From a virus (taxonomy: Duplodnaviria; Caudoviricetes), in the IMG/VR virus record IMGVR_UViG_3300033483_000002, positions 1 to 54,202 of that record: a stretch of DNA of 54,202 nucleotides; one strand, given 5' to 3'. Under the pieces are notes generated by a model. The model did no database searches, had not been told where the DNA came from, and saw only the letters and a program-made list of their open reading frames with translations. Position numbers and translations under genes: made by a program. Positions 1 to 54,202 of this stretch are shown one piece after another; position 1 is the first letter of the stretch, and the number at the start of each line of letters is the position of its first letter.

Positions 1-360
1 ACTTCTCTCATCCTTGAAAAGAAATACACTGATGATGAAATGCTTTCATTGCTCTCAAAAACAAATCCGGAACGGGATAAAAAGCAAATTCTGAAATGCA
101 TTTCCGCTTGCCGGTACTTTCTCAATGCCAGTGCACGAAAATGCTATGATCCGAAAAAGGATGGAATCATCGAGCAATTGGTTGAAGTGAACGGAAAGAA
201 AGTTCCCTACAGTCAGAAACCAAAAACGGAAAAGAAAGTACGTGAAAAAATTGATCCGGCAAAAGATCCTCTTCGGAAACTGGGAATTATTAGAGAGAAG
301 AAGGAAGAGGAAAAGAAACCGGTTGCAAAAACACCAGCAAAGAAAGCAGTAAAGAAATAG
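1..360 (+). CDS. Partial (5'-truncated) hypothetical protein with Lys/Ala/Pro-rich C-terminal tail
   Basis: Frame 1 is open from base 1 (TSLILEKKYTDDEM...), so the true start probably lies upstream; ends KKPVAKTPAKKAVKK. Confidence 0.7.
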   Translation, partial: TSLILEKKYTDDEMLSLLSKTNPERDKKQILKCISACRYFLNASARKCYDPKKDGIIEQLVEVNGKKVPYSQKPKTEKKVREKIDPAKDPLRKLGIIREKKEEEKKPVAKTPAKKAVKK

Positions 361-371
361 TTTACAATGAA

Positions 372-436
372 CAGACTGCAAACAAATAACAATAGTCGGA
401 ACATTTTAGCACTCGTTTGCAGTTCTGCTTTTCTTT
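372..436 (+). terminator. Stem-loop followed by T-rich run, possible terminator
   Basis: CAGACTGCAAAC (372-383) pairs with GTTTGCAGTTCTG (415-427), then CTTTTCTTT; loop is unusually long (31 nt). Confidence 0.35.
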
Positions 437-449
437 GAAAGGAATATTT

Positions 450-695
450 ATGACTCCTATAATTAAAATAACACTGGAATTTATTCCATCATTTAGAAGT
501 AGTGATTTATATGAATTAAAAATAAGTGAAAGAATTAATGATAAATTACTTAGTAAAACAGTTACTTACTCAATTGATCAATTTATAAATAAGAATTTCA
601 ATGATCATATCTTTCAACATATGAAAGATGTATTCAATAGTCAAATTGAAAAAGAGTTCAATAGAGATATTGATGATCTTTCAATATGGCAATAA
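450..695 (+). CDS. Hypothetical protein
   Basis: ATG at 450 after AAAGGA RBS (track start 417 is TTG inside the stem-loop). Confidence 0.6.
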   Translation: MTPIIKITLEFIPSFRSSDLYELKISERINDKLLSKTVTYSIDQFINKNFNDHIFQHMKDVFNSQIEKEFNRDIDDLSIWQ

Positions 696-698
696 AAT

Positions 699-2018
699 AT
701 GAAATCTCTTGCACTATATCAAAAAGAAGGCTTGAAATACAGCCTTTCCGTACAGCATCCGGCATTATTATGGTCAATGCGATTACGGAAAACTATAGTT
801 GCAATTCGATATATAAAAATCATGAATCAATATCCTGTTCTTATTTCAGCACCATATGCAGCAATATGGGAATGGAGAGAACAATTGATTGATGATGGAT
901 TTCATGAAAGTAATATTACTATGTTAATAGGTACAAAACAAGAAAGAAAAACATTATTACATAATAGTGCAAATATCTTTGTCATCAACCATGAGGGATT
1001 TCTTCCTCTTCCAGAGATCGGGCAATTTTCTTTTTCAGTAGTTATTCTTGATGAATCACATCAAATACGTAATCCAAAAACGAAAATATCTCAATTCTAT
1101 ACAAAGAATTTTCGTAGTGCAAAAACGAGAATGATTCTTTCCGGAACATGGATTTCCGAGAATGAACTCGATATTTTTCAACAGTTGAAATTCCTTGACT
1201 ATTCATGTATACATCCATATACAAATTATTGGCAATTTCGAAACGCTCATTTTGATGAACAGCAATTCAAATGGATCATTCGACCATCGGGAAGCAAATG
1301 GATTTCAGAACGATTGAAAAAATATTGTAGTGTAAAGGAATATGAAACTGTTGGAATTAGAGATCGAATAACGGATATTTACAGATATGTTTATTTGACA
1401 AAAGAAGTAAAAAAACAATATGATCAACTATTGAAAACTTTTATTCTGGAAGATACAAGAGTTCAGAAGAGCACTATTTTTGCTGGAGTAAGATATTGTT
1501 GGATGCGGCAGCTGCTTTCCGGATTTGTTGAAGATCGATTATTGAATACTGCAAAAATAAGCGAAATTCAAAGAATACTTGATGATGAGCAACTTAACAA
1601 ACAAGTAATAATTTGGTCTTTCTATAATGAAGAAGTGCAATCTCTTGCAAATTATTTCAATTGTAAATATATAAACGGTAGTATAAAACCTGAAGAGAGA
1701 GAACAAATACGACAAAACTTTCAAGGCGGTATAGAACAATATCTTGTGTTGAATTCGAGATGCTTCACTCATGGGGCTAACTTTTCCGCTGCACAAGCTG
1801 AAATATATGCAACTATTCCAGAGAGCGGACTAGTCTATAATCAATCAAAACGTCGTATTTTCAATATAGATGATAAATACTCAAAACCTTGTTATCATAT
1901 AGTGACAAAGGATACACTGGAAGAGATTATCATCTCTGCTCTTAAAAGAAAACAGAATTGCAAAACTGAAATTTATGATTTCATTAGAAGGATGAAAGAT
2001 GTATATAAAAGTAATTGA
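699..2018 (+). CDS. SNF2-family (SF2) helicase-like protein
   Basis: VILDESHQIRNPKT (motif II), MILSGT (motif III), C-terminal helicase motifs (KQVIIWS, INGS, GANF); Walker A degenerate (MRLRKT). Confidence 0.85.
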   Translation: MKSLALYQKEGLKYSLSVQHPALLWSMRLRKTIVAIRYIKIMNQYPVLISAPYAAIWEWREQLIDDGFHESNITMLIGTKQERKTLLHNSANIFVINHEGFLPLPEIGQFSFSVVILDESHQIRNPKTKISQFYTKNFRSAKTRMILSGTWISENELDIFQQLKFLDYSCIHPYTNYWQFRNAHFDEQQFKWIIRPSGSKWISERLKKYCSVKEYETVGIRDRITDIYRYVYLTKEVKKQYDQLLKTFILEDTRVQKSTIFAGVRYCWMRQLLSGFVEDRLLNTAKISEIQRILDDEQLNKQVIIWSFYNEEVQSLANYFNCKYINGSIKPEEREQIRQNFQGGIEQYLVLNSRCFTHGANFSAAQAEIYATIPESGLVYNQSKRRIFNIDDKYSKPCYHIVTKDTLEEIIISALKRKQNCKTEIYDFIRRMKDVYKSN

Positions 2019-2403
2019 TGAAAATCATGAATATTTTGGAATGTATTTCGAAGTAAGAAATGCAATGATTACTTATATTTGCAATTTGAATATAGATTAT
2101 TTTTTTGAATTTCGTTATCATCAATGTGAAGATATGTTAGGTAATAAGGAAATTAAAAAAGCGGAAAAGTCTTTCTATCGATTCAGAGAAACCTTTCTTA
2201 CTGCAAAAGAATTAAATGCGGAATTCTATATTTATCAAGGGAAATATGGCGAAAGAGTCCCAGTGTTTAAATACGGTTATTTTTCATTTTGTTTTTATCC
2301 CGATACGGAAAGATGGAAAGCCTTTCATTTACATATTGATTCATTAAAATTTAACTTTAATAATAAACAGGAGCTTTTAAATTGGATGCACGGACCTTCT
2401 TAA
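1999..2403 (+). CDS. Hypothetical protein
   Basis: 134-aa ORF overlapping neighbours, GAAGGA RBS. Confidence 0.6.
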   Translation: MYIKVIDENHEYFGMYFEVRNAMITYICNLNIDYFFEFRYHQCEDMLGNKEIKKAEKSFYRFRETFLTAKELNAEFYIYQGKYGERVPVFKYGYFSFCFYPDTERWKAFHLHIDSLKFNFNNKQELLNWMHGPS

Positions 2404-2891
2404 ATAATATATTAACTGTTGACACTGGTGAAGCTACGGGTTGGGCTTATTGGTACGGAACTAAATTTCCGGAAACAGGAGAAATAAAATGTCCTTCAAA
2501 ATTGCTGAAAGATCATTTTCTAATGAGAAATTATATGACTGATGCTTTTAATATTCTTTTATATGAAATAAGTAAACATAAGTCTTTATCAATTGTATAT
2601 CTTGAAGGAACGCAAGCTTATAATTCAAGTATTTCTATTGCTGCAATCAAGAAAGGTTCTCTTTTTGAACTATCATATCTTGTCGGAAGGTATGAACAAG
2701 TTTGTGCAGATAATGGTCTTGACTGTGAAATAAAAAATGCTCCTGAATGGAAAGGGCAAATGACAAAAGAAGCAACAGCTGCAAAAATAAAAATTCTTAA
2801 TGGAATGACTTATCCCAGTGTTCATATAACCGATGCTGTTGGATTTGGTTTCGGAATTATGAAAATGTTACAATGGGAAAAAAGGAAATAA
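2382..2891 (+). CDS. RuvC-like Holliday junction resolvase (RNase H fold)
   Basis: ILTVDTGEATGWA, VYLEG, PEWKG, TDAVG acidic motif pattern of phage RuvC-like proteins. Confidence 0.75.
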   Translation: MDARTFLNNILTVDTGEATGWAYWYGTKFPETGEIKCPSKLLKDHFLMRNYMTDAFNILLYEISKHKSLSIVYLEGTQAYNSSISIAAIKKGSLFELSYLVGRYEQVCADNGLDCEIKNAPEWKGQMTKEATAAKIKILNGMTYPSVHITDAVGFGFGIMKMLQWEKRK

Positions 2892-2964
2892 TTAATCGTT
2901 TAATTACGTATAATAACTAGTTGTATGCCATGTCAATTTTCTTTTGAATTATAAGGGGCGCAAT

Positions 2965-3222
2965 ATGATCATTGGTACTGGTAAAGAACTTGTTTCGTTT
3001 GCGGAACGGCATGGAGCTATTATATCTCAGCACATTTGGGAAGCATTAACCGACTTGGATAAATGCGCCCCTAAATCTGTGGTAGAAAATTGCCACAGCA
3101 CACAACAGCGCTATGCCAAAATTGCCGCTGAACTTGAACAGTGCGCTGTGGATATGAACAGCGATAAACTTATTCCGATAGTTAGTAACCTTAACGAGTG
3201 GGCGCGGCAACTTCGGCAGTAG
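2965..3222 (+). CDS. Cassette 1 hypothetical protein
   Basis: AAGGGG RBS then ATG 2965; ends RQLRQ inside the right arm of attC-like site 1. Confidence 0.7.
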   Translation: MIIGTGKELVSFAERHGAIISQHIWEALTDLDKCAPKSVVENCHSTQQRYAKIAAELEQCAVDMNSDKLIPIVSNLNEWARQLRQ

Positions 3223-3236
3223 CGCAAACGTTGGCA
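3100..3236 (+). repeat. attC-like site 1
   Basis: ACACAAC-A-GCGCTA-TGCC-AAAA-TTGCCGC ... GCGGCAA-CTTC-GGCA-G-TAGCGC-AAAC-GTTGGCA. Confidence 0.8.
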
Positions 3237-3291
3237 AAAATAACCGGCGAGTCTTTTATTATAGGCCACACTTTTCGAAAGGAAACATTTT

Positions 3292-3558
3292 ATGCGCAAG
3301 CAATTTGAGATGACACCCGATGAGCTTAAGGAGCTTTTGGAATCATGCAAACCTGTTCCGATGATTATGTTGCAGTGCGGAACACCTCACTCTCCACAAG
3401 AAAACGCTAACCGTGCGTGGCAGTCGCTCGGAAATAAAAGAGGTTTCGTTTGGGATACCGTTCAACCTGTTCCCGGTTTGGGAATGTCATTTTTCACAGC
3501 AGAGGAATGCGCGGCGGAACAAGTGGAATCGCCGGTTACTTCTGCCAACAAGACATAG
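3292..3558 (+). CDS. Cassette 2 hypothetical phage protein
   Basis: AAAGGA RBS; 88 aa (PQENANRAWQSLG..GF.WDTV.P); stop lies in the left arm of site 2. Confidence 0.75.
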   Translation: MRKQFEMTPDELKELLESCKPVPMIMLQCGTPHSPQENANRAWQSLGNKRGFVWDTVQPVPGLGMSFFTAEECAAEQVESPVTSANKT

Positions 3559-3606
3559 CAGTTCACTTCGTCAATTGGAAACTGCTGCTATGCCAGTCCG
3601 TTGCAC
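3543..3606 (+). repeat. attC-like site 2
   Basis: TGCCAAC-AAGA-CATAGCAGTT ... AACTGC-TGC-TATG-CCAGTCC-GTTGCAC. Confidence 0.7.
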
Positions 3607-3641
3607 GCAATTTTGCGGCGACCATTTTGGAGGCAGTGAGG

Positions 3642-3908
3642 ATGCATACAGTTAATTTTGAATTAAACAATAGACTTATAAGGGCAACATTAGAATGTTC
3701 TCCTGAAGAATGGTCGCGTATTCTCACTGCGGTACAAGGGGAGCGCCGCAAAACAGTTCGGGCGAAGCGCCCCGCGCAACACACGCAGCCGAAAATTTGC
3801 CAGCACCACCGGTATGGTACTAAATGTGTGTTCAATAGGGAGTGGAACGGTATCAAAATTATGTGCTCTCACAAGCCATGTGCTGTCAAACTTCCGGCGA
3901 GTGCGTGA
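3642..3908 (+). CDS. Cassette 3 hypothetical protein (Cys/His-rich C-terminus)
   Basis: GGAGG RBS upstream of ATG 3642 (MHTVNFEL...); track start 3450 would cross the cassette boundary. Confidence 0.65.
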   Translation: MHTVNFELNNRLIRATLECSPEEWSRILTAVQGERRKTVRAKRPAQHTQPKICQHHRYGTKCVFNREWNGIKIMCSHKPCAVKLPASA

Positions 3909-3919
3909 GCACGTTGGTG
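3774..3919 (+). repeat. attC-like site 3
   Basis: GCGCAAC-A-CACGCA-GCCG-AAAA-TTTGCCAGCAC ... GTGCTGTCAAA-CTTC-CGGC-GAG-TGCGTG-AGCAC-GTTGGTG. Confidence 0.8.
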
Positions 3920-4055
3920 TCAATAAATTTTGCTCTTTTAATTATAATCGGGGCGATAGAATGGCAGTAGTAGTGCGGTCGCGCCAAACGAGCCTGTGGG
4001 TGTAATCCCCAAGCATTTTCGCCCTCTTTACATTATGGTGGCAAAATTTACATGC

Positions 4056-4111
4056 CACCAACAGGCGCAGCCCGACATTAAAACGATTGGGCGTGTGCCA
4101 TGACGTTAGAA
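4056..4111 (+). repeat. attC-like site 4
   Basis: CACCAAC-A-GGCGCA-GCCC ... GGGC-G-TGTGCC-ATGAC-GTTAGAA. Confidence 0.75.
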
Positions 4112-4150
4112 GAAACTCCGGTTGCTCCGGAACGAATTAGAGGTAGCGCA

Positions 4151-4396
4151 ATGTCAATACAAATGAAAAGGTGTAAAAAACACGGTTTGTGCAAACACAA
4201 ACTTATTCCCTTTTGCGAACTGTGCGCTACTGAATATTGGGAATCCGCTCCCTCCGTATCTTCTAACAGTCAAAGCGATGAAATTATCGCTGACATTAAG
4301 GAAGTGGTGCAGTCGTGGTTTAAATGTAACGATGATCTTTCGCATAGAGAATGTGATATACTAAACAGTGTTGTCAAATGTTATAAGAGGCGATAA
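4151..4396 (+). CDS. Cassette 5 hypothetical Cys/His-rich protein
   Basis: GAGG RBS, ATG 4151; CKKH..CKH...CELC. Confidence 0.65.
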   Translation: MSIQMKRCKKHGLCKHKLIPFCELCATEYWESAPSVSSNSQSDEIIADIKEVVQSWFKCNDDLSHRECDILNSVVKCYKRR

Positions 4397-4423
4397 CTTC
4401 ACGCATTTGGCAACACGTTGGTT
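4261..4423 (+). repeat. attC-like site 5
   Basis: TTCTAAC-A-GTCAAA-GCG-ATGAAA-TTATCGC ... GCGATAA-CTTCA-CGC-A-TTTGGC-AACAC-GTTGGTT. Confidence 0.8.
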
Positions 4424-4464
4424 GAAATGCCGGTTTTGAAAACCTTTAATTATAGGGGCGCGCA

Positions 4465-4992
4465 ATGAAAGCTGAAAGTGCAATGTTTACAATCACTATA
4501 GATAATCGCTTTTTAGAAGTAAACGCTTTAATTACCGAACGTGAGGGGATGGTTGCCGAAAATCGCTTCTGGCGTGAACGGGGTGAAGAACCGCATTATA
4601 CTATCGAGCATTTTCGCGAGACAGCAAAGAAGATGCGCGCCCTGAAAACTGAGGAAACAAAACCGGCACATCAACCAACCAGCATACATTTGTCAAACGT
4701 TGCACGCAATTGGCAATTCACAGTATTGGAGGTTTTAATGCTTGACAGTGATTTAAATGCGGTAGAACAGTTCATTATAAAAACATCAGATTATGGTCCT
4801 TTGTTATGTGCGTTTTATCGCATTAAAAAAGTGGCTTTGGAATCTTGCCAACAGTCCGGCGAAGCGCCCGTGCAACAGCTAAAGGCTGAAATTGCCGCTC
4901 TTGCAAATAAGATTGATCTTGCTTGGACGGCATGTGATTTTAATGAACATCATCGATTAACGGAGCGAATGCGGCAACTATCAGCCGTTTAG
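4465..4992 (+). CDS. In-frame fusion of cassette 6 and cassette 7 genes (second start ATG 4738)
   Basis: AGGGG RBS at first start; GGAGG RBS and in-frame ATG at 4738 follow the collapsed site 6; ends RQLSAV. Confidence 0.7.
   Translation: MKAESAMFTITIDNRFLEVNALITEREGMVAENRFWRERGEEPHYTIEHFRETAKKMRALKTEETKPAHQPTSIHLSNVARNWQFTVLEVLMLDSDLNAVEQFIIKTSDYGPLLCAFYRIKKVALESCQQSGEAPVQQLKAEIAALANKIDLAWTACDFNEHHRLTERMRQLSAV
4673..4705 (+). repeat. Collapsed (33 bp) attC-like site 6
   Basis: AACCAAC ... AAAC-GTTGCAC retained, inner stem missing. Confidence 0.6.
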
Positions 4993-5005
4993 CAACACGT
5001 TGTAA
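4870..5005 (+). repeat. attC-like site 7
   Basis: GTGCAAC-A-GCTAAA-GGCTGA-AA-TTGCCGC ... GCGGCAA-CTA-TCAGCC-G-TTTAGC-AACAC-GTTGTAA. Confidence 0.8.
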
Positions 5006-5017
5006 ATAGGAGCGCAA

Positions 5018-5263
5018 ATGATCGAACAGTTTCATAATTTAAAATCATGGGCACCGGATAATCAAGAGTTGGCCCTTAAAGTAAATGAGGTTATTTGCGC
5101 TCTGAATTCAGTTGAACTCGCTCAACAGCATCTAACAGGCAATAACACGGCGGAAGCCTTGCCCAAAGTGGAAATTACGCCTTGTGGAGATGCTAACTGT
5201 TCTTTCGTAAAGGTATACCATAAGTGTAAGGGGGTATCTTGCCCTCAATTTAAATCGGCGTAA
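5018..5263 (+). CDS. Cassette 8 hypothetical protein (C-terminal Cys cluster)
   Basis: AGGAG RBS, 81 aa. Confidence 0.65.
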   Translation: MIEQFHNLKSWAPDNQELALKVNEVICALNSVELAQQHLTGNNTAEALPKVEITPCGDANCSFVKVYHKCKGVSCPQFKSA

Positions 5264-5289
5264 CTTCTGTTATTGCCGATCCGTTGTTT
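5130..5289 (+). repeat. attC-like site 8 (left arm interrupted by about 23 nt)
   Basis: ATCTAAC-A-GGCAATAACA-[insert]-GAAATTACGCC ... GGCGTAACTTC-TGTTATTGCC-GATCC-GTTGTTT. Confidence 0.7.
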
Positions 5290-5324
5290 GCAATTTCGCT
5301 CTAAAATTTGATTGGAGGTTTGCC

Positions 5325-5558
5325 ATGACGGGCGAATGTCAATTAGCGATACGAGCGTTAGATAATTCAAACATATGTTATGTGCGCGACCTTTGGGAAG
5401 CATGGCAAACAGTTAAGGCGGAACTCGCTCAACTGTCGCATAACACAGGCAACCCGAAATTGCCTTGTCAAAAGTGTGCAATTCCAGATCCTTTCAGTTC
5501 ACTCTGGAATAAATTTTGGAATTTTTGCCCATGGTGTGGACGGCAACTTCGGGCGTAG
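5325..5558 (+). CDS. Cassette 9 protein with C-terminal zinc ribbon
   Basis: GGAGG RBS; CQKC...FCPWCG; ends RQLRA. Confidence 0.7.
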   Translation: MTGECQLAIRALDNSNICYVRDLWEAWQTVKAELAQLSHNTGNPKLPCQKCAIPDPFSSLWNKFWNFCPWCGRQLRA

Positions 5559-5573
5559 CCGGAACCGTTATAC
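5438..5573 (+). repeat. attC-like site 9
   Basis: GCATAAC-ACA-GGC-AA-CCCGAAA-TTGCC ... GGCAA-CTTCGGG-CGTA-GCC-GGAACC-GTTATAC. Confidence 0.75.
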
Positions 5574-5620
5574 GAAAAATTGCTTTTAAATATATTATAA
5601 ATTTTTTACTAAGAGGTTTT

Positions 5621-5848
5621 ATGAGTAGTCGGTTGTCAATTGGTAAAATGATTAGATCGTGTTATTTACTATTAATGTCGTTTTTGTTATATATTTCTAC
5701 TTTCGGTTACGTGACGAATATGGTTAACTTTGCCAAGTGTGATTTCGAGACACCGTGCAATGCCGAGATATGGTGTGGCGTTGGTATTATTATTCCACCA
5801 ATAGGAATTGTGGAAGGGTTAATCAGCATTCGTAACGGTAAAAAATAA
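5621..5848 (+). CDS. Cassette 10 small membrane protein
   Basis: GAGG RBS, ATG 5621; two hydrophobic segments flanking CDFETPCNAE. Confidence 0.7.
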   Translation: MSSRLSIGKMIRSCYLLLMSFLLYISTFGYVTNMVNFAKCDFETPCNAEIWCGVGIIIPPIGIVEGLISIRNGKK

Positions 5849-6019
5849 ATTAAGGTACACACAAATAATCGTATAACAGACGCAGGTGTTACAGACTCGG
5901 ACGAAATCCGATGGATTGACATTGGTTGTGATGACATCATTGATGTGGAGTTCACTTATGATAGTGATAATCGAGAGGTTTCAGTTTCGTAATGCCATTG
6001 AATAAAAGAAGTAATTAAT

Positions 6020-6544
6020 ATGATTTTCAACTGTAAACAATGCAGTCTTCATAAATTCAGGAAAAATATTGTACAAGGAAGGGGTTCTCTTCCAGCGGAC
6101 TTATGTATAGTAGGTGAGGCACCAGGAAAAACAGAAGATATGCTTTGTGAAGCATTTATAGGTCAAGCTGGACAACTACTTAATCAAATAATTTATGATA
6201 CTTGTAATAATGTTGGTATTGTCCCTTTAATTTATTTTACAAATACAGTTTTATGCAGACCAACAGATCGAATTGGAGGGGATAACAGGCAACCGACGAA
6301 AGAAGAAGTATTTCTTTGCAGTCAGAATGTACAAGAAATAATTGCAAAAACAAAAGCAAAAGAGTTCATCCTTGCTGGAGATATTGCAGAAAAGTATATG
6401 AAGAGTTCAATCAAACATTATACCAAAATAATGCATCCTTCTGCAATATTACGAAATGGCGGAAAATCAAGCGGATATTATCTTGAAACAGTTAGGAAAT
6501 TGGAAACAGTTTTCAGGAGGTTGAAGAATGAAGAAAGAAAATAG
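6020..6544 (+). CDS. Uracil-DNA glycosylase, family 4 (Fe-S)
   Basis: CxxC N-terminus, VGEAPG, F.GQAG.LL, TNTVLCRP, NRQP, HPSAILR. Confidence 0.9.
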   Translation: MIFNCKQCSLHKFRKNIVQGRGSLPADLCIVGEAPGKTEDMLCEAFIGQAGQLLNQIIYDTCNNVGIVPLIYFTNTVLCRPTDRIGGDNRQPTKEEVFLCSQNVQEIIAKTKAKEFILAGDIAEKYMKSSIKHYTKIMHPSAILRNGGKSSGYYLETVRKLETVFRRLKNEERK

Positions 6545-6689
6545 TTTATTAACTGAAAAGAAATTGAAGAATAAAGTTTTAGTTATAAAAGATTTTGCAA
6601 ATATTAATAAAGAAGAAATAGAGAAGATGAAAATATTCAATAAAAGTATTATGAATGAATTATTAAAAAGAAAGATAAAACATGATTAA
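6528..6689 (+). CDS. Small basic hypothetical protein (53 aa)
   Basis: AGGAGG RBS; below track cutoff; flanked by a 19-bp direct repeat. Confidence 0.5.
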   Translation: MKKENSLLTEKKLKNKVLVIKDFANINKEEIEKMKIFNKSIMNELLKRKIKHD

Positions 6690-6730
6690 TATAGTAAATA
6701 AATATAAACATAAATTCAGGAGGTTGAAGA

Positions 6731-6904
6731 ATGCAGAAAGCTGAAATAAAATTATTATCAATGCATAAATTAATTAAAATGAAAAGAAGATTACTTTCAG
6801 TTATTAATAAAGGTATTAAATTAGATGATAATTTACAAAATGATTTAATTAATATAAATGTTGAAATATTATTTCGAGAACAGAATCAGAAAGGTAAATC
6901 ATGA
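6731..6904 (+). CDS. Small hypothetical protein (57 aa)
   Basis: AGGAGG RBS; ATGA overlap with next gene. Confidence 0.55.
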   Translation: MQKAEIKLLSMHKLIKMKRRLLSVINKGIKLDDNLQNDLININVEILFREQNQKGKS

Positions 6905-7881
6905 AACCAACTAAAATTTCACAACTGACAATTCCGGATAACTATTCACTGGAAGAAACCGGGCTTACACAATCGCTTGCACATATGTTTAGTGAATGTC
7001 CTCGAAAATTTTTGCTTGCTATCAATAGATGGAGAAGCAAGAAAGGACAGGATAAATTTGCAGTTGGAAATATTGTACATGATGTTTTATCTGTTGTTTA
7101 TAAAGAAATTCCGACTAAACCATACATTAACGGTTTTGTTGCAAGAGAAATTGGTAGATATTATAAAAATAATCCTTTAAAGTTTCAATACATTGAAAAA
7201 CAACAACTTGAAGTATTTAAAACGATTGCTTATTGTCTTTTAATAAAATACATTGAATATTACAAAGATGATTTTAAAATGGCAAAATTTACAAATACGG
7301 AACGTGAATTTTCTAAATTAATAAACGGTATTTTATGGAGAGGTAAAATTGATGGTGAACATACTGTAAAAAAAGATAAATCACTATGGGTATTGGAAAC
7401 CAAAACGAAAAGTAGAATTAATGATGAAACAATACAAAAAAGTCTTTCAATGGATTTTCAAGGAAGACTATATTGTAATATAAAAGAGAGAGAATCAAAG
7501 CAGAATATTTCCGGTTTTATTTATAATGTTATTCGTATTCCCGGAATCAAACCGCATAAGCAAGAAACAATAATGCAGTTTTCCCAGCGATTGCAGGATG
7601 ATATTGATGAGAGACCTGAATATTATTTTATGAGATGGGAAGTTCCTTTGACAGTTGAAGATAAAAACAGTTTTCTTTTTGATCTGAATACAATTGAAGA
7701 TAATATAAAAGATTATTTAGGATATAAAATAAATTTTAAAAAGATTTCCGATATAAAGAATTGTTTTTCATGTACTGGCGGAATATCACCCTGTCAATAT
7801 TTGGATGCATGCATTCAGGGACATACAGGAGGATATTATCAATCGGAAACTATTTTTGATGAGTTGGATTGTGGATTATAA
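6901..7881 (+). CDS. PD-(D/E)XK (RecB/Cas4-like) exonuclease
   Basis: ECPRKF, E..F, GKIDG, ETKT, QGRLY, C-terminal CxxC...C....C. Confidence 0.8.
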   Translation: MKPTKISQLTIPDNYSLEETGLTQSLAHMFSECPRKFLLAINRWRSKKGQDKFAVGNIVHDVLSVVYKEIPTKPYINGFVAREIGRYYKNNPLKFQYIEKQQLEVFKTIAYCLLIKYIEYYKDDFKMAKFTNTEREFSKLINGILWRGKIDGEHTVKKDKSLWVLETKTKSRINDETIQKSLSMDFQGRLYCNIKERESKQNISGFIYNVIRIPGIKPHKQETIMQFSQRLQDDIDERPEYYFMRWEVPLTVEDKNSFLFDLNTIEDNIKDYLGYKINFKKISDIKNCFSCTGGISPCQYLDACIQGHTGGYYQSETIFDELDCGL

Positions 7882-8264
7882 TGCTTGAAGAATTAATCTG
7901 CAATAACTGTGATTTATGTATATGTGAATTTCAATCAAAAAGGTTTAAATGTAAAGGTATAAGAAAACGTATTGTTTATATTTATGATTTTAATAGTGCA
8001 TTAATAAATTGTCCTTTAAAAATAAAAAGAAAGAAAGAAGAGGTAAAATTTATGAAAGAATATTCAAATGTTCATTCTTCAATACTTCGTGGATGCTGTG
8101 AAATTGAATTACGTATAGTATACGATGGTAAAAAAATATGTTCAAAAAAAGATTCTGTATTGTTAACTGGTTATCCTCATAGTGTTCAAAGGGAAATTTT
8201 GAAAATAGAATTACAAGGATTTGTTGACGGTATTTTAAAAGAATTTGATAAAGTTCCAACTTAA
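7869..8264 (+). CDS. Hypothetical protein (possibly two fused small genes; second start 8052)
   Basis: Cys-rich N-terminal half; GAGG RBS before an internal Met. Confidence 0.5.
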   Translation: MWIIMLEELICNNCDLCICEFQSKRFKCKGIRKRIVYIYDFNSALINCPLKIKRKKEEVKFMKEYSNVHSSILRGCCEIELRIVYDGKKICSKKDSVLLTGYPHSVQREILKIELQGFVDGILKEFDKVPT

Positions 8265-8306
8265 AATAAATAAACTTTAATTTTATAAAAGAAAGGATCT
8301 TGTTTT

Positions 8307-9263
8307 ATGGCAACAAAAATGCAACCAAATTTACAGTTACCTAAAAAACTTCCAGCGAGAAAAATAAGTGCTTCTGTAAGTTCAACTATTAGAAGGGATT
8401 TACAGGGAATTAAAGTTGATATAATTGATAAGCCAACTGAAGTTTCAAAAAGTATCCTTGATTATGTATACTTGATTTATGGTCCTAAAAAGGTAGGAAA
8501 GACAAAATTTTCTTCAATGTTTGGATCGGAAACAGGTACTACATATTTCTTAATGTTTGAAAAGATTGCAAGGCATTTATCAATACGTCAATCATTGATG
8601 GCTGATACTGAAAATGCAACTGCATGGTTGATTGCCGAAGCTTATCTTAATGATTTAATTTCTAATCCCAGAAATATTCGAACTATATGTGCTGATGGTC
8701 TGCTTGCAATGTATGAAAAGGCTTTTATTCAAGGATGTAAAGAAGGAGGATTTCAATATCCTGGAATGGATAATGATCAAGGAAGAAGCTGGAATAAAGT
8801 TAAAACTACATTCTATCGATTTGTAAATCGTTTAGTCGAGTCGGATTTTGGTGTAATATTTAATTGTCATGATATAGCAATACAACAGGAAAGGTTTAAC
8901 GGAGTAAGAACTCAAATAGTGCCTAATCTTCCAAAATATGCTGATGAATTTGTAAGACATAAAATTGATAATGTTTTCTATATGCATATAAGAGGAAAGG
9001 GTGAAAGGTGGTTACAAATAAGAGGGGATGAAACCGTTTATGCCGCTTGCGCTCCTGAAAAGAATTTCTTGACAGTAAATGGTGAACCAGTATGGATGAT
9101 TCCAATGGGTGATAGTGCAGAGATAGGATACAAAAATTTTGTCAATGCATTCAACAATAAACAAACCAAAACATATAAGGAGGTAACGGAAAGAGATATT
9201 ACTGAACTTACAAAACAGAAAGGGGAAACAACTATTCGAAGAGTAAAGGAGAAGAAAAAATAA
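8307..9263 (+). CDS. AAA/P-loop ATPase, Sak4/AAA_24-like recombination protein
   Basis: LIYGPKKVGKT Walker A, TICADGL Walker B, FNCH; lies between nuclease and SSB-like gene. Confidence 0.75.
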   Translation: MATKMQPNLQLPKKLPARKISASVSSTIRRDLQGIKVDIIDKPTEVSKSILDYVYLIYGPKKVGKTKFSSMFGSETGTTYFLMFEKIARHLSIRQSLMADTENATAWLIAEAYLNDLISNPRNIRTICADGLLAMYEKAFIQGCKEGGFQYPGMDNDQGRSWNKVKTTFYRFVNRLVESDFGVIFNCHDIAIQQERFNGVRTQIVPNLPKYADEFVRHKIDNVFYMHIRGKGERWLQIRGDETVYAACAPEKNFLTVNGEPVWMIPMGDSAEIGYKNFVNAFNNKQTKTYKEVTERDITELTKQKGETTIRRVKEKKK

Positions 9264-9361
9264 TGAAAGGAAATACTTTTGTATTTGCTGCATGGATCAA
9301 TATTTAATTCAAAGGAAATTCAGAAAGCAAGAAAAAGATCACAAAAACGAAAGGTATCAAA

Positions 9362-10378
9362 ATGAAAGAATCAAGTGCATTTCAAGCAATTGCAGAAGAA
9401 ATGAAAGATGCATTCCGCCAAGGAAAGCAGGACTATGATAATCGTCAACTACCTATTCCGGATGGGACTTATGTTGCACGAATACAAAGTTGTGCAATAA
9501 AGAAAAGTAAATCATCGGAAAATCATTATGTCGAAACGGCTTACTATATCATGGAAGGTGAGCAGAAAGGAAGAATTGAATATGATCGAATCATGATTCA
9601 ACCGGAAAAGGCACCTTTTATCATTCGATTTTTTGAGTCATTCGGGTGTTTTGATACAAATCTTCTTTCAGAAAATGTCGAGGAAAATCTAAACTCTTTC
9701 TGTGAAACAATCAATCAATCTTCACCACTCGTAAAGATTACTACAAAACAGTGGAGCAATACGGAAAAAGGAAGTAGTGGAGTCAATTATTTTTTGAATC
9801 AAATTCTTGAAGGGATTGAAGAAGCAACAAATGATAGTGCTGATTCAGGAAATGACGGTCTTAACGAAATTACTGACAAAGCCGCTTTGAAAAAGATTGC
9901 AATGGAAGAAGAGCTTGACATAAACCCTGTTCAGTTTGTTAGATTAACAGTTGATGAACTGCGTACAGTAATTAGAGAGTGCAGAAACGCACTTGGAGAT
10001 CAAACTACCTCAACTGAAGCGGTTGATCCGGAAACAGAGGAAAAACGTCAAAAGCTTCTTCAACTATGTCAATCCCAAAATATACAGGAAGCAACTGAAG
10101 AGATGACACTGGAAGAGCTTAAACTTGTGATCTTCGATGAAGAAAAGCAGGTTGGATACACATTTGAAACCAGTGGTGAAAATGCATTAACAGAAGAAGA
10201 AATTGAATTGCTTATTGATGTTGGTCTTGATGGTCAAATTAATCAACCGGAAGAAAAACCAGAACCACCAAAACAGAAAGCAAAAGCACCAGCAAAAGAA
10301 CCAACAAAAACACCAGCAAAAACAATGCCAAATAAAGGAAAACTCTCTCTTCCAGCGAAAAAAGGAGGGCGGAAATAA
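9362..10378 (+). CDS. Putative ssDNA-binding protein (DUF669-like N-terminus) with acidic linker and basic tail
   Basis: PIPDGTYVARI..., EGEQKGR; position after Sak4-like ATPase. Confidence 0.6.
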   Translation: MKESSAFQAIAEEMKDAFRQGKQDYDNRQLPIPDGTYVARIQSCAIKKSKSSENHYVETAYYIMEGEQKGRIEYDRIMIQPEKAPFIIRFFESFGCFDTNLLSENVEENLNSFCETINQSSPLVKITTKQWSNTEKGSSGVNYFLNQILEGIEEATNDSADSGNDGLNEITDKAALKKIAMEEELDINPVQFVRLTVDELRTVIRECRNALGDQTTSTEAVDPETEEKRQKLLQLCQSQNIQEATEEMTLEELKLVIFDEEKQVGYTFETSGENALTEEEIELLIDVGLDGQINQPEEKPEPPKQKAKAPAKEPTKTPAKTMPNKGKLSLPAKKGGRK

Positions 10379-10397
10379 TGGAATTATAGGAATAAAT

Positions 10398-10433
10398 GCT
10401 CGAGGTGTAATAATATACGCCTCGAGCTGTTTT
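10398..10433 (+). terminator. Intrinsic terminator-like hairpin
   Basis: GCTCGAGGTGTA-ATAATA-TACGCCTCGAGC then TGTTTT. Confidence 0.6.
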
Positions 10434-10445
10434 AATAGCACCTTG

Positions 10446-10467
10446 AGCTTTCTTAAACGCTTAAATG
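10446..10467 (+). promoter_or_regulatory. 22-bp box, copy 1 (identical to 36467-36488)
   Basis: AGCTTTCTTAAACGCTTAAATG. Confidence 0.6.
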
Positions 10468-10482
10468 ACACGATTTTAAGGA

Positions 10483-12471
10483 ATGATAATGTTCAATATT
10501 CAACCATTGATTGCACGATATAAAAAAATAATGGATTTTGTTTCGCTCGACGTAGAAACAACCGGTTTCTATCCATATTTAGGAGATAGGATTTTTTCTT
10601 TTTGCTGGGGAAATGATCTTACATGCATGGTATTGCGATTAGATAAACCTATTATTAAAGCAATAAGCACTAATGATTTACTGAAATGTATTACAACTGA
10701 TAATAATATTTTTGATTATATGCAAGATAGATCATGTAAATCAGTTGAAAGCAATTTTCAATTATTAAAAGATATGTTTTCAAAAGGTTACAGAAATCAA
10801 GGTTTAATAATTCACAATTGCAAGTTTGAAAAAGGATTCTGCAAAGTTCATGGAATAGAATTTCCTGAAGATTTAATAGTACATGATACAATGTTGCAAT
10901 CAAGGGAATTAGATAATCAATCACCGTCTCACAGCCTTGATAGATTATGCTATAAATTAGGAGTTGATCCACTGGGGAAAATAGCAGATTGTGACAAGAA
11001 AGTTGAAGAAGAAAATAAAAAATTAGGTGGTTATCAATTTGTAAATGTAAATCTTATGACCGAATATCAGCTATATGATGCTGTACGGCCTCTTCTTCTT
11101 CATTCCGTTTTTTGGCCTGAAATCCTAAAGAGTGAAAAACTTACAGAAGATTATATATGGGAAGTGAAAACAGCTCTTGATACACAAGAAATTGAAGAAG
11201 CAGGAGTTCCGATACATAGAGAAAATTGTGAAAATCTTATGAAGAAGCTTGATAAAGAAATTGAAGCAATGCAGCACGAATCATTTAATATCTTGGAAGA
11301 ATACATTAATCTTTCTTCCGATGATCAGATAAGAAGAATTCTTTTCAAGAAACTACAATTTCCGATAGTTGCTTTTTCTGAAAACGGTACACCTAAAACC
11401 GACAAAGATACAATTTTCAATCTGAAGGAAACAATCAATCATCCTATTCTTGATCTGATAATAAAATGGAGATCATATACGGATGGAAAAGGAAACGTAG
11501 AGTCATATTTAAAAGTTGCCGATGAAAAAGGAAAGGTGCATACCACTCTTAATACTTGTCAAGCTCGCACTCATAGACAATCCTCTTCACATCCACCAAT
11601 GCACGGAGTATCGAAAGAAGAGGCAATGAAGAATCCTTTTCCAGTGGCTGCAAGGCAATGCTTTCGATGTCCTGAAAATGCAATTCTTTTTCTTCCTGAT
11701 TATTCCGGAATAGAAATGCGATTAATAGCAGAAGCATCAGGAGAAGAGGAGTTGATTAAAATGTTTCTTGATGACCCGATTAATGCAGATCCGCATACTA
11801 TTGCAGCGGAATTATTTTATGGTGATTTATTTACAGATAGAGCACAATGTTTTGATTTTTTCATAAATAAAGATCCTTTGAATAAAAGTATAATAAATAA
11901 AATAGGTATTGATGCTGCATATAAAAAGTTCAGAAAGATAATGAGAGGTTCTGCAAAAAATGCTTCATTCGCAAAAGCATATATTGCAAATCTAATAAAA
12001 GTTTCCAAAACGTTAATGCTTACAGTTGAAGAAGCAGAACCCGGTTACTGGAGATACAAAGAAAGATGGCCAAAAGTATTTGATTATAGTAAAACGGTTG
12101 CACATGAAGCGAAAGAACAGGGATTTGTTGAAACACCTTTTGGTGTACAAATGAGTGCTCCAAGAGATCAACTTTACATTTTAGGAAATTATAAAATTCA
12201 ACATATGGCGGCAAAGATTCTTAAAAGGGGGATTGTCAGATGCACGGATTATTTTCACAAGGAATTTAATAGCGAAGTAAAAATAATTCTTGATATTCAC
12301 GATGAATTGATAATAAGTTTTCCAAGAAAGTTCATGAGCAGAAGGGAAGATTTCATAAGTAATGTCACTCGAATGATGACGGAATGTGAAGAAATAAGAG
12401 TGCCACTTTCAGTAGAGTGGAAATTTACAACTACAACATGGGATAAAGCAAGGAAAGTGGAAATAAAATGA
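10483..12471 (+). CDS. polA: DNA polymerase family A with 3'-5' exonuclease
   Basis: ExoI DVETTG, ExoII HNCKFE, ExoIII YQLYDA; motif A DYSGIEMR, motif B RGSAKNASF...Y, motif C IHDEL. Confidence 0.92.
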   Translation: MIMFNIQPLIARYKKIMDFVSLDVETTGFYPYLGDRIFSFCWGNDLTCMVLRLDKPIIKAISTNDLLKCITTDNNIFDYMQDRSCKSVESNFQLLKDMFSKGYRNQGLIIHNCKFEKGFCKVHGIEFPEDLIVHDTMLQSRELDNQSPSHSLDRLCYKLGVDPLGKIADCDKKVEEENKKLGGYQFVNVNLMTEYQLYDAVRPLLLHSVFWPEILKSEKLTEDYIWEVKTALDTQEIEEAGVPIHRENCENLMKKLDKEIEAMQHESFNILEEYINLSSDDQIRRILFKKLQFPIVAFSENGTPKTDKDTIFNLKETINHPILDLIIKWRSYTDGKGNVESYLKVADEKGKVHTTLNTCQARTHRQSSSHPPMHGVSKEEAMKNPFPVAARQCFRCPENAILFLPDYSGIEMRLIAEASGEEELIKMFLDDPINADPHTIAAELFYGDLFTDRAQCFDFFINKDPLNKSIINKIGIDAAYKKFRKIMRGSAKNASFAKAYIANLIKVSKTLMLTVEEAEPGYWRYKERWPKVFDYSKTVAHEAKEQGFVETPFGVQMSAPRDQLYILGNYKIQHMAAKILKRGIVRCTDYFHKEFNSEVKIILDIHDELIISFPRKFMSRREDFISNVTRMMTECEEIRVPLSVEWKFTTTTWDKARKVEIK

Positions 12472-13241
12472 ATATTGAATTGAATAAAATATATCATGGT
12501 GATTGTTTGGAAGTCATGAAAAGCATTAAAGATAAATCTATTGATATGATTCTTTGTGATTTACCTTATGGTACTACTGCTTGTAAATGGGATGTCGAGA
12601 TTCCTTTTGAACCTTTATGGAAACAATATCTACGAATTATAAAAGATAAAAGTGCAATTATTCTTACATCAATACAGCCTTTTACAAGTTTTTTAATTAA
12701 TTCAAATATTAAATATTTTAAATGTGAATATATATGGCAAAAAACAAAAGCGACAAATTATATAAAAGCAAATGAAATGCCAATGAAATATCATGAAAAT
12801 ATTTTATTATTTGGAAAGCATAAAATTAATTATTATCCTATAATGATAAAAGGAAAACCATATATTAAAGAAGCAAAATCAGAATCAAATATTAAATGTA
12901 TATTTAAAGATACAAGAAAAATAGGTAGTATAAATGTAAATGATGGATATAGATTTCCTTCATCTATTATAAGAATATCAAATGACAATCATTTTTCTTT
13001 ACATCCTACACAAAAACCAGTTCCACTTTTTGAATATTTAATTAAAACATATACAAAAGAAAATGAAGTTGTTCTTGATAACTGTATAGGAAGTGGCACA
13101 ACTGCAATCGCATGCATTAATACTAATAGACAATATATAGGCATAGAAAAAGATGATCACTATTTTGAAGTTTGCAATGAAAGAATCAGGAAACATTTAT
13201 TATTAAGAAAGTATCAACAGAAATGGAAGGTTTATAAATGA
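12468..13241 (+). CDS. DNA amino-methyltransferase, beta class (probably m6A)
   Basis: DLPY, HPTQKP, LDNCIGSGTT. Confidence 0.92.
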   Translation: MNIELNKIYHGDCLEVMKSIKDKSIDMILCDLPYGTTACKWDVEIPFEPLWKQYLRIIKDKSAIILTSIQPFTSFLINSNIKYFKCEYIWQKTKATNYIKANEMPMKYHENILLFGKHKINYYPIMIKGKPYIKEAKSESNIKCIFKDTRKIGSINVNDGYRFPSSIIRISNDNHFSLHPTQKPVPLFEYLIKTYTKENEVVLDNCIGSGTTAIACINTNRQYIGIEKDDHYFEVCNERIRKHLLLRKYQQKWKVYK

Positions 13242-13417
13242 AAATGACAAAAGAACAAATTAAGAAACATGAAAAGAATCCTAATATTTTATTGAAAGTT
13301 AATGGTAAAAGTTTTAGGTGTCATTGTGGATGTAATGTTTTTCATCATAATGAGGAATATGATACTGATATTTTTGAGTGTAATAGTTGTCATGAAATTT
13401 ATTCAAGTAAGGAATAG
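13238..13417 (+). CDS. Small zinc-ribbon protein (59 aa)
   Basis: ATGA overlap; CHCGC...CNSC. Confidence 0.6.
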   Translation: MKMTKEQIKKHEKNPNILLKVNGKSFRCHCGCNVFHHNEEYDTDIFECNSCHEIYSSKE

Positions 13418-13445
13418 ATTAAATATTTAAAAGAAAGGTGGAATA

Positions 13446-13670
13446 ATGCAAGCGTTAAAAGCAGGACTTAACTACGAAATGCAAGGTGGTATACATAAAG
13501 GAATGACTATTCAGAAAATAATTGATTCCGATATTGAGTATATTGATTACTTGCATACATCGGGAAAATTAATGATTGATGCTGAAGCATTGATTTATAT
13601 GATAAATAAACGACAGGAGAAGCTTGAAAGGTTATCTTCACAATGTGACAAAGCAAGACAGGAAAATTAA
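13446..13670 (+). CDS. Hypothetical protein (G.HKG..I...D.EYI motif)
   Basis: AAAGGTGG RBS; 74 aa. Confidence 0.6.
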   Translation: MQALKAGLNYEMQGGIHKGMTIQKIIDSDIEYIDYLHTSGKLMIDAEALIYMINKRQEKLERLSSQCDKARQEN

Positions 13671-13673
13671 TAG

Positions 13674-13916
13674 ATGTATTATTGCTCAAGAAGTCATCCA
13701 CATAAATCAACTAAAGCAGCATCACATTGCAGAGAATGTTGGTGGACTGATAAAATAATAAAAGAGGAGAAACAATTGTGCATAAATAATTGCATGCCTG
13801 TAGAATCGGTTTACTATCCACTGGGAAAAGGAACTTGTTTTAAATGTAAAAGAACAAATGTAATGATAGGTGCCCGTATAAATCATAATGCGAGAGAAAG
13901 GAGAAAGCAAATATGA
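13674..13916 (+). CDS. Cys-rich hypothetical protein
   Basis: Three CxxC motifs. Confidence 0.55.
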   Translation: MYYCSRSHPHKSTKAASHCRECWWTDKIIKEEKQLCINNCMPVESVYYPLGKGTCFKCKRTNVMIGARINHNARERRKQI

Positions 13917-14161
13917 ATTGTTCAGAAAAAATAATAATGAATTCACAAAATATCGGTAAAGATTTTGAGAGAAAAATCATACACATAACCGGAGAATTAT
14001 TTGTAAAAGTATGTGATGCTTTAAAAATTACAGCGGATCAATTGAATGATAAAATAATTACTGACTTGCAGGAATTTATTGTATATGAAGAAGTATATAA
14101 AAATACATTTAATTCATGGCAAGTATTACCTGAACTTTGGGAAGAGTGGCTAAACAAATGA
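13913..14161 (+). CDS. Hypothetical protein
   Basis: AGGAG RBS, ATGA overlap. Confidence 0.6.
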   Translation: MNCSEKIIMNSQNIGKDFERKIIHITGELFVKVCDALKITADQLNDKIITDLQEFIVYEEVYKNTFNSWQVLPELWEEWLNK

Positions 14162-14361
14162 AGACAAAATACGTAAAACGAAAACTGAAGAGGTGCGACA
14201 TTGTTCAACGTGTAGGAAATCTTATTGGTTTAAGGTCAACAAGATTGAAAACAGGTTATCTTACACGTAAAGACCTCATGGAAATATTGGCAAAGATTGA
14301 GACTATGATAAATACAACTAGAGGAATGGAACATGCTGAAACAAGAGATAATATCTCATAG
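14158..14361 (+). CDS. Basic hypothetical protein
   Basis: ATGA overlap at 14158 (track start 14137). Confidence 0.55.
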   Translation: MKTKYVKRKLKRCDIVQRVGNLIGLRSTRLKTGYLTRKDLMEILAKIETMINTTRGMEHAETRDNIS

Positions 14362-16483
14362 TAATTTGATAGCATTCAAACAGCATGGTTTCACTCCTTC
14401 CAGTGTGTCAGGAGAAAATCAAGTTGTTGGAAATTGCATTTTTTGTAACGGAAAATCAAAAAATCATAAGGAAGGTTCATTTTTTATTAATGTCGAAAGT
14501 AAAATGTGGGATTGTAAACTATGCGGAAAAGAAGGAGGATATAAAACTTTCATAACTGAATTGATTGAACAAGGAAAAGAAAATTTTAAGGGAACTGATG
14601 CTCTATGGTTGGCAAAAAATAGAGGATTGAAAACAAAGACATTGATTGATAACAATGTAGGTTATAATCCTTTAATGAACCATTATATAGTTCCAGCAAT
14701 TGATATTAATGGGAAAGAAATTTACAGTTTAAAGATATTTTCATGGTCAAAAAACGGAACAAAACATCGAAGTATTACCGCTGGAATGAGCACCGCTTGC
14801 CTGGGTTGGGAAAAATTATCAAAGCCTTTCAATGTATGTTATATTCTTGAAGGAGAGTGGGATTACTTCACATGGTATGAAATGAGTAAGTCAATTAATT
14901 TTTCGCTTGATACAATTTTTATTAGTTTACCACAAGCAACCGGGTTTAAAGATGATTATGTCAATTATTTTAAGAATAAAGACGTAAAGGCTTTATTGCA
15001 TAATGATTATGATCGACAAGTTGGTAATAAAATGGTTTTTGGTGCTGGTATTCAAGGAATGATAAAGATATATAATAAACTTTCTCAAGTGGCAAGCCGT
15101 CTAAATTTTATTTATTGGCCGGAAGATAAAAAAGATGGTTATGATGTTCGTGATTTATATAATGATTTTGACAATAATGCAAGAAAAACATTTGACTTTA
15201 TTGATAATAATCTTCAAAAGTATCCTCCTAAAATAAAACTACCTTCTTCTGATAAGCAAAAATTAATAAATAAACCAATAATACAAATTTCTCAAATACC
15301 ATTAAATCAACGATACACTGGAAGCGGAATTGATTGTATTGATGTTTACAATATATACGAAAAATGGTTGTTACTTCCGTCTACTGATTTGATTGATGTA
15401 TCTATTGGTTGTGTAATTGGCAATAGGCTTCCTGGTGATCCTATATGGTTGCAGCTTGTTGGTCCTTCCGGTTGTGCAAAATCGGTAATATGCATGGCAC
15501 TTGATTGCCATTTTGATATAGAGGCAATTGATACATTGACGCCAGCAACTCTAATTAGTGGTAGTACTACTGCAGGAGGTGGAGATCCTTCTCTACTTCC
15601 AAAGTTGCATGGAAGAATACTTGATATTAAGGATTTGACAACTATCTATGAAATGAATTCAGTTGCAAGAAATGAAATATTCGGGATATTTCGTTCTGCA
15701 TTCGATGGACATTACTCAAAACCGTTCGGAAACGGTATGATGACGCGTTCCGGGAACAGCAAATTCGGTTTTATTGCCGGCGTTACACATGCAATTGAGC
15801 AATACACTGAAGGAGATACGGCATTAGGCACAAGATTTCTTTTGTATAAAATTCAGTATGGTAATGTGCATAATATTTTAAAACAGATTGACAAAAATCT
15901 TGATGAAGAATTCCTGAATAATAAGAGTATGAAAGCAGAACTTAAAGATGCTTTTAAAAGAGCAATTGACTTTAACTATAATATTCAAAGTATAGAACTT
16001 GATGATAAAATCCTTGAACAATTGCGATACTTAAGTATTATCATTGAAATGACAAGGGGAACAGTATTGCAGGATCATTTTACGAAAGAAATTACTTATA
16101 GTCCGATGACTGCATTACCAACAAGAAGCTATGTACAATTAAGAAAAGAATTGACAGGAATAATGCTATTCAGGAAAGTAAATGTTCCTGATAAAGAAAG
16201 TATGAAGATAATTTGTGATATAGCATCGGGGACTATACCTCTTTCCAGAGAAAAAATATTATCAATTTTATGGAAAGCAAGATTGAAAGGTGAGGAAAAA
16301 ATAGAGTTAGGGATGTTAAGTAAAATATTGAAGCTTCCATCTATAACTTGTCAACGACAAATTGACAAGTTGGTTGCACTTGGAACGGTTGAAAAGATTA
16401 ATTTGTCATCAATAAAAACTGCTTATAAACTAACGGAACAGATTATTGAAGCAATTGAAAAGGGAGAAATGTATTCAAAATGA
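14333..16483 (+). CDS. Primase-helicase: Zn finger + TOPRIM + MCM-like AAA+ + winged helix
   Basis: CIFC...CKLC; ILEGEWD, HNDYD, DVRD; LVGPSGCAKS; GTRF; C-terminal helical region. Confidence 0.8.
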   Translation: MLKQEIISHSNLIAFKQHGFTPSSVSGENQVVGNCIFCNGKSKNHKEGSFFINVESKMWDCKLCGKEGGYKTFITELIEQGKENFKGTDALWLAKNRGLKTKTLIDNNVGYNPLMNHYIVPAIDINGKEIYSLKIFSWSKNGTKHRSITAGMSTACLGWEKLSKPFNVCYILEGEWDYFTWYEMSKSINFSLDTIFISLPQATGFKDDYVNYFKNKDVKALLHNDYDRQVGNKMVFGAGIQGMIKIYNKLSQVASRLNFIYWPEDKKDGYDVRDLYNDFDNNARKTFDFIDNNLQKYPPKIKLPSSDKQKLINKPIIQISQIPLNQRYTGSGIDCIDVYNIYEKWLLLPSTDLIDVSIGCVIGNRLPGDPIWLQLVGPSGCAKSVICMALDCHFDIEAIDTLTPATLISGSTTAGGGDPSLLPKLHGRILDIKDLTTIYEMNSVARNEIFGIFRSAFDGHYSKPFGNGMMTRSGNSKFGFIAGVTHAIEQYTEGDTALGTRFLLYKIQYGNVHNILKQIDKNLDEEFLNNKSMKAELKDAFKRAIDFNYNIQSIELDDKILEQLRYLSIIIEMTRGTVLQDHFTKEITYSPMTALPTRSYVQLRKELTGIMLFRKVNVPDKESMKIICDIASGTIPLSREKILSILWKARLKGEEKIELGMLSKILKLPSITCQRQIDKLVALGTVEKINLSSIKTAYKLTEQIIEAIEKGEMYSK

Positions 16484-17367
16484 ATATATCTCTTTTAACA
16501 GATGCACCAAAACACAATTTAGCTCTTATGAAAATATCTACTTATCATAAAGAAAAAGGTGATATTGTAAAACTTAATTCGAGAATTAATATTGATTATA
16601 CATATGTTAGTTTACTTTTTAATCAATCAATTGGAATATTAAAAGGTGATGTTTATGGCGGACCTGCAATTATTGACAGTGTATTAATTGATGATATTGA
16701 AATTTGCAAGCCTGATTATTCACTTTTTAATTTAGATTATTCATTAGGTTTTACATATAGACCTTGTTTCCGTAATTGTTCTTTTTGTAAAGTACCATTA
16801 ATGCATCATCCTGATAAAGAGCATCATTCAATATTTGAATTTCATGATATTAAATTTTCCAAAATTTGTTTATTAAACAATAATACTTTTGCAGATAAAT
16901 ACTGGAAATTGACATTTGAAGAAATATGGAGCGAAAACCTTTCAATTATTGATGAAAACGGTTATGATGTTCGATTAATTGATGAAGAAAAAGCGGAAGT
17001 TTTAAAGGCAACAAAGTTTGAAACTAAAATTCATTTTGCATGGGATCAAATGATTGATGAAGAAAAAATTATTCGAGGAATTAATATTCTTAAAAAGTTT
17101 AAAGTTCATGGCACTTTTTATGTAATGGTTGGATTTAATACAACAGAAGATGAAGATATTCATAGATGTCAAGTATTAAAAGACAATGGATTTGATATTT
17201 ATATTATGCCATTTAAGAAAACATGGTATGGAAGAGCATTTAAAAGATTTATTGATTCTTTTATGTGGAGAAAGTACAAATATATAAAAGATGCATGGAA
17301 TGATTATTTACCATTTAAGCGAAAAAATCAAATAGAAAGATTTAAGGTTTATAAATTAAAGTTTTAG
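16480..17367 (+). CDS. Radical SAM protein
   Basis: CFRNCSFC (CxxxCxxC), HNLALMKIS, PDYSL, FAWD, YVMVGF. Confidence 0.8.
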   Translation: MNISLLTDAPKHNLALMKISTYHKEKGDIVKLNSRINIDYTYVSLLFNQSIGILKGDVYGGPAIIDSVLIDDIEICKPDYSLFNLDYSLGFTYRPCFRNCSFCKVPLMHHPDKEHHSIFEFHDIKFSKICLLNNNTFADKYWKLTFEEIWSENLSIIDENGYDVRLIDEEKAEVLKATKFETKIHFAWDQMIDEEKIIRGINILKKFKVHGTFYVMVGFNTTEDEDIHRCQVLKDNGFDIYIMPFKKTWYGRAFKRFIDSFMWRKYKYIKDAWNDYLPFKRKNQIERFKVYKLKF

Positions 17368-17960
17368 TTGCTTGTGAATATACTGGTTTAGTACGTGATG
17401 CTTTTATAAGAAAAGGTCATGATGCTATATCCTGTGATTTCTTTAAGAGTGAAAGAGAAGGTCCACATTATCAAGGAAACGTATTCAATATTATCAATAA
17501 TGGATTTGATTTAATGATTGCACACCCACCGTGTACTTATCTTTCCAATGCCGGCTTTCATTTAAGTTTGAAAGATTCTTTACGTATGGAAAGATCAAAA
17601 AAGGCGTTCAAGTTTTTCATGGATTTGTATAATTCTGATATAGAAAAAATAGCAATTGAGAATCCTGTTGGAATTGTATCAACATGGTTTCAAAAACCTG
17701 ATCAGATAATAAATCCTTATAATTTTGGAAATATGGAACGAAAGAGAACATGCTTATGGTTGAAAAATCTTCCTTTACTTAAAATAAATAATACAGAAAT
17801 GCCAACTGCATATAATAGTATAATTAGAAAATCAGGAAGAGATAAAGGAAAAATATATAATTATTATTGGCATGATAAAACAAGATCAGGACACGAAAGA
17901 TCAAGAACCTTTCAATGTATTGCTGATGCTTTCGCTGAACAATGGGGAAATATAAAATGA
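17355..17960 (+). CDS. Phage C5-cytosine methyltransferase-like protein (ATT start or lost ATG)
   Basis: (I)KVLVACEYTG.VRDAF...GHDA.SCD, HPPC, ENP, RTCLWL, RSRTF.GIA-like; track begins only at 17514. Confidence 0.75.
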   Translation: MKVLVACEYTGLVRDAFIRKGHDAISCDFFKSEREGPHYQGNVFNIINNGFDLMIAHPPCTYLSNAGFHLSLKDSLRMERSKKAFKFFMDLYNSDIEKIAIENPVGIVSTWFQKPDQIINPYNFGNMERKRTCLWLKNLPLLKINNTEMPTAYNSIIRKSGRDKGKIYNYYWHDKTRSGHERSRTFQCIADAFAEQWGNIK

Positions 17961-18787
17961 TATCTCTTGATACTATCTATAATGAGAACTGCTTAATAAC
18001 TCTTTCCAGAATGCCGGATAAATTCATTGATATGACATTGACTTCTCCTCCTTATGATGGAAGAAGGTCATATGAAGGAGAACATAAATTCGATTTTGAA
18101 GAATTCAAAGCAATTGCAAAGGAACTTTATAGAGTGACAAAAGATGGTGGTGTTGTTGTATGGGTTGTTAATGATGAAACGATAAATTATTGTGAGTCAC
18201 TTACATCATTCAAGCAAGCTATCTATTTTGTTGAAGAATGCAAGTTTAATCTATTGGATACTATGATTTATTATAAGAAATCAACTCTAGTAGCAATGCC
18301 ACCTATTTTAAAAGTAAGATATAATCCTTCTTTTGAGTATATGTTTATATTTAGTAAAGGAATACCAAAAACATTTAATTCTATTAAAATAAAATGTATT
18401 AATGCAGGAAGTCTAAATAATCATTCAACAAGTCGTCAAGTAAACGGAACTTTAAAAAGAGAAATTTTTATTACTCAAGAAACAAAAGTTAAAAATAATG
18501 TTTGGGAAATATTACCTAATGACAATACAGACAATAAGGAAAATGATTCGTTGCATCCGGCCGTATTTCCGAAACATCTGGTTATTGATCACATTAAATC
18601 ATGGTCAAATGAAGGAGATATTGTATATGATCCGTTTTCAGGAAGTGGGACTGTTGCTAAATGCTGTAAATTGATGAATCGAAAATATATAGGTTCTGAA
18701 ATTGTAAAGAAATACTGGTTGTTGGGAAATATAACTCTTAAAAGAACGGATGATAGAAAGAAGGGAAGTGAAATATGGAAAATTTAA
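17957..18787 (+). CDS. DNA amino-methyltransferase, beta class (SPPY, probably m4C)
   Basis: TSPPY, HPAVFP, DPFSGSGT; ATGA overlap start. Confidence 0.9.
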   Translation: MISLDTIYNENCLITLSRMPDKFIDMTLTSPPYDGRRSYEGEHKFDFEEFKAIAKELYRVTKDGGVVVWVVNDETINYCESLTSFKQAIYFVEECKFNLLDTMIYYKKSTLVAMPPILKVRYNPSFEYMFIFSKGIPKTFNSIKIKCINAGSLNNHSTSRQVNGTLKREIFITQETKVKNNVWEILPNDNTDNKENDSLHPAVFPKHLVIDHIKSWSNEGDIVYDPFSGSGTVAKCCKLMNRKYIGSEIVKKYWLLGNITLKRTDDRKKGSEIWKI

Positions 18788-18918
18788 CTTCTGAAATGAT
18801 TAAAGAAATAGATATTGCTTTTGAAACTTTTAAAAATTTATCTGATTTCTATAATAAGATTATTGCTATTAAAGAAAAATATAAAATGACAATCAACAAT
18901 CAACAAAAAGAGTAATAA

Positions 18919-19203
18919 ATGAAATACCGAAAGAAATCTATTGAATTGTTTGAAGCAATTCAGTTTCACGGGAAACGAGTTAAAGGTTTACCACTTGAAA
19001 GATTTTATAAGGGTAGTGATTCTTTAACTGGTTTCGGTATTTATTCAAATGATGGTCTTATGATGTGTGATATTGATTTAGGAGATTATATTATTATAGG
19101 TTCAAAAGGTGGAATAAGTGTATGCAAAAAAGATGTGTTCAAAATTTTGTATGTGAAGGTGAAAGAAAATGAAAAATTATTTTTGATAAGGAGGAATAAA
19201 TGA
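18919..19203 (+). CDS. Conserved-type phage hypothetical protein
   Basis: KYRKK...EAIQF...GDYII.G..G....CK..F pattern. Confidence 0.65.
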   Translation: MKYRKKSIELFEAIQFHGKRVKGLPLERFYKGSDSLTGFGIYSNDGLMMCDIDLGDYIIIGSKGGISVCKKDVFKILYVKVKENEKLFLIRRNK

Positions 19204-19676
19204 TATTTGCAGTTGATTTCGATGGAACTATTGTGACTCAAGCATGGCCTGATATAGGAGAAGAAAGAAAATATGCAATATTTGTCATGAAAAAATTACA
19301 GGAATCGGGACATAAAATAATAATATGGACTGGTAGAAACGGAAAACAATTATCAGATATAATGAATTGGTTTTTAAGCAAAAAATTTTTCCCTGATGCT
19401 GTAAATGCAAACTTGTTTTTTAATTCGGGATGCAATAATCCAAAAATTCATGCTGATGTATATATTGAAGATAAAAGTTTTCCGCCATTTACTAATTGGG
19501 TTCATATTTATAATGTATTTATTAAGAATAGACCAATTGATGAATTAATGACTGAAGATACTTTATTTTGTTCTGATTATCTTACTGATCATGTTTTTTG
19601 CAAATACTACCCAGGTCATTCTTTTTGTAATGTATGTACGACTAAAAAATTAAGTCTTGATCATTATTACCAATAA
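19200..19676 (+). CDS. HAD-superfamily hydrolase/phosphatase
   Basis: AVDFDGT, WTGR, K..ADVYIEDK. Confidence 0.8.
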   Translation: MIFAVDFDGTIVTQAWPDIGEERKYAIFVMKKLQESGHKIIIWTGRNGKQLSDIMNWFLSKKFFPDAVNANLFFNSGCNNPKIHADVYIEDKSFPPFTNWVHIYNVFIKNRPIDELMTEDTLFCSDYLTDHVFCKYYPGHSFCNVCTTKKLSLDHYYQ

Positions 19677-19694
19677 ACAAAAAGGAGCTTTCCA

Positions 19695-20318
19695 ATGGCA
19701 ACTAAAATTAAGAAAACAATAGAACAGTATGCAATTCCTTCAGAGGATATGAAGAAAAATCTTGAGTTAGTCCCTGTTAATAGTATTAAACTTTTTAGTG
19801 GAAATACTAAAAAACATACTGATTCTAATGTGAAGAAACTCGCTGAAGGATTAAAAATTTATGGGCAATGGCGTCCAGCAGTAGTATGGAGAGAAGATAA
19901 CGAAATTAGAGTTGGAAATGGAATGTATCTTGCAATATCTAAAATTCTCAAGTGGAAGAATATTTGGGTGTTGTGGAGAGATTTTCTAAATAAAGCAGAA
20001 GCGGATCTTGCAGGCGCTTTTGATAATAAAAGCAATGAATGGTCTGAAAATGACGATGATGCACTGCGGGAACTGTTTACCAGAGAAGATATTATAGAGT
20101 TCACTGGAAAAAGCAAGGAACGTTTGCAGGAATTTTCAGGATTTACGGAAGATGATTTAAAGGATTTATTTCTTGAAAAGGATTTGAAGAAAATCAATGA
20201 TGAAAATGGAATGTGCACGGTAAAAATAGAGTGCAGAAAAGATGAAGCGGAAGAATTGAAGTCAACTCTTTCCCAGTGGTCTGTAAATTCGGGATTTGAA
20301 GGATTGATAGTTCATTAA
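19695..20318 (+). CDS. ParB/Srx N-terminal domain protein
   Basis: N.KKH, YGQWRPAVV, VGNG, DNKSNE.S. Confidence 0.7.
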   Translation: MATKIKKTIEQYAIPSEDMKKNLELVPVNSIKLFSGNTKKHTDSNVKKLAEGLKIYGQWRPAVVWREDNEIRVGNGMYLAISKILKWKNIWVLWRDFLNKAEADLAGAFDNKSNEWSENDDDALRELFTREDIIEFTGKSKERLQEFSGFTEDDLKDLFLEKDLKKINDENGMCTVKIECRKDEAEELKSTLSQWSVNSGFEGLIVH

Positions 20319-20334
20319 AAGAAAGGAAAATGTT

Positions 20335-20505
20335 ATGGAATATAAATTAATTAGAGGTAATAATGAGCAAGATTTAGTTAATAAGGTATGCGATTTAATG
20401 GATTGTGGATGGTCTCCTTGTGGTGGTGTTGCAATTAGATCAAGTTTATCACTTGGAGATATTGACTTTTATCAAGCAATGATAAGACCAATTCAGAAAG
20501 ACTAA
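20335..20505 (+). CDS. Small DUF1737-like protein (56 aa)
   Basis: AAAGGA RBS; GWSPCGG...FYQAM. Confidence 0.55.
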   Translation: MEYKLIRGNNEQDLVNKVCDLMDCGWSPCGGVAIRSSLSLGDIDFYQAMIRPIQKD

Positions 20506-20506
20506 T

Positions 20507-20953
20507 ATGATTAAAAATTATACGTCAACTGTAACTGCTGGAAAGTCAGTTTTAAAAATAGAGAAATGCCTTGTAGATCATGGAGCAGAGCAGATATTAA
20601 AAATCTATGATAAGCAAAGCAAGATATTGACTGGAATCTCTTTTATTATCAATAGAAATGGAAGTAATATACCATTTCAATTACCGGCAAGAATTGATCG
20701 AATCGAGAAGAGATTAAAGGATGAAGTAAAAAGACCCGTAAAAGGAACTTATGAAAGGATTTCCGAACAAGCTGAAAGAACTGCATGGAAATTACTATCG
20801 GAATGGGTTGAAATTCAAATGTCAATGATTGAACTTGATCAAGCTGAATTTGTCGAAATATTCATGCCGTATATTTTTGACAATAAAAGTAAACAGACAT
20901 TGTTTGAAAAAGCAAAAGACAGTAATTTCAAGATGTTGGAATATAAGGAATAA
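20507..20953 (+). CDS. Conserved-type phage hypothetical protein
   Basis: QAERTAWK...WVE.Q...FMPY. Confidence 0.7.
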   Translation: MIKNYTSTVTAGKSVLKIEKCLVDHGAEQILKIYDKQSKILTGISFIINRNGSNIPFQLPARIDRIEKRLKDEVKRPVKGTYERISEQAERTAWKLLSEWVEIQMSMIELDQAEFVEIFMPYIFDNKSKQTLFEKAKDSNFKMLEYKE

Positions 20954-20956
20954 ATA

Positions 20957-21352
20957 ATGCAGAAAGATATTTGCTTACGGTATGCGGGACTCATGAGGAA
21001 AGTGTGTCTATGTGGAATCAGTTTCCAGCAGATAACTGGAAATAAAGGAGATTTTGGTATATATAAAAGAATACCTTGTTTCGGAAGAAATAGAATTGAT
21101 ACATGCAAAAGGAGAGTGTTTCCTACTGATGCATATATCAAGAGATTTGAAGATAAGGCAAATACAAATCATGAATATGTAGTCATAGCACTTCAAACAA
21201 TAAAAGAAATCAATAAGGATATCAAGAAAGATAAAGAAGGAGTAATAGTTTGTCCCCAGTGTAAAGGGAAACTTCATTATAGTATTGTTGGTTATAATGG
21301 TCATATATGGGGAAAGTGTGAAACGAAAGGGTGTATATCATGGATGATGTAA
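20957..21352 (+). CDS. Zinc-ribbon phage protein
   Basis: CPQCKG.L.Y....NGH.WG.C...C. Confidence 0.7.
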   Translation: MQKDICLRYAGLMRKVCLCGISFQQITGNKGDFGIYKRIPCFGRNRIDTCKRRVFPTDAYIKRFEDKANTNHEYVVIALQTIKEINKDIKKDKEGVIVCPQCKGKLHYSIVGYNGHIWGKCETKGCISWMM

Positions 21353-21548
21353 AAAGACCGATGTTAAAGATACAGATTAAAAGATTGCTGATGTTTAAGA
21401 GAAGGAAACCTGTATTCATTCTCTACAGAAGTGATTTCAATTCGAAAATGGTATTTGAGGATTTCATTGATTTATTGGAATGTATGAAAGAGAGTTGTTT
21501 ATTCAACTCTTATGCATATTCTAAAGGTATTGAAGCGGGTAAGTTGAT

Positions 21549-21962
21549 ATGAATTATCGAGCGTATGAAATTTTAGGTAATATACCAGAATCAGAATGTG
21601 CAATCGTTGACAATAAAGGACATCATTGTCAAGATAAAGTTGTTTATTATATAAATCATAATGATAAAGAAATTGGTTTATGTGAAAGATGTTATCAAAA
21701 TTATTTAAATAGATTTAAAAATAAAAATAAACGTACTTTATATATGAAAAGTAAATTATTTTTATGCATTTTGTCAATGATTTTGATGTATTTTAACTGT
21801 TATTATATCAAAGAATATCATCTATTTAAACCACTTGAAATATGTATTGATAACTATATTTTTCTGTATTTCAAGTACTCTGGAAAACGATTTGTCGTTC
21901 AAAAGTACGATTCCACTGGGGAAGAATGTTTCTGTTTCTGTGAGAAAAATAATGACAAATAA
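21549..21962 (+). CDS. Hypothetical protein (Cys-containing; possibly two genes)
   Basis: 137-aa ORF. Confidence 0.4.
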   Translation: MNYRAYEILGNIPESECAIVDNKGHHCQDKVVYYINHNDKEIGLCERCYQNYLNRFKNKNKRTLYMKSKLFLCILSMILMYFNCYYIKEYHLFKPLEICIDNYIFLYFKYSGKRFVVQKYDSTGEECFCFCEKNNDK

Positions 21963-22014
21963 TTTACAAATGATCAAATTTTCGATGAAATTGGAATTTG
22001 AAAATTTTTGCCAA

Positions 22015-22352
22015 TATGTAAGATTTTTTCGATTGTATGTAAGATTTTCCGATATGCTTGAGTGCCTCAATTTGAAAGGAAACGATAGCTGTTTATTTAA
22101 TTCAATTATTGTAAATGTAATGAAATCAATGAATAAATATATTGAACTATATCGAATCTTACATAATAAGTTATATACATTAGGAAACCGTAAGGGGCTT
22201 ATTAAATATATATTAAATATATAGACTTCTTTACAAATAATAATATATAATAATATATAAATAATAAAAAAGAAAGAAAAAAGAAAAAAAAAAATGAAAT
22301 ATTTTAGACCACTTCGGTATAGTGTCGTATATAAGAGATTATGTAAGATTTT
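22015..22352. repeat. Four copies of TATGTAAGATT(TT) around a very AT-rich tract
   Basis: Direct copies at 22015, 22036, 22340; inverted copy at 22155-22165; A-tract about 22261-22293. Confidence 0.7.
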
Positions 22353-22353
22353 A

Positions 22354-22387
22354 TTGTTTATTGATACTTAATGTGTTATATTATAAT
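22354..22387 (+). promoter_or_regulatory. Sigma70-like promoter candidate
   Basis: TTGTTT-17 nt-TATATT with extended TG; alternative TTGATA-15 nt-TATAAT. Confidence 0.45.
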
Positions 22388-22459
22388 TAATTATGAAGAA
22401 TGAAATTAATATAAGGCTATCGAAATTTAACAAATTGAGCGGAAAGGAGCATAATTTCA

Positions 22460-22753
22460 ATGGCGCAACGATATTTTTTGATTAATAATAGTGAGACAAT
22501 TGGATTGTATTACCAGGAAGAGAATCATAAGATGACGATTGGAGGTAATAGGAGATTTTATGAATTGATGATTACAGTAATGGAGGAATATTTCAAGATC
22601 AAGAAATATGAAATTGTAAAGACTCAAAAAAATAAAGTAAAATTGATTACAAGATTGTGGAGAGATGCTTTATTTTTTGATGGAATAAGAAAATTAAAAA
22701 ATGATGGATTGACTTTACAGCAAACAAAAACATTCAACAGAATTTGGTGGTAG
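22460..22753 (+). CDS. Hypothetical protein
   Basis: AAAGGAG RBS. Confidence 0.65.
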   Translation: MAQRYFLINNSETIGLYYQEENHKMTIGGNRRFYELMITVMEEYFKIKKYEIVKTQKNKVKLITRLWRDALFFDGIRKLKNDGLTLQQTKTFNRIWW

Positions 22754-22849
22754 ATTATGGAAGCTTTCGAATGGTTGCTCTTGATTGATTCAATTGCAAT
22801 TTTATTTATTCTATGGAAACTTACTCATTAATAAAATAAGGAGAAAAAA

Positions 22850-23125
22850 ATGATTAGTGAACGTGATATTATAAAATTTGATGATTATATGATACGTGTT
22901 TGTACTGATTTAGAAATAAAAGGAATTTGGATTGATATTAAAACAGAATTATCAAAAATAAGTCTTGAAGATGATTTACTTTTTAAAACTTCATTAGATT
23001 TAATGAGACAGCTTTTATTAGTTCAAGACGATAGGGCTCTTAATAGAGCGATTTATTTTGCAGATGAATTAATAAAAAAGTGTAAATATAAAAAGGAAAA
23101 TGACAATGTACAAACCGGATCATGA
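22850..23125 (+). CDS. Hypothetical protein
   Basis: AAGGAG-like RBS. Confidence 0.6.
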   Translation: MISERDIIKFDDYMIRVCTDLEIKGIWIDIKTELSKISLEDDLLFKTSLDLMRQLLLVQDDRALNRAIYFADELIKKCKYKKENDNVQTGS

Positions 23126-23286
23126 TGAAGCGAATTTCATTTATATGGTTGGAATAGTGATTATTTGGCTTTTGATTTTTTATTTTGCAATTGAAAGGAT
23201 GCAGATAAAATGAACAATATTGATATTTATACGGCAGCTTTCGTTATCGGATCATTATTCTTTTTCTTTCTCATTGGAGTATTTTC

Positions 23287-24258
23287 ATGATCATATCAAA
23301 GCAGAATCTTCTTCCAGTGGCTTTAACGAAACCGGATAAGAATATTCCGGTATTGGATTGCTTGAGAATAGAGAATGATGGGAGTAGTATAGGGGGAAAT
23401 GGAAAATCTTTTATTGTCGTATCACCTGTCCCTGAAAACTTGAAAGTGAAAGTTGGAAAGATTTACGGTAATGAAAAATCGGAAAGCGTTACAGTGACAA
23501 GTGAGACGGTAAAGGAGGTATTGAAAAATATTCCTTCGGATAGCAAATATGGCGGATTGTTGGAACATACTGAAGTGATAAGTAAAGAAGGAAATGCAGT
23601 TGATTTTGTTTTATATGATGGTGCAAGGAAGCGTAATATATCAGGAAAAGTAAATCCGGCTTTATATCCTCCTTATAGGAAATTATTTCAAAGAGCATTG
23701 GACAATAAGAAATCAATTCAATTAGTCGTCAATTCAAAAAGATTCTTGCCTTTGATTGAAACATTGATTAAATGTTCCAATGATTCAGGTGATTTTTCAC
23801 CTATGTATATTGAATTTACAGAAGAAAATGATATCGTCATTCGAATGATCAATCCGAAAACGGAACAAAGATGCATTGGAATAATGTGGAGCAATAAAGG
23901 CCCGGAAGCGAAATGGTTGGAAGAATCAACTTTTGAGAAGGGATTGAAAAATGGAAACAATGACGTTAAAGGAAATTCTATGGTTCATAATTCCGTTAAT
24001 GGTAATGGTAGCGGTAGGAATATGGACAATAACAGGAATTTGTCAAATAATAAAACTGTACCTTCAGGATTGGAAGTTCATAAAGAAAGGAAAGTTTCCA
24101 AAGGAGCGAAACGAACAGGAAACAGACGATTAGCTCATATAATAGATGAAATGTGTCCTGATTGCAATAAATTTCATTTGGCAACTGATGGTAGATTCAA
24201 GTGGTGCAGTTGTATGGTAGGTTGCAATTATTTTACGGATGGAAATAAGGAGCTTTAA
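23287..24258 (+). CDS. Divergent DNA sliding-clamp (beta)-like protein with C-terminal extension
   Basis: PVLDCLRIE...GGNG, YPPYRKLF, VNSKRF..LI, terminal IGIM resemble DnaN repeat motifs; low similarity. Confidence 0.45.
   Translation: MIISKQNLLPVALTKPDKNIPVLDCLRIENDGSSIGGNGKSFIVVSPVPENLKVKVGKIYGNEKSESVTVTSETVKEVLKNIPSDSKYGGLLEHTEVISKEGNAVDFVLYDGARKRNISGKVNPALYPPYRKLFQRALDNKKSIQLVVNSKRFLPLIETLIKCSNDSGDFSPMYIEFTEENDIVIRMINPKTEQRCIGIMWSNKGPEAKWLEESTFEKGLKNGNNDVKGNSMVHNSVNGNGSGRNMDNNRNLSNNKTVPSGLEVHKERKVSKGAKRTGNRRLAHIIDEMCPDCNKFHLATDGRFKWCSCMVGCNYFTDGNKEL
23951..24133 (+). CDS. Small membrane protein overlapping the previous ORF in another frame
   Basis: AAGGGA RBS, one strong hydrophobic helix. 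Confidence 0.5.
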   Translation: METMTLKEILWFIIPLMVMVAVGIWTITGICQIIKLYLQDWKFIKKGKFPKERNEQETDD

Positions 24259-24260
24259 AA

Positions 24261-24452
24261 ATGGAATCGGAAAATATTTTTGAAAAGATTGAAAAAAGGA
24301 ATTGTTTTTGTTGTTGTTCAAAAGATTGTAATAAATGTAATGGCACTGAAAAGAAAAAGTATTTTAAACTCTCTTCTGAAGCATTATTGGAAGCAATAGA
24401 ACATTTGAGCAATCAATTCAATATTTTATTACCTTATATCAGAAAGGTTTGA
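24261..24452 (+). CDS. Small Cys-rich protein
   Basis: AAGGAG RBS; CFCC...CNKCNG. Confidence 0.55.
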   Translation: MESENIFEKIEKRNCFCCCSKDCNKCNGTEKKKYFKLSSEALLEAIEHLSNQFNILLPYIRKV

Positions 24453-24453
24453 C

Positions 24454-24684
24454 ATGATTGATACTTTTATTATTTATTCTATTATTTGGTATATAATTGG
24501 ATTATATCTTGTAATATTACTTCATAAGATTAACGAAAGTGATATACGAGTTGAAGATATTCCAATGATTATTTTAAGCTCTTTTTTAGGTATGTTTCTT
24601 ATTATTATACCTTTATTAAATTTGTATGAAAATATTAAAGATAAAGTAATATTTAAGTTTTCTAAACATATCAGAAAGGTTTAA
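24454..24684 (+). CDS. Small two-TM membrane protein
   Basis: Two hydrophobic segments; flanked by a 15-bp direct repeat. Confidence 0.6.
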   Translation: MIDTFIIYSIIWYIIGLYLVILLHKINESDIRVEDIPMIILSSFLGMFLIIIPLLNLYENIKDKVIFKFSKHIRKV

Positions 24685-24686
24685 TA

Positions 24687-24950
24687 ATGGGATATTCGGT
24701 ATGTGATTCAATCGTCCGTGTCGATAGTTTTAAATCCGCAAGTGGAAAATGGTATAGTACATATGCGGTTGATATGAAAGAATTCTGGCTTGAACCTTTT
24801 GTTGAAAGAGCTTTAAAGAAAGCAATTATGAGAATGTATGTTGACTCAGGTGGAAAGCCTGATCCGAATTTTATATATGTATGTATTGAACCTTATCACA
24901 AAAATCAATTCCCTTTATGCGTTAGTTTTACAAAAGAGGAATGCATATGA
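24687..24950 (+). CDS. Hypothetical phage protein
   Basis: VRVD.FK.SGKWY...PYH...FP. Confidence 0.65.
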   Translation: MGYSVCDSIVRVDSFKSASGKWYSTYAVDMKEFWLEPFVERALKKAIMRMYVDSGGKPDPNFIYVCIEPYHKNQFPLCVSFTKEECI

Positions 24951-25138
24951 TCAATACAATTGCTTTTATATGGATAAATCTTTTTATCTTATGCCTTATG
25001 GTTTTATTTATTTATGAAACAACTCAACTATCAGTACCAGAATTGATTTTAAAAATTTGTTGCTATTTTGCTTTTATTAGTTTTATTATATTTACTATTG
25101 CACTAATTGTTTTTGCTGAAATAAAACTTTTAACATAA
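24941..25138 (+). CDS. Small membrane protein
   Basis: Two hydrophobic segments. Confidence 0.5.
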   Translation: MHMINTIAFIWINLFILCLMVLFIYETTQLSVPELILKICCYFAFISFIIFTIALIVFAEIKLLT

Positions 25139-25376
25139 AGAAAGGATAGGTATAAAATGAACTATATTTTATATGTATTAGATTTAATGAAGAGGAATGC
25201 AAATGATTGAAATAGTTGTGTTTGTAATGATTGTTGCTGCATTATTATTCTTGTTTTTTACTATTTTTGAAAATAAATCTTCAAGTACAATTAAGGCATA
25301 TTTATATGCTATTATTTTAATTTCTATATTTTGTCTATTTATGTTATTATGTATAGAATAATAAAGGAGTCATAAA

Positions 25377-25805
25377 ATGAAAGTTGTAACAAATGTTGAA
25401 GTAATGGAATGTTTACCTGAGCTTGCTGGAAATAATGTTGTTCGTATTATGCATAATGGTGTAATGGAGAATGAAACGATTATAGGACAAGTATTTGTAA
25501 ATAACAGAGGTGAGAAAATAGCTCTTGGAATATCTCAATTAGTACAAGATACAATTGCATTACCTGTCAATCAATTTGAAGAAATAAAAAAAGATATTGA
25601 AAGAATAATGAGTGAAAATGTAGATATAAGGAAGGCTTATACGAGAGCAATTATTGATTTAAGTGCAACTTTGGAAGTAAATGAGAAGATAAAAGAAGTT
25701 ATGCAAAGTGCAGATTTCTTCCAGCGGATGAAATATTTTTTAACAGGGAATTATGAATATCTTTTTGATAAAATGGATAGAAAGAAGGTATGCAATGACG
25801 AATGA
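25377..25805 (+). CDS. Hypothetical protein
   Basis: AAGGAG RBS; coiled-coil C-terminal half. Confidence 0.65.
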   Translation: MKVVTNVEVMECLPELAGNNVVRIMHNGVMENETIIGQVFVNNRGEKIALGISQLVQDTIALPVNQFEEIKKDIERIMSENVDIRKAYTRAIIDLSATLEVNEKIKEVMQSADFFQRMKYFLTGNYEYLFDKMDRKKVCNDE

Positions 25806-26151
25806 AGAATTTAATAAAATTTTAGAAAGACGTATTGAACAGATTAAGTCCACACTTTCCGATAAAGCAAAGATGTATGCTATTGGAGATAGGCTTTATA
25901 ATTTCAAAAGATCAGCGGAAATTTTAAGATGCAGTCCCCATAAAGCACTTTTAGGTATGTTTATTAAACATTTGGTATCAATTATAGATTTAATTGAAAA
26001 ATCATACACTGCAAATAGTGAATTAATTGATGAGAAAATTGGAGATGGAATAAATTATTTAATTTTACTTGAAGCAATCTTCAGAGAGAATTTGTCAATT
26101 GATGTAGAATGCTTTGATTGTGGAGAGTGTAGCAATGGAGATGTAAAATGA
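25795..26151 (+). CDS. Nucleotide-modification-associated (DUF1599/Nmad1-like, all-alpha pyrophosphatase-like) protein
   Basis: K...YA...DRL.NF...KH..SI...EKIGD.INYL.LL. Confidence 0.6.
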   Translation: MTNEEFNKILERRIEQIKSTLSDKAKMYAIGDRLYNFKRSAEILRCSPHKALLGMFIKHLVSIIDLIEKSYTANSELIDEKIGDGINYLILLEAIFRENLSIDVECFDCGECSNGDVK

Positions 26152-26528
26152 ATTCTAAAATTCCGGTAATTTATATAATAGGTCCATTTCGTGCGGAAAA
26201 TAGTTGGTTGATAGAACAAAATGTGAGAAGAGCTGAAGAAGAAGCTCTTGAATTATGGAAATTAGGATTTGCCGTTATTTGTCCTCATACCAATACTCGC
26301 TTTTTTAATGGTGCGGCGGATGATTCTATTTGGTTGGAAGGCGATAAGGAGATATTGAAAAGATGTGATGCGGCATTGTGCATGGAAAATTGGTCTGATT
26401 CAATTGGATCACGACAGGAAGTTTTATATTGTAAAGAATTGAAGAAACTTTGTTTTAGTAGTATAGAAGATCTGCTGGTATGGTATGGAAAGGAGTCGGG
26501 TCTGGAACCTAAAATGGTTTATGAATGA
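26148..26528 (+). CDS. Nucleoside 2-deoxyribosyltransferase-like protein (DUF4406/DUF1937-type)
   Basis: IYIIGPF, CPH.N, CDA...W..S.GS..E. Confidence 0.75.
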   Translation: MNSKIPVIYIIGPFRAENSWLIEQNVRRAEEEALELWKLGFAVICPHTNTRFFNGAADDSIWLEGDKEILKRCDAALCMENWSDSIGSRQEVLYCKELKKLCFSSIEDLLVWYGKESGLEPKMVYE

Positions 26529-26754
26529 AGAAATAAAATGTAATTTTATTAAATGTACTTTAAATACCGAATTCAAGGAAATTGAAATTCTTGACATAAA
26601 AAGAACTGAATCAGGAGGGTATTTAATACCTATGTATGAATCTTTAAATGAATCAAATATAAAGTCTGTAGTTGGTATATGTAAAGATATAAGTAAAATA
26701 AAAATAGATGCTTCGGGATATTGTGAGAAAGCACATTTAATTTCTACACCATGA
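26521..26754 (+). CDS. Hypothetical protein
   Basis: Overlapping start at 26521 (track start 26485). Confidence 0.45.
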   Translation: MNEEIKCNFIKCTLNTEFKEIEILDIKRTESGGYLIPMYESLNESNIKSVVGICKDISKIKIDASGYCEKAHLISTP

Positions 26755-26767
26755 AAGGAATGATTGA

Positions 26768-27127
26768 ATGGATAATACGAAAGGTCATGATGAAGTCATT
26801 CGATTGATGTGTAATGCAATTGATGAGGCACAATCATTGATTGTAAAGTCAGTTGAAATGATAATGAAGGATTGCAAATCAAGAGCTATTGAAATTCTTT
26901 CCAATGCAAGTGCAAAATTGGATATGGAAAATCTTGACGCAATGAATGGAAAGGAATATCAAATTAATGATCCTGTATGGTTTATTGGTTCAGGTAAGGG
27001 AATTGTTGCTGGAAGGATTACCGGTATTTCTTATAATGGAGAATATTTTGTATCATTGATCGCCGGACCTGATAAATTCAATCAACAGGTAAAAGCAAAA
27101 GAGAGTCAATTGAGAAGAAGAAAGTAA
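26768..27127 (+). CDS. Hypothetical protein with SH3-like C-terminus
   Basis: YQINDPVWF...GRITGI...YFV. Confidence 0.55.
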   Translation: MDNTKGHDEVIRLMCNAIDEAQSLIVKSVEMIMKDCKSRAIEILSNASAKLDMENLDAMNGKEYQINDPVWFIGSGKGIVAGRITGISYNGEYFVSLIAGPDKFNQQVKAKESQLRRRK

Positions 27128-27157
27128 TATTTGATTTTATTCTATAGGAGATACATC

Positions 27158-27448
27158 ATGAGTGGAGTTTACAAGAAATATCTTCAACAGAAATACAAAT
27201 CAAAACGAAAGGAGAAAATAATATGTTGCTGGCTGATAACGGAGAGAGACGGGCATCAACATTTACCGAAAGCGAAAAGATTGTTGGATAGACCGGTATG
27301 CAGTTGTGTTGATAGAAGCAAGCCTTTTTCCAGTGGAGGGACGATTTTTCCGAATGTTGAAAAGGATTGTATCAAGTGTTTTTGGAGAGATAGACAGGGT
27401 AATGAATATGCAGTTGATGATACGGGACATGTGAGAAGGAGGGGTTGA
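27158..27448 (+). CDS. Basic Cys-containing hypothetical protein
   Basis: AGGAG RBS before ATG 27158. Confidence 0.55.
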   Translation: MSGVYKKYLQQKYKSKRKEKIICCWLITERDGHQHLPKAKRLLDRPVCSCVDRSKPFSSGGTIFPNVEKDCIKCFWRDRQGNEYAVDDTGHVRRRG

Positions 27449-27631
27449 ATGAGAGTTTTGATTTTCTGTTTATTTTTATTGTTTGTATTGTGTGATACAA
27501 AGTATGATGGCGAAATTGTAAAAACGTCAAAAGGTGAAATTATAATACTTCATTCTAATATAGGTAGTAATTACACTATTGAAAGAATTGATACATTGAA
27601 ATTAAAAAATATTTTGAAAAACATTTATTGA
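27449..27631 (+). CDS. Small protein with signal-peptide/lipoprotein-like N-terminus
   Basis: GGAGG RBS; MRVLIFCLFLLFVLC. Confidence 0.5.
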   Translation: MRVLIFCLFLLFVLCDTKYDGEIVKTSKGEIIILHSNIGSNYTIERIDTLKLKNILKNIY

Positions 27632-27703
27632 TATGAATGTACCGTGCAAATAGAAAGGATGTTTATGCATAATTAATTGTAAAGTAGGCCAACTTCAGAA
27701 ATG

Positions 27704-27741
27704 ATCTCAACTATATTGATTTATAGTTGAGATTTTTTTTT
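27704..27741 (+). terminator. Intrinsic terminator ending the early/middle region
   Basis: ATCTCAACTATA-TTGATT-TATAGTTGAGAT perfect 12-bp stem then T run. Confidence 0.8.
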
Positions 27742-27742
27742 C

Positions 27743-27771
27743 TTGCATATTAAAGAAATGTTGGGTATATT
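27743..27771 (+). promoter_or_regulatory. Promoter candidate for the morphogenesis operon
   Basis: TTGCAT-17 nt-TATATT immediately after the terminator and 65 nt before terS. Confidence 0.5.
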
Positions 27772-27835
27772 TGAAGAAGAAAGAGGAATACTCACGAACA
27801 ATATTTTAAACAATTTATTTTACGGTATGTAAACT

Positions 27836-28270
27836 ATGGGGCAACCAAAAGGACATCATCCACCAAAACCATTTGTTAAGGGTAAATCTGGTAATCCCGG
27901 TGGAAGGCCTAAAGGTTCCTTAAGTTGCATGTCATTCAAACAAATTCTTGATAAAATAGGTGCAGAAGATTTAATTGAAAGTCCCTTAACGCCCAGAGGT
28001 ATTAAAAAGAAATTCTATTCTTCTCGACCTATTACGAAAAAAGAAGCGGTAATGCATGTTGTGTATAACAATGCAATGCTGGGTAAAGATTGGGCAACTC
28101 GATATGTAGCTGACTATTCGGAAGGAAAACCGAAAGAGTTTCACGAAATTACAAAAAAGAATGTTACAGTTGATATAGATGACGAAAAGAACGTGAAAAT
28201 TTCAGAAGGAGAGGAAATAGGAACTGATGAAGAAACTATTGTTGCTTCTCCTGATAACACTGACAAATAG
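27836..28270 (+). CDS. terS: Terminase small subunit (DUF5681-type)
   Basis: FVKGKSGNPGGRPKGS motif, EGKP; directly upstream of terL. Confidence 0.75.
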   Translation: MGQPKGHHPPKPFVKGKSGNPGGRPKGSLSCMSFKQILDKIGAEDLIESPLTPRGIKKKFYSSRPITKKEAVMHVVYNNAMLGKDWATRYVADYSEGKPKEFHEITKKNVTVDIDDEKNVKISEGEEIGTDEETIVASPDNTDK

Positions 28271-28277
28271 TTTTTCT

Positions 28278-29519
28278 ATGTCATATGATTTGAACATTCA
28301 TATTACAAAACGCTTCTTCAACGATAAATTCTTCCCTTATCTTCATTGTCAATGTCCCCTACAAATTATCTATGGTGGTGCTTCATCCGGTAAAAGCGTA
28401 TTTGCAGCTCAACGTAGAGTTATAGCAATGATACGTGAACCACGTAACTATATTATTACACGCAAAGTTGCCGATACGATACGGACATCGGTATTTTCCG
28501 AAACAGAAAAAGCGATTTATAGTTTAAGACTTCAGGATCACTTTAGTGTTAATAAGTCAACTATGGAAATTGAATACAATGTTGACGGAAGAAAGATGTA
28601 TTTCAGAGGTCTTGATGACGTTGCAAAAATAAAGTCGATAACTGTTCCAGTGGGCGTCATTACCGATATTGAAATCGAAGAGGCAACAGAAATCAGTGAG
28701 GATGATTTCGAGCAACTCGATTTGAGAATGCGCGGTATTGCTCCATGCAAGAAGAGAATGTGCCTATACTTTAATCCTATATTCCGTAATCATTGGATAA
28801 TTAAAAAATGGTTTAATGGTCAATGGGTACTTCGACGATATATTGAAGATAAAATTTTAATTCTTCACTCTAATCACAAAGACAATAAATTCCTTGACCA
28901 ACAAGATCATGATAAAATTGAATCGAAAACAGGTTATTTTCATGATGTATATGCAAAGGGAAAACCAGGAGTTCTCGGCGATCTGATTTTCACTAATTGG
29001 ACTATTGGAGATTGCAAGGATCTTCATTTTGATAACACTGTTTATGGTCTTGACTTCGGATTCTCTAATGATCCGGCCGCAGTATTAAAGATTGGAGTGG
29101 ATAAACCGAGAAAGACTTTACATATACAGCAAGAGGTATATGTATATGGCTCAACGAATGATGTACTTGCAGTACAAGCAAAACCGATGTGTGGACTTTC
29201 TCCAGTGTGGTGCGACAATGCAGAGCCAAAATCAATACGTGAAATGCACAATCAGGGAGAGAATAGAATTAATGCTCAACCTGTTGTTAAAGGTAAAGAT
29301 TCTGTATGGCATGCAATTCAATGGTTGCAGCAGTGGAAGATTGTAATTGACAAAGGATGCGTTGAAACTATTAATGAGGTATCTTGTTATCAATGGATGA
29401 AAAATAAACAAGGCGAGAAAATCAATGAACCGGCACCTGGACCTGATCATGCTATTGCTGCACTTCGGTACGGTACAGAGAAGATTAGGTTAGGTGCTGG
29501 CGTTTCATGTTCTACTTAA
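28278..29519 (+). CDS. terL: Terminase large subunit, PBSX/SPP1-like
   Basis: YGGASSGKS, EEATE, FNP, GLDFGFSNDP, DNAEP, DHAIAALRY; likely start 28278 (MSYDL). Confidence 0.93.
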   Translation: MSYDLNIHITKRFFNDKFFPYLHCQCPLQIIYGGASSGKSVFAAQRRVIAMIREPRNYIITRKVADTIRTSVFSETEKAIYSLRLQDHFSVNKSTMEIEYNVDGRKMYFRGLDDVAKIKSITVPVGVITDIEIEEATEISEDDFEQLDLRMRGIAPCKKRMCLYFNPIFRNHWIIKKWFNGQWVLRRYIEDKILILHSNHKDNKFLDQQDHDKIESKTGYFHDVYAKGKPGVLGDLIFTNWTIGDCKDLHFDNTVYGLDFGFSNDPAAVLKIGVDKPRKTLHIQQEVYVYGSTNDVLAVQAKPMCGLSPVWCDNAEPKSIREMHNQGENRINAQPVVKGKDSVWHAIQWLQQWKIVIDKGCVETINEVSCYQWMKNKQGEKINEPAPGPDHAIAALRYGTEKIRLGAGVSCST

Positions 29520-29528
29520 GAAGGGTTT

Positions 29529-29804
29529 ATGCAGCAAATAAATGTAAATGTAGTTGATGTAAAGAAATTTATTGATGATAAGATAGAAGAATTCAAGTTA
29601 TCTATTGATGAATTTATTTCTAAAAATGTGTATACTGTTCCTGTAAAGGAAGAAAGTAAACAAATAGATAAGCGAGTATTTGCATTAACAGAGATAAGTC
29701 AATGGTCTGTTGATAATAAATTAGATAATTTATCTGTTGCTGATGTAGTTGAACTTATAGATAGATTATCATTGAATATAGAAGAATTGAAGAGAGAAAA
29801 ATAA
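29529..29804 (+). CDS. Hypothetical protein
   Basis: GAAGGG RBS. Confidence 0.6.
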   Translation: MQQINVNVVDVKKFIDDKIEEFKLSIDEFISKNVYTVPVKEESKQIDKRVFALTEISQWSVDNKLDNLSVADVVELIDRLSLNIEELKREK

Positions 29805-30070
29805 TGAAGCAGTTTGCAAGGTATAGTTGGTTGATTCAGTTGATTGCAACGACCGTAATTCTGCTATTTGGTTTTAATTATACGAATGGTAAGAATTGTC
29901 AACTGCTTAATCAGACTGCACTTAAATCGGATAAGAACGAAATGGATATTGTTGAATTACGTAAAACGAATACTATGATTTATGAAGAGATGTTGCGTGA
30001 GATTCATAAAATTGATAAGTCGCTTGAACATCTTACTGTTGACATAGAATATCTAAAAGGAAAGCAATGA
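29804..30070 (+). CDS. Single-TM coiled-coil protein (holin/XhlA-like candidate)
   Basis: N-terminal TM helix plus heptad region. Confidence 0.45.
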
Positions 30071-30999
30071 ATAAATGTTCAAAGATTTATATTGCCGGTC
30101 ATAATGGTCTTGTTGGTTCTGCTTTAATAAGGAAACTTAAAGCAGATGGGTACAATAATATTATCGGTAAATCTCATGTTGAACTTGATTTAACAAACCA
30201 ATATGCAGTTAATAATTTTTTCAAAACTGAAAATCCGGAATATGTTTTTCTCGCCGCTGCAAAAGTAGGTGGTATATACGCCAATAATACATATCCCGCT
30301 GAATTTATATATAGTAATTTACAAATACAAATTAATATTATTGATGCTTGTCATGAATATGGAGTCAGGAAATTATTGTTTCTTGGCTCATCATGCATCT
30401 ATCCGAAATTTTCACCACAACCAATAACAGAAGATTGTCTTCTTTCCGGATCTCTGGAAAAGACCAATATCGCTTACGCTATCGCAAAGATTGCTGGCAT
30501 TATAATGTGTCAATCTTATAATACGCAATATGGTACGGATTTCATTTCAGTAATGCCGACAAATCTTTATGGTCCTAATGACAATTATGATTCGGAAAAC
30601 TCTCATGTACTACCTGCTCTAATTGACCGTATACACAAAGCAAAAATTAACAATCAAGATAGCATAACTATATGGGGAACAGGTAATCCTAAAAGGGAAT
30701 TTCTTTATGTTGGTGATATTGCTGATGCATGTATTCATTTAATGAATAAATATTCAGGAAATGAAATTGTCAATATTGGTTCTGGTGATGAAATATCAAT
30801 TCGTGAACTTGCATATACTATTTCTACTATTATTGGATTTACAGGTAAAATATTATTCGATCAATCAAAACCTGATGGCACACCACGTAAATTGCTTGAT
30901 TGTTCTTTTATTCATTCTCTTGGATGGAAACATAAGATTAGTTTAACTGAAGGAATTAAGAAAACATATGCATCATATTTAGAAGAGATAGATAAATGA
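30067..30999 (+). CDS. fcl: GDP-L-fucose synthase (GDP-4-keto-6-deoxymannose epimerase/reductase)
   Basis: [68 protein letters not shown]. Confidence 0.95.
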
Positions 31000-33161
31000 A
31001 AAGCTTGATTCTTGATAAAAATGGAAATGAATATATAAAAAAGAGTAGTAATACCGCTCCTAATCTTGATCCTAATTTTTGGATTATTGATAGAAGTAAG
31101 AATAAAATCAAGGATATTTTAAGTAGACCTTATGAATTATATGTATGGATCTATGCTTGTGTAAAGACAATTGCAAACAATATTTCCCAAATCGAACATA
31201 ATATCAGCAATAAAAACAATAATGAAGTAATTGTCAGTCATGTTGTCAGTGATCGATTGAGTAAGCCTAATAAGTTAATGACAAAGACAACATTTTTAAT
31301 AAATATCACATCATTGTTATTGTTGCCTGATAAGAATAAAGATTCTTCATCAGGTGGACAATGCTTTATTGTCCCTTGGAATGGATTAACTGATAAACCC
31401 GCAAGACTTGATAAAGGTGAAATACCTGATGAAATCATGCCCTTTTCTGAATCATGGTTTGAACCTTGGAAAGAGAAATCATCGAGAGGGATGGAAGATA
31501 TAAAGGGATGGACTTTTAAAATCCCCGGCATTGCTGAATCGGAAATACATTTTGAACATGGTGAAATAATTCGTATATATTTACCTAATCCTTATGATAT
31601 ACTGAAAGGCATATCAGCATATTCATCTGTTGCATCTTCTGTTGAGTTAGATGTAAACGGGGATATTTACAATAAAAATGTATTCAATAATGATGGACAA
31701 TTAAATGGGCTTGTGTCATCCGAACAATATATCGAGAAAGAAGAGCTTGACAAGTTAAAAGATGATTGGTATCGACAATATACGGGAATGGATAGAAAGA
31801 GAGTTGCTTTTCTATCAGGTGCACTTAAATACCAGCAGCTAGGGCTTTCTCCCAGTGAACTGCAGAATCTTGAGCAAGGAAAATGGATACGTCAAAAGAT
31901 TTTAGGTGCATATGGATTAAATCGTATCGCAATCGGTGATTATGAAGATATTAACTTTGCAACTATTAGGGAAGGTCGAAAACTTCTCTGGTATGATACA
32001 TATATTCCACTTGACAAAATAATAATTGATGCACTCAATTACCAATGGGTGAATTTTGTCGATAGTGGAAAGGTTTTATTGACTTCTGATTATAGTAAAA
32101 TACCAGCTCTTCAATCGGATCTTAAGGAAAGAGTTACAACTGGCGGTGTATTGTGTCAGCAGATGGGTTTTCCCCCAGTGCTTGCATCGCGTATAATTGG
32201 TGTTCAATTAAAGAAAGAGGATCTTGAGCAATGGCCTTTTCTCAATGAGAGATTAACACAAAATAGTCAGCCGAATAATGTACCAAATCAAGAAACTCTA
32301 TCTCTTAAAGATAAACAGAAAAGCATAACTGAAAGAGATAAGGAGTATTCCAATAAATACATTAAATCAATTCTTGATCCTGTTGAACAGAAATTCAGGA
32401 AGTCTCTTGAATCTTATTTTGTAAATCAACGAAATGATATTCTCGATAAGATTGACAAGTTGGTAAAAGAAGAGAAATCAATTAACGTTTTTACTGATAA
32501 AGGAATTAATGTAAGTGGATGGGAATTTCTTCCTGATGAAGCAATGGAAACATTGAAACTCTTGAAGATGCATAAACAAGCTGCAAAGCTTCAAGCAGCA
32601 CTTGAGAAGAAACAAGTTGAAAATGAATTGCATCGGGGAATTGAGTGGGATGTTGTTGGTACTCAAATTGATTATTGGACAAGTGTACGTGCAGCGAATT
32701 TAAGAAAGATTAATACCACTACTTTCATTAATGCAAGAGATGCGATTAATGCAACTGTAAAACAAGGTTCCGAAGAGGGAATTACCGTCAATGATATGAG
32801 GGATAGAATAAAGCAAGCCGTCAAAGATGTATATGAAGTACGATTAGGAAAACCGATTGTTCCGAATGGTCTTTTTGATCTTGGTGGTATGTCAAGCTCA
32901 AGAACCATTGCACGTACTGAAATGGGAAGCATTGCATCTTTGACAAGAGCGGATATTTTCAAGCAGGAAGGTATAGGGGAAATTGAATGGATTACGGCAC
33001 ATGATGAAAAAGTACGTGATACTCATGTTGTGCTTGATGGCACTACAGTAAAATATGGAGAAGAATTTGTTCCCGGATTGCGTTATCCAAGAGATCCAAA
33101 TGGTTCAGCGGAAGAAGTAATTAATTGTCGATGTTCATTTGTTGCTGTAATAAAGGATTGA
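30996..33161 (+). CDS. Portal protein fused to a Mu gpF/SPP1 gp7-like head morphogenesis domain
   Basis: WIYACV..IA..I, GIS, I.GAYG portal patterns; C-terminal IARTE...W....D..VR..H..LDG...INCRC. Confidence 0.85.
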
Positions 33162-33286
33162 TTTTATGAAGAATTCATCTTTTACAAATAATCTAAAACC
33201 AAAATTAGGAATAAAGAAACCTTTTGAGCGTAAAAGTTTTGAATACGATAACAAAGCAATTCTAAATAATAAAAAGGAAGGTCGAA

Positions 33287-34564
33287 ATGTCATCTCCAAA
33301 AATTGAAGAAAGATTAAAAGAGAAGCAGATAAAATCAGTAAATGGATTGAAGGAAAATCCGCGTATTGTGTCATTGACTGAAGATGAATGCAGAAAACTT
33401 TGTGACGATATTAAATTGAAATTCATTCCCGGATATGAAAAGAGAGTCATTGAAAGAATTACAACAACTGAAACTCCTGATAGGGACGGAGATATTGTTC
33501 GTGCAAAAGGAATTGATAATAAGAACTATCGGTTGAATCCTGTTGTGATGTTTGCACATAATAAAAGTGATTTCCCTGTTGGGCGATCAGTTAAAGAGTG
33601 GATTGATAAGAGTATTACCGGATGGCGTTCATGGGACTTATATCTTGACAATACAGTCGATACCACTGGAAGAAGCGATCTCGTATTTCGCATGGTTGAT
33701 GCTGGCGCAATGACTGGCGGGTCAATTGGCTTTATTCCTAAAGCAAATGGTGCAAAGTATGATCATACCGATGAGGAAAGAAAAAATTTAGGACTTGGTA
33801 AATATGGAGTTGAATTTATATCTGTTGAGAAGATAGAGCACAGCGCGTGTTCTATTCCAGCGAATGCGGAAGTACTTGCAGCAGCATTGAAATCATGTAA
33901 TATTGAACAGATAAGAAAGCAACTGGTAAAATCCGACCTTGATATTATGGAAAAACAGAAAATGATAGATGACAATCTCATTGATGTTTTCTATTCAGTA
34001 TTGCAAATACCGAAAAATATTTCAGTTCCGATTTGTGAAACATGCATGGAGAAAGTAGATATTGAATATGTACAGAAACCTTATCCGAATGAACATGCAT
34101 GCAGGTTGAATGAACCGGGAAAATATAATGAATTCAGAAGAGGTACAAGGAAGCATAACGGAAAAACTTATTCCGTTATATATGGTAAATTAAAAGATAG
34201 GGATTCATGGGAGGATCAAGCTTACCGATACCCGAAAGATAAATGGACTGAATCGGAAGCACGTTCCCATTGTAAAGATCATAAAGGCATTCTTTTTGAA
34301 CCGGCGAGCGAGAAGGAAATCAAACAGGAGGAAGAAATGATTATCAACATTGATTTGAACAAAGCAATCGAGGGAATTGCAAGTTTGACAAAACAAATGG
34401 AAACATTCAACGAGAATATGAAAAATATCGAAAAATCAACGACTGAAAAGTTTAAATCTCTTATGGAGATAGCCGACAAATCTATCGCTTCCATCAAGCA
34501 GATTGAAACCGGAAAAACAGTTTTTGACAAAAAAGATATTGAAAACATTTTGAGAATCAATTAG
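33287..34564 (+). CDS. HK97-type prohead protease with extra C-terminal domains
   Basis: DRDGD, NPVVMFAH, PVGR, SIGF, EHSACSIPAN. Confidence 0.85.
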   Translation: MSSPKIEERLKEKQIKSVNGLKENPRIVSLTEDECRKLCDDIKLKFIPGYEKRVIERITTTETPDRDGDIVRAKGIDNKNYRLNPVVMFAHNKSDFPVGRSVKEWIDKSITGWRSWDLYLDNTVDTTGRSDLVFRMVDAGAMTGGSIGFIPKANGAKYDHTDEERKNLGLGKYGVEFISVEKIEHSACSIPANAEVLAAALKSCNIEQIRKQLVKSDLDIMEKQKMIDDNLIDVFYSVLQIPKNISVPICETCMEKVDIEYVQKPYPNEHACRLNEPGKYNEFRRGTRKHNGKTYSVIYGKLKDRDSWEDQAYRYPKDKWTESEARSHCKDHKGILFEPASEKEIKQEEEMIINIDLNKAIEGIASLTKQMETFNENMKNIEKSTTEKFKSLMEIADKSIASIKQIETGKTVFDKKDIENILRIN

Positions 34565-34574
34565 GAGATTTATT

Positions 34575-35909
34575 ATGCCTATCGAGAAAACAGAACTTGA
34601 AAGCATGCTTACCGTCTTTCGTGATGGAATTACGAAAGCGATTGAAGCAAAAGCGAAAGAGCAAAGTGATGCTGCAAATAAAGAAATTGCAGAAATGAAA
34701 GTGAAACTTGCTGAAGCGGAAAAAGCCCTCAATGAACTTAAAGAACAAGCAAAGAAAGGTTTCGGACTTCCCGGACTTGATGGAAAGGATAAAGCCAAAT
34801 TCAGTTGGTCAAAATTCTTTGTCGGTCTTGCAAATGATTTCAGGGTGACAAAAGGTCATCTTGATGCAAGTGCGGCAAAGAACTTTTGGGACACGACTGC
34901 ATCACTTGAACGTACTATATGCAGTGATTACGGAAAAATCGTTGCAAAGGATTATAATGCTACTGATGGATCTTCCGGCGGATTTCTTGTGCCCCCTCAA
35001 ATTTATCAAGGTGATGTGATTGATGTCGTATATGCAAATACGGCAATTCTTAAAATGCCTGTCTTGAAATTTGAGAATCTTAAAGGTGATATGCCTATCC
35101 CGGTTGATAACGGTCATTTGACTGCTTATTCATTGGGGGAGACCGAAGCTCCAACAAAATCAGCGGCAACTTTCAAGCTTGAGTGGTTGCGTCCGAAGAA
35201 GATAGGTGTATATGTACGTGTATCAAATCGATTGCTTGAACAAACAAATAACGCCATTGAAATGATTGTAAAGGGCAAAATGGCATTGGATGCATCAGTT
35301 GAATTGAGTCGCTGTCTTACTTGCGGTAAAGGTGCAGATAGTGAAGGAAAAGGCATACTTGAATTTTATGCAAATATGACAGGTACGAAAGCCATTTCAA
35401 CGAATGGAAAACGTTTTTCGATTGATGATCTTGCATCGATGAAACAAGCCCTTGCAGTTGCAAATGAATTGCGTGATACGGCAACTTATGGAACTATCAT
35501 GCATCCAAGTGCATATTGGGGAATGCTGCGTGAGACTGCGGAAATGTATAGCGGTCAAACAAATGGTAAAGGAATGCCGAAACTTCCAAAGCTTCTTCTT
35601 GATGTTGCAGATATTCAGAATGCTTTGAAAGTCAAGATTGAATCAACTACTCAAATTCCGATGTCAACTGTTGGAACATCAACGACAAGTTCAAAAGTCA
35701 TTACCGGTGATTGGAGCAAATTTGTATATGCTTCCTTCAGAGATCCGATTTTCAGAGTTTCTGATGTAGCAAGTGATTCAACCGGACGTTCCGCACTTCT
35801 CAATGATGAGCTGTTTATGGTTATGTTTCTTGAGTATGATTGTAACTGTCTACGTCCTGCCGCTTTTTGCGGACGCGACGGTGCGGAAACAACTGAAACG
35901 GCATGGTAA
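34575..35909 (+). CDS. Major capsid protein, HK97 fold with coiled-coil delta domain
   Basis: Coiled-coil N-terminus, GGFLVP, VSNRLLE, GDWS, RPAAF; strong RBS. Confidence 0.9.
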   Translation: MPIEKTELESMLTVFRDGITKAIEAKAKEQSDAANKEIAEMKVKLAEAEKALNELKEQAKKGFGLPGLDGKDKAKFSWSKFFVGLANDFRVTKGHLDASAAKNFWDTTASLERTICSDYGKIVAKDYNATDGSSGGFLVPPQIYQGDVIDVVYANTAILKMPVLKFENLKGDMPIPVDNGHLTAYSLGETEAPTKSAATFKLEWLRPKKIGVYVRVSNRLLEQTNNAIEMIVKGKMALDASVELSRCLTCGKGADSEGKGILEFYANMTGTKAISTNGKRFSIDDLASMKQALAVANELRDTATYGTIMHPSAYWGMLRETAEMYSGQTNGKGMPKLPKLLLDVADIQNALKVKIESTTQIPMSTVGTSTTSSKVITGDWSKFVYASFRDPIFRVSDVASDSTGRSALLNDELFMVMFLEYDCNCLRPAAFCGRDGAETTETAW

Positions 35910-35943
35910 TCTTTAACAATTAAGAAATTGAAAGAAGGAAATT

Positions 35944-36405
35944 ATGGGTCAAATGGGATATGGTAAAACAGCGGAAGGAATACTGATTACTCCTGCTTTC
36001 CGTGCTGAACGTATTGGCAGTGCAACTATCTATTACAACGGACAACCATTTACGAACGCAGCAGGATACGGATTTGATACTCAGCCTTTTGATGATTGTA
36101 TGTGTGTTATCAATGTCGGTACGGTTGCTGGACCTCTTGCTACTCTCATGAACTCCGTTCTTGAAAGTGAAACGGATGATCCGTCGGCGGCAACGGCATT
36201 AACGAATGCGGCATTTACACATATTACATCATCGAATGATGAAACAATGTTGGCCGGATCTATCATGTGCAAAGATACTAAAAGGTATCTCTTCCTGAAA
36301 ACGGAAGCACAAGGCAGTCCGATTACGATTGATTTCAGTGCTTCTTTTGTTGGTGGGCAAGCGCGTGAACAGCCAACCGAGCAGGTACTTGAATTTGACG
36401 TTTAG
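35944..36405 (+). CDS. Putative capsid decoration/cement protein
   Basis: Follows MCP; beta-rich with ESE.D and KRYL motifs. Confidence 0.55.
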   Translation: MGQMGYGKTAEGILITPAFRAERIGSATIYYNGQPFTNAAGYGFDTQPFDDCMCVINVGTVAGPLATLMNSVLESETDDPSAATALTNAAFTHITSSNDETMLAGSIMCKDTKRYLFLKTEAQGSPITIDFSASFVGGQAREQPTEQVLEFDV

Positions 36406-36416
36406 GGATTTTAAAG

Positions 36417-36453
36417 GGGTGAGACGTACATTGATACGTCTCATCCTTACTTT
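36417..36453 (+). terminator. Terminator-like hairpin after capsid genes
   Basis: GGGTGAGACGTA-CATTGA-TACGTCTCATCC then TTACTTT. Confidence 0.6.
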
Positions 36454-36466
36454 AACGCTTAAATAA

Positions 36467-36488
36467 AGCTTTCTTAAACGCTTAAATG
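36467..36488 (+). promoter_or_regulatory. 22-bp box, copy 2
   Basis: AGCTTTCTTAAACGCTTAAATG; partial copy AACGCTTAAAT at 36454-36464. Confidence 0.6.
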
Positions 36489-36502
36489 GGGTAAATTTTA
36501 GA

Positions 36503-37342
36503 ATGATGCAACTCACATCATACAATCGAATGATCCGATACCTTTCCGCTGTTGCCGGATCTCCTCTCACTGACACCAAAGCGCAAAAGGGAATGATAGT
36601 TCCTTGGATACTTGCAGCTTCAAAACAAATTGAAAAACATCTTAAGAGAGAATTAACAATAGGAAATTATACCGAATATTTCGATACATTAAGTGAAAGG
36701 GATGTTCAGTTTTTTGTAAAAGCGTATCCAATTATTACATTGACAAGTGTATATCGTGATACTGAAGGAAAATGGGATAGTACAAATGAGAGTGAAATAG
36801 ATGATTGTATAATTGGTAAAAATTCCGATTCCGTGGTGACACCTCTTTCTCCAGAGGTATTGGCTTACAAAAGTACAAGAGTTATATATACTGGTGGGCT
36901 CGCTTATAGTGGCGTCAATTCTTTATTTACTTGTGTAATTACTGGAACATGGACGGTAGGAACTTATTGTTATGGTCAAACATCGGAAGCAGTTGGAATT
37001 TTAAAATCAAAAACAGCAACGACTTTAACAATTGAAAATTTATACGGAATATTTGAAGCAGGAGAGACACTTGCGGAATATTCCGATGAGAATTTAACCA
37101 CGGCAACAACAAATACGGCTGTATTAACAACTATTACAAGACAATCTCTTGTTGAACAATATCCCGATATAGTACGTGCATGCGAAATACAGGTACGTTA
37201 CTATTGGAAACATAAGGATGATTTTGAATTATCAAGTACTCAAAAAGATGGAACTAATCAGAGATCAATGTACGACAGCAAGGAATCATTAACTAATGAA
37301 GCAATGAAATTTCTACAACCATATATAAGACAAATATTATGA
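36503..37342 (+). CDS. Head-tail connector (adaptor) with an inserted beta-rich domain
   Basis: ILAAS..IE..L.R, YPI, V.YTGG, PDIVRAC, L.PY. Confidence 0.7.
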   Translation: MMQLTSYNRMIRYLSAVAGSPLTDTKAQKGMIVPWILAASKQIEKHLKRELTIGNYTEYFDTLSERDVQFFVKAYPIITLTSVYRDTEGKWDSTNESEIDDCIIGKNSDSVVTPLSPEVLAYKSTRVIYTGGLAYSGVNSLFTCVITGTWTVGTYCYGQTSEAVGILKSKTATTLTIENLYGIFEAGETLAEYSDENLTTATTNTAVLTTITRQSLVEQYPDIVRACEIQVRYYWKHKDDFELSSTQKDGTNQRSMYDSKESLTNEAMKFLQPYIRQIL

Positions 37343-37971
37343 ATATTACTTTTAAAGACAACTTTCAGGAGATTGCGGAAAAGTGGAAAAATAAGCCCAC
37401 TGAATTTTTTAATGGACTTGCAAAAGGTTTTCGAATGGGATTGCGTGAATATGCCGGTTATTTGGAAAAAGAGCAATTAAGCGGAAGGAAGTCCGGCAAT
37501 TATGGATTGAATAGACAAAGTGGAACTGCTGCAATGTCGTTAAATTCATTAGTGTCTTATGATGGTGAAGATTTAATCGGAAGAATAACCGTCAATAAAA
37601 ATGCATGGTATTTAAAATTGCATCAACATCATGATTTTGACGGTACGGCAATTGCAAAAGGAAATAGTTCTTTTGCTGTTCCTGTTCATCCGGATGCAAA
37701 AGGAAGGAAACCATCCGATTTTGATTTAGGATTTATAAAACTTCCCGGTAGAAATCCAATATTGATAAGAAAAATATTCAGAGGTGGAAGTAAAAGAGGA
37801 GGAGCTTCGGAAGCAGGACAAAAATTATTACGTGAGGATATAATGTTTGTATTAACAAAAAAGGTATTTATTCCTAAACGTCTTTATTTTTATGAAGATT
37901 TTAAAACAATAGGTAATAATATGATTGGCAATCAAATAATGATTCAATTAAAATCTTTAAGTAAAGGATAG
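37339..37971 (+). CDS. Neck/tail-completion protein (HK97 gp10-like position)
   Basis: Basic; L...SG....S, V.IPKR.YF. Confidence 0.55.
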   Translation: MNITFKDNFQEIAEKWKNKPTEFFNGLAKGFRMGLREYAGYLEKEQLSGRKSGNYGLNRQSGTAAMSLNSLVSYDGEDLIGRITVNKNAWYLKLHQHHDFDGTAIAKGNSSFAVPVHPDAKGRKPSDFDLGFIKLPGRNPILIRKIFRGGSKRGGASEAGQKLLREDIMFVLTKKVFIPKRLYFYEDFKTIGNNMIGNQIMIQLKSLSKG

Positions 37972-37972
37972 T

Positions 37973-38626
37973 ATGAAAAAAATAATTTCCTTTTCTCTTT
38001 GGGGAAGAGATCCACTTTATTGTAACGGTGCTATATGGAATGCAATTGAAAGGGAAAAATTTTATCCTGATTGGATTTGTCGATTCTATTATGATGATTC
38101 CGTACCATTGGAAATAATTGATCAGATTGCAGCAACAAAATCAGAAATTGTACATATGAATATGACAACTGATAGTTTAGGTGCATTTTGGCGTTTTCAT
38201 CCAATGTTTGACGATAAAGAAATCGAGAGATTTATAGTAAGGGATACTGATTCAAAATATACTGTTCGTGAAGTTGCAATGGTTAATGAATGGATTGCAA
38301 GTAATAAACCTTTTCACATTATGAGAGATCACCCTTCTCATGGTGCTTCAATACTCGCCGGCATGTGGGGTGCTATTCCTGGTTGTGTATCACAATTCGA
38401 AAGAAGAATCGGAATTTATTTTAGTAATTTACTTCCTGATAATAGGAATACAAGAGGACCATTTCACGGATGTGATCAGATATTTTTGAATTCTCATGTA
38501 TGGCCTATTATAAAGGATAACCATATTGCACATATAAGAAAAGGAAATCCCGGTTTACGATATACTGGAGATGAAATTGAAGTTGATAATCCTATTGATG
38601 GCCATTATGTAGGAATGGTTGCATAA
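37973..38626 (+). CDS. Putative GT-A fold glycosyltransferase (KIISFSLWG family)
   Basis: RDTDS DxD motif, FHIMRDHP, LAGMWG, DQIFL. Confidence 0.6.
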   Translation: MKKIISFSLWGRDPLYCNGAIWNAIEREKFYPDWICRFYYDDSVPLEIIDQIAATKSEIVHMNMTTDSLGAFWRFHPMFDDKEIERFIVRDTDSKYTVREVAMVNEWIASNKPFHIMRDHPSHGASILAGMWGAIPGCVSQFERRIGIYFSNLLPDNRNTRGPFHGCDQIFLNSHVWPIIKDNHIAHIRKGNPGLRYTGDEIEVDNPIDGHYVGMVA

Positions 38627-40088
38627 TATGAAAAAAATAATATCATTCTCTTTGTGGGGAAATGAACCATTATACATTAATGGTGCAATAAGCAATATTA
38701 TCAATAGTCAAAAATTCTATCCTGGTTGGATTTGTCGATTTTATATTGATGAATCGATTGATAAAGATCTTCAGGAAAAAATATTGTCTTTTGGTAACAC
38801 TGAAATAAAAATAATGCCAAAAGCAGAAGATGTTTTAGGGATGTTTTGGCGTTTTGCTCCAATGTGGGATGATTTGGAAATTGAACGCTTCATAGTGAGA
38901 GATACGGATTGCCAACCTACAAAAAGGGAAGTTAATGCTGTAAATGAGTGGATTACGAGCGAAAAACCTTTTCATATTATAAGAGATAATCATTACCATT
39001 ATGTTCCTATCCTTGGGGGAACATGGGGTGCTATTCCTGGCTGCATACCTAATATGCAAAAAGATATTAGTGAATTTCTATTGACAGTTCAAGAAACAAA
39101 ATCTCAACATAAGAGCAGGAAGTTTCATGGTGTTGATCAAATATTTCTTTACAATTTTGTATGGCCTATTATTAAAGATAATCATATTGCACATATAAGA
39201 GAAAATGAACCTGTTCTTGTAATGACAGGTAAAGAAATAATTCTTCCACCACTGGAAGAAGGTGGGCATTTTATTGGAATGCCTTGCACTGATATTAATG
39301 GACAATGTACAAGAGTTGAAAGTCATTTGCTTAAAAGCAATTCAATGTTATACAAAAGAATTTGTTTGATGGTCCCAACTTACAAACGAATTGATAGAAT
39401 AGGTAGTTTTATTTCCAGTGTTTATGACACTGTAAGCAATATTGAAAATGTTTGTTTTTCTTTTTGTGTGAATATTAACGATAAGGAAACAAGGGAATTT
39501 CTTAACAGTTATAATTGGCACAATAAGGAATGTTTTGAAATAATTGATGAGGATACAATTCAACCGAATTTATCTCTTTATTTTAATAAAATGTATAAAG
39601 AGACAAAATTTCAAGATGCAATTGTATCAATGTTGGGTGATGATATGATTTTCAAAACTAAAGACTGGGATTTAAGAATTCTTGACATTATAAATAAACA
39701 TGATGGAAAGGCAATAGTTTATTGCGATGATAATTTTACAGCTCATGCATCTTGTGCAGTAAATTTATTTACTGCAAGAAAAGAAATAGTTGAATTGACA
39801 AAAAAGCCTTTCATGTGTGAATACTTCCATGCCGATATGATTGATGCAATATGGACAATGGTAGGAATGATGACGGGAACGATTCATTATCTCTCAGATG
39901 TCATTATTCAACATAATCACTCTTCTGCACAATCTGCTGAATTTTGGGATGATACCTTTAAAAGATTGAATCCTATTCAGAAAGTATGTAGTACAAAAGA
40001 AAATATGAAACTGGCAACTACTTATGCAACATTGTGTGCAAAAAATCTTATTGAGAATGGAGTGGGACATTGGAACATTCTTCAATAA
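38619..40088 (+). CDS. Two-domain glycosyltransferase: KIISFSLWG-family domain plus GT2-like domain
   Basis: N-half is a paralog of the previous gene; C-half has LMVPTYKR, LGDD, IQHNH. Confidence 0.7.
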   Translation: MHNMKKIISFSLWGNEPLYINGAISNIINSQKFYPGWICRFYIDESIDKDLQEKILSFGNTEIKIMPKAEDVLGMFWRFAPMWDDLEIERFIVRDTDCQPTKREVNAVNEWITSEKPFHIIRDNHYHYVPILGGTWGAIPGCIPNMQKDISEFLLTVQETKSQHKSRKFHGVDQIFLYNFVWPIIKDNHIAHIRENEPVLVMTGKEIILPPLEEGGHFIGMPCTDINGQCTRVESHLLKSNSMLYKRICLMVPTYKRIDRIGSFISSVYDTVSNIENVCFSFCVNINDKETREFLNSYNWHNKECFEIIDEDTIQPNLSLYFNKMYKETKFQDAIVSMLGDDMIFKTKDWDLRILDIINKHDGKAIVYCDDNFTAHASCAVNLFTARKEIVELTKKPFMCEYFHADMIDAIWTMVGMMTGTIHYLSDVIIQHNHSSAQSAEFWDDTFKRLNPIQKVCSTKENMKLATTYATLCAKNLIENGVGHWNILQ

Positions 40089-40627
40089 TATTATCTATTC
40101 TTATATGCTCCCTTGAAGAAAGAAAAAAGGAACTTGGGTTTATATTTGAAAAGTTACTTCATCAAAGATTGTCTTATGCATCAAAAATTGAAGTATTAAT
40201 TGAATCAGATAATCGAGAAATAACTATAGGGGAGAAAAGAAACATCCTTCTTTCCAGAGCACAAGGGGAATACATTTGCTTTGTTGATGACGATGATGAT
40301 ATATCCAATGATTACATCGAATCAATAATGAAGGCATTGGAAAGTAAGCCTGATTGTGTCGGTATTGAAGGCACAATTGACTATATGGGAATTAAAGGAA
40401 TATTTAAACACTCTCGTCAATTTCAATCATGGTATACCGGGCCTGATGCATTTTACAGAACGCCTAATCACCTTAATCCTGTAAAAAGAGAAATCGCCTT
40501 AAGAATAGGATTTCCACCACAATCATTTGGTGAAGATCAAATATATTCCAATGGAATAAAAAGAATGTTGAAAACTGAAGTGTATATCAATCATCCAATT
40601 TACTTTTATAAGAAAGAGAAAGAATGA
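40070..40627 (+). CDS. Glycosyltransferase family 2
   Basis: LSILICS, IGEKRN..L..A.GEYICFVDDDD, GED. Confidence 0.85.
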   Translation: MEHSSIILSILICSLEERKKELGFIFEKLLHQRLSYASKIEVLIESDNREITIGEKRNILLSRAQGEYICFVDDDDDISNDYIESIMKALESKPDCVGIEGTIDYMGIKGIFKHSRQFQSWYTGPDAFYRTPNHLNPVKREIALRIGFPPQSFGEDQIYSNGIKRMLKTEVYINHPIYFYKKEKE

Positions 40628-41700
40628 ATTTCTTTTCAATTGATCAGCATATTTCCGTTATCGCAGATATTCGATATATTCTTAATCAATTGGGGCATAC
40701 TGTAAAGGAAATATCCTTAAGCGGTCATGCATCTATTATCGGTCGTCCTACAGGTAATATACCGGAATTGAATGGCAATAATTGGTGTAATGTTATCAAT
40801 CAACAGCAATTCGATTCTTTCTATAGTAAATATAAAAAAGAACTTGAAAAATACGACGGTTTTATTTGTTGCTATCCACCAATATTCTCTATGTTGTATC
40901 GTTCATCCGATAAACCGATAATTATACAAATTCCTATTCGTTATGAGTGTTGTTGTGAGCATAATTTGCCGTTATGGGAAGAGTTCAATAAATTTTTGCA
41001 AAAAGGAGTTGATGAACATAGAATATTTCTTTGTGCAAACAACTTGTATGATAAAAAATATGCTGAAGGTTTTATCGATCGACCTGTAAGATATATTCCT
41101 TCACTTTGCGAATACACTGGAATGAGTTATAACCCTGTTTACGATATGTTTCTTTACTTCGGATTTTTTAGGGTAAAGGAACAATCAGGGAGAATGATAT
41201 ACAAGCATGATGCAATGAAAGCTGGTCACGCATGGCAAAATATCTCTGAATACAAAGGATGTATCCATTATCCTTATAACGTTTCAACTATGTCAATATT
41301 TGAGCAATATACAGCAAATATTCCTCTATTCTTTCCGACAAAAAGATTTTTAATGGAAATGTTTCTTGATAAAATACCTATTCTTCATCAGTTGAGCTGG
41401 CAACAACAGGGAAATAATGGAATACCAAAATCACAAATGGGCAATTCCTTCCAGTGGGACCCGAATAATTTCTCTGATTTCAATTGTGTTTCTCATTGGA
41501 TTGATAACGCAGATTTTTATAGTGAAAATATGAAATGTATTCGTTATTTTGACAATGTACACGATAGAGATGATATTTTAGGACTTGATAAAGAAACATT
41601 ATTAAGTATAAGCAATGAAATGAAGGAACATAACAGGGAAAGAAAATCTTACGTGTATAATGAATGGTATAAACTGATGGATGAAATAGAATGTCTATGA
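40624..41700 (+). CDS. Putative GT-B-like glycosyltransferase
   Basis: YKGCIHYPYNVSTMSIFEQY.ANIPLFFP pattern; cluster context. Confidence 0.5.
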   Translation: MNFFSIDQHISVIADIRYILNQLGHTVKEISLSGHASIIGRPTGNIPELNGNNWCNVINQQQFDSFYSKYKKELEKYDGFICCYPPIFSMLYRSSDKPIIIQIPIRYECCCEHNLPLWEEFNKFLQKGVDEHRIFLCANNLYDKKYAEGFIDRPVRYIPSLCEYTGMSYNPVYDMFLYFGFFRVKEQSGRMIYKHDAMKAGHAWQNISEYKGCIHYPYNVSTMSIFEQYTANIPLFFPTKRFLMEMFLDKIPILHQLSWQQQGNNGIPKSQMGNSFQWDPNNFSDFNCVSHWIDNADFYSENMKCIRYFDNVHDRDDILGLDKETLLSISNEMKEHNRERKSYVYNEWYKLMDEIECL

Positions 41701-41996
41701 CTTTTAATAATAAAAAGTTAACTATTTGTGAGGTCTTACGGCAAATAAATGATAGAGTTCAAGGGGATGCATTTTCTGATGTTCGGGATATGATTGCACT
41801 TGCTGAACAAATGGCAAAGAAAATAGTTTCAAAATTACGTGAGTACAATGAAAAAGATAATCCGGAATTGTGGTTTGATAAAGAAACAAGGGACTCTTTT
41901 GATAGAGATATGGAAACATACTTAATAGGGAATCCGGAAAGAGCTGAAAGATTATTGTCAAAGGAAATAAATGAAAACAGCAGCAGTACTAATTAA
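41691..41996 (+). CDS. Hypothetical protein
   Basis: Overlapping both neighbours. Confidence 0.55.
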   Translation: MSMTFNNKKLTICEVLRQINDRVQGDAFSDVRDMIALAEQMAKKIVSKLREYNEKDNPELWFDKETRDSFDRDMETYLIGNPERAERLLSKEINENSSSTN

Positions 41997-42603
41997 TATT
42001 GATAACCAGCCTTTTGCTGATTTGTCTGTAAAAGCTAATCAGAAATATTATTCTCATTTTGGAATTGAATTGAGACAAATAAAAGGACTATCTGATAAAG
42101 CAAAGAATTATAAGCCGAAATGGATGGCAAGTATTGCATTCGATGTATTTCCTGATCTTGATTTTGTTATAGTTCAGGATTTGGATATTATACCATGTAA
42201 TCTTAAGTATAATATTATGGATTTTTTAATGTTAAGGGAACTTAACTTTGCAAAATCATATACACGAATAGGGATGAAAATTACAACTGCACCTTTCCCT
42301 TATTTTCAATATAATGCCGGTTTGTTTGCATACAATAAACATTTTCAAGAGATGTTCGATTCTATTTTTCAATATGGAAAAGATGATCCGGAAAATTTTG
42401 GAACCTGTGATCAATATTATATTAATAAATATATTGGAGAAAATAGCCTGTATGTAAATGAAATACCGATGATTTTTAATACATTTTATCATTCTTCCAT
42501 TGATTTTGATAGAGTTGCTTTTTGTCATTATACAAATTCATTGCCGAGTGAGTGCAAACTTGATTTCATTGAACAATATCACCCAAAGGAAATGTTGTGT
42601 TGA
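41971..42603 (+). CDS. GT-A glycosyltransferase (GT8/GT34-like)
   Basis: QDLDI DxD, YNAG, DQYYIN, FN, HY. Confidence 0.7.
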   Translation: MKTAAVLINIDNQPFADLSVKANQKYYSHFGIELRQIKGLSDKAKNYKPKWMASIAFDVFPDLDFVIVQDLDIIPCNLKYNIMDFLMLRELNFAKSYTRIGMKITTAPFPYFQYNAGLFAYNKHFQEMFDSIFQYGKDDPENFGTCDQYYINKYIGENSLYVNEIPMIFNTFYHSSIDFDRVAFCHYTNSLPSECKLDFIEQYHPKEMLC

Positions 42604-43310
42604 ATTTTAAATCTAATTTACATTTAGTTGAACTATGTTTGACATATCGATGTAATATTAAATGTAATAACTGTTCCAATCTCTGTACACAAGCTCCTTA
42701 TCGGGGTGATTTGACTCCTGATATTGTAGATGGTTTTATTGATGACTTAATTTCTTCAGGGAATCCGATAGGACAAATTACTCTACATGGTGGTGAACCT
42801 GTTTTAAATCCTTGGATATTTGATATAATAGAACTATTAGTTGATTACAGAAAAATATCTAATGTAACATTATGGTTATTGACAAATAATTCTTGTCATG
42901 AAATAAGGGAAAAGACTTCCAAGATAAGTGTTGAATATAATATCGCTCTGGGAATTGCTGAAAAAGATGGTATACATCAAATTGATTATGTGCCAGTAAA
43001 CGAAAGCCCTGAAGACTTAAAAGAAGAATATACAATAGGATGTTTTCAAACTGAAAATTGTGGTATTTGCTTTAACTACCTTGGTTGGTTTCCTTGTTCA
43101 CCAATGGCTGCAGCATCACGTTTATTTAATTATTATCCTGCTGCTTTAACTTATAATGATTTAACGGAAGAAAAATGTACTGAATATTTTAATTTGCATT
43201 GTAAACATTGTGGATTTGCATTACCAAATAGAAGAAGAGTGAAGGAACAAACAAGTACAAAAACATGGATTGATAAGTTTGCTGAATACAATAGAAAGAA
43301 AGTTGTATGA
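42597..43310 (+). CDS. Radical SAM protein with C-terminal Cys cluster
   Basis: CNIKCNNC, HGGEP, LTN, C...CG...PC...CKHC. Confidence 0.85.
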   Translation: MLNFKSNLHLVELCLTYRCNIKCNNCSNLCTQAPYRGDLTPDIVDGFIDDLISSGNPIGQITLHGGEPVLNPWIFDIIELLVDYRKISNVTLWLLTNNSCHEIREKTSKISVEYNIALGIAEKDGIHQIDYVPVNESPEDLKEEYTIGCFQTENCGICFNYLGWFPCSPMAAASRLFNYYPAALTYNDLTEEKCTEYFNLHCKHCGFALPNRRRVKEQTSTKTWIDKFAEYNRKKVV

Positions 43311-44182
43311 AGTTTTTGATTTTACAGGATATTCCAGTTAATCAACCTGTTGAAAATTTTTGTATTGCAAGAGGACTTGAGAGAGCTTTTTGGAGATCCG
43401 GTTTTAATGCACATGCAGAAAATACACTTACGTTGCATTTAATTGATGATGATAAATGGAAAATGCTTTCTAGTCATTTTGATGCTTTACTTATAACTCA
43501 AAATTATTTCCTTGAACATATAAATTATGTGAAGGAATTCAAAGGATTAAAAATATTTTGGTCGATTGACTCTCATAAGGATTTTGAAAATCATGCAAAA
43601 TTTATTTTAGATAATAAGATAGATATTGCATTAGTATCAAGTTATTCTTATGTTAGTCAATTCAAAGAAAAAGGAATAAACGCTTTTTGGTTTCCTAACT
43701 GTTATCCTTCCGATTTAATTACACCCACTAATTTTCAAAATAGACCTATTCAATTAGGTTTTTGCGGATCAAGAAGTAATCGAGGAGAGTGGATTGATAA
43801 ATTAAAAAATGAATGTAATTTGCATACTGCAATAAATGTTTGTGCTGAAAAAATGGTAAATGAACTTTATTCATATAAAATTGGATGGAACAGAAATGAA
43901 GCTGATGACATTAATTTCAGAACTTTTGAAATGATGGGTGCAGGATGTTTACTTTTAACAAATGAAACTCCTGGTATAACTAAGTTATTTAAAAATGTGT
44001 GTTACTCTGAATATAATACATATAATTGGTGTATTGACAAGATTAAAAAATATTCGGAACATGAAAAAGAAAGACTTGAAATAGCAATAAATGGGTATAA
44101 TGAAGTAAGAAAAAATCATTCTTATGATTCAAGAGTAGTTGACTTGATAAAAATTATTGAGACAGGAGAAGGGACTTTATAA
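43307..44182 (+). CDS. GT-B glycosyltransferase (CgeB/Glyco_trans_1_2-like)
   Basis: GFCGS, R.EW, KIGWN, NFRTFE..GAG..LLT, IA..GY..V...HSY..R. Confidence 0.8.
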   Translation: MKFLILQDIPVNQPVENFCIARGLERAFWRSGFNAHAENTLTLHLIDDDKWKMLSSHFDALLITQNYFLEHINYVKEFKGLKIFWSIDSHKDFENHAKFILDNKIDIALVSSYSYVSQFKEKGINAFWFPNCYPSDLITPTNFQNRPIQLGFCGSRSNRGEWIDKLKNECNLHTAINVCAEKMVNELYSYKIGWNRNEADDINFRTFEMMGAGCLLLTNETPGITKLFKNVCYSEYNTYNWCIDKIKKYSEHEKERLEIAINGYNEVRKNHSYDSRVVDLIKIIETGEGTL

Positions 44183-45357
44183 TGACAACTCTTGCATTAA
44201 ATATTATTGTAGGTCCCGGAGAGGCACATCTTTTAAATCGATGCTTGAAATCATATGATGCAAAAAATAACTTTGATGAGATTGTTATTGTAAATACATC
44301 GAAAGATGAAGAAGTGAATAGAGTTGCTTTTGAATATACAAAAAAGGTGTTTTTCTTCCAGTGGGAAAGTGAAGATTTTCCATTCGGTAATTTTGGAGGA
44401 GCAAGAGATTGTGCTCGATTAAATACTGAATCAGATAAAATATGGTGGTTGGATGCTGATGATGTATGTATCGAACAATATAAGGAAAAGTTGATTGATG
44501 CAATTAAAATCATAAAGAATGAACAATACAAAGATGTTATTATTTGGCTTATGCCATACACGATTATTCTCAATGAGAATGGAAATAATGATGTCTGGTT
44601 TAAAAGAGAAAGAGTATTTGATAGGAAAAAAATACAATGGAAAAGACCAGTCCACGAAACTATTTTTCCTGGAATTGAAATAGTAAAATATGCTGTTATA
44701 AACGGTATGTTCAATACTCATTTACCCAATAAACCTACATATACGAGTGCAATTAGAAATATAAAAATACTTGAACATGAGTATAGTAGAGATAAAACTG
44801 ATATTCAGATTAAGTATTTTCTCGGAAGAGATTATATGTTTACAGGTAATCTTGATAAAGGAATTAGTTTACTTAATGATATTTTGAATGATATGGAATC
44901 AAGTTACGAAATGCTTTATGCAATTGCATTAGAAATGATCTGGTTTTATGCATATGGCGGTATTAATCCACATGCAACTTTACATAATTTCAAACAAGAA
45001 AATATTAATAATGTTGAAAGTTATTGCAGACTTGCTTTATCGTACAGTCATGAATACGCAGAACCTTATGTTGTGTTAGGTGATGTTTATTATTATAAAA
45101 AGTTAATTGATGCATCAGCAAAGATGTATATGACTGCAATGAAAAAGAAAATTGGAGTCGGTAAATTTCAAACAGAACCTTTTTACACTGAAGTGCCTGC
45201 AGATAGATTGACAGATATTTTTAATTTAAAAGGAATGATTGGAATGGCATTACATTATAATACTATGTCATTAAAGTATAATAAAAAAGAAGATTATTTA
45301 AAGAAAAGAAATGCAATTATTGAAAAACTGAAAAATGAAGATATAAACCTTATTTGA
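44182..45357 (+). CDS. GT2 glycosyltransferase with TPR repeats (SunS-like architecture)
   Basis: FGGARD, WLDADD, W.RPVHE, RN...L, YFLGRDY, EPY..LG..YY. Confidence 0.85.
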   Translation: MTTLALNIIVGPGEAHLLNRCLKSYDAKNNFDEIVIVNTSKDEEVNRVAFEYTKKVFFFQWESEDFPFGNFGGARDCARLNTESDKIWWLDADDVCIEQYKEKLIDAIKIIKNEQYKDVIIWLMPYTIILNENGNNDVWFKRERVFDRKKIQWKRPVHETIFPGIEIVKYAVINGMFNTHLPNKPTYTSAIRNIKILEHEYSRDKTDIQIKYFLGRDYMFTGNLDKGISLLNDILNDMESSYEMLYAIALEMIWFYAYGGINPHATLHNFKQENINNVESYCRLALSYSHEYAEPYVVLGDVYYYKKLIDASAKMYMTAMKKKIGVGKFQTEPFYTEVPADRLTDIFNLKGMIGMALHYNTMSLKYNKKEDYLKKRNAIIEKLKNEDINLI

Positions 45358-45370
45358 GAAGGAGTTTATT

Positions 45371-45742
45371 ATGGCAATTACTCATAATGCAACAATTAGA
45401 GCATCTTTTGCGGAAGCTGTAAAGGTAGCCACAGATGCAGGTTCAAGTTATGGAAAATTGGTATTATTGACTTCTGGTGATGCTGTTTTGGCTGAAATTG
45501 TTTTACAAGATCCTGCATGGTCACGAACAGGAGCGGTTTTAACATTATTGGGAGTACCTTTAAACGTTGCTGCTGCTGCTGATGGTACAATAGCAAAAGG
45601 AAAGATAGTTGATTCTGATGATAATACTGTATATGCAGGAACTGCAGGTCTTGCAGGTTCTGATTTTGTTGTTGACAATACGTCTGTTACAACAGGTCAA
45701 AATGTAAAAGTTAATTCAGCAACTTATACAGCTTCATTATAG
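45371..45742 (+). CDS. Putative virion structural protein
   Basis: Strong RBS; Ala/Gly/Thr-rich beta protein. Confidence 0.6.
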   Translation: MAITHNATIRASFAEAVKVATDAGSSYGKLVLLTSGDAVLAEIVLQDPAWSRTGAVLTLLGVPLNVAAAADGTIAKGKIVDSDDNTVYAGTAGLAGSDFVVDNTSVTTGQNVKVNSATYTASL

Positions 45743-45750
45743 GTAATTAT

Positions 45751-45999
45751 ATGAAAATAAAAGTTAATGATGTGCACATGTGCAAGATTGGTGGAAGTCA
45801 TGTATGTTTTGATTTACTAATAAATGATTCTGTTACAAGAACATTTAGCTCTACACTTGCAGACATAGATAGTCTGGTTGAAAATACACCTGATCAAATT
45901 ATAGGACTTCTACGAATGCACTGTCATTGTGTAGAAAATAATGCGACCACACTTTTACAAATGAAAAATGCATTATTAGATCAGGAGTTTGAATGGTAA
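45751..45999 (+). CDS. Hypothetical protein
   Basis: 82 aa in late operon. Confidence 0.55.
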   Translation: MKIKVNDVHMCKIGGSHVCFDLLINDSVTRTFSSTLADIDSLVENTPDQIIGLLRMHCHCVENNATTLLQMKNALLDQEFEW

Positions 46000-47012
46000 A
46001 TACAAACAGAAGGTTGTCTATTTTCGGGTTTGCCGGAGCTGGGTCTTATACAGTATTGGATAATACAGGAGAATATTGTTCTCAACTGGTAACTATCCAT
46101 GAGTCGTTGACTATTAAATACATTCATTTTTACGTTACGTCGGTAACTACGGCAGGGGATGTAATTGCGTCCCTTAATGCGGTAAATAGTACATCACAAC
46201 CGGCGATTCCAGGTGACATCCTGGGATCTGGAAACTCTGCATATGCAACTGCGACAATATCCGCCGCGGGATGGAAACGACTTGAACTGACGTCACCATT
46301 ATCTGTTTCGAGTGGAGACAGGGTATTTATTAAAATAGGTAGTTACAACTTTGTTGCAGGGTCTTATAGAATTGCTAATGTAAGTAGCAATTTATTTTAT
46401 GATAATGGCAATTATCATCTTACAAATCTTGGAACTGTTGATGCATCAGCAACGAATAGGCTTTGTATACTACTTGAATCAACAACCGGTCTGATGATAG
46501 GCTGTACTGCCATTCCATTCTCCTCGACAGCATTAACAGTTAATACCGGGACTACTCCGGATGAAGTGGGAAATTTAATAACTGCAAAATATGGATATGA
46601 TGTCGTTGGAGCATATGTACATAGTGATATTGATGCTGCATATGACATTATAATGTATTATGACGGCAGTACTTATTCAAAATCAATGAGTGAAAATGAA
46701 AGAGCAGCTGTAACGTCAAATCCCTTTACTGTATATTTTGCCGATAAAATACATGTAATAAAAGGTAGTACATATAGATTAGTAATAAAACCTACAACTA
46801 CAACAAGCATTACTTTTTACGAATGTTTGTTTCCTACATCATATGAATCATTAGTACTAACCAATTATTTTTCAGGTGAAACTATTGTAAAAACGTCAAG
46901 ATCAGATGCAGGATCTTGGACTGATGACTCAACTAAATTAACTACTATATTACCAATAATATCAGGTATTGATTATGGAATTATAAAACCCTTATCGTTT
47001 AATGGAGTATAA
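45993..47012 (+). CDS. Putative virion fibre/jelly-roll protein
   Basis: Ser/Thr/Gly-rich, two beta-sandwich-like halves. Confidence 0.5.
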   Translation: MVNTNRRLSIFGFAGAGSYTVLDNTGEYCSQLVTIHESLTIKYIHFYVTSVTTAGDVIASLNAVNSTSQPAIPGDILGSGNSAYATATISAAGWKRLELTSPLSVSSGDRVFIKIGSYNFVAGSYRIANVSSNLFYDNGNYHLTNLGTVDASATNRLCILLESTTGLMIGCTAIPFSSTALTVNTGTTPDEVGNLITAKYGYDVVGAYVHSDIDAAYDIIMYYDGSTYSKSMSENERAAVTSNPFTVYFADKIHVIKGSTYRLVIKPTTTTSITFYECLFPTSYESLVLTNYFSGETIVKTSRSDAGSWTDDSTKLTTILPIISGIDYGIIKPLSFNGV

Positions 47013-47014
47013 TT

Positions 47015-47653
47015 ATGTCAAGTTCAATTGGAATACATAGAGGTGAAACAAGTATTATAAGAGCAATATTAATACTTGATTCTGCTTCAGAAGTTGGTGC
47101 CGGTAAAACAGGACTTGCTTATAGTACTGGTTCACTTGTCGGTTACTATTGGTATCCCGGTATTTCCGCTGCGGCATCTTTGACACTGGAAGATATCACA
47201 ACTTTGGGGACTTATCAGGCGCCGACAAGTAATGCACACTTGCGTATAAAAGAGATTTCATCTGCAAATATGCCTGGTCTTTATGAGTTGCATTTTCATA
47301 ATGACTGGTCATCTATTGTAAATGGTCGAAAACAAATTGTCATTATGTTAAAAGGTGCATCCGGTATGGTTCAAACAACGTTGAGAATAGAACTTATACA
47401 ACCTACTGGAATAGTTGAAATTGCCATTGAAGATACCGACTTTGAACCTACAACAACAGCTTTTGAAGTTGTTGGAATAACAGATGCAACAGCGAATGCG
47501 TATAAGGATTGTTGGATAAAATTTCTTACAGGGAATAATACAGGAGAAGTTAAAAAGGTATCGGCGAGTTCCGTCGTAACAACAAATGTAAAATTAACAG
47601 TTGATACAATGCAAGCTGCTCCAGCGGACGGAGATAGAGCAATAATTTTTTAG
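47015..47653 (+). CDS. Putative virion structural protein
   Basis: GKTGL, MPGLY, F.TG.N.G, APA.GD motifs. Confidence 0.55.
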   Translation: MSSSIGIHRGETSIIRAILILDSASEVGAGKTGLAYSTGSLVGYYWYPGISAAASLTLEDITTLGTYQAPTSNAHLRIKEISSANMPGLYELHFHNDWSSIVNGRKQIVIMLKGASGMVQTTLRIELIQPTGIVEIAIEDTDFEPTTTAFEVVGITDATANAYKDCWIKFLTGNNTGEVKKVSASSVVTTNVKLTVDTMQAAPADGDRAIIF

Positions 47654-47661
47654 GTTGAAAT

Positions 47662-48732
47662 ATGGCAATTAGAATTATTTCATCACCTATTTTATGGAGA
47701 CTTGGATCATCCGATGAACTATCGGATATTAATGTATCAAGTGCTGTACAAAGTCAATCTGCAATCGGTATATCTGAAATTGAGCTTGATGTTTCTTTAA
47801 GTAGTGCAGTCCAATCTCAATCTGCTGTTGGTGCATCTGAAATTGAACTTGATATAACTATAGATAGTTCTGCACAAGCTCAAAATGCAATTGCAACAGC
47901 AGATATAGATGTATCAAATACTATTAATGTATCAAGTTCAGTACAGTCACAGAATGCAATATCGGAAGCTGAAGTTGATCTTGATATATCTTTAAGTAGT
48001 TCTGTTCAAAGTCAATCAGCTTTAAGTAATGTATCTATTGGTCTTGATGTTTCAATAACAAGTGATACTCAAGCACAATCAGCGATTGCATTAGTAGATA
48101 TTACAATAGGTAATACTATTAATGTATCAAGTTCAGTACAGTCGCAAAGTGCTATTGGAACATCCGACATTAATATTGATATAAGTATTACGAGTAATGT
48201 ACAGAGTCAATCCGCTATTGCAGCAGCAAGTATTGAAATTAGTGTTCCTGAAGCAATAACAAGTGTGAGGACAAAAATGAGAAAGGCTTTAAAATCATGT
48301 ATAAAAGAAATGACAATAGCAAGTGGATACAACTTTACTTATACTGATGTTTTTGATCCTCCTATTAACATGGAAAAAATGACAACTTACCCTACTGTAA
48401 ATATCATTTATAATAAAGAGAGGAGATTAGGAGAAAAATATATAGGTAATGATCCGATATTTGATATTCTATTACCTGTTCAGTTTGATATTTTTCTCTA
48501 TGACATAAATGATACTTCACTTGCACAAGACAAGGCGATTGCAGATTTTCAACGTTACTTTGGTAGAAATTATTATATAAAACCGGCAACAGGTTCACGA
48601 ACAGTATTTAATTGTATATGGTCTGCAAATGACATATGGGGAACAGAAAGGGAGGTCCCTAATTGTGGAGTTTCAGTTGAACTTGACGTTTATTATTCAA
48701 TAAGAAAAAATGATCCTACTTTAATGATTTAA
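47662..48732 (+). CDS. Ser-rich repeat region fused to a tail terminator-like domain
   Basis: Eight repeats of about 21-23 aa, then TSVR...AL...I.....GY...YP; directly before tail tube. Confidence 0.65.
   Translation: MAIRIISSPILWRLGSSDELSDINVSSAVQSQSAIGISEIELDVSLSSAVQSQSAVGASEIELDITIDSSAQAQNAIATADIDVSNTINVSSSVQSQNAISEAEVDLDISLSSSVQSQSALSNVSIGLDVSITSDTQAQSAIALVDITIGNTINVSSSVQSQSAIGTSDINIDISITSNVQSQSAIAAASIEISVPEAITSVRTKMRKALKSCIKEMTIASGYNFTYTDVFDPPINMEKMTTYPTVNIIYNKERRLGEKYIGNDPIFDILLPVQFDIFLYDINDTSLAQDKAIADFQRYFGRNYYIKPATGSRTVFNCIWSANDIWGTEREVPNCGVSVELDVYYSIRKNDPTLMI
47725..48243 (+). repeat. Coding tandem repeat, consensus near (L/I)D(I/V)S(L/I)SSxVQSQSA(I)
   Basis: Eight units; exact 32-bp DNA repeat at 47917 and 48112 (195 bp, three units apart). 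Confidence 0.85.
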
Positions 48733-48744
48733 CAGGAGGTAGAA

Positions 48745-49725
48745 ATGTTACGATTAATGGATGCAACAAAGGTTCTCGGATTTAAAATTGAAACAACTCC
48801 GTATACTGCGGAAACACTTACTGCTGCAGATTATAACCAGAGAGTATATGACATAAAGATGTCACCTGATATTGAAAGTTATGCTCAAAAACTTGCAAGA
48901 GGAGATTACTCAAAAGATATTTCGATTTCAGGTAAAAGAAAATGTACTTGTTCATGTTCTGTTGATTTATACCCTGGCTCAACTGTTGCAACTGCACCAC
49001 AATATTTTGCAATGATACGTTCATGCGGGTGGAAACAGATAGCTCATGGTGCCACTGGAATAAGTTTGACTCCCAATGCTCTTTACAATAGAGTACCCGC
49101 AACTATTGAAGTATTGTACCTTGAAGAAGGTACTACTCCACGTCAAGTATGTGTGACAATGAAAGGAGCAATGGGAAAATTGAAGATTGACAGTCCACAA
49201 GTAGGCCAACCTATTAAACTTTTATTTGAATTTACTGGTTCACTTGTACGTGTAGGGACATTTTCAAATCCTGCAGTAATAACCCCTACTGCATGGGACA
49301 CAGCCCTTCCCCCAGCGGTTTTAGCAGTGACTTTTTCTCTATTTGGAACATGGCAATTTCCAAGTAAATTTTCAATTGATAGTAATGAAACAGTTGATTT
49401 GTTTTCCGATATTAGTCAATCAAGTGGTTTTGATGGCGCAAGGATTATAGATCGAAATATGACTTGTGATTGTGATCCTGATATGATAGCAACTGATGAT
49501 CTTAACTTACTAACTCCACAACAGAATAATACAACAGGTGCTTTATCAGTAACAATAGGAGGTGCAGTTCCTTTCTATATTACCGCTCCTGCTGCTCAAC
49601 TTGCAGGACCTCCTTACAATCCTGAAGTAAGGGAGGGACATTTAACTAATCCGTTAAAAATTGAATTAAAACGGGGAACAAATGGGAATGACGAATGCGA
49701 AATTTTACAAGGGAGTAAATCATAA
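48745..49725 (+). CDS. Major tail tube protein
   Basis: AGGAGG RBS; K.E..Y N-terminus, CG, L.FEFTG; precedes chaperone and tape measure. Confidence 0.75.
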   Translation: MLRLMDATKVLGFKIETTPYTAETLTAADYNQRVYDIKMSPDIESYAQKLARGDYSKDISISGKRKCTCSCSVDLYPGSTVATAPQYFAMIRSCGWKQIAHGATGISLTPNALYNRVPATIEVLYLEEGTTPRQVCVTMKGAMGKLKIDSPQVGQPIKLLFEFTGSLVRVGTFSNPAVITPTAWDTALPPAVLAVTFSLFGTWQFPSKFSIDSNETVDLFSDISQSSGFDGARIIDRNMTCDCDPDMIATDDLNLLTPQQNNTTGALSVTIGGAVPFYITAPAAQLAGPPYNPEVREGHLTNPLKIELKRGTNGNDECEILQGSKS

Positions 49726-50171
49726 TGACTAAAAAAATTGAGAACATTGTTATATCAAAGGAATATCTTGATAAGATAAGAAATTTTGCAGCTATTCAGC
49801 CAAATGAAACTTTTGTATATGTACCTATTGCATATCGAAATCTACCGGATGAATTGAAACCAAGATTTACTCTTTCTCCTATTTCAGGTGAAGATTGTTT
49901 ACGGTATGCTGATATGATGAGAGGGGAAGTTTTTGTTGATGGTGGAAAAGCTCAAGTGCAGATCAAGCATGGAGAATATACTATTGCAGTAGTAAAGAAA
50001 GGTTTACGTCAATGGGATAATTATTACGATATTAATGGAAATGTTATTCCTTTTCAAGTAGGAAATATTTCTAATTTTGATGTTTTACCAAGAGAATTAC
50101 TTGAGGAATTGAGTGAAGCTATTACAAGTAAATCAAAGCTGACAAATGAGGAAATGTTAGGTTTAAAATAG
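49725..50171 (+). CDS. Tail assembly chaperone (gpG-like)
   Basis: Between tube and TMP; ends at a slippery site. Confidence 0.75.
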   Translation: MTKKIENIVISKEYLDKIRNFAAIQPNETFVYVPIAYRNLPDELKPRFTLSPISGEDCLRYADMMRGEVFVDGGKAQVQIKHGEYTIAVVKKGLRQWDNYYDINGNVIPFQVGNISNFDVLPRELLEELSEAITSKSKLTNEEMLGLK

Positions 50172-50203
50172 TTGCCCTGCTTTGGAGCGGTCGCGCAGGG
50201 CAA
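50162..50203 (+). other. Programmed -1 frameshift signal
   Basis: T-TTA-AAA (50162-50168) then perfect stem TTGCCCTGC/GCAGGGCAA. Confidence 0.8.
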
Positions 50204-50497
50204 AATTTTAACTGTAGTACATGTATAGAGGATGAAGACCGCAAGATAGTTTGGGGTTGTAATGGTAAATCTACAATGGCAACTCCTACAATGGTTGATG
50301 AAGACAAAGAAACTATTAAAAAGTTTTGGTCTTGTCCCGTTCGATTTATACCTGATTCAGTGCATTACTTTATCAAGTGTTTTACCTTTTATCAAAGTCA
50401 TCCGTCGTCGCCCTTTCCTACAATTGATGAAGTCAGCCCGAGATATTTACAAGCAGAAAATATTCTTAATAGTGAATTATTACAGAATAGGAAGTAA
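50162..50497 (+). CDS. Tail assembly chaperone frameshift extension (gpT-like)
   Basis: -1 frame is open from the slippery site through track ORF 50276-50497; CSTC...WGC...CP. Confidence 0.75.
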   Translation, partial: FKIVALLWSGRAGQNFNCSTCIEDEDRKIVWGCNGKSTMATPTMVDEDKETIKKFWSCPVRFIPDSVHYFIKCFTFYQSHPSSPFPTIDEVSPRYLQAENILNSELLQNRK

Positions 50498-50499
50498 CT

Positions 50500-52404
50500 A
50501 TGTCTGATGCAATGGAACTTGAAGCAAGATTAAAAAATTCAATAACACCTGAACTTGAAAAGATAAGTCAGGGAATGACTGATTTATCAAAGAATACAAA
50601 GGAAAGTACTACAAAAATAAGTAATGAATTTGACGGATTGAATAAAGTTACAGGATTGCTTGTAAAATCATTTCTCGGATTTGCAACAGCAAGGCAGGCA
50701 ATTCGTTTCTTTTTCGATTGTCGTAATGCCGCTCAAGAATATCAGAAAACACAATTACTGCTTAAAGCATCACTTGGTTATACTTCAGGTGCTCTTGAAG
50801 ATCAAACACAAGCTTTAATGAAAAAATTAACAATTGATGACGAACAAATACGTTCCGTTCAAACTGCAATTTCTTATTTTACAAAAGATGAACAGCAGAT
50901 AAAAAGTTTGACACAAGCATCACTTGATTTTGCAGCAGCAACAGGAATGGATGCTGTTTCCACTGCTCGTTTATTAGGTCGATCAATTGAAGGAAATACT
51001 GGAATACTTTCCCGATATGGGATTAAAATAAATGAATCAGGTAATGAACTCAATAAAGTTGATTCGATTATTGATTCTGTAAATAAACGTTTTGGTGGTC
51101 AAGCTATTGCTCTTGCGGAATCCAAAGACTTGTGGGATAAATTTAAATTATCTGTTAGTGAAGCAAGGGAATCAATTGGTTTATTAATGAAGAGTGATTT
51201 TTGGTCCGGTAAACTTGAAAATAAAGGTGCTGAATATGTTGCTTTTATGGAATATAACTATAAAAATGCACAAAGAATACTTGCAAGTTCAGATCAATAT
51301 AGCACTGAAGTAGTTGCAAGAGCGAAAGCAAGAATTGAAGAATACAAGAATGATCCTGAAATTTCAGGTGGTAAAAGTGCCCGATTCAAAAATGATATGT
51401 CAAAATATTTCAGTGATTTGAAGCAATCAAATTTACTAACTGCAAAACTGCAAAAGGAATTATGGGAACTTACTGAAGAAGGAAAAGTAAAAAGCCTTGA
51501 AAAACAAAGATCTGATGAACTTAATAATACACAATTAACTGAACAGCAAAGATATTTGATTATTGAACGTTATCAATTTCAAATTGATGCTCTTAAACAA
51601 GCAATGGCTGATAAGCAACAAAAAAGAGATAATGAAATTGATAGAATGGCAAGGGAAGCTTTTGACGAAACAATAAAAAGACAACAGGAAGAATCAGCAT
51701 TTATTGAAACTGAAGAAGCGAAGAGAGTTGATATATTAAATCAACGTTTTGTTACTGAAATGAATAGACGTAATAAATCAACTGCTGATGAAAGAAAGGA
51801 CAATGACCGAAAGAAAAAAGAGGATGATCAACTTACAAAGCAAAAAATACAAAATATGGAATTTGGGGCTGATGCTTCTTTTGCTATAATAGGTAATTTA
51901 GCAAGAGCAAGCAAAGCATCATCAGCAACTCAAAAAGTAATTGACATAGGCCAAGCAACAGCGAATACAGCTCTTGCAGTTACAAAAGCGATGGCACCTG
52001 GCTTAAAATGGCAAATACCTTTTATTATTGCAATGGGTGCTTCGCAGATTGCATTAATTGCTTCTCAAAAATATGGATATGGTGGTATTGTTCCCGGTAA
52101 TGAAACATCAGGTGATAAAGTTCCTGCAATGTTGAATTCAAGGGAAATGATATTAACACTGGGACAACAAGAGAACCTTTTCAACATGCTTTCCCGCCCT
52201 AATCAAATTACAAATAATAGTATTGCAAATAATAGTCAATCAATAAATACACCTATAAATCTTAATATTACTGTTTCAAACGGATCTAATTTTGATATAA
52301 GTGCTGCTCGTTTTACAGTAGATAGCCTTGTTCCAGTGTTAGGTGATGCTCTTTTGCGCGCAAAAAATGAAGGCCGTTTAAGAAATTATGAGACAGCAAG
52401 ATAA
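50500..52404 (+). CDS. Tape measure protein
   Basis: Helical Ala/Gln/Glu-rich; GGIVPG....D.VPAML...EM motif near C-terminus. Confidence 0.85.
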   Translation: MSDAMELEARLKNSITPELEKISQGMTDLSKNTKESTTKISNEFDGLNKVTGLLVKSFLGFATARQAIRFFFDCRNAAQEYQKTQLLLKASLGYTSGALEDQTQALMKKLTIDDEQIRSVQTAISYFTKDEQQIKSLTQASLDFAAATGMDAVSTARLLGRSIEGNTGILSRYGIKINESGNELNKVDSIIDSVNKRFGGQAIALAESKDLWDKFKLSVSEARESIGLLMKSDFWSGKLENKGAEYVAFMEYNYKNAQRILASSDQYSTEVVARAKARIEEYKNDPEISGGKSARFKNDMSKYFSDLKQSNLLTAKLQKELWELTEEGKVKSLEKQRSDELNNTQLTEQQRYLIIERYQFQIDALKQAMADKQQKRDNEIDRMAREAFDETIKRQQEESAFIETEEAKRVDILNQRFVTEMNRRNKSTADERKDNDRKKKEDDQLTKQKIQNMEFGADASFAIIGNLARASKASSATQKVIDIGQATANTALAVTKAMAPGLKWQIPFIIAMGASQIALIASQKYGYGGIVPGNETSGDKVPAMLNSREMILTLGQQENLFNMLSRPNQITNNSIANNSQSINTPINLNITVSNGSNFDISAARFTVDSLVPVLGDALLRAKNEGRLRNYETAR

Positions 52405-52406
52405 AT

Positions 52407-54202
52407 ATGGCATTACATACTTATAATATCGGTAGTGGCGGTGATTTTGAAAATCCTGCATTAGCATTGAACTATATTCAAGCTTTAGCTTCACAAGAGG
52501 AATACATATTAAATATAATTTCCAATATTACTTGGGAATCAGGTGGAAGTTATTATCAACCTAAAAATTCAGACAGTAAAATAAAAATTACATGCAGTCA
52601 TAATGAAGTATTAAGAAATGATCAATCCCAGTGGTATACTCTCACTTGTACGGATAATTACCCTGCATTGCTCTTGACGCCTTATTCCTATTGGTCTTTA
52701 TGCGAAGTTGAATATTTAAAATTTCTGAATTGTTATTCAAATAGTATATATTTCGGAAGACGTACATCAGATGGATCAATAATATCAAAATGTGTATTTA
52801 TAATGACACTATCATCAGTAGTTAGTGCTATACATTTAGGAACTGACGGACAAAATTATGCAACAATTTGCAATTGCTTAAGTTATGATGGATCAATTAT
52901 CAATAACAATGTTGGTGGTACTACTTATGATCCTTCTTTACCCAGAAGAAAAATGTACAATTGTATTGTTTGTTCAAAAGATACTTCCGCTATATTAATA
53001 CCTCCTCTTTCAAATGTATTAAATGTAGTTATAAAAAACGTTTTTGCATTTAGCTATAATTCAGGTGTTGTTACTTTTCAAGATAATGGTTCAACTGTAA
53101 ATGTTGATTACTGTGCAACAGACAATAATTCAATTTCAGGTGGTACAGGTAATGTTACAGATGTAAATTATTTAAATGAATTGTTATCAATAGATATTAA
53201 TAGTCCTAATTTTCTAAAACCAAAATCAGACAGTACAATAAAATCACTGGGTACTGATCCTTCTTCCGTTATATCATCTGATTTTTCCGGTATAAATTAT
53301 GCGTCTCCTTTTCCTATTGGTGCTTACCAATATGTCATTGCAATAATTCATACAGGTTATAAAATACTTAATATTCCAACAATAGGATTTAAGCATGAAT
53401 CAATTCCATACAAACAAGAAACACTTTCTTCCAGTGATTACCATTATTCAATAAATTCAGACATAAAAATTCAACCGAATATAGAGAGTTATTTTCAAAA
53501 TATCTGTACAGGTGACTTCTCTAATTTTCCTTCAATCTCTGGAAAAAGACTATGTGCCATTAATTTCTCAATTAATTTATATACGATGACTGATTTGACA
53601 ATTGCACCTTCTTATTTTGATATTCTTGAGTCATGCGGATGGAAAAAAATTTCAATTATTAATGGAGTTAAAATATTTCCTGATAGTTTGTATAACAGTA
53701 TTCCATCAACTATTGAAGTTGTATATCCTGAAGAGAATGACGAACCGGATCAAATAGTTTATAAAATAAGCGGTGCAATGGGAATGGTGAAATTTACAGG
53801 TGAAACAGGAAAACCGATTAAAGCTGAATTTTCCTTTATTGGTTCACTGGAAAAAATATCAACTAGGCTTTTTGCAGATATGATCACCCCTAATAATTTT
53901 GATGATTCCGTTCCTTTTGTTTTACTTGGATCATCATTCAAATTATTTAATACTGATCTTGCATTGGATAAATTTGAAATTAATAGCGGTGAAATAATAA
54001 ATCTTTTTTCCAACATAATGAAATCGAGCGGTTATGATGGTGCAAGAATAATTGATTCATTCATTGCAGGAAAATTAAATGTTTATGAAGATCCGGGAAG
54101 TCTTAATACTTTATATAGTAGAATTGTAAATAATAATGAAGGTAAATTAGAATTAATATCAGGTAATTTTACATTTAATATTGAAAATATCAAAATTACT
54201 TC
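52407..54202 (+). CDS. Partial tail protein: beta-helix-like N-terminus fused to a tail-tube paralog (not in ORF track)
   Basis: Open from ATG 52407 to window end; IGSGGDF start, IGAYQY motif, then SISGKR, SCGWK, GAMG, SSGYDGARIID shared with 48745-49725. Confidence 0.8.
   Translation, partial: MALHTYNIGSGGDFENPALALNYIQALASQEEYILNIISNITWESGGSYYQPKNSDSKIKITCSHNEVLRNDQSQWYTLTCTDNYPALLLTPYSYWSLCEVEYLKFLNCYSNSIYFGRRTSDGSIISKCVFIMTLSSVVSAIHLGTDGQNYATICNCLSYDGSIINNNVGGTTYDPSLPRRKMYNCIVCSKDTSAILIPPLSNVLNVVIKNVFAFSYNSGVVTFQDNGSTVNVDYCATDNNSISGGTGNVTDVNYLNELLSIDINSPNFLKPKSDSTIKSLGTDPSSVISSDFSGINYASPFPIGAYQYVIAIIHTGYKILNIPTIGFKHESIPYKQETLSSSDYHYSINSDIKIQPNIESYFQNICTGDFSNFPSISGKRLCAINFSINLYTMTDLTIAPSYFDILESCGWKKISIINGVKIFPDSLYNSIPSTIEVVYPEENDEPDQIVYKISGAMGMVKFTGETGKPIKAEFSFIGSLEKISTRLFADMITPNNFDDSVPFVLLGSSFKLFNTDLALDKFEINSGEIINLFSNIMKSSGYDGARIIDSFIAGKLNVYEDPGSLNTLYSRIVNNNEGKLELISGNFTFNIENIKIT

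Follow-up and report, generated by a model that had tools for sequence, protein, structure and literature searches.

A probable integron-type array of nine cassettes in a tailed phage that carries no integrase

The window, by which we mean the whole 54,202-nt stretch of virus DNA analysed, holds at positions 2920-5566 what is probably (at a chance of roughly two in three) an integron-type array of nine mobile cassettes, made up of DNA foreign to the AT-rich tailed phage around it and worked by a host-supplied recombinase of the Xer/IntI group. That the cassettes move, and that a host integrase would operate them in trans, is what we infer from sequence. The cassettes seem to belong to a swappable pool of accessory genes common to phages. 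Integrase-less phage arrays, or CALINs, have already been published, and the present sites are a variant with a non-textbook attC.

The ten GTT starts listed in an earlier note on this DNA lie where it placed them, with the G at 2920, 3230, 3600, 3913, 4105, 4417, 4699, 4999, 5283 and 5567; C precedes GTT (CGTTR) in nine of the ten, and A precedes G2920. The AAC box that it described in every unit is likewise present, as YAAC with its C at 3106, 3549, 3780, 4062, 4267, 4679, 4876, 5136, 5444 and 5877, and it reads YAACA at eight of the nine junction sites and again at 5873-5878. YAACA…CGTTR hairpins occupy nine junctions, and the proposed GTT-bounded cassette array is supported. Along the + strand a cassette would open with TTG and an arm specific to that cassette; a small ORF follows, then the complement of that arm, which ends in YAAC, then the hairpin site, and finally CG. 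One small ORF per unit is generally what is found; the exceptions are unit 4, ORF 6, which lacks a stop and continues into ORF 7 (4465-4992), and the large sites, which ORFs read through. A hairpin scanner of our own gave five + strand matches in the 54-kb genome, all within the array, and one weak - strand match. The surroundings of the array are a replication module with small early-type genes, and it was probably placed at a palindrome, AAC-TA-GTT, with the phage's RuvC-like gene on one side and a native small gene (unit 10) on the other. The features are as follows, with arm duplexes and cognate-arm ranks in brackets.

2912-2923, no strand: upstream array junction ATAAC-TA-GTTG, containing the palindrome AACTAGTT (2915-2922); likely the insertion point in the phage backbone.
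2920-3229, + strand: cassette 1, of GC 0.41/0.49; ORF 2965-3222, reading through site 1; arms at 2920-2942 and 3084-3106 (23 nt, 83% complementary; duplex -19.1, rank 1).
3103-3233, - strand: site 1, a CAACA…CGTTG hairpin with an inner part of 123 nt; stop codon TAG within the 6-bp stem; arm pairing -25.2; 99 bits in the site model, to whose training set it belongs; bottom-strand fold z -2.91, with 0/200 shuffles equally good.
3230-3599, + strand: cassette 2; ORF 3292-3558; arms 3230-3253 and 3526-3549 (24 nt, 88% complementary; duplex -22.8, rank 1).
3546-3603, - strand: site 2, a short hairpin; inner part 50 nt; arm pairing -11.1, rank 1; fold no better than shuffles (z -0.9).
3600-3912, + strand: cassette 3; Cys-rich ORF 3642-3908, reading through site 3 (3777-3916, with a 132-nt inner part; arm pairing -26.1; 58 bits; bottom-strand fold z -2.11); cassette-arm pairing weak (rank 3).
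3913-4104, + strand: cassette 4, which lacks a convincing ORF; arms at 3913-3933 and 4041-4062 (duplex -18.4, rank 1); a weak site 4, 4059-4108 (42-nt inner part), with model E = 0.078 and a fold that is not significant.
4105-4416, + strand: cassette 5; ORF 4100/4151-4396; arms at 4105-4116 and 4256-4267; site 5 spanning 4264-4420 (149-nt inner part; 53 bits).
4417-4698, + strand: cassette 6; ORF from 4465, with no stop before 4699; arms 4417-4438 and 4658-4679 (22 nt, 91% complementary; duplex -24.5, rank 1).
4676-4702: site 6, minimal; inner part 19 nt; no cognate arm preference.
4699-4998, + strand: cassette 7; ORF 4738-4992, reading through site 7 (4873-5002, with a 122-nt inner part; arm pairing -22.6; 70 bits; bottom-strand fold z -2.52), which resembles a site at locus L056.
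4999-5282, + strand: cassette 8; ORF 5018-5263; no extended arms (rank 5); site 8 spanning 5133-5286 (146-nt inner part; arm pairing -15.0; 36 bits).
5283-5566, + strand: cassette 9; zinc-ribbon-like ORF 5325-5558, reading through site 9 (5441-5570, with a 122-nt inner part; 60 bits; bottom-strand fold z -2.44).
5567-5877, + strand: unit 10; ORF 5621-5848, its product by eye a small hydrophobic protein; arms 5567-5582 and 5862-5877 (rank 1, -8.8); followed by a minimal TAAC-N10-GTTA at 5874-5891.

The block had been described as GC-richer than its flanks, which is true of the bodies of units 1-9 (0.39-0.49, versus 0.321 in the phage outside the block) and not of unit 10 (0.318); this last unit, at phage level, is probably native phage DNA rather than a tenth cassette. 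The switch falls at 5566/5567, leaving 2920-5566 as the GC-rich block, and GC3 is 0.34-0.48 in cassette genes versus 0.19-0.22 in phage genes. AAC-TA-GTTG and a GC jump also mark the upstream end of the array in G001, a 254-kb phage whose own GC-rich island contains at least 20 sites; AACTAGTT has only two copies in 226 kb of array loci, both at the upstream boundaries of these two arrays. The suggestion of phage-type cargo gains support for at least one gene, an ordinary small phage gene. Four other viral contigs carry relatives of the cassette 2 ORF; the likeness covers residues 1-71 alone, and flanks of this kind are absent there.

Inverted repeats between each AAC and the next GTT are present, as reported before, and their bulged bases all lie on the GTT-side arm. 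Read from its 5' end, the bottom strand begins with YAACG; bulges of 3-4 nt and 1-3 nt lie before and after a 6-bp stem, a stem of 12-15 bp with a conserved G.T wobble leads to a variable loop, and the return arm is unbroken and ends in TGTTR. Arms pair with their own partners at a mean of -16.1 kcal/mol, as compared to -8.4 (sd 3.3) for arms from different sites, and the cognate arm is the best in its row at seven of the nine sites (exceptions, sites 4 and 6). Whole-site folds of the four 136-146 nt sites and of short sites 2 and 4 were compared with 200 dinucleotide shuffles on both strands. The expectation that hairpins would outscore shuffled sequence held for the bottom strand of the four larger sites (z -2.9, -2.1, -2.5 and -2.4; top strand -1.2, -0.6, -2.0 and -2.2) and failed for the two short ones, neither strand of which folded better than shuffles. 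The bottom-strand advantage is small, arm duplexes being better at four of nine sites, equal at three and worse at two. Single-site thermodynamics are modest, and the case for the hairpins rests on covariation. In an alignment of 34 large sites from nine sources (the window and eight other loci), 79.1% of cells are paired, versus 65.7 +/- 1.0 in shuffles (0/500) and 32-49% when partner columns are slid; two-sided changes occupy 123 cells versus 49.7 +/- 5.3 in shuffles, compensatory change occurs at 19 of 26 pairs, and AACG and GTT are invariant. The A/C mismatches that had been read as bottom-strand G.T pairs proved to be conserved (columns 6/243 in 33/34 sites, 78/216 in 27/34), and the homologue of site 8 in L085 shows the compensatory change GGCAATAACA/TGTTATTGCC to GGCGATAACA/TGTTATCGCC. 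The hairpins are a conserved structure under selection.

A separate pairing links the two ends of a cassette. In seven of ten window units the first 8-24 nt are paired with the stretch that precedes the unit's own AAC; taken as 26-nt segments, the start has its strongest pairing with the segment preceding the unit's own YAAC in 7/10 (mean -14.3 vs -6.9, sd 2.3), and own-arm pairing is also best in 10/19 units of G001, 4/7 of L056, and 3/4 and 6/14 in bacterial arrays. In homologous cassettes it is preserved by compensatory changes, as in the diverged homologue of cassette 5 in L038. Such complementarity is probably the footprint of a circular cassette opened between the G and the TT of GTT. 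A tyrosine recombinase of the host cell, from the Xer/IntI group, would recognise the folded single-stranded site and exchange strands at that point or within a few bases of it; cassettes would leave as circles, in which the two arms could close into one long hairpin, and would enter other sites or simple AAC…GTT targets. The phage would in this way take small accessory genes from a pool common to other phages and bacterial chromosomal arrays.

The phage itself has no integrase, as had been noted: profile searches of it found no tyrosine, serine or Y1 recombinase, PF00589 (tyrosine recombinase) had no match in ten array-bearing virus records, and PF00239 and PF01797 (serine and Y1) had none in the five virus records searched. 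Bacterial arrays of the same family adjoin Xer/IntI-like tyrosine recombinases in all four genomes examined (G010-G013), with G013 showing a divergent integron layout in which a site follows each ORF. These recombinases fall below the IntI cut-off, score best as Xer-like and, unlike integron IntI, lack the IntI-specific insertion. Both the scores below that cut-off and the mixed orientation of these recombinases with respect to the sites count against the main reading, as does the weakness of sites 2, 4 and 6.

The two-arm pattern matches at least 119 viral stretches, Flavobacterium phage isolates among them, and the site family also occurs on Flavobacterium and Spirochaetia chromosomes. A model built only from coding-through, GC-rich-loop sites of the window type also picks up sites with AT-rich loops from L076, L065 and Flavobacterium phage mumin6-1 (E = 1e-8 to 1e-5). 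The junction sites called earlier are structured and do belong to a family whose bacterial members make arrays beside tyrosine recombinases. Similarity ended at GTTR in 414 of 1190 pairwise comparisons and began at YAAC in 382, and AT-rich-loop copies are near-identical over many contigs. Of the two strands, the one that pairs better is antisense to the genes in the window and sense at the AT-rich-loop sites of L076. In Polaribacter phage P12002L the intergenic hairpins follow the window order, YAACA-stem-loop-stem-bulge-CGTTA. ORFs read through sites in viral arrays and not in G013, the sole bacterial array checked, which suggests that the cassettes evolved in phages.

The sole variation seen came from short contigs of another sample, in which cassette 5 (4101 to 4419) is ~99.7% identical, with one mismatch per contig. 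One contig has 73 unmatched bases at the left, i.e. a different left neighbour, and the other stops one base past the GTT at 4417-4419. Among assembled contigs, the source contig gave no joints and no recombination product or event was seen; two metagenome scans gave no matches to cassette 5, and a search for a close relative of the phage for gain/loss comparison found none.

A bacterial array stretch captured once, or cassettes inserted once, with inert hairpins and no shuffling in the phage, would fit the uniform GC of the nine cassettes, a phage without a recombinase, the absence of joints from the source contig, the ORF-less unit 4 and lost stop of ORF 6, and the degenerate look of sites 2, 4 and 6. 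We nevertheless consider such a fossil unlikely. Both block edges lie exactly on boxes and the unrelated 254-kb phage has the same upstream junction, neither of which is expected from illegitimate capture; moreover, viral-array ORFs read through sites while those of G013 do not, compensatory change maintains the stems across phages, and cassette 5 has a different neighbour in another sample. Less probable still are selfish MITE/REP-like YAAC…GTTR hairpins lodged between or inside small genes that are not cassettes. Copies alike only within YAAC…GTTR, with both ends sharp, the near-identical AT-rich-loop copies on many contigs, and hairpins of 100-160 nt with inverted-repeat-like arms agree with this idea, but it leaves unexplained the gene-flanking, cassette-specific complementary arms, the foreign GC common to the genes, the conserved stems with variable coding loops, and the regular one-gene spacing in arrays by tyrosine recombinases, and no transposase was found (PF01797, 0/5).

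A regulatory role for the repeats, as RNA or as promoter-terminators with shuffling by homologous recombination, has a phage precedent in the PeSL elements of T4-type phages, where small novel ORFs, variable regions and repeated stem-loops are described much as in the window and the stem-loop motifs are thought to mediate modular shuffling (PMC2839356, PMC4122927). The small early-type genes of the replication module and a TTATAGGSGCGC-like motif 5' of several ORFs are compatible with it. We rate it as quite improbable: as described in those two papers, PeSL are promoter-plus-terminator elements exchanged by homology, whereas the window sites have no T-tract or other terminator signature, + strand promoter-like and terminator-like matches at their junctions are at chance level, their stems covary, and the conserved core between units, ~5-10 nt, is insufficient for homologous exchange. 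The strand difference between the window and L076 means that the structure is not tied to mRNA, and the family, unlike PeSL, has bacterial relatives by tyrosine recombinases. Tandem copies of one small gene, with the common sequences as coding motifs, are effectively refuted. The reading frame at L' is constant in the six large sites (CGN YAA CTT C, then stop), giving tails such as …RQLRQ* and …RQLRA*, but the best E in an all-against-all blastp of the nine ORFs was 0.39, no Pfam/PHROG family is common to the array ORFs, and a protein motif would not explain stem covariation.

The sites of known pdif modules are 28 bp, double-stranded and of alternating orientation, not 60-160 nt hairpins, and no dif-like site was identified in the window. 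In the descriptions available, the likeness of pdif modules to the array is that Xer-family tyrosine recombinases move discrete gene modules (PMC7399989), and the proposed mechanism resembles the way XerCD integrates phage DNA as folded single strands (PMC3442271). The integron-type array shares with integrons and CALINs, as these are described (PMC4889954, PMC9024848, PMC9892861), one-gene units, imperfect AAC/GTT-bounded hairpins of diverse sequence and conserved structure, the absence of an integrase nearby, and cassette starts complementary to their own AAC box; DNA methylase cargo in G001 and in arrays of Flavobacterium and Polaribacter phages is a further likeness. The canonical R''-L''-VTS-L'-R' geometry attributed to the sites did not survive comparison with class 1 attC sequences and the description given by Nivina 2016. 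Class 1 attC have a 5-6 nt unpaired spacer on both arms, absent here, and an extra base in L'', whereas the window sites have extra bases on the L'-R' arm, which bears the proposed crossover; R stems are 8-24 bp rather than 7, and ORFs run through the sites. By the attC extra-base rule IntI would choose the + strand and cut between YAA and C, in conflict with the GTT boundaries.

Qi et al. 2023 describe CALINs, defined by at least two predicted attC sites, in virulent phages, and report that IntI1 recombined five of six phage attC sites; the largest phage CALIN in their text has three (PMC9892861), as compared to nine in the window and at least 20 in G001. A preprint by Loot et al. reports that IntI puts cassettes at genomic attG sites with a GWT core, off the integron platform (10.1101/2022.09.11.507474). 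Insertion of this type would be a ready route to seed an array at a phage AAC-TA-GTT site. The system described there is E. coli with IntI1 and canonical attC, while the present target is a short palindrome common to two phages.

The integron-like cassette array proposed in the earlier note is real: it occupies 2920–5566, has no integrase, and its junctions are non-canonical sites of a large family found in phages and bacteria. The window, which is an entire linear IMG/VR virus record (CheckV completeness 92%), is a tailed phage with terminase, portal and capsid genes, and all but one of its ORFs of at least 150 aa lie on the + strand. The replication module around the array also holds a PD-(D/E)XK nuclease, AAA_24, a family A DNA polymerase and two N6_N4 methylases. 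No close relatives of the phage were found among isolated phages or IMG/VR contigs in searches whose queries included the RuvC-like and SNF2 proteins. In isolated phages the top tblastn matches of its DNA polymerase are ∼26% identical or less, and blastn of the block, and of the array of a 254-kb phage (G001), gave no match there. The features used below are as follows.

699–2018: SNF2 helicase, replication module around the array
2382–2891: weak RuvC-like resolvase, replication module around the array
2920, 3230, 3600, 3913, 4105, 4417, 4699, 4999 and 5283: GTT starts of units 1–9
3103–3233, 3777–3916, 4264–4420, 4873–5002, 5133–5286 and 5441–5570: large hairpin sites 1, 3, 5, 7, 8 and 9
2946–2964, 3260–3270, 3939–3957 and 4443–4460: TTATAGGSGCGC-like motifs
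5567–5877: unit 10
6020–6544: UDG, replication module around the array

All ten GTT starts fall exactly where the earlier note had placed them. Nine of the ten are CGTTR boxes directly 3' of a stop codon, a YAAC box lies 19 to 149 nt upstream of each, and the imperfect inverted repeat described previously does stand between the two boxes. The block is also GC-richer than its flanks, as had been claimed: the bodies of units 1–9 have a GC content of 0.39–0.49 as compared to 0.321 for the remaining phage, and their GC3 is 0.34–0.48 as compared to 0.19–0.22 in the three backbone genes measured. The GC-rich stretch spans 2920–5566 and phage composition resumes exactly at 5566/5567, with unit 10 looking native because its GC is 0.318. 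Our own hairpin scanner, which requires YAAC…CGTTR, an arm duplex of −11 kcal/mol or lower and a paired R box, gave five matches on the + strand of the whole genome, every one inside the array. A lone match outside the array (15311–15448, − strand) is borderline at −11.4 kcal/mol, is passed over by our covariance model of the sites (R1), and is probably due to chance.

At the left edge the phage backbone ends in …ATAAC-TA and the array begins with GTTG; if the left flank and unit 10 were joined, they would restore a perfect 12-bp palindrome, ATAACTAGTTAT. The upstream edge of the array in G001, an unrelated phage, also reads AAC-TA-GTTG, and GC there jumps from 0.27 to 0.59. In 226 kb of array loci, AACTAGTT was seen at two places only, the upstream edges of the window and G001 arrays. 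The available text of a preprint by Loot et al. (10.1101/2022.09.11.507474) reports that IntI inserts cassettes at simple genomic GWT sites, which would offer a ready route for seeding an array at AAC-TA-GTT.

The bottom strands of sites 1, 3, 7 and 9 fold into a common form: 5'-YAACG, a 3–4 nt bulge, a 6-bp stem, a 1–3 nt bulge, a 12–15 bp stem, a variable loop, and an unbroken return arm ending in TGTTR. Sites 5 and 8 have an equal layout in their arm duplexes. From YAAC to GTTR, sites 1, 3, 7 and 9 measure 130–140 bp, sites 5 and 8 measure 154–157 bp, and the short sites 2, 4 and 6 measure 27–58 bp (inner parts of 50, 42 and 19 nt, respectively), as compared to a canonical attC range of 57–141 bp; loops run from 19 to 149 nt. 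Extra bases are confined to the arm adjoining GTT. The wobbles anticipated earlier are there: two conserved G.T pairs, one beside AAC/GTT and one inside GAAGTT/AATTTC, appear on the top strand as A/C mismatches. Against 200 dinucleotide shuffles, the bottom strands of sites 1, 3, 7 and 9 gave z-scores of −2.9, −2.1, −2.5 and −2.4, with 0, 7, 3 and 4 of the shuffles folding equally well, as compared to −1.2 to −2.2 for the top strands. The bottom strand folds better than the top in six of the eight sites compared, and also by z-score in the four large sites tested. The expectation that the hairpins would outscore shuffled sequence was thus borne out for four large sites on the bottom strand but not for sites 2 and 4, whose folds are not significant on either strand. 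Folding energies of single sites are only moderately unusual, and the strong evidence is covariation.

Covariation was measured in a plain MAFFT alignment of 34 large sites, to which the window contributed six and eight other loci 28. In a 26-pair structure, 79.1% of cells are paired as compared to 65.7 ± 1.0 in shuffles (0/500), and sliding the partner columns lowers this to 32–49%. Cells in which both sides have changed number 123 as compared to 49.7 ± 5.3 in shuffles, with compensatory change in 19 of the 26 pairs. A few rows of the alignment are shifted, which makes these figures conservative. Neither AAC nor GTT varies in any of the 34 sites, and YAAC and CGTTR are present at all nine window junctions. 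Within a site, the arms pair at a mean of −16.1 kcal/mol as compared to −8.4 (sd 3.3) between sites, and the cognate arm is the best partner in seven of nine.

Most units also carry complementary arms of their own. When the opening 32 nt of units 1, 2, 4, 5 and 6 are reverse-complemented, their best match lies within the unit itself; it starts from the G of GTT, ends in …AAC, and gives arms of 12–24 nt. Complementary arms are also present in unit 7 (8 nt) and unit 10 (16 nt). By duplex energy, cognate arms are best in their row in 7/10 units (−14.3 as compared to −6.9, sd 2.3). Arm sequences vary from unit to unit while complementarity within each is kept, giving the units the look of an integron cassette circle opened at G/TT, but with complementarity that reaches far past the usual 7 bp. 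Cognate pairing was likewise found in other phage arrays (G001, 10/19 units; locus L056, 4/7) and in bacterial ones (loci L256, 3/4 units, and L258, 6/14). Between cassette 5 and its homologue at another site-bearing locus (L038), the arms have changed in compensation from GTTAGAAG/CTTCTAAC to GTTAGCA/TGCTAAC, and site 8 shows another such change relative to its homologue at L085.

How closely these sites follow the integron model was judged against three class 1 attC sites of a plasmid integron. The top strand of these controls reads R'' (GCCTAAC), a 5-nt spacer, L'' with one extra base, loop, L', a 6-nt spacer and R' (GTTAGAC), in agreement with the attC description in the available portion of Nivina 2016 (a spacer of ∼5–6 nt on each arm). 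The window sites share the inverted R''/R' core boxes with conserved AAC/GTT, although the RYYY/RRRY part of the boxes is not consistently kept (GTTGGCA, GTTGCAC, GTTGTAA and others). They share an imperfect hairpin whose structure is kept while its sequence is not (L box, variable terminal structure), and in 7/10 units the cassette start is complementary to its own R'' box, over 8–24 nt. In place of an unpaired central spacer on both arms, they have 0–1 base on the AAC-side arm and 3–5 on the GTT-side arm, as compared to 5 and 6 nt in class 1, and their bulges lie on the L'-R' arm rather than on the R''-L'' arm (the 3' arm of the bottom strand), where class 1 sites carry the extra base in L''. 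Because the two-sided spacer is lacking and the extra bases sit on the other arm, the + strand of a window site looks like a canonical bottom strand. The attC architecture assigned in the earlier note therefore stands for the AAC/GTT cores, the conserved hairpin and own-arm complementarity, while textbook attC membership fails on two features, the spacer and the arm of the extra bases. All the functional hallmarks that can be read from sequence are nevertheless present: cores, a structure-conserved hairpin, own complementarity, one-gene spacing and a link to recombinases.

Other kinds of repeat account for the block less well. Tandem paralogues are excluded, as the best blastp E value among the nine ORFs is 0.39. 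Repeats of terminators or promoters are not supported. The promoter-terminator (PeSL) cassettes are defined, in the part of their description available to us, by a conserved early promoter and a terminator stem-loop flanking ORFs; in the array, sigma-70-like matches number 6 as compared to 7.5 ± 2.9 expected, and terminator-like matches 6 as compared to 3.5 ± 2.0, none of them at junctions on the + strand. MITE and REP-like elements are short, non-coding sequences with terminal inverted repeats, which duplicate their target on insertion and leave flanking genes unaffected. The sharp YAAC…GTTR ends would suit an element of this kind, but the loops are coding and variable and the arms flank genes, and neither target duplication nor a transposase was seen. 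MITE-like repeats would leave both the gene-flanking arms and the shared foreign GC unaccounted for.

The absence of an integrase noted earlier extends to the whole 54-kb record, in which the tyrosine recombinase profile PF00589 has no match, and to all ten array-bearing virus records searched (the window and nine others, three of them complete genomes with terminal repeats); the positive controls for this search were detected in 14 of 14 genomes. Serine and Y1 recombinases were found in none of the five array-bearing records tested. With nine sites in a row and no PF00589 match anywhere in the record, the array would be a CALIN (at least two attC sites without an integrase nearby) if its sites count as attC. 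A complete integron, that is, intI with the IntI-specific insertion beside attI and an array, was found in neither the window nor the nine other virus records. The RuvC-like gene next to the array was considered as its enzyme and rejected, as it was not found in five other array phages in a search run without a positive control.

In prokaryotes, the two-arm pattern of the sites gave matches in many records; those listed include Flavobacterium, other Bacteroidota, Spirochaetia and Fibrobacterota, some of them being chance hits or an unrelated Pseudomonas gene. A tyrosine recombinase gene adjoins a site or the start of an array in all four genomes examined (G010–G013). G013 shows an integron layout, the recombinase gene being divergent from a set of + strand ORFs, each with a site after it. 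All four enzymes match best the model NF040815, 'tyrosine recombinase/integron integrase', at 191–223 bits (cut-off 220, passed by one of the four), and next IntI at 183–201 bits (cut-off 265), the latter alignment being split in two, with the IntI-specific insertion skipped; a genuine IntI used as control scored 454 bits. G014, another of the genomes, encodes a true IntI 1 kb away from a matching site. Enzyme-to-site orientation is not uniform among the array-bearing prokaryote genomes. The Spirochaetia genome G012 has 34 same-strand 3'-arm matches over ∼330 kb (C1:1,849,020–2,177,488), in a run that begins 1.2 kb past an Xer/IntI-like recombinase gene, and a broken true IntI at 412 kb.

Among viruses, the two-arm pattern of sites 1 and 9 gave at least 123 matches in at least 119 stretches. 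Of the matches listed, 113 (by a loop-GC cut-off) are a highly conserved 130-nt element with an AT-rich loop, intergenic in AT-rich phages, and ten have GC-rich loops with coding read-through like the window sites. Blastn places the AT-rich element between DNA methylase genes in 13 records of Flavobacterium phages. A covariance model built from the GC-rich, coding-loop sites alone finds the AT-rich ones at E = 1e-8 to 1e-5, so the two types form one family. At L076, the sole AT-rich-loop locus examined, the genes lie on the opposite strand relative to the site, which argues against a role at the mRNA level. Among other arrays, that of G001 has at least 20 same-strand sites at 150.5–157.5 kb in an island of GC 0.44–0.48 (flanks 0.25–0.38); L056 has ∼12 sites, and the virus record G004 five. 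In 1190 pairwise comparisons of 110 site regions, whose cargo genes are otherwise unrelated, similarity starts at YAAC in 382 (594 within −3 to −5) and stops at GTTR in 414 (666 within +2 to +5). The available portion of Qi et al. (PMC9892861) describes a CALIN with two methylases in Polaribacter phage P12002L, one site of which was recombined by IntI1. Intergenic hairpins beside the methylase genes of that phage have the same build as the window sites and may be the attC sites of Qi et al. R1 does not detect short sites, neither those of P12002L nor sites 2, 4 and 6, and little can be read into its silence there.

The arm geometry fits two crossover readings, exchange at G/TT and exchange at YAA/C on the other strand. 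The latter, in which the + strand is recombined as canonical handedness predicts, is rated lower because the GC-rich block runs from 2920 to 5566, because ORFs continue through the hairpin 3' of them, and because contigs from other samples break at GTT 4105/4417 and are unbroken across YAAC 4267. The evidence suggests exchange at G/TT, in conflict with canonical handedness. Two of the contigs come from a different sample of the same wetland study and align to cassette 5 over 4101–4419, each with a single mismatch; in one, 73 bases to the left of the aligned part are unmatched, and the other stops one base past GTT 4417–4419. A contig from a third sample tracks cassette 2 and site 2 and diverges 11 nt past the G at 3600. 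These breakpoints are suggestive rather than proof, because the contigs are short, of low depth and from one study. The main alternative to an active array is a fossil one; in the source run, the array is unbroken with no rearranged joint among assembled contigs, the form of all read-level evidence here, and cassette 5 was not found in two metagenome scans. Stretches of the window left uncovered in runs X2 and X3 carry no weight either way. Other contigs of the same wetland study (runs X1–X3) match the site arms alone (window 3077–3108, 3753–3799, 4685–4711 and 4873–4905), and one carries a site-7-like hairpin with a loop 62 nt shorter; judging by these matches, more members of the family inhabit that wetland.

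We give roughly one chance in three to a broader reading, in which the array is not a stray CALIN but part of a distinct, widespread cassette system of phages, from 37-kb siphoviruses to 250-kb jumbo phages, and of Bacteroidota and Spirochaetota chromosomes. Its sites would be attC-like hairpins with the opposite handedness and with long R stems specific to each cassette; they could be translated as gene tails, and Xer-like tyrosine recombinases without the IntI insertion would act on them. With the enzyme of their hosts, virulent phages would exchange small accessory genes, whose target is probably the host, drawing on a shared cassette pool of ∼47% GC.

It has long been asked how phages acquire and exchange the many small orphan genes in their variable regions; in bacteria, integrons are the textbook device for such exchange. 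CALINs in phages are already in print, and the available text of Qi 2023 (PMC9892861) reports phage integrase-less arrays only as a few short clusters of at least two predicted sites. This was the closest account that literature searches turned up; neither the present site family nor phage arrays of this size were found described. New here are a nine-cassette array in a tailed phage without an integrase, a site family in at least 119 viral stretches with one relative holding at least 20 cassettes, and the tie between these sites and bacterial arrays beside Xer/IntI-like recombinases. Should the sites prove active, phages would share a cassette economy with their hosts, and their cargo would amount to a ready catalogue of candidate genes for host takeover or anti-defence. 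The unusual geometry of the sites would also put current rules on strand choice by integron-type recombinases to the test; this geometry and the scale of the family make experimental study well worthwhile.

ORFs cross the large sites in a single frame at the 3' arm (CGN YAA CTT C) and stop in or near the 6-bp stem. Such fixed-frame translation was seen at window 3103–3222, 4873–4992 and 5441–5558 and at five other loci (L016, L061, L070, L075 and L056), and because of it unrelated proteins of different phages share similar tails (…KIAxxME…WARQLRAL and stop). At the minimal site 6, ORF 6 continues without a stop and reads in frame into ORF 7 (ATG 4738), giving a 175-aa fusion frame (4465–4992) that crosses a cassette junction. 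The TTATAGGSGCGC-like motif lies 30–45 nt past the GTT start, right before the ATG of several cassettes in the window and in G001 (locus L124), and may be a cassette-borne start signal; a generic sigma-70 scan did not flag it.

Pfam and PHROGs gave nothing over threshold for the cassette ORFs, and Rfam gave one chance-level match only. The cassette 2 protein (3292–3558) belongs to a small-protein family (CKPVPMIMLQCG…SPQENAN) present in four unrelated viral contigs (L001–L004) of very different GC, where the gene has no hairpin flanks and only residues 1–71 are shared. DNA methylase genes recur as cargo beside family sites in G001 (L124 11633–12655), in mumin6-1 (L128) and in P12002L (L129); the window methylases at 12468–13241 and 17942–18787 have no flanking family sites by covariance model. 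Among the structural genes of the window (30067–30999 and 40070–45357) are an NAD-dependent epimerase, several glycosyltransferases and a radical-SAM-like protein, a set that suggests sugar modification of the virion or DNA.

Follow-up and report, generated by a model that had tools for sequence, protein, structure and literature searches.

A phage-borne array of ten cassettes, without a recombinase, probably belongs to a new integron-like gene-capture system

The window, a 54,202-nt stretch of viral DNA, contains an array of ten cassettes at positions 2920-5877 (Table 1). We consider it likely that this array is a copy, without a recombinase, of a new phage-borne gene-capture system that works in an integron-like manner, with the caveat that circular cassettes were not observed. 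The system is widespread, and it resembles bacterial integrons while differing from them in its sites. In the proposed mechanism, a cassette extends between successive GTT boxes and closes with a hairpin recombination site composed of an AAC box, an inner palindrome and a GTT box. The strand that folds is the bottom one, opposite the genes. A closed circular cassette, itself an inference, would be opened and inserted at an attI-like junction at the array head (..ATAAC, 2-5 nt, then GTT), which is deduced from conserved left ends. Strand exchange is envisaged within GTT, the exact cut position in AAC/GTT being inferred, so that the outer 3' arm of the site (∼21 nt from TT) would become the cassette's own 5' end. 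That end would then stay complementary to the 21 nt ending in the cassette's own AAC box, and both this pairing and the unit borders are seen directly. The putative enzyme is an Xer-type tyrosine recombinase encoded directly before the array in three other contigs; its activity is inferred. The window array is a 3.1 kb block lacking a recombinase between resolvase-like and uracil-DNA-glycosylase (UDG) genes, with cassettes for small proteins that are presumably expressed in the early-gene direction of the phage.

Table 1. Features of the array and its flanks. Each cassette begins with the G of its GTT box; the fourth column gives the last C of its AAC box.
Feature	Position	Strand	Last C of AAC	Parts and remarks
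Left flanking gene, Holliday-junction-resolvase-like	2382-2891	+		169 aa; PHROG 1770, E = 1.5e-4
Left direct-repeat copy	2877-2896	+		∼20 nt; repeat family D15; 85% identical to 6000-6019
attI-like left junction remnant (putative)	2897-2919	+		CGTATAATAA (2907-2916), short AAC box (2915-2917), two bases, first GTT
c1	2920-3229	+	3106	GTT arm 2920-2942, AAC arm 3084-3106, long site 3107-3229
c1 ORF	2965-3222	+		85 aa; reads through long site
c2	3230-3599	+	3549	GTT arm 3230-3253, AAC arm 3526-3549, short site 3550-3599
c2 ORF	3292-3558	+		88 aa
c3	3600-3912	+	3780	Long site 3781-3912
c3 ORF	3642-3908	+		88 aa
c4	3913-4104	+	4062	192 nt; AAC arm 4039-4062, short site 4063-4104
c5	4105-4416	+	4267	Long site 4268-4416; box exact, 9/9
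c5 ORF	4151-4396	+		81 aa, Cys-rich
c6	4417-4698	+	4679	GTT arm 4417-4438, AAC arm 4658-4679, site just 19 nt
c7	4699-4998	+	4876	AAC box 4869-4876, long site 4877-4998
c7 ORF	4738-4992	+		84 aa; related ORF in L098
c8	4999-5282	+	5136	Long site 5137-5282; own-end-rule exception
c8 ORF	5018-5263	+		81 aa
c9	5283-5566	+	5444	Long site 5445-5566; own-end-rule exception
c9 ORF	5325-5558	+		77 aa, C-terminal ..CGRQLRA
c10	5567-5877	+	5877	GTT arm 5567-5582, AAC arm 5862-5877
c10 ORF	5621-5848	+		75 aa, hydrophobic
Right direct-repeat copy	6000-6019	+		Repeat family D15; junction comparison with L020
Right flanking gene, UDG superfamily	6020-6544	+		174 aa; PF03167, E = 4.9e-19

Unit starts are complementary to the units' own AAC boxes

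A sequence-only reading of this DNA had claimed that the AAC box of each unit matches that unit's own 5' GTT box, with c8 and c9 as exceptions, and matches the downstream GTT box less well. On rechecking, all ten GTT and all ten AAC boxes were where it had placed them, and the box pairs it quoted were correct. All AAC × GTT pairings were then compared by permutation (200,000 permutations, invariant GTT/AAC triplet excluded), and own pairing proved to be above random, with only 0-2 of the permutations reaching the own-pair value. Over 6 nt, own pairs matched at 4.5 of 6 positions, as compared with 2.3 for downstream pairs and 2.3 for all non-own pairs, and a single permutation reached the own sum; none did so over 12 nt (7.1 vs 3.8) or 20 nt (11.5 vs 5.9). 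With ties counted, the own box was the best partner in eight of ten rows and the downstream box in one of nine, and downstream pairing is indeed poorer, at the random level. When all 3.3 kb were scanned blind, the sequence that best paired with a unit's first 24 nt was its own AAC box in six of ten units (c1, 19/24; c2, 21/24; c4, 15/24, tied; c5, 15/24; c6, 20/24; c10, 16/24).

The complementarity exceeds the 8-10 nt originally noticed and reaches ∼21 nt in several units, with inverted repeats of 22-24 nt in c1 (23 nt, 83%), c2 (24 nt, 88%) and c6 (22 nt, 91%). That of c10 is 16 nt (81%), with an exact box (9/9), and the c4 box matches at 9 of 10 positions. Pairing in c3 (GTTGCACG vs GTTGCGCG; outer arm weak, 8/21) and c7 is limited to 8 nt. 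The own-end rule fails in c8 and c9, the two units named beforehand; the c9 box fits the downstream GTT better than its own (6 vs 3 of 9). Circularisation and folding in silico also agreed with the claim, the own junction being the best of ten alternatives in four of nine units and second in three. It ranked first for c1 (-31.6 vs a mean of -26.5 kcal/mol) and c3, second for c4, sixth for c8 and eighth for c9; for c2 and c6 it gave -25.1 vs -10.1 and -20.5 vs -3.8 kcal/mol, respectively.

The ORF list has no ORF of at least 40 aa in c4. Because c6 has no stop codon, its ORF (from 4465) continues into c7 (4465-4992). The c10 site is incomplete, since 5878-5999 contains a left inner arm and no recognisable right arm. 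Contigs from run X2 span 4101-4419 (c5), preceded by a different, attI-like sequence, and a short contig from run X3 contains the end of c2 followed by another unit.

The same rule and the same borders occur in other contigs

A further 138 units, on other contigs of viral and metagenome origin, repeat the own-end rule. Among 78 distinct unit starts outside the window, 20 had a downstream partner matching at 15 or more of 20 positions and 2 had an upstream one (Wilcoxon p = 7e-7), and AAC terminated all 20 of the downstream partners; arms were weak in most of these starts (58/78 below 15/20). The arm pairs, 142 distinct ones of which 138 lie outside the window, consist of 9 bp, two non-Watson-Crick positions and 10 bp that covary freely, positions 12-21 being 80-97% Watson-Crick with all four bases in use. 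Their density was 5.5 per 10 kb in array loci, compared with a background of 0.59 beside generic recombinases, and the same scan found no arm pairs elsewhere in the window.

Unit borders fell at GTT boxes in three independent comparisons: an exact tandem unit copy in L019; an [X][Y][X] arrangement in L106; and c7 with a unit of L024, whose homology spans the interval between their GTT boxes, whose neighbours differ on both sides and whose boxes differ by a compensatory change of C:G to T:A. The c8 site shares 73% identity with one in L027, with no such identity in the gene body, and over 46 nt the AAC arm plus left inner arm of c9 matches L030 at 93% identity. Arrays were found on unrelated backbones (G000, G001, G008). 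Cellular genomes almost entirely lack the site family: among the genomes of 185,579 species the motif has only 4 occurrences, all in metagenome bins, of which two belong to arrays on short phage-like contigs and two are apparent chance matches. A blastn search of 50,697 GenBank phage records gave no match.

The bottom strand is folded and the sites are not canonical attC

Arm mismatches on the coding strand were A.C in 201 cases and G.T in 32 (85 vs 30 when position 11 was left out), those of the inner arms were 99 vs 35, and the bottom strand gave the better fold in nine of ten window sites, by 9.4 kcal/mol in c1. This mismatch asymmetry shows that in these attC-like hairpins the folded strand is the bottom DNA strand, opposite to the genes. 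Strand-biased deamination, rather than selection, could account for part of the G.T asymmetry; it would still be the bottom strand that is exposed. The sites are not canonical attC. They have an outer stem of 21 bp beyond the crossover box and a spacer on one arm only, not of 5-6 nt on both, with the extra bases concentrated on the GTT-side arm (242 vs 87; 48 vs 16 in the window). A genuine Vibrio-type integron array analyzed as a control with the same script gave 2 vs 23, and contained one such outer pair in 13.4 kb. Because the extra bases lie on the would-be-cleaved arm, the reverse of canonical attC, integron rules are not simply transferable. Many sites are translated, forming the C-terminal ∼42 aa of the cassette protein.

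Recombinase genes, the empty site and the probable arrival of the array as a block

No tyrosine recombinase was found in any of the ten array-bearing viral records (the window phage and nine others), five of which are 92-100% complete, and a recombinase lay within the fetched DNA at only 2 of 113 site-bearing loci. In three other contigs (L035, L098 and L146) an Xer-type recombinase is encoded directly upstream of the array, 18 nt (L035) and 6 nt (L098) from the first GTT. These proteins lack the IntI-specific insertion. Against TIGR02249 (cut-off 265) they reach 125-221 bits, split over two stretches, whereas a true IntIA gives a single stretch of 494 bits. IntI above the cut-off was absent from both array-holding bins. 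The enzyme of the system is most likely an Xer-type tyrosine recombinase without the integron-integrase insertion, a view based on association at three loci, with activity inferred, and it probably differs from that of bacterial integrons. The window phage either lost a recombinase or never had one, and its array is therefore a recombinase-less copy.

In the related phage L020 the site is empty: a gene 49% identical to the resolvase-like gene abuts the UDG homologue, whose start codon directly follows the resolvase stop codon. A ∼20-nt direct repeat bounds the whole 3.1 kb insertion in the window, where array GC is 0.40-0.49 as compared with 0.27-0.35 in the flanks. The motif CGTATAATAA..AGTTGT is common to the left junction of the window and the junction after the recombinase stop codon in L098, and the ..ATAAC + 2-5 nt + GTT layout is found at array left ends in G008, L027, L028, L034 and L035. 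Judging from the direct repeat and the junction remnant of an attachment site, the array probably arrived as one block, so the ten insertions need not have occurred in this genome. The earlier proposal that the units were inserted independently as circles is supported, with reservations. Borders, covariation and the empty site support circular insertion; independent insertions here are not required, and no circle junction was seen in the assembled contigs, which were the only material (0 circular among those fetched). Its premise of a G/TT crossover was borrowed from the canonical integron, which this system is not.

Alternative explanations

CALINs, which are clusters of attC sites without an integrase (Cury et al. 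2016, PMC4889954), are present in phage genomes according to Qi et al. 2023 (PMC9892861). That study gives 17 CALINs in phages, recombination by IntI1 of five of six phage attC sites tested, and methyltransferase cassettes in phage CALINs also. The window array might be an ordinary case, with canonical cassettes and attC sites from bacterial chromosomal integrons moved by a host IntI, as in other phages; the general attC layout (AAC box, imperfect palindrome, GTT box), the co-oriented genes, the favoured bottom strand and the own-end rule would all fit. We regard this as unlikely given the rarity of the motif in the species' genomes and the lack of a match in the GenBank phage records searched, the extra bases on the arm opposite to that in the Vibrio-type control, the one-sided spacer and 21-bp outer stem, and the linked recombinases below the TIGR02249 cut-off in a family whose array-holding bins have no IntI above it.

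A dedicated recombinase would be unnecessary if the site arms were short homology patches through which co-infecting phages shuffled units by general or illegitimate recombination, as Arbiol and colleagues reportedly proposed in 2010 for repeated regulatory elements in T4-type phages. Such patches would offer no reason for a 5' end that covaries over 21 nt with the unit's own internal AAC arm, and would leave unexplained the bottom-strand-specific G.T pattern, the precise borders at GTT and the three divergent Xer-type recombinases at array heads beside a conserved junction; promoter-like motifs are also at chance level (7 vs 8.4 expected). We find this quite unlikely, even though tyrosine recombinases are missing from the ten viral records, inner arms are near-identical over 28-31 nt between unrelated phages with different gene bodies, and the direct repeat bounds the block. 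Alternatively, the paired arms could be an mRNA feature, either a long-range stem hiding the ribosome-binding site before each small gene or a terminator. The hairpins do lie between genes, with the GTT arm in the 5' leader just before the ribosome-binding site and the AAC arm within or at the end of the ORF, but the mismatches in the mRNA sense are A.C rather than of the G.U type and the well-paired strand is therefore the antisense DNA strand. T-runs after the hairpins are absent, terminator-like motifs are within chance (6 found, 3.3 expected) with none at + strand unit ends, and GTT borders, tandem and dispersed exact unit copies and the empty site would remain unexplained. This reading was already disfavoured and is barely tenable; with freely covarying arms, the original statement that terminators or simple repeats do not explain the pattern holds.

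Relationship to known recombination systems

The pdif modules of Acinetobacter plasmids have 28-bp double-stranded XerC/XerD sites in alternating orientation. Like the cassettes here, they are discrete gene modules with Xer-type site borders in varied contexts, but unlike them they are not known to have hairpin sites or own-end complementarity. The CTX phage inserts its whole genome into the host chromosome via host XerCD, exchanging one strand pair and leaving replication to resolve the intermediate. Its integration at dif is Xer recombination of folded single-stranded phage DNA (PMC3442271). For an enzyme that lacks the IntI domain we propose the same model, in which an Xer-family tyrosine recombinase would act on a single-stranded-DNA hairpin, exchange one strand pair and leave the intermediate to replication. 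Unlike in CTX, small cassettes would enter a phage-borne array, and the Xer-type enzyme would itself be encoded by the phage. The system has no identified dif site, and any resemblance of its left junction to dif is conjectural.

As in integrons and CALINs, the units are co-oriented, mostly single-gene and promoterless, each ending in an imperfect palindrome with AAC on one side and GTT on the other; crossover is placed at the GTT box, the first bases of a unit come from its own site, and folding favours the bottom strand. In both, arrays without a recombinase are frequent and methyltransferase cassettes are found in phages. The present system differs in its 21-bp outer stem beyond the crossover box, its one-sided bulge (3-4 nt) in place of a two-sided unpaired spacer, the opposite arm for extra bases, the many translated sites, a recombinase that lacks the IntI insertion and is co-oriented directly upstream instead of divergent, and the scarcity of its site family in cellular genomes. 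Canonical attC sites are 57-141 nt long, with the R box at the hairpin base, an unpaired spacer of 5-6 nt per arm, and, close to L'', a G and a T that are extrahelical (Nivina et al. 2016, PMC5027507). Conserved AAC/GTT triplets in the R box, an imperfect hairpin, a variable terminal loop, two size classes set by loop length and strand asymmetry are shared, whereas here the R box is mid-hairpin, the hairpin is longer, the spacer is on one arm and single extra bases are on the R'-L' arm.

Cassette gene content

Family searches assigned none of the window cassette proteins to a known family, and a counter-defence role for these ten is therefore an extrapolation from relatives. Across the family, identifiable cassette genes are mostly counter-defence: a scan of 150 cassette ORFs, most of them without a family, found MT-A70 (two), C5 methylase (two), Dam, N6_N4 methylase, Lar and Tad4.

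Own-end complementarity of the cassettes

The ten GTT and ten AAC boxes of the window array (cassettes c1–c10, each running from one GTT box to the next with an internal AAC box) were all found where the sequence-only reading had placed them. That reading had also proposed that each AAC box is complementary to the GTT box at the start of its own cassette and matches the downstream GTT box less well. Every AAC box was therefore compared with every GTT box, with the invariant triplets left out. Over 6 bases, own pairs scored 4.5, downstream pairs 2.3, and all non-own pairs 2.3, and the own sum was reached by 1 of 200,000 permutations. The corresponding scores were 7.1, 3.9, and 3.8 over 12 bases and 11.5, 5.4, and 5.9 over 20 bases, with the own sum reached by 0 of 200,000 permutations at either length. 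Own-end complementarity is thus above that of random pairings, and downstream pairs are indeed poorer, being at the level of all non-own pairs. In 8 of 10 rows, no other GTT box was a better partner than the own one. The two units singled out as exceptions, c8 and c9, proved to be so, with the AAC box of c9 fitting the downstream GTT box better. The complementarity is also much longer than had been described: inverted repeats reach 22–24 nt in c1, c2, and c6, and in a blind scan of 3.3 kb the own AAC box was the best partner of the first 24 nt in 6 of 10 units. After closure and folding of the units in silico, the own junction was the most stable of ten alternatives in four of nine units and second in three, but it ranked sixth for c8 and eighth for c9.

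The rule also holds outside the window. Among 78 distinct unit starts, a partner matching at least 15 of 20 bases within 600 nt was found downstream in 20 and upstream in 2, and each of the 20 downstream ones ends in AAC (p = 7e-7). The remaining 58 starts have weak arms, as do c3 and c7–c9 in the window. Runs made up of 7-nt GTTCAAG/GTTCAGG units in two control loci with generic integrases (L171:7292-7481, 9806-9915; L172:365-889, 8383-8572, 10897-11006) gave rise to false own-arm pairs.

Circular cassettes, which had been inferred from the complementarity, remain the best explanation for an observation that is confirmed and generalizes, with the circles themselves unseen. No unit end joined to its own start was detected in the assembled contigs of three runs from one study (X1–X3, X1 being possibly the source), for which raw-read depth was lacking, and no circular contigs were present among the fetched loci. 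In short, low-depth contigs from X2 and X3, a different, attI-like sequence stands ahead of c5, another unit comes after c2, and a c1-like unit comes after a c3-type site. These variants are compatible with cassette shuffling, but the evidence is weak. Twenty-two cassette families recurred across loci, mostly on the same or near-identical contigs from two collections, and neighbour counts were not used.

Site anatomy and the folded strand

When a unit is closed, its junction folds as one long imperfect hairpin. The outer arms were characterized from 142 distinct arm pairs, 138 of them outside the window, read outward from the GTT/AAC box (see table). In the inner arms, the GTT side carries a one-sided bulge of 3–4 nt, which was present in 42 of 49 sites outside the window and also in window sites; inward of it lie 6–7 bp, 1–3 extra bases, a 12–16 bp stem, and a loop. 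Both boxes are present in all ten window units, and inner palindromes align in the nine window sites with a following GTT, the 19-nt tail of c6 being too short for a convincing one. AAC and GTT boxes enclosing an imperfect inner palindrome were found at 49 further sites outside the window. Sites fall into two size classes, 40–79 nt (27 sites) and 100–199 nt (22 sites). The AAC-to-GTT span (23–153 nt in the window, 40–199 nt elsewhere) overlaps the 57–141 nt of canonical sites, whose R box forms the hairpin base; here, pairing continues 18 nt past the box.

Mismatches in the arms are strongly asymmetric. On the coding strand, A.C outnumbers G.T by 201 to 32 in the outer arms (85 to 30 without position 11) and by 99 to 35 in the inner arms, and A.C mismatches on that strand would be G.T wobbles on the other. 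Moreover, the bottom strand folds better in nine of ten window sites, by a mean of 3.1 kcal/mol. Together, the mismatch asymmetry and the better fold indicate that the structure is one of the bottom DNA strand, not of mRNA. Terminator-like and promoter-like motifs occurred at chance level. T4-type phages are known to carry repeated cassettes consisting of an early promoter and a stem-loop between small ORFs; the window array differs in that its promoter-like sites (7 versus 8.4 expected) include none at unit starts.

Locations and properties of array-associated features (window coordinates unless a contig is named)
Feature	Location	Property
Holliday-junction-resolvase-like gene	2382-2891	left neighbour of array
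Direct repeat, ~20 nt	2877-2896 and 6000-6019	bounds 3.1-kb insertion
Shared leader	2943-2965, 3936-3958, 4443-4464; L019:3045-3070	
UDG-family gene	6020-6544	right neighbour of array
N6/N4 DNA methylase	12468-13241	backbone gene outside array
Radical SAM protein	16480-17367	backbone gene outside array
N6/N4 DNA methylase	17942-18787	backbone gene outside array
ParB-like nuclease/partition protein	19695-20318	backbone gene outside array
L035 recombinase	stop codon 18 nt before first GTT	288 aa
L098 recombinase	6 nt before first GTT	266 aa
L146 recombinase		341 aa
Outer arm	positions 1-9 (from G of GTT)	paired
Outer arm	position 10	mostly A opposite A
Outer arm	position 11	A opposite C in 81% of pairs
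Outer arm	positions 12-21	Watson-Crick 80-97%, all four bases used (covariation)
Outer arm	positions 22 onward	no further pairing

Unit borders

Extra bases in the window sites number 48 on the GTT side and 16 on the AAC side, and their position led us to consider crossover at the internal AAC box. That alternative was rejected on the basis of three independent comparisons of repeated and homologous units whose borders lie at GTT and whose upstream tails differ. Locus L019, on a phage contig (G001) unrelated to the window, carries an exact tandem repeat of a 329-nt unit with borders inside AAC|GTT. In locus L106, one unit occurs twice with another between, and identity extends from GGAC|GTT to GAAC GTTG with differing tails upstream. 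Similarly, c7 is homologous to a unit of locus L024 from GTT box to next GTT, with unrelated sequence on both sides; divergence is concentrated in the coding centre and has left the stems almost unchanged, and the box shows a compensatory change (GTTGCACG/CGTGCAAC in c7, GTTGTACG/CGCACAAC in L024). Crossover at the AAC box would also split ORFs, each of which begins past the GTT arm and stops ahead of the next GTT. Sequence comparison thus bears out the expectation that the 5' bases of a cassette derive from its own site, with crossover at the GTT box, but does not fix the position of the cut inside AAC|GTT.

Recombinases linked to related arrays

A search for tyrosine recombinases (PF00589) that was positive in 14 of 14 control genomes found none in the window record, and such genes were absent from all ten array-bearing viral records, five of which are 92–100% complete. 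In three other contigs (L035, L098, and L146), a tyrosine recombinase gene lies directly before the array in the same orientation. The three enzymes share only 30–37% mutual identity. All are best fit by a XerA-type model (NF040815; 202, 130, and 240 bits, respectively, such that only L146 passes the cut-off of 220). The integron-integrase model TIGR02249 gave 149, 125, and 221 bits (cut-off 265), in each case in two stretches, while the positive control, IntIA of a Vibrio phage, scored 494 bits in one stretch. In alignments with IntI4, 25 residues of the linked recombinases stand opposite 61, indicating that the IntI-specific insertion is absent, and the enzymes align continuously to the XerC-like structure 4a8e and to XerA 5hxy.

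The L035 enzyme belongs to a clade of ∼41 metagenomic proteins with 47–88% identity, several of them on contigs of 36–94 kb. A single query retrieved no relatives of it from the viral collection, and a query with the clade alignment returned only generic integrases of 33–38% identity, which served as a negative control. L146 is one of these control loci and was found to carry an array. No IntI above the cut-off was detected in either genome bin holding an array.

Cassette contents

The 155 distinct cassette ORFs collected have a median length of 80 aa, and 84 of them continue for over 30 nt beyond the AAC box. In consensus-type long sites, the frame ending at the conserved right-arm TGA is open through the whole site in 51 of 53 cases and the AAC triplet falls in codon phase 0 in 48 of 53, with the other two frames open in 28 of 144. 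Such sites therefore encode a C-terminal module, NTGSPKLP..(∼27 variable residues)..RQLRAGA; the window cassettes c9 and c1 end in ..CGRQLRA and ..ARQLRQ, respectively. Why small proteins that are otherwise unrelated have this tail in common is unexplained; it could signal that they share a fate.

In a Pfam scan of 150 cassette ORFs, most had no family. The matches include six or seven DNA methyltransferases, Lar, the Thoeris inhibitor Tad4, a radical SAM protein, and one IS200-like transposase; no family was found for the nine cassette ORFs of the window. The transposase is of the Y1 type (PF01797, E = 2.8e-35), and either a cassette carries the insertion sequence or the element landed in an array. 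In the window, the site of c6 is a mere 19 nt long and a stop codon is lacking, so that the c6 ORF runs in frame into that of c7 to give a 175-aa fusion (window:4465-4992); c7 retains its own ribosome-binding site and an ATG at 4738. Cassette c4 (window:3913-4104) has only 192 nt without an ORF of at least 40 aa and may be degenerate or non-coding. A leader, TTAATTATA(A)GGGGCGC..ATG, lies just before the start codon in c1, c4, c6, and unit gA of G001. Elsewhere, a short unit with no evident ORF (L035:2398-2570) contains a tRNA-like stretch (..GGTTCGATCCCC..).

Comparison with canonical integrons

For a canonical control, the cassette array of Vibrio phage MK672802 was analyzed using the same scripts; according to Qi et al. 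(2023, PMC9892861), this phage carries a complete integron. The window array resembles integrons in its AAC/GTT-bounded sites with an imperfect inner palindrome and in crossover at GTT. However, the geometry of the sites is different. Extra bases on the AAC-side versus the GTT-side arm number 23 versus 2 in the control and 87 versus 242 in the 49 sites of this cassette family, such that extrahelical bases lie on the L'' arm (the top-strand 5' arm) in canonical attC sites and on the opposite arm in window-type sites. Canonical attC sites are described as having an unpaired central spacer that adjoins the R box and measures 5–6 nt on each arm (PMC5027507). The control has ∼4 unpaired bases on both arms, whereas window-type sites have a spacer on one arm only. 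Own-arm pairs of 20 nt also differ in frequency, with 1 in 13.4 kb of the control and 5.5 per 10 kb in this family. These properties of the control array agree with the published attC description (PMC5027507). Bottom and top fold energies did not differ in the control (2/6), indicating that this measure alone does not mark an attC. To our knowledge, Rfam has no attC family. Finally, an integrase with the IntI-specific domain is required of integrons and is found neither in the window nor among the three linked recombinases.

The array might instead be viewed as a CALIN, defined in Qi et al. as at least two clustered attC sites with no integron integrase nearby; the same source reports integrons and 17 CALINs in phages (PMC9892861). 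The window does have ten clustered sites without an integrase, but counting them as attC hinges on the spacer and the extra-base arm, features that are lacking here. One of those 17 phage CALINs could in principle belong to this cassette family. The window array had no blastn match in 50,697 GenBank phage records, which argues against it.

Thus, the window array works like an integron cassette array yet fails several tests that define membership among integrons, and we classify it as a new variant, in which a phage-borne cassette system linked to Xer-type enzymes is represented by a copy without its recombinase. A broader and more tentative reading, which we consider a serious possibility without regarding it as established or even probable, is that of a second, phage-borne integron-like lineage. 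Here, a Xer-type recombinase without the IntI domain, which was either lost or never acquired, would recombine the folded bottom strand of mirror-geometry hairpins, the sites would at the same time encode a common C-terminal peptide, and the system would stock phages with exchangeable counter-defence genes. It would then be a sister or living analogue of the integron ancestor and, on the phage side, would correspond to the banks of defence genes that bacteria keep in chromosomal integrons. The literature searched contained no account of a phage-borne cassette system of Xer type, which does not prove that none exists.

Recombination on folded single-stranded DNA has its textbook example in integrons, whose origin from Xer-type enzymes is not settled. 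A smooth transition has been argued for (PMC4792948). A natural system that follows integron logic but lives in phages, uses a Xer-type enzyme, and has sites of different construction would test which site features are needed for single-strand cassette recombination, show by natural comparison what the IntI domain contributes, and provide a mechanism for phage trade in small accessory and anti-defence genes. If this is true, attC-based surveys miss a large cassette pool, given that a single 20-nt motif (from the right arm) yielded 102 stretches in one scan of a metagenome collection.

Distribution and insertion of the array

In one genome each of 185,579 species, the right-arm motif occurred in only four places, each of them in a metagenome bin; arrays account for two, and the other two look fortuitous. 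A first motif probe of the viral collection gave 16 matches, of which 15 were due to chance, and a probe spanning both inner arms gave 14, including at least 8 true sites. Arrays reside in at least three unrelated phage backbones. For example, G008, a 55.5-kb phage (100% complete), has an array of ∼5 kb and only one weak methylase match to 13 window proteins. The start of the G001 contig (L019:1-360) has ∼60-nt tandem repeats inside an ORF.

The window is an entire IMG/VR virus record, linear (54,202 bp, ∼92% complete) and with nearly all genes on the + strand. They include a portal protein, a family A DNA polymerase, a SNF2 helicase, a PD-(D/E)XK nuclease, and an AAA_24 protein, as well as two DNA methylases, a radical SAM protein, and a ParB-like protein. 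The GC content of 2920-5877 is 0.40–0.49 and that of both flanks 0.27–0.35. In a relative whose polymerase is 59% identical (L020), the start codon of the uracil-DNA-glycosylase (UDG) gene directly follows the resolvase stop codon, and the window holds 3.1 kb at this position. The 23 nt preceding the first GTT of the window contain CGTATAATAA..A, in common with the junction after the recombinase gene in L098, and the left ends of arrays in G008, L027, L028, L034, and L035 have a similar ..ATAAC + 2–5 nt + GTT. The site of the last unit (c10) is incomplete. We infer that the array arrived in this phage as a block with the recombinase already missing. No close relatives were found in a search with the resolvase-like protein. 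In L020, the match to the UDG gene (L020:4950-6206) is split into 4950-5060 and 5811-6206, and the intervening ∼750 bp are AT-rich; an intron, an intein, or a homing-endonuclease insertion could account for them.

Follow-up and report, generated by a model that had tools for sequence, protein, structure and literature searches.

Phages can carry clusters of attC sites lacking an integrase (CALINs). As described by Qi et al. 2023 (PMC9892861), such clusters occur in virulent phages and are recombined by IntI1, and a DNA methyltransferase is reported among the phage cassettes. The full attC boxes are given as RYYYAAC and GTTRRRY (PMC9892861, PMC2674596). An integron database permits an overlap of at most 15 bp between ORF and site (PMC2674596). 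Integron cassettes are described as mostly devoid of a promoter (10.1101/2023.11.21.568050), and one review notes that they can fuse through loss of attC (PMC8876359).

Shuffling of small ORFs has also been described in T4-type phages. There, recombination takes place between promoter/stem-loop motifs, and mini-circles are formed (PMC2839356). These motifs (PeSL) consist of an intergenic, local terminator stem-loop and a sigma-70-like promoter (Arbiol et al. 2010, PMC2839356; Comeau et al. 2014, PMC4122927).

We analysed a stretch of viral DNA of 54,202 nt, hereafter the window. Read directly from the sequence, positions 2920-5566 of the + strand consist of nine head-to-tail units, C1 to C9, of 192-370 bp (Table 1). 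The array has a GC content of 0.42-0.49 and its flanks about 0.30, which makes it a GC-rich island within an AT-rich phage genome. All genes of the window lie on the + strand. The phage has an HK97-type capsid, a family A polymerase and Terminase_3. The array carrier is a virulent tailed phage, and it is not T4-like.

The units share one order. GTTG and an x arm of about 20 nt are followed by a ribosome site, the ORF, the x' arm ending in CAAC, the y arm, a loop, the y' arm and the next GTTG. Roughly one unit in two also has a TTATAGG-like promoter motif, between the x arm and the ribosome site. Every unit contains an internal YAAC box, and the stretch from AAC to GTT is an imperfect hairpin. 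It measures 125-152 nt in C1, C3, C5, C7, C8 and C9. The pairing of x with x' extends over 12-24 nt.

Unit edges fall between C and GTTR. They were picked by context out of every [CG]GTT[GAC] match, so the invariance of GTT is by construction. Of the 45 chosen boundaries, 44 are GTTG or GTTA; the other (position 7491 of contig G001) is GTTC. A CAAC or TAAC box could be placed in 58 of 66 units, and in one unit (c8 of contig G004) the box reads AAT.

Table 1. Features of the array (window positions). The first position of each unit is the G of its GTT.
Feature	Position	Strand	x arm	x' arm	AAC box	ORF	Stop to boundary (nt)	AAC to stop (nt)	Site and remarks
C1	2920..3229	+	2920-2942	3084-3106, ends CAAC	starts 3104	2965-3222 (stop 3220-3222)	7	119	y 3107-3128; y' 3204-3225; arms from inverted repeats and fold
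C1 loop	3129-3203	+
C2	3230..3599	+	3230-3253	3526-3549	starts 3547	3292-3558			short site, 53 nt (3547-3599)
C3	3600..3912	+			3778-3780	3642-3908	4	131	135-nt site read through; loop Cys-rich
C4	3913..4104	+			4060-4062				short site, 45 nt
C5	4105..4416	+			4265-4267	4151-4396	20	132	152-nt site read through
C6	4417..4698	+	4417-4438	4658-4679	starts 4677	4465-4737, runs on into C7			22-nt remnant (4677-4698)
C7	4699..4998	+			4874-4876	4738-4992	6	119	125-nt site read through
C8	4999..5282	+			5134-5136	5018-5263	19	130	149-nt site read through; loop Cys-rich
C9	5283..5566	+			5442-5444	5325-5558	8	117	125-nt site read through
Terminal GTTA box	5567..5583	+							cassette-start-like motif; closes last site; AT-rich phage sequence after

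Some units depart from the common pattern. The C2 ORF stops 12 nt past the start of the AAC box; its x/x' inverted repeat has 24 nt and is 88% complementary. No ORF of at least 35 aa starts inside C4. The C5 ORF has an alternative ATG at 4100, before the unit boundary. The sequence 5' of 4101 is not the same in another sample. The AAC box taken for C8 is the third candidate. C6 has an x/x' repeat of 22 nt (91% complementary), and what is left of its site has no stop codon. So, the C6 ORF is fused in frame to C7 (4465-4992).

The first-pass annotation had claimed that genes run through the attC-like site in cassettes 1, 3, 5, 7, 8 and 9. All six long sites are indeed read through. Their stops lie 4-20 nt ahead of the boundary, and the distance from the AAC box to the stop (117-132 nt) is close to the 120-135 nt first estimated. 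Long sites were also curated from five contigs, 20 in all once the unit with the AAT box is left out. In 18 of them, the incoming frame remains open until 30 nt or less before the boundary. The controls gave 11/40 for the other forward frames, 17/60 for the reverse frames and 642/4000 for shuffled loops. Automatic calling at ten further loci yielded 70 units. The box is confident in 58 of these, and 38 have a long site. Twenty-eight of these 38 are read through, nine stop early and one overruns the boundary. About a quarter of the long sites elsewhere escape read-through.

To study the loops, we gathered sites with arms like those of C7. The set has 12 sites, from the window and 10 other contigs, and the C7 arms occur at 11 viral loci besides C7 itself. 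At none of the 12 sites does the homolog end before the AAC box. Likewise, the proteins recovered by a profile search (E up to 0.001, 53 representatives) form a family whose central motif is conserved. All 52 inspected hits continue beyond the box, in a profile that itself includes positions after it. The 12 loops measure 66-81 nt, and every length is a multiple of three. The ORF frame is free of stops in all 12, while the other two frames contain stops in 9 and 12 loops. The identity among loops is 0.55, compared with 0.53 for shuffled loops. A contig from another sample has the same arms with 65 letters between them, compared with 62. A lack of coding constraint, raised earlier as a possibility, does not describe these in-frame, open loops.

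The peptides said to recur among unrelated cassette proteins (QQRYAKIAA, QQLKAEIAA, QHTQPKIC and HNTGNPKLP, with the ends RQLRQ, RQLSAV and RQLRA) were all found in the translations. One and the same left-arm motif yields KIA in the frame of C1 and KLP in that of C9. The evidence supports these recurring peptides being a by-product of conserved arms. The CxxC...CPxCG motif of cassette 9 is also where it was placed. CQKC comes directly after the left arm, and CPWC stands before the GRQLRA encoded by the right arm. The two Cys pairs of this zinc-ribbon-like tail sit at both edges of the loop. Within the C9 family (18 sequences), C48 is invariant, and C68 and C71 are kept at 90% or more. A contig from another sample has the same arms with 65 letters between them, compared with 62.

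The arms behave differently from the loops. C7-type arms are about 90-100% identical beside unrelated loops. The right arm, which played no part in the search that gathered these sites, is 0.89 identical, and synonymous change is almost absent from it. Between C7 and its relative on contig L046, the arm bases are identical (29/29 and 25/25) and the loop has diverged. The AAC box is not tied to one reading frame: the three codon positions account for 9, 7 and 2 of 18 boxes. Arms kept in any frame, together with loops open in frame, indicate that the arms are constrained as nucleic acid and the loops as code. We regard it as highly probable that this DNA is in double use, as structure and as code.

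The inner stem is complementary at 6 or more of 7 positions in 42 of 58 cognate sites, compared with 9.4% of non-cognate pairings. Eight of 66 units were left out of this count, their box being unclear. The 8-mer that follows AAC takes 43 different forms in these 58 sites, and cognate arms covary.

We compared the folding of both strands. For C1, C3, C7 and C9, the bottom strand gave z values of -3.47, -2.26, -2.46 and -2.17, and the top strand gave -2.14, -1.07, -2.40 and -1.97. With RNA parameters, the non-coding strand was more stable for y in 28/37 and for x in 30/37. With DNA parameters, the values were 22/37 and 27/37. Top-strand mismatches were of the A.C type in 99 cases versus 27 of the G.T type. 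The non-coding strand is probably the one that folds. The stems enclose 66-100 nt of coding sequence and have no T run. Unpaired bases (1 nt versus 3-4 nt beside the core, then a bulge of 1-3 nt) are confined to the 3' arm, as seen on the coding strand.

In integrons, complementarity between the start of a cassette and its own R'' box is a trace of exchange between the G and the TT. Here, out of 12 positions, x' agrees with the start of its own unit at 7.26 and with that of the next unit at 4.17, and the own end scores higher in 48 of 58. When the box was placed without use of the own end, the values were 5.67 and 4.03, the own end being higher in 40 units, lower in 16 and tied in 10 (n = 66, p = 1.4e-5).

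The same architecture is present in 12 other viral contigs of 38-58% GC, and beyond a few pairs these array contigs share no flanking proteins. Heads, tails and neighbouring units assort independently. One type of tail, with its arms and loop, was found behind unrelated heads and before differing next units. The suggestion that the loop is a route for new C-terminal modules fits this observation, as the same tail follows unrelated N-terminal parts. Junctions between the assorting segments lie at the 4-nt core. Breakpoints are also found at the AAC box and, in one case, inside the x arm, where C9 and its relative on contig L103 differ over the first 9 nt and are then identical (26/26). Exchange is thus not limited to the point between G and TT. 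No unit was seen in a circular or excised state. Tails can stand in tandem, as in P0004. Between contigs, conservation extends over segments of 25-60 nt, namely x with the promoter region, x'-AAC-y, and y'. Among bacteria, one match was obtained in 185,579 species genomes, on a 6-kb MAG contig. No integron-type integrase match in that MAG reaches the TIGR02249 cut-off, and the cassette protein family occurs in 1 of 401 genomes of its phylum. No bacterial reservoir was found among the 185,579 species genomes.

No tyrosine or serine recombinase was detected in the phages searched. PF00589 had no hit in 11 viral records, six of them 92-100% complete, and PF00239 had none in five. The Y1 transposase (PF01797) was absent from the six genomes searched; a lone IS200-like transposase gene is inserted within one cassette of the L046 array. 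No candidate enzyme is common to the array-bearing contigs. In the window, a RuvC-like resolvase gene lies directly upstream of the array (phrog_1770, E = 1.5e-4, a weak match). A Sak4-like AAA_24 protein, a DUF669 protein and a PD-(D/E)XK nuclease are encoded just downstream.

Of the earlier description of the hairpins as attC-like recombination sites, one part stands: they are real, and their structure is conserved. The other part fits less well, with no recombinase nearby and the unpaired bases on what appears to be the other arm. Genome compaction, which the earlier description also proposed, may play a part. The chances that the hairpins act as recombination sites appear even. We give the same middling credence to the array being a set of integron-like micro-cassettes without integrase, in which the variable loop provides the protein with a hypervariable module at its C-terminus. 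Under this reading, the AAC-to-GTT stretch would fold as single-stranded nucleic acid, preferably from the non-coding strand. The folded site would be the point where units and half units swap between arrays, also of unrelated phages, with the exchanging enzyme supplied in trans, perhaps by the host. Exchange would require just the short AAC/GTT core and arm pairing, which would allow the loop to vary freely. Translation of the loop would supply the final 25-45 residues of the cassette protein in most long sites. The arms would be translated in whatever frame the cassette uses, giving the recurring KIAA, KLP and RQLR.

A broader proposal is possible, and we hold it tentatively. It would be a widespread, integrase-free system of gene assembly in phages, in which hairpin-delimited heads (GTTG...CAAC) and tails (CAAC...GTTG) assort independently at the 4-nt core by means of a structure-specific recombinase or nuclease of a type not yet tied to cassettes. 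If so, heads would bring the promoter, the start and the N-terminal part, and tails the C-terminal part. Small proteins would be combinations of interchangeable parts. Each tail would show about 20-27 hypervariable residues, framed by two arm-encoded segments that are frozen by the joint demand of base pairing and coding.

Other explanations account for part of these data. The boundary segments could be PeSL-like regulatory modules, promoter or RNA-structure elements shuffled by ordinary or relaxed homologous recombination with the annealing machinery of the phage and no site-specific enzyme. The T4-type precedent of small-ORF shuffling and mini-circles (PMC2839356) fits such a process, as do phages without a site-specific recombinase, the 25-60 nt of conservation between contigs, the breakpoint within the x arm and the Sak4-like, DUF669 and PD-(D/E)XK genes. 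However, homologous exchange does not explain the pairing of x with x' and y with y', its covariation over 43 arm types, or the better pairing of the non-coding strand, and the junctions lie at a 4-nt core between independently assorting segments. Moreover, a sigma-70-like scan gave 6 promoter-like sites against 6.6 expected, with none at unit 5' ends on the + strand (the only + strand site is inside C6), although the host promoter type may differ. Terminator-like sites are likewise missing from unit 3' ends on this strand. We therefore judge PeSL-like modules unlikely. A new mechanism is another candidate, with heads and tails as separate modules. A structure-specific nuclease of phage or host would cut the hairpin base, or replication would switch templates. 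Exchange points at both cores, the tandem tails of P0004, an apparent departure from attC geometry, the empty searches for known recombinase families and the upstream RuvC-like gene agree with it. But that match is weak, the array contigs have no enzyme in common, and no result here favours template switching. This mechanism seems quite unlikely.

The fold might instead act in RNA, as an antisense transcript or an mRNA processing or stability element, the modularity being a by-product of old duplications. The strand asymmetry is in fact greater with RNA parameters, which count G.U pairs. Nevertheless, the better-pairing strand is the - strand and the window genes are all on the + strand, no Rfam family matches the hairpins, and spread to unrelated phages demands mobility in any case. 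The x arm also lies upstream of the promoter-like motif, and so outside the transcript of its own unit. A role in RNA is very unlikely. Finally, conservation could concern the protein alone, in a tandemly duplicated family of small proteins with incidental inverted repeats. The family recovered by the profile search is real. Nonetheless, the heads of the C7-type sites are unrelated, the AAC box takes every codon position, and one arm motif gives two peptides. Right-arm synonymous sites are almost invariant beside loops of random-level identity, and cognate arms covary, with complementarity above that of non-cognate pairings. Protein-level conservation alone is scarcely credible.

The micro-cassette reading can be set against known mobile elements. 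Like IS200/IS605, the array has single-strand hairpins at the ends of small mobile units. Here, however, they are long-range pairs and not small subterminal ones, and the L046 transposase is an insertion in one cassette, with no Y1 transposase in six other genomes. A diversity-generating retroelement would also have about 20-27 hypervariable codons at the 3' end of a gene, conserved flanks and an adjoining hairpin. In contrast, the window has no reverse transcriptase (PF00078, 0/1) and no template repeat, and no loop has a second copy within it. The loops also vary in length and at all bases, not at adenines alone.

The resemblance to PeSL lies in short conserved motifs around small ORFs of no annotated function, in a variable part of a virulent phage genome, and in shuffling that needs no dedicated recombinase gene. 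Unlike PeSL, the stems are long-range, surround coding sequence and have no T run. The unit ends have no sigma-70-like sites, and the phage is not T4-like.

The likeness to attC and CALINs is more extensive. The units have the same orientation, head to tail. Each closes with an imperfect palindrome in which the AAC and GTT triplets are conserved and the loop varies. Structure is kept rather than sequence, sites measure 45-168 nt, the non-coding strand folds better, and the AAC (R'') box shows complementarity to the start of the unit it belongs to. As in CALINs, no integrase is nearby, and the L046 array carries a DNA methyltransferase cassette. C6, keeping 22 nt of its site and no stop, resembles fused integron cassettes, a likeness for C6 alone that does not account for read-through of intact sites. 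A complete integron differs in having intI and attI beside the array; the family of intI (PF00589) had no hit in the 11 viral records. The RYYY and RRRY parts of the boxes are not kept: positions 5-7 after GTT vary and 8-12 are conserved (GcAAT). The x/x' complementarity of 12-24 nt far exceeds a 7-nt box. In canonical attC sites, the unpaired bases are on the opposite arm, and the array sites appear to be their mirror image. Promoter-like motifs, present in about half of the units, also set the array apart from integron cassettes. The units are only 192-370 bp in the window, and exchange occurs at the AAC box too. Finally, unlike at attC, the ORFs of the array span the entire site.

The hairpins of the array are used doubly, as structure and as code, and this reading is well supported. 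In all six long AAC-to-GTT sites (those of units C1, C3, C5, C7, C8 and C9), the ORF runs through the hairpin, as the first-pass annotation had proposed, and the observation generalises to other loci. The frame stays open from the left arm across the loop and far into the right arm, with the stop codon 4-20 nt short of the boundary. The recurring peptides that had been assigned to the arms were all found in the cassette translations. The earlier map of the cassettes was right overall and had to be amended in two details: the C8 box takes the position listed in the table, and C6 is without hairpin and stop. This unit keeps 22 nt of its site, and a single 175-aa ORF fuses C6 and C7 in frame. The counterpart of C6 in L050, a viral contig with the same architecture, has a full 124-nt site ahead of the same kind of next unit.

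Of 20 curated long sites in five contigs, 18 keep the frame of the incoming ORF open to 30 nt or less from the boundary. The controls gave 11/40 for the other forward frames, 17/60 for the reverse frames and 642/4000 for shuffled loops. Automatic calling, which is less accurate, was applied to ten more loci and yielded 70 units (58 with a confident box, 38 with long sites). Among these 38 sites, 28 read through, nine stop soon past the box and one overruns the boundary. Read-through is the rule, yet it is not universal.

The cleanest test of loop coding used the exact 22-nt left-arm pattern of C7. It retrieved 11 more sites from 10 contigs, which makes 12 with C7. All 12 ORFs read through and end at the same right-arm stop. 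Their loops measure 66-81 nt, and every length is a multiple of three (n = 12). Read in the ORF frame, none of the loops contains a stop, compared with 9/12 and 12/12 with stops in the other two frames. Loop identity is 0.55, against 0.53 in shuffled sequence. The right arm, which is outside the search pattern, is 0.89 identical, with almost no synonymous change. These arms recur on a contig of another sample, where 65 letters separate them instead of 62. The ratio dN/dS was estimated for seven cassette pairs, in which dS was greater than 1 or undefined (saturated) and the protein-guided alignment biases the values. For this reason, frame, stop and length tests were used.

The C9 family was searched with a profile among 1.84 billion representatives, with 53 matches. 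They conserve a common central motif, followed by tails very different in sequence and length. Eighteen members of the zinc-ribbon type conserve the cysteine positions. The AlphaFold2 model of C9 (18 sequences) had a mean pLDDT of 67.4, with 57-67 in the tail, too weak for use.

The arms are also constrained as nucleic acid. In the 18 read-through sites, the AAC box starts at codon position 1, 2 and 3 in 7, 9 and 2 cases, respectively. One left-arm motif has two readings, KIA in C1 and KLP in C9. Of 58 sites, 42 have cognate inner stems that are complementary in at least 6 of 7 positions; non-cognate pairings reach this level in 9.4% of cases (8 of 66 units were left out for an unclear or truncated box). 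This complementarity extends over 43 arm types and constitutes covariation. The non-coding strand gives the better arm pairing. We conclude that the arms are constrained jointly by pairing and coding, which would explain why they are nearly frozen beside fully diverged loops. They offer a clear natural example of one sequence under two simultaneous constraints.

The nine units stand head to tail, with C|GTTR as their boundary. The boundaries were selected by context from all [CG]GTT[GAC] matches, so the invariance of GTT is built in by construction. The conservation after it (GTTG.acGcAAT) did not enter into the first boundary choice. Each of the nine units has an internal CAAC or TAAC box. 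The 20-24 nt that this box closes can pair with the opening 20-24 nt of their own unit (83-91% complementarity in the examples I1, I2 and I3). From the AAC box to the next GTT, a second imperfect hairpin is formed. The arm 8-mer is not enriched in the whole window (66 matches, 87.6 expected), and 13 of the 66 fall in the island. Unit C4 has the arms, the promoter-like motif and a short 45-nt site. It contains no unit-internal ORF start for 35 aa or more (the longest is 22 aa), and may have decayed or be devoid of an ORF. In C1, C2, C4 and C6, a TTATA(A/G)G-like motif occurs 29-34 nt past the GTT, with a GC-rich stretch behind it. This motif recurs after the array and is absent from C3, C5, C7, C8 and C9. 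It does not match the sigma-70 scan; a promoter role is our guess.

Features of the array, its surroundings and the compared contigs (window positions unless a contig is named)
Feature	Location	Strand	Remarks
Weakly RuvC-like gene	2382-2891	+	Upstream flank of array; phrog_1770, E = 1.5e-4
Backbone segment with 10 shared nt	~2905-2914		Just upstream of array
TTATA(A/G)G-like motif	2946-2960, 3255-3265, 3939-3950, 4447-4458, 5588-5600		Window
GC-rich island	3001-5500		42-49% GC
AAC-to-GTT sites, C1-C9			126, 53, 135, 45, 152, 22, 125, 149, 125 nt
Unit C4	3913-4104
Start of match to near-identical C5	4101		Upstream sequence differs in another sample
ORF fusing C6 and C7	4465-4992
C6 AAC box; next GTT	4677; 4699
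C8 AAC box	5134
C9 to terminal GTTA box	5283-5583
Small ORF, then UDG-like gene			Downstream flank of array
Nuclease, Sak4-like and DUF669 genes	6901-10378		Just 3' of array
C9 relative in L103	5583-5873
MAG array contigs	L103 (whole); L112 1-5800	L112: reverse	Candidatus Omnitrophota
Genes in the L046 array	L093 9312-9701 and L046 8328-8972	-	IS200-like Y1 transposase, MT-A70 methyltransferase
Viral contigs with the architecture	L046, L050, L080, L084; L037; L113-L119		12 besides window

The units behave as discrete entities. The bases before the AAC box match the start of their own unit at 7.26/12 positions, compared with 4.17/12 for the next unit, and the own value is higher in 48 of 58 cases. 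This first comparison used the own start for placing the box. It was repeated with the box placed by the pairing of the y and y' arms alone, and gave 5.67 for the own and 4.03 for the next unit (the own value exceeded the next one in 40 of 66 units, fell below it in 16 and equalled it in 10; p = 1.4e-5). One tail type (the part from AAC to GTT) is found ahead of different next units and behind unrelated heads. Therefore, exchange points exist at the GTT core as well as at the AAC core. One C9-family tail is placed on at least three different heads, and once it stands in tandem with another tail. P0004 has two tandem tails: the first ends in the usual arm-encoded residues and lacks a stop, and a second AAC-box-like junction and tail follow. 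One exchange point is inside an x arm, the arm that follows the GTT. Between C9 and its relative in the MAG contig L103, the first 9 nt differ and the next 26 are identical, which in sequence terms suggests a breakpoint within this arm. The AAC box of C9 pairs better with the terminal GTTA box past the array than with C9's own start.

Among 50,697 deposited phage genomes, blastn gave no match to the array. The same architecture was found in IMG/VR contigs by means of short arm patterns and a protein profile. Two of these viral contigs, L115 and L117, are nearly identical, and a 13th locus (L120) shows two boundaries only. Two more contigs, L103 and L112, are binned in one Candidatus Omnitrophota MAG and consist largely of such arrays. 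They may be phage DNA binned by mistake, since the protein family was found in only 1 of 401 sampled genomes of this phylum. The array-bearing contigs have 38-58% GC and include four complete genomes with terminal repeats (98-254 kb). The array loci have almost no flanking proteins in common; therefore, the units are spread over unrelated phages. The nine cassette proteins gave nothing above the cut-offs in Pfam and PHROGs, a word-based protein search with C9 gave no match, and neither did Rfam with the array. Tetrasphaera phage TJE1, with published attC sites, was discarded because it lacks the boundary motif of the array. Another pattern gave 10 loci, none of which matched the window by blastn or had at least three boundary motifs within 3 kb. 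A near-identical C5 occurs in assembled contigs (runs X1 and X2) of another sample from this study. The sequence ahead of it is different and AT-rich, and has a 10-nt stretch in common with the phage backbone immediately before the array in the window. From this sequence comparison, a related phage may begin its array with a different unit.

The window record (54,202 bases) has an estimated completeness of 92% and carries all its large ORFs on the + strand. Its genes include those for portal protein, HK97-type capsid protein, large terminase, family A DNA polymerase, SNF2-type helicase, UDG-superfamily protein and PD-(D/E)XK nuclease. The relatives of the helicase are distant only (<60% identity). 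The GC content is about 30% outside the GC-rich island in which the array sits. The cumulative GC skew climbs almost monotonically over the whole record. If the skew mirrors replication, the hairpin strand with better pairing would be the leading-strand template.

Regarding candidate movers, a tyrosine recombinase was sought in 11 viral records (six with 92-100% completeness), a serine recombinase in 5 viral records, a Y1 transposase in 6 records and a reverse transcriptase in the window; none was found. The MAG has three tyrosine recombinases, none reaching the integron-integrase cut-off. A protein-pattern search of the viral contigs for the RuvC-like gene gave no match. In the array of the viral contig L046, an IS200-like Y1 transposase (PF01797, E = 2.8e-35) separates an x arm from its promoter-like motif; it is an IS inserted inside one cassette. 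The same array also codes for an MT-A70 methyltransferase (E = 3.1e-23), and the 3' end of this gene extends into an AAC-to-GTT hairpin. Homologous recombination is a rival explanation. Just 3' of the window's array lie the PD-(D/E)XK nuclease, a Sak4-like AAA_24 protein and a DUF669 protein, which could form a phage recombination module and bear on this rival. We infer that recombination sites are the best available explanation of the hairpins. Any moving enzyme must act in trans or be of a novel kind.

If the hairpins are recombination sites, a structured site can hold a whole protein segment in its variable loop, and gene mobility would be directly coupled to the exchange of protein modules. 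It would also mean that phages lacking their own integrase, complete genomes of 98-254 kb included, hold large arrays of such units. These genes would be overlooked or cut short by annotation tools that expect cassette ORFs to lie between sites only, and the sites would escape tools that expect them between genes only. The small proteins of the early region bear many Cys-rich and helical tails, which are candidates for roles in host interaction or counter-defence.

Literature searches on attC-overlapping ORFs, phage cassettes and PeSLs yielded no description of this architecture, of which supplements or subscription journals may hold an example. For virulent phages, a published work reports CALINs (attC clusters without integrase) with IntI1 recombination and methyltransferase cargo (PMC9892861). 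The nearest recombinase-free model is that of the PeSLs of T4-type phages; the promoter and terminator that define PeSLs were not found in the present array. The logic of integron cassettes is common to the present arrays. The attC likeness is one of anatomy. Canonical attC sites seem to have their unpaired bases on the opposite arm from those in the present arrays. Moreover, unlike in integrons, the ORF here spans the site, the outer pairing is long, and the boxes depart from the 7-nt rule. A promoter-like motif is present in many units, and exchange takes place at the AAC box too.
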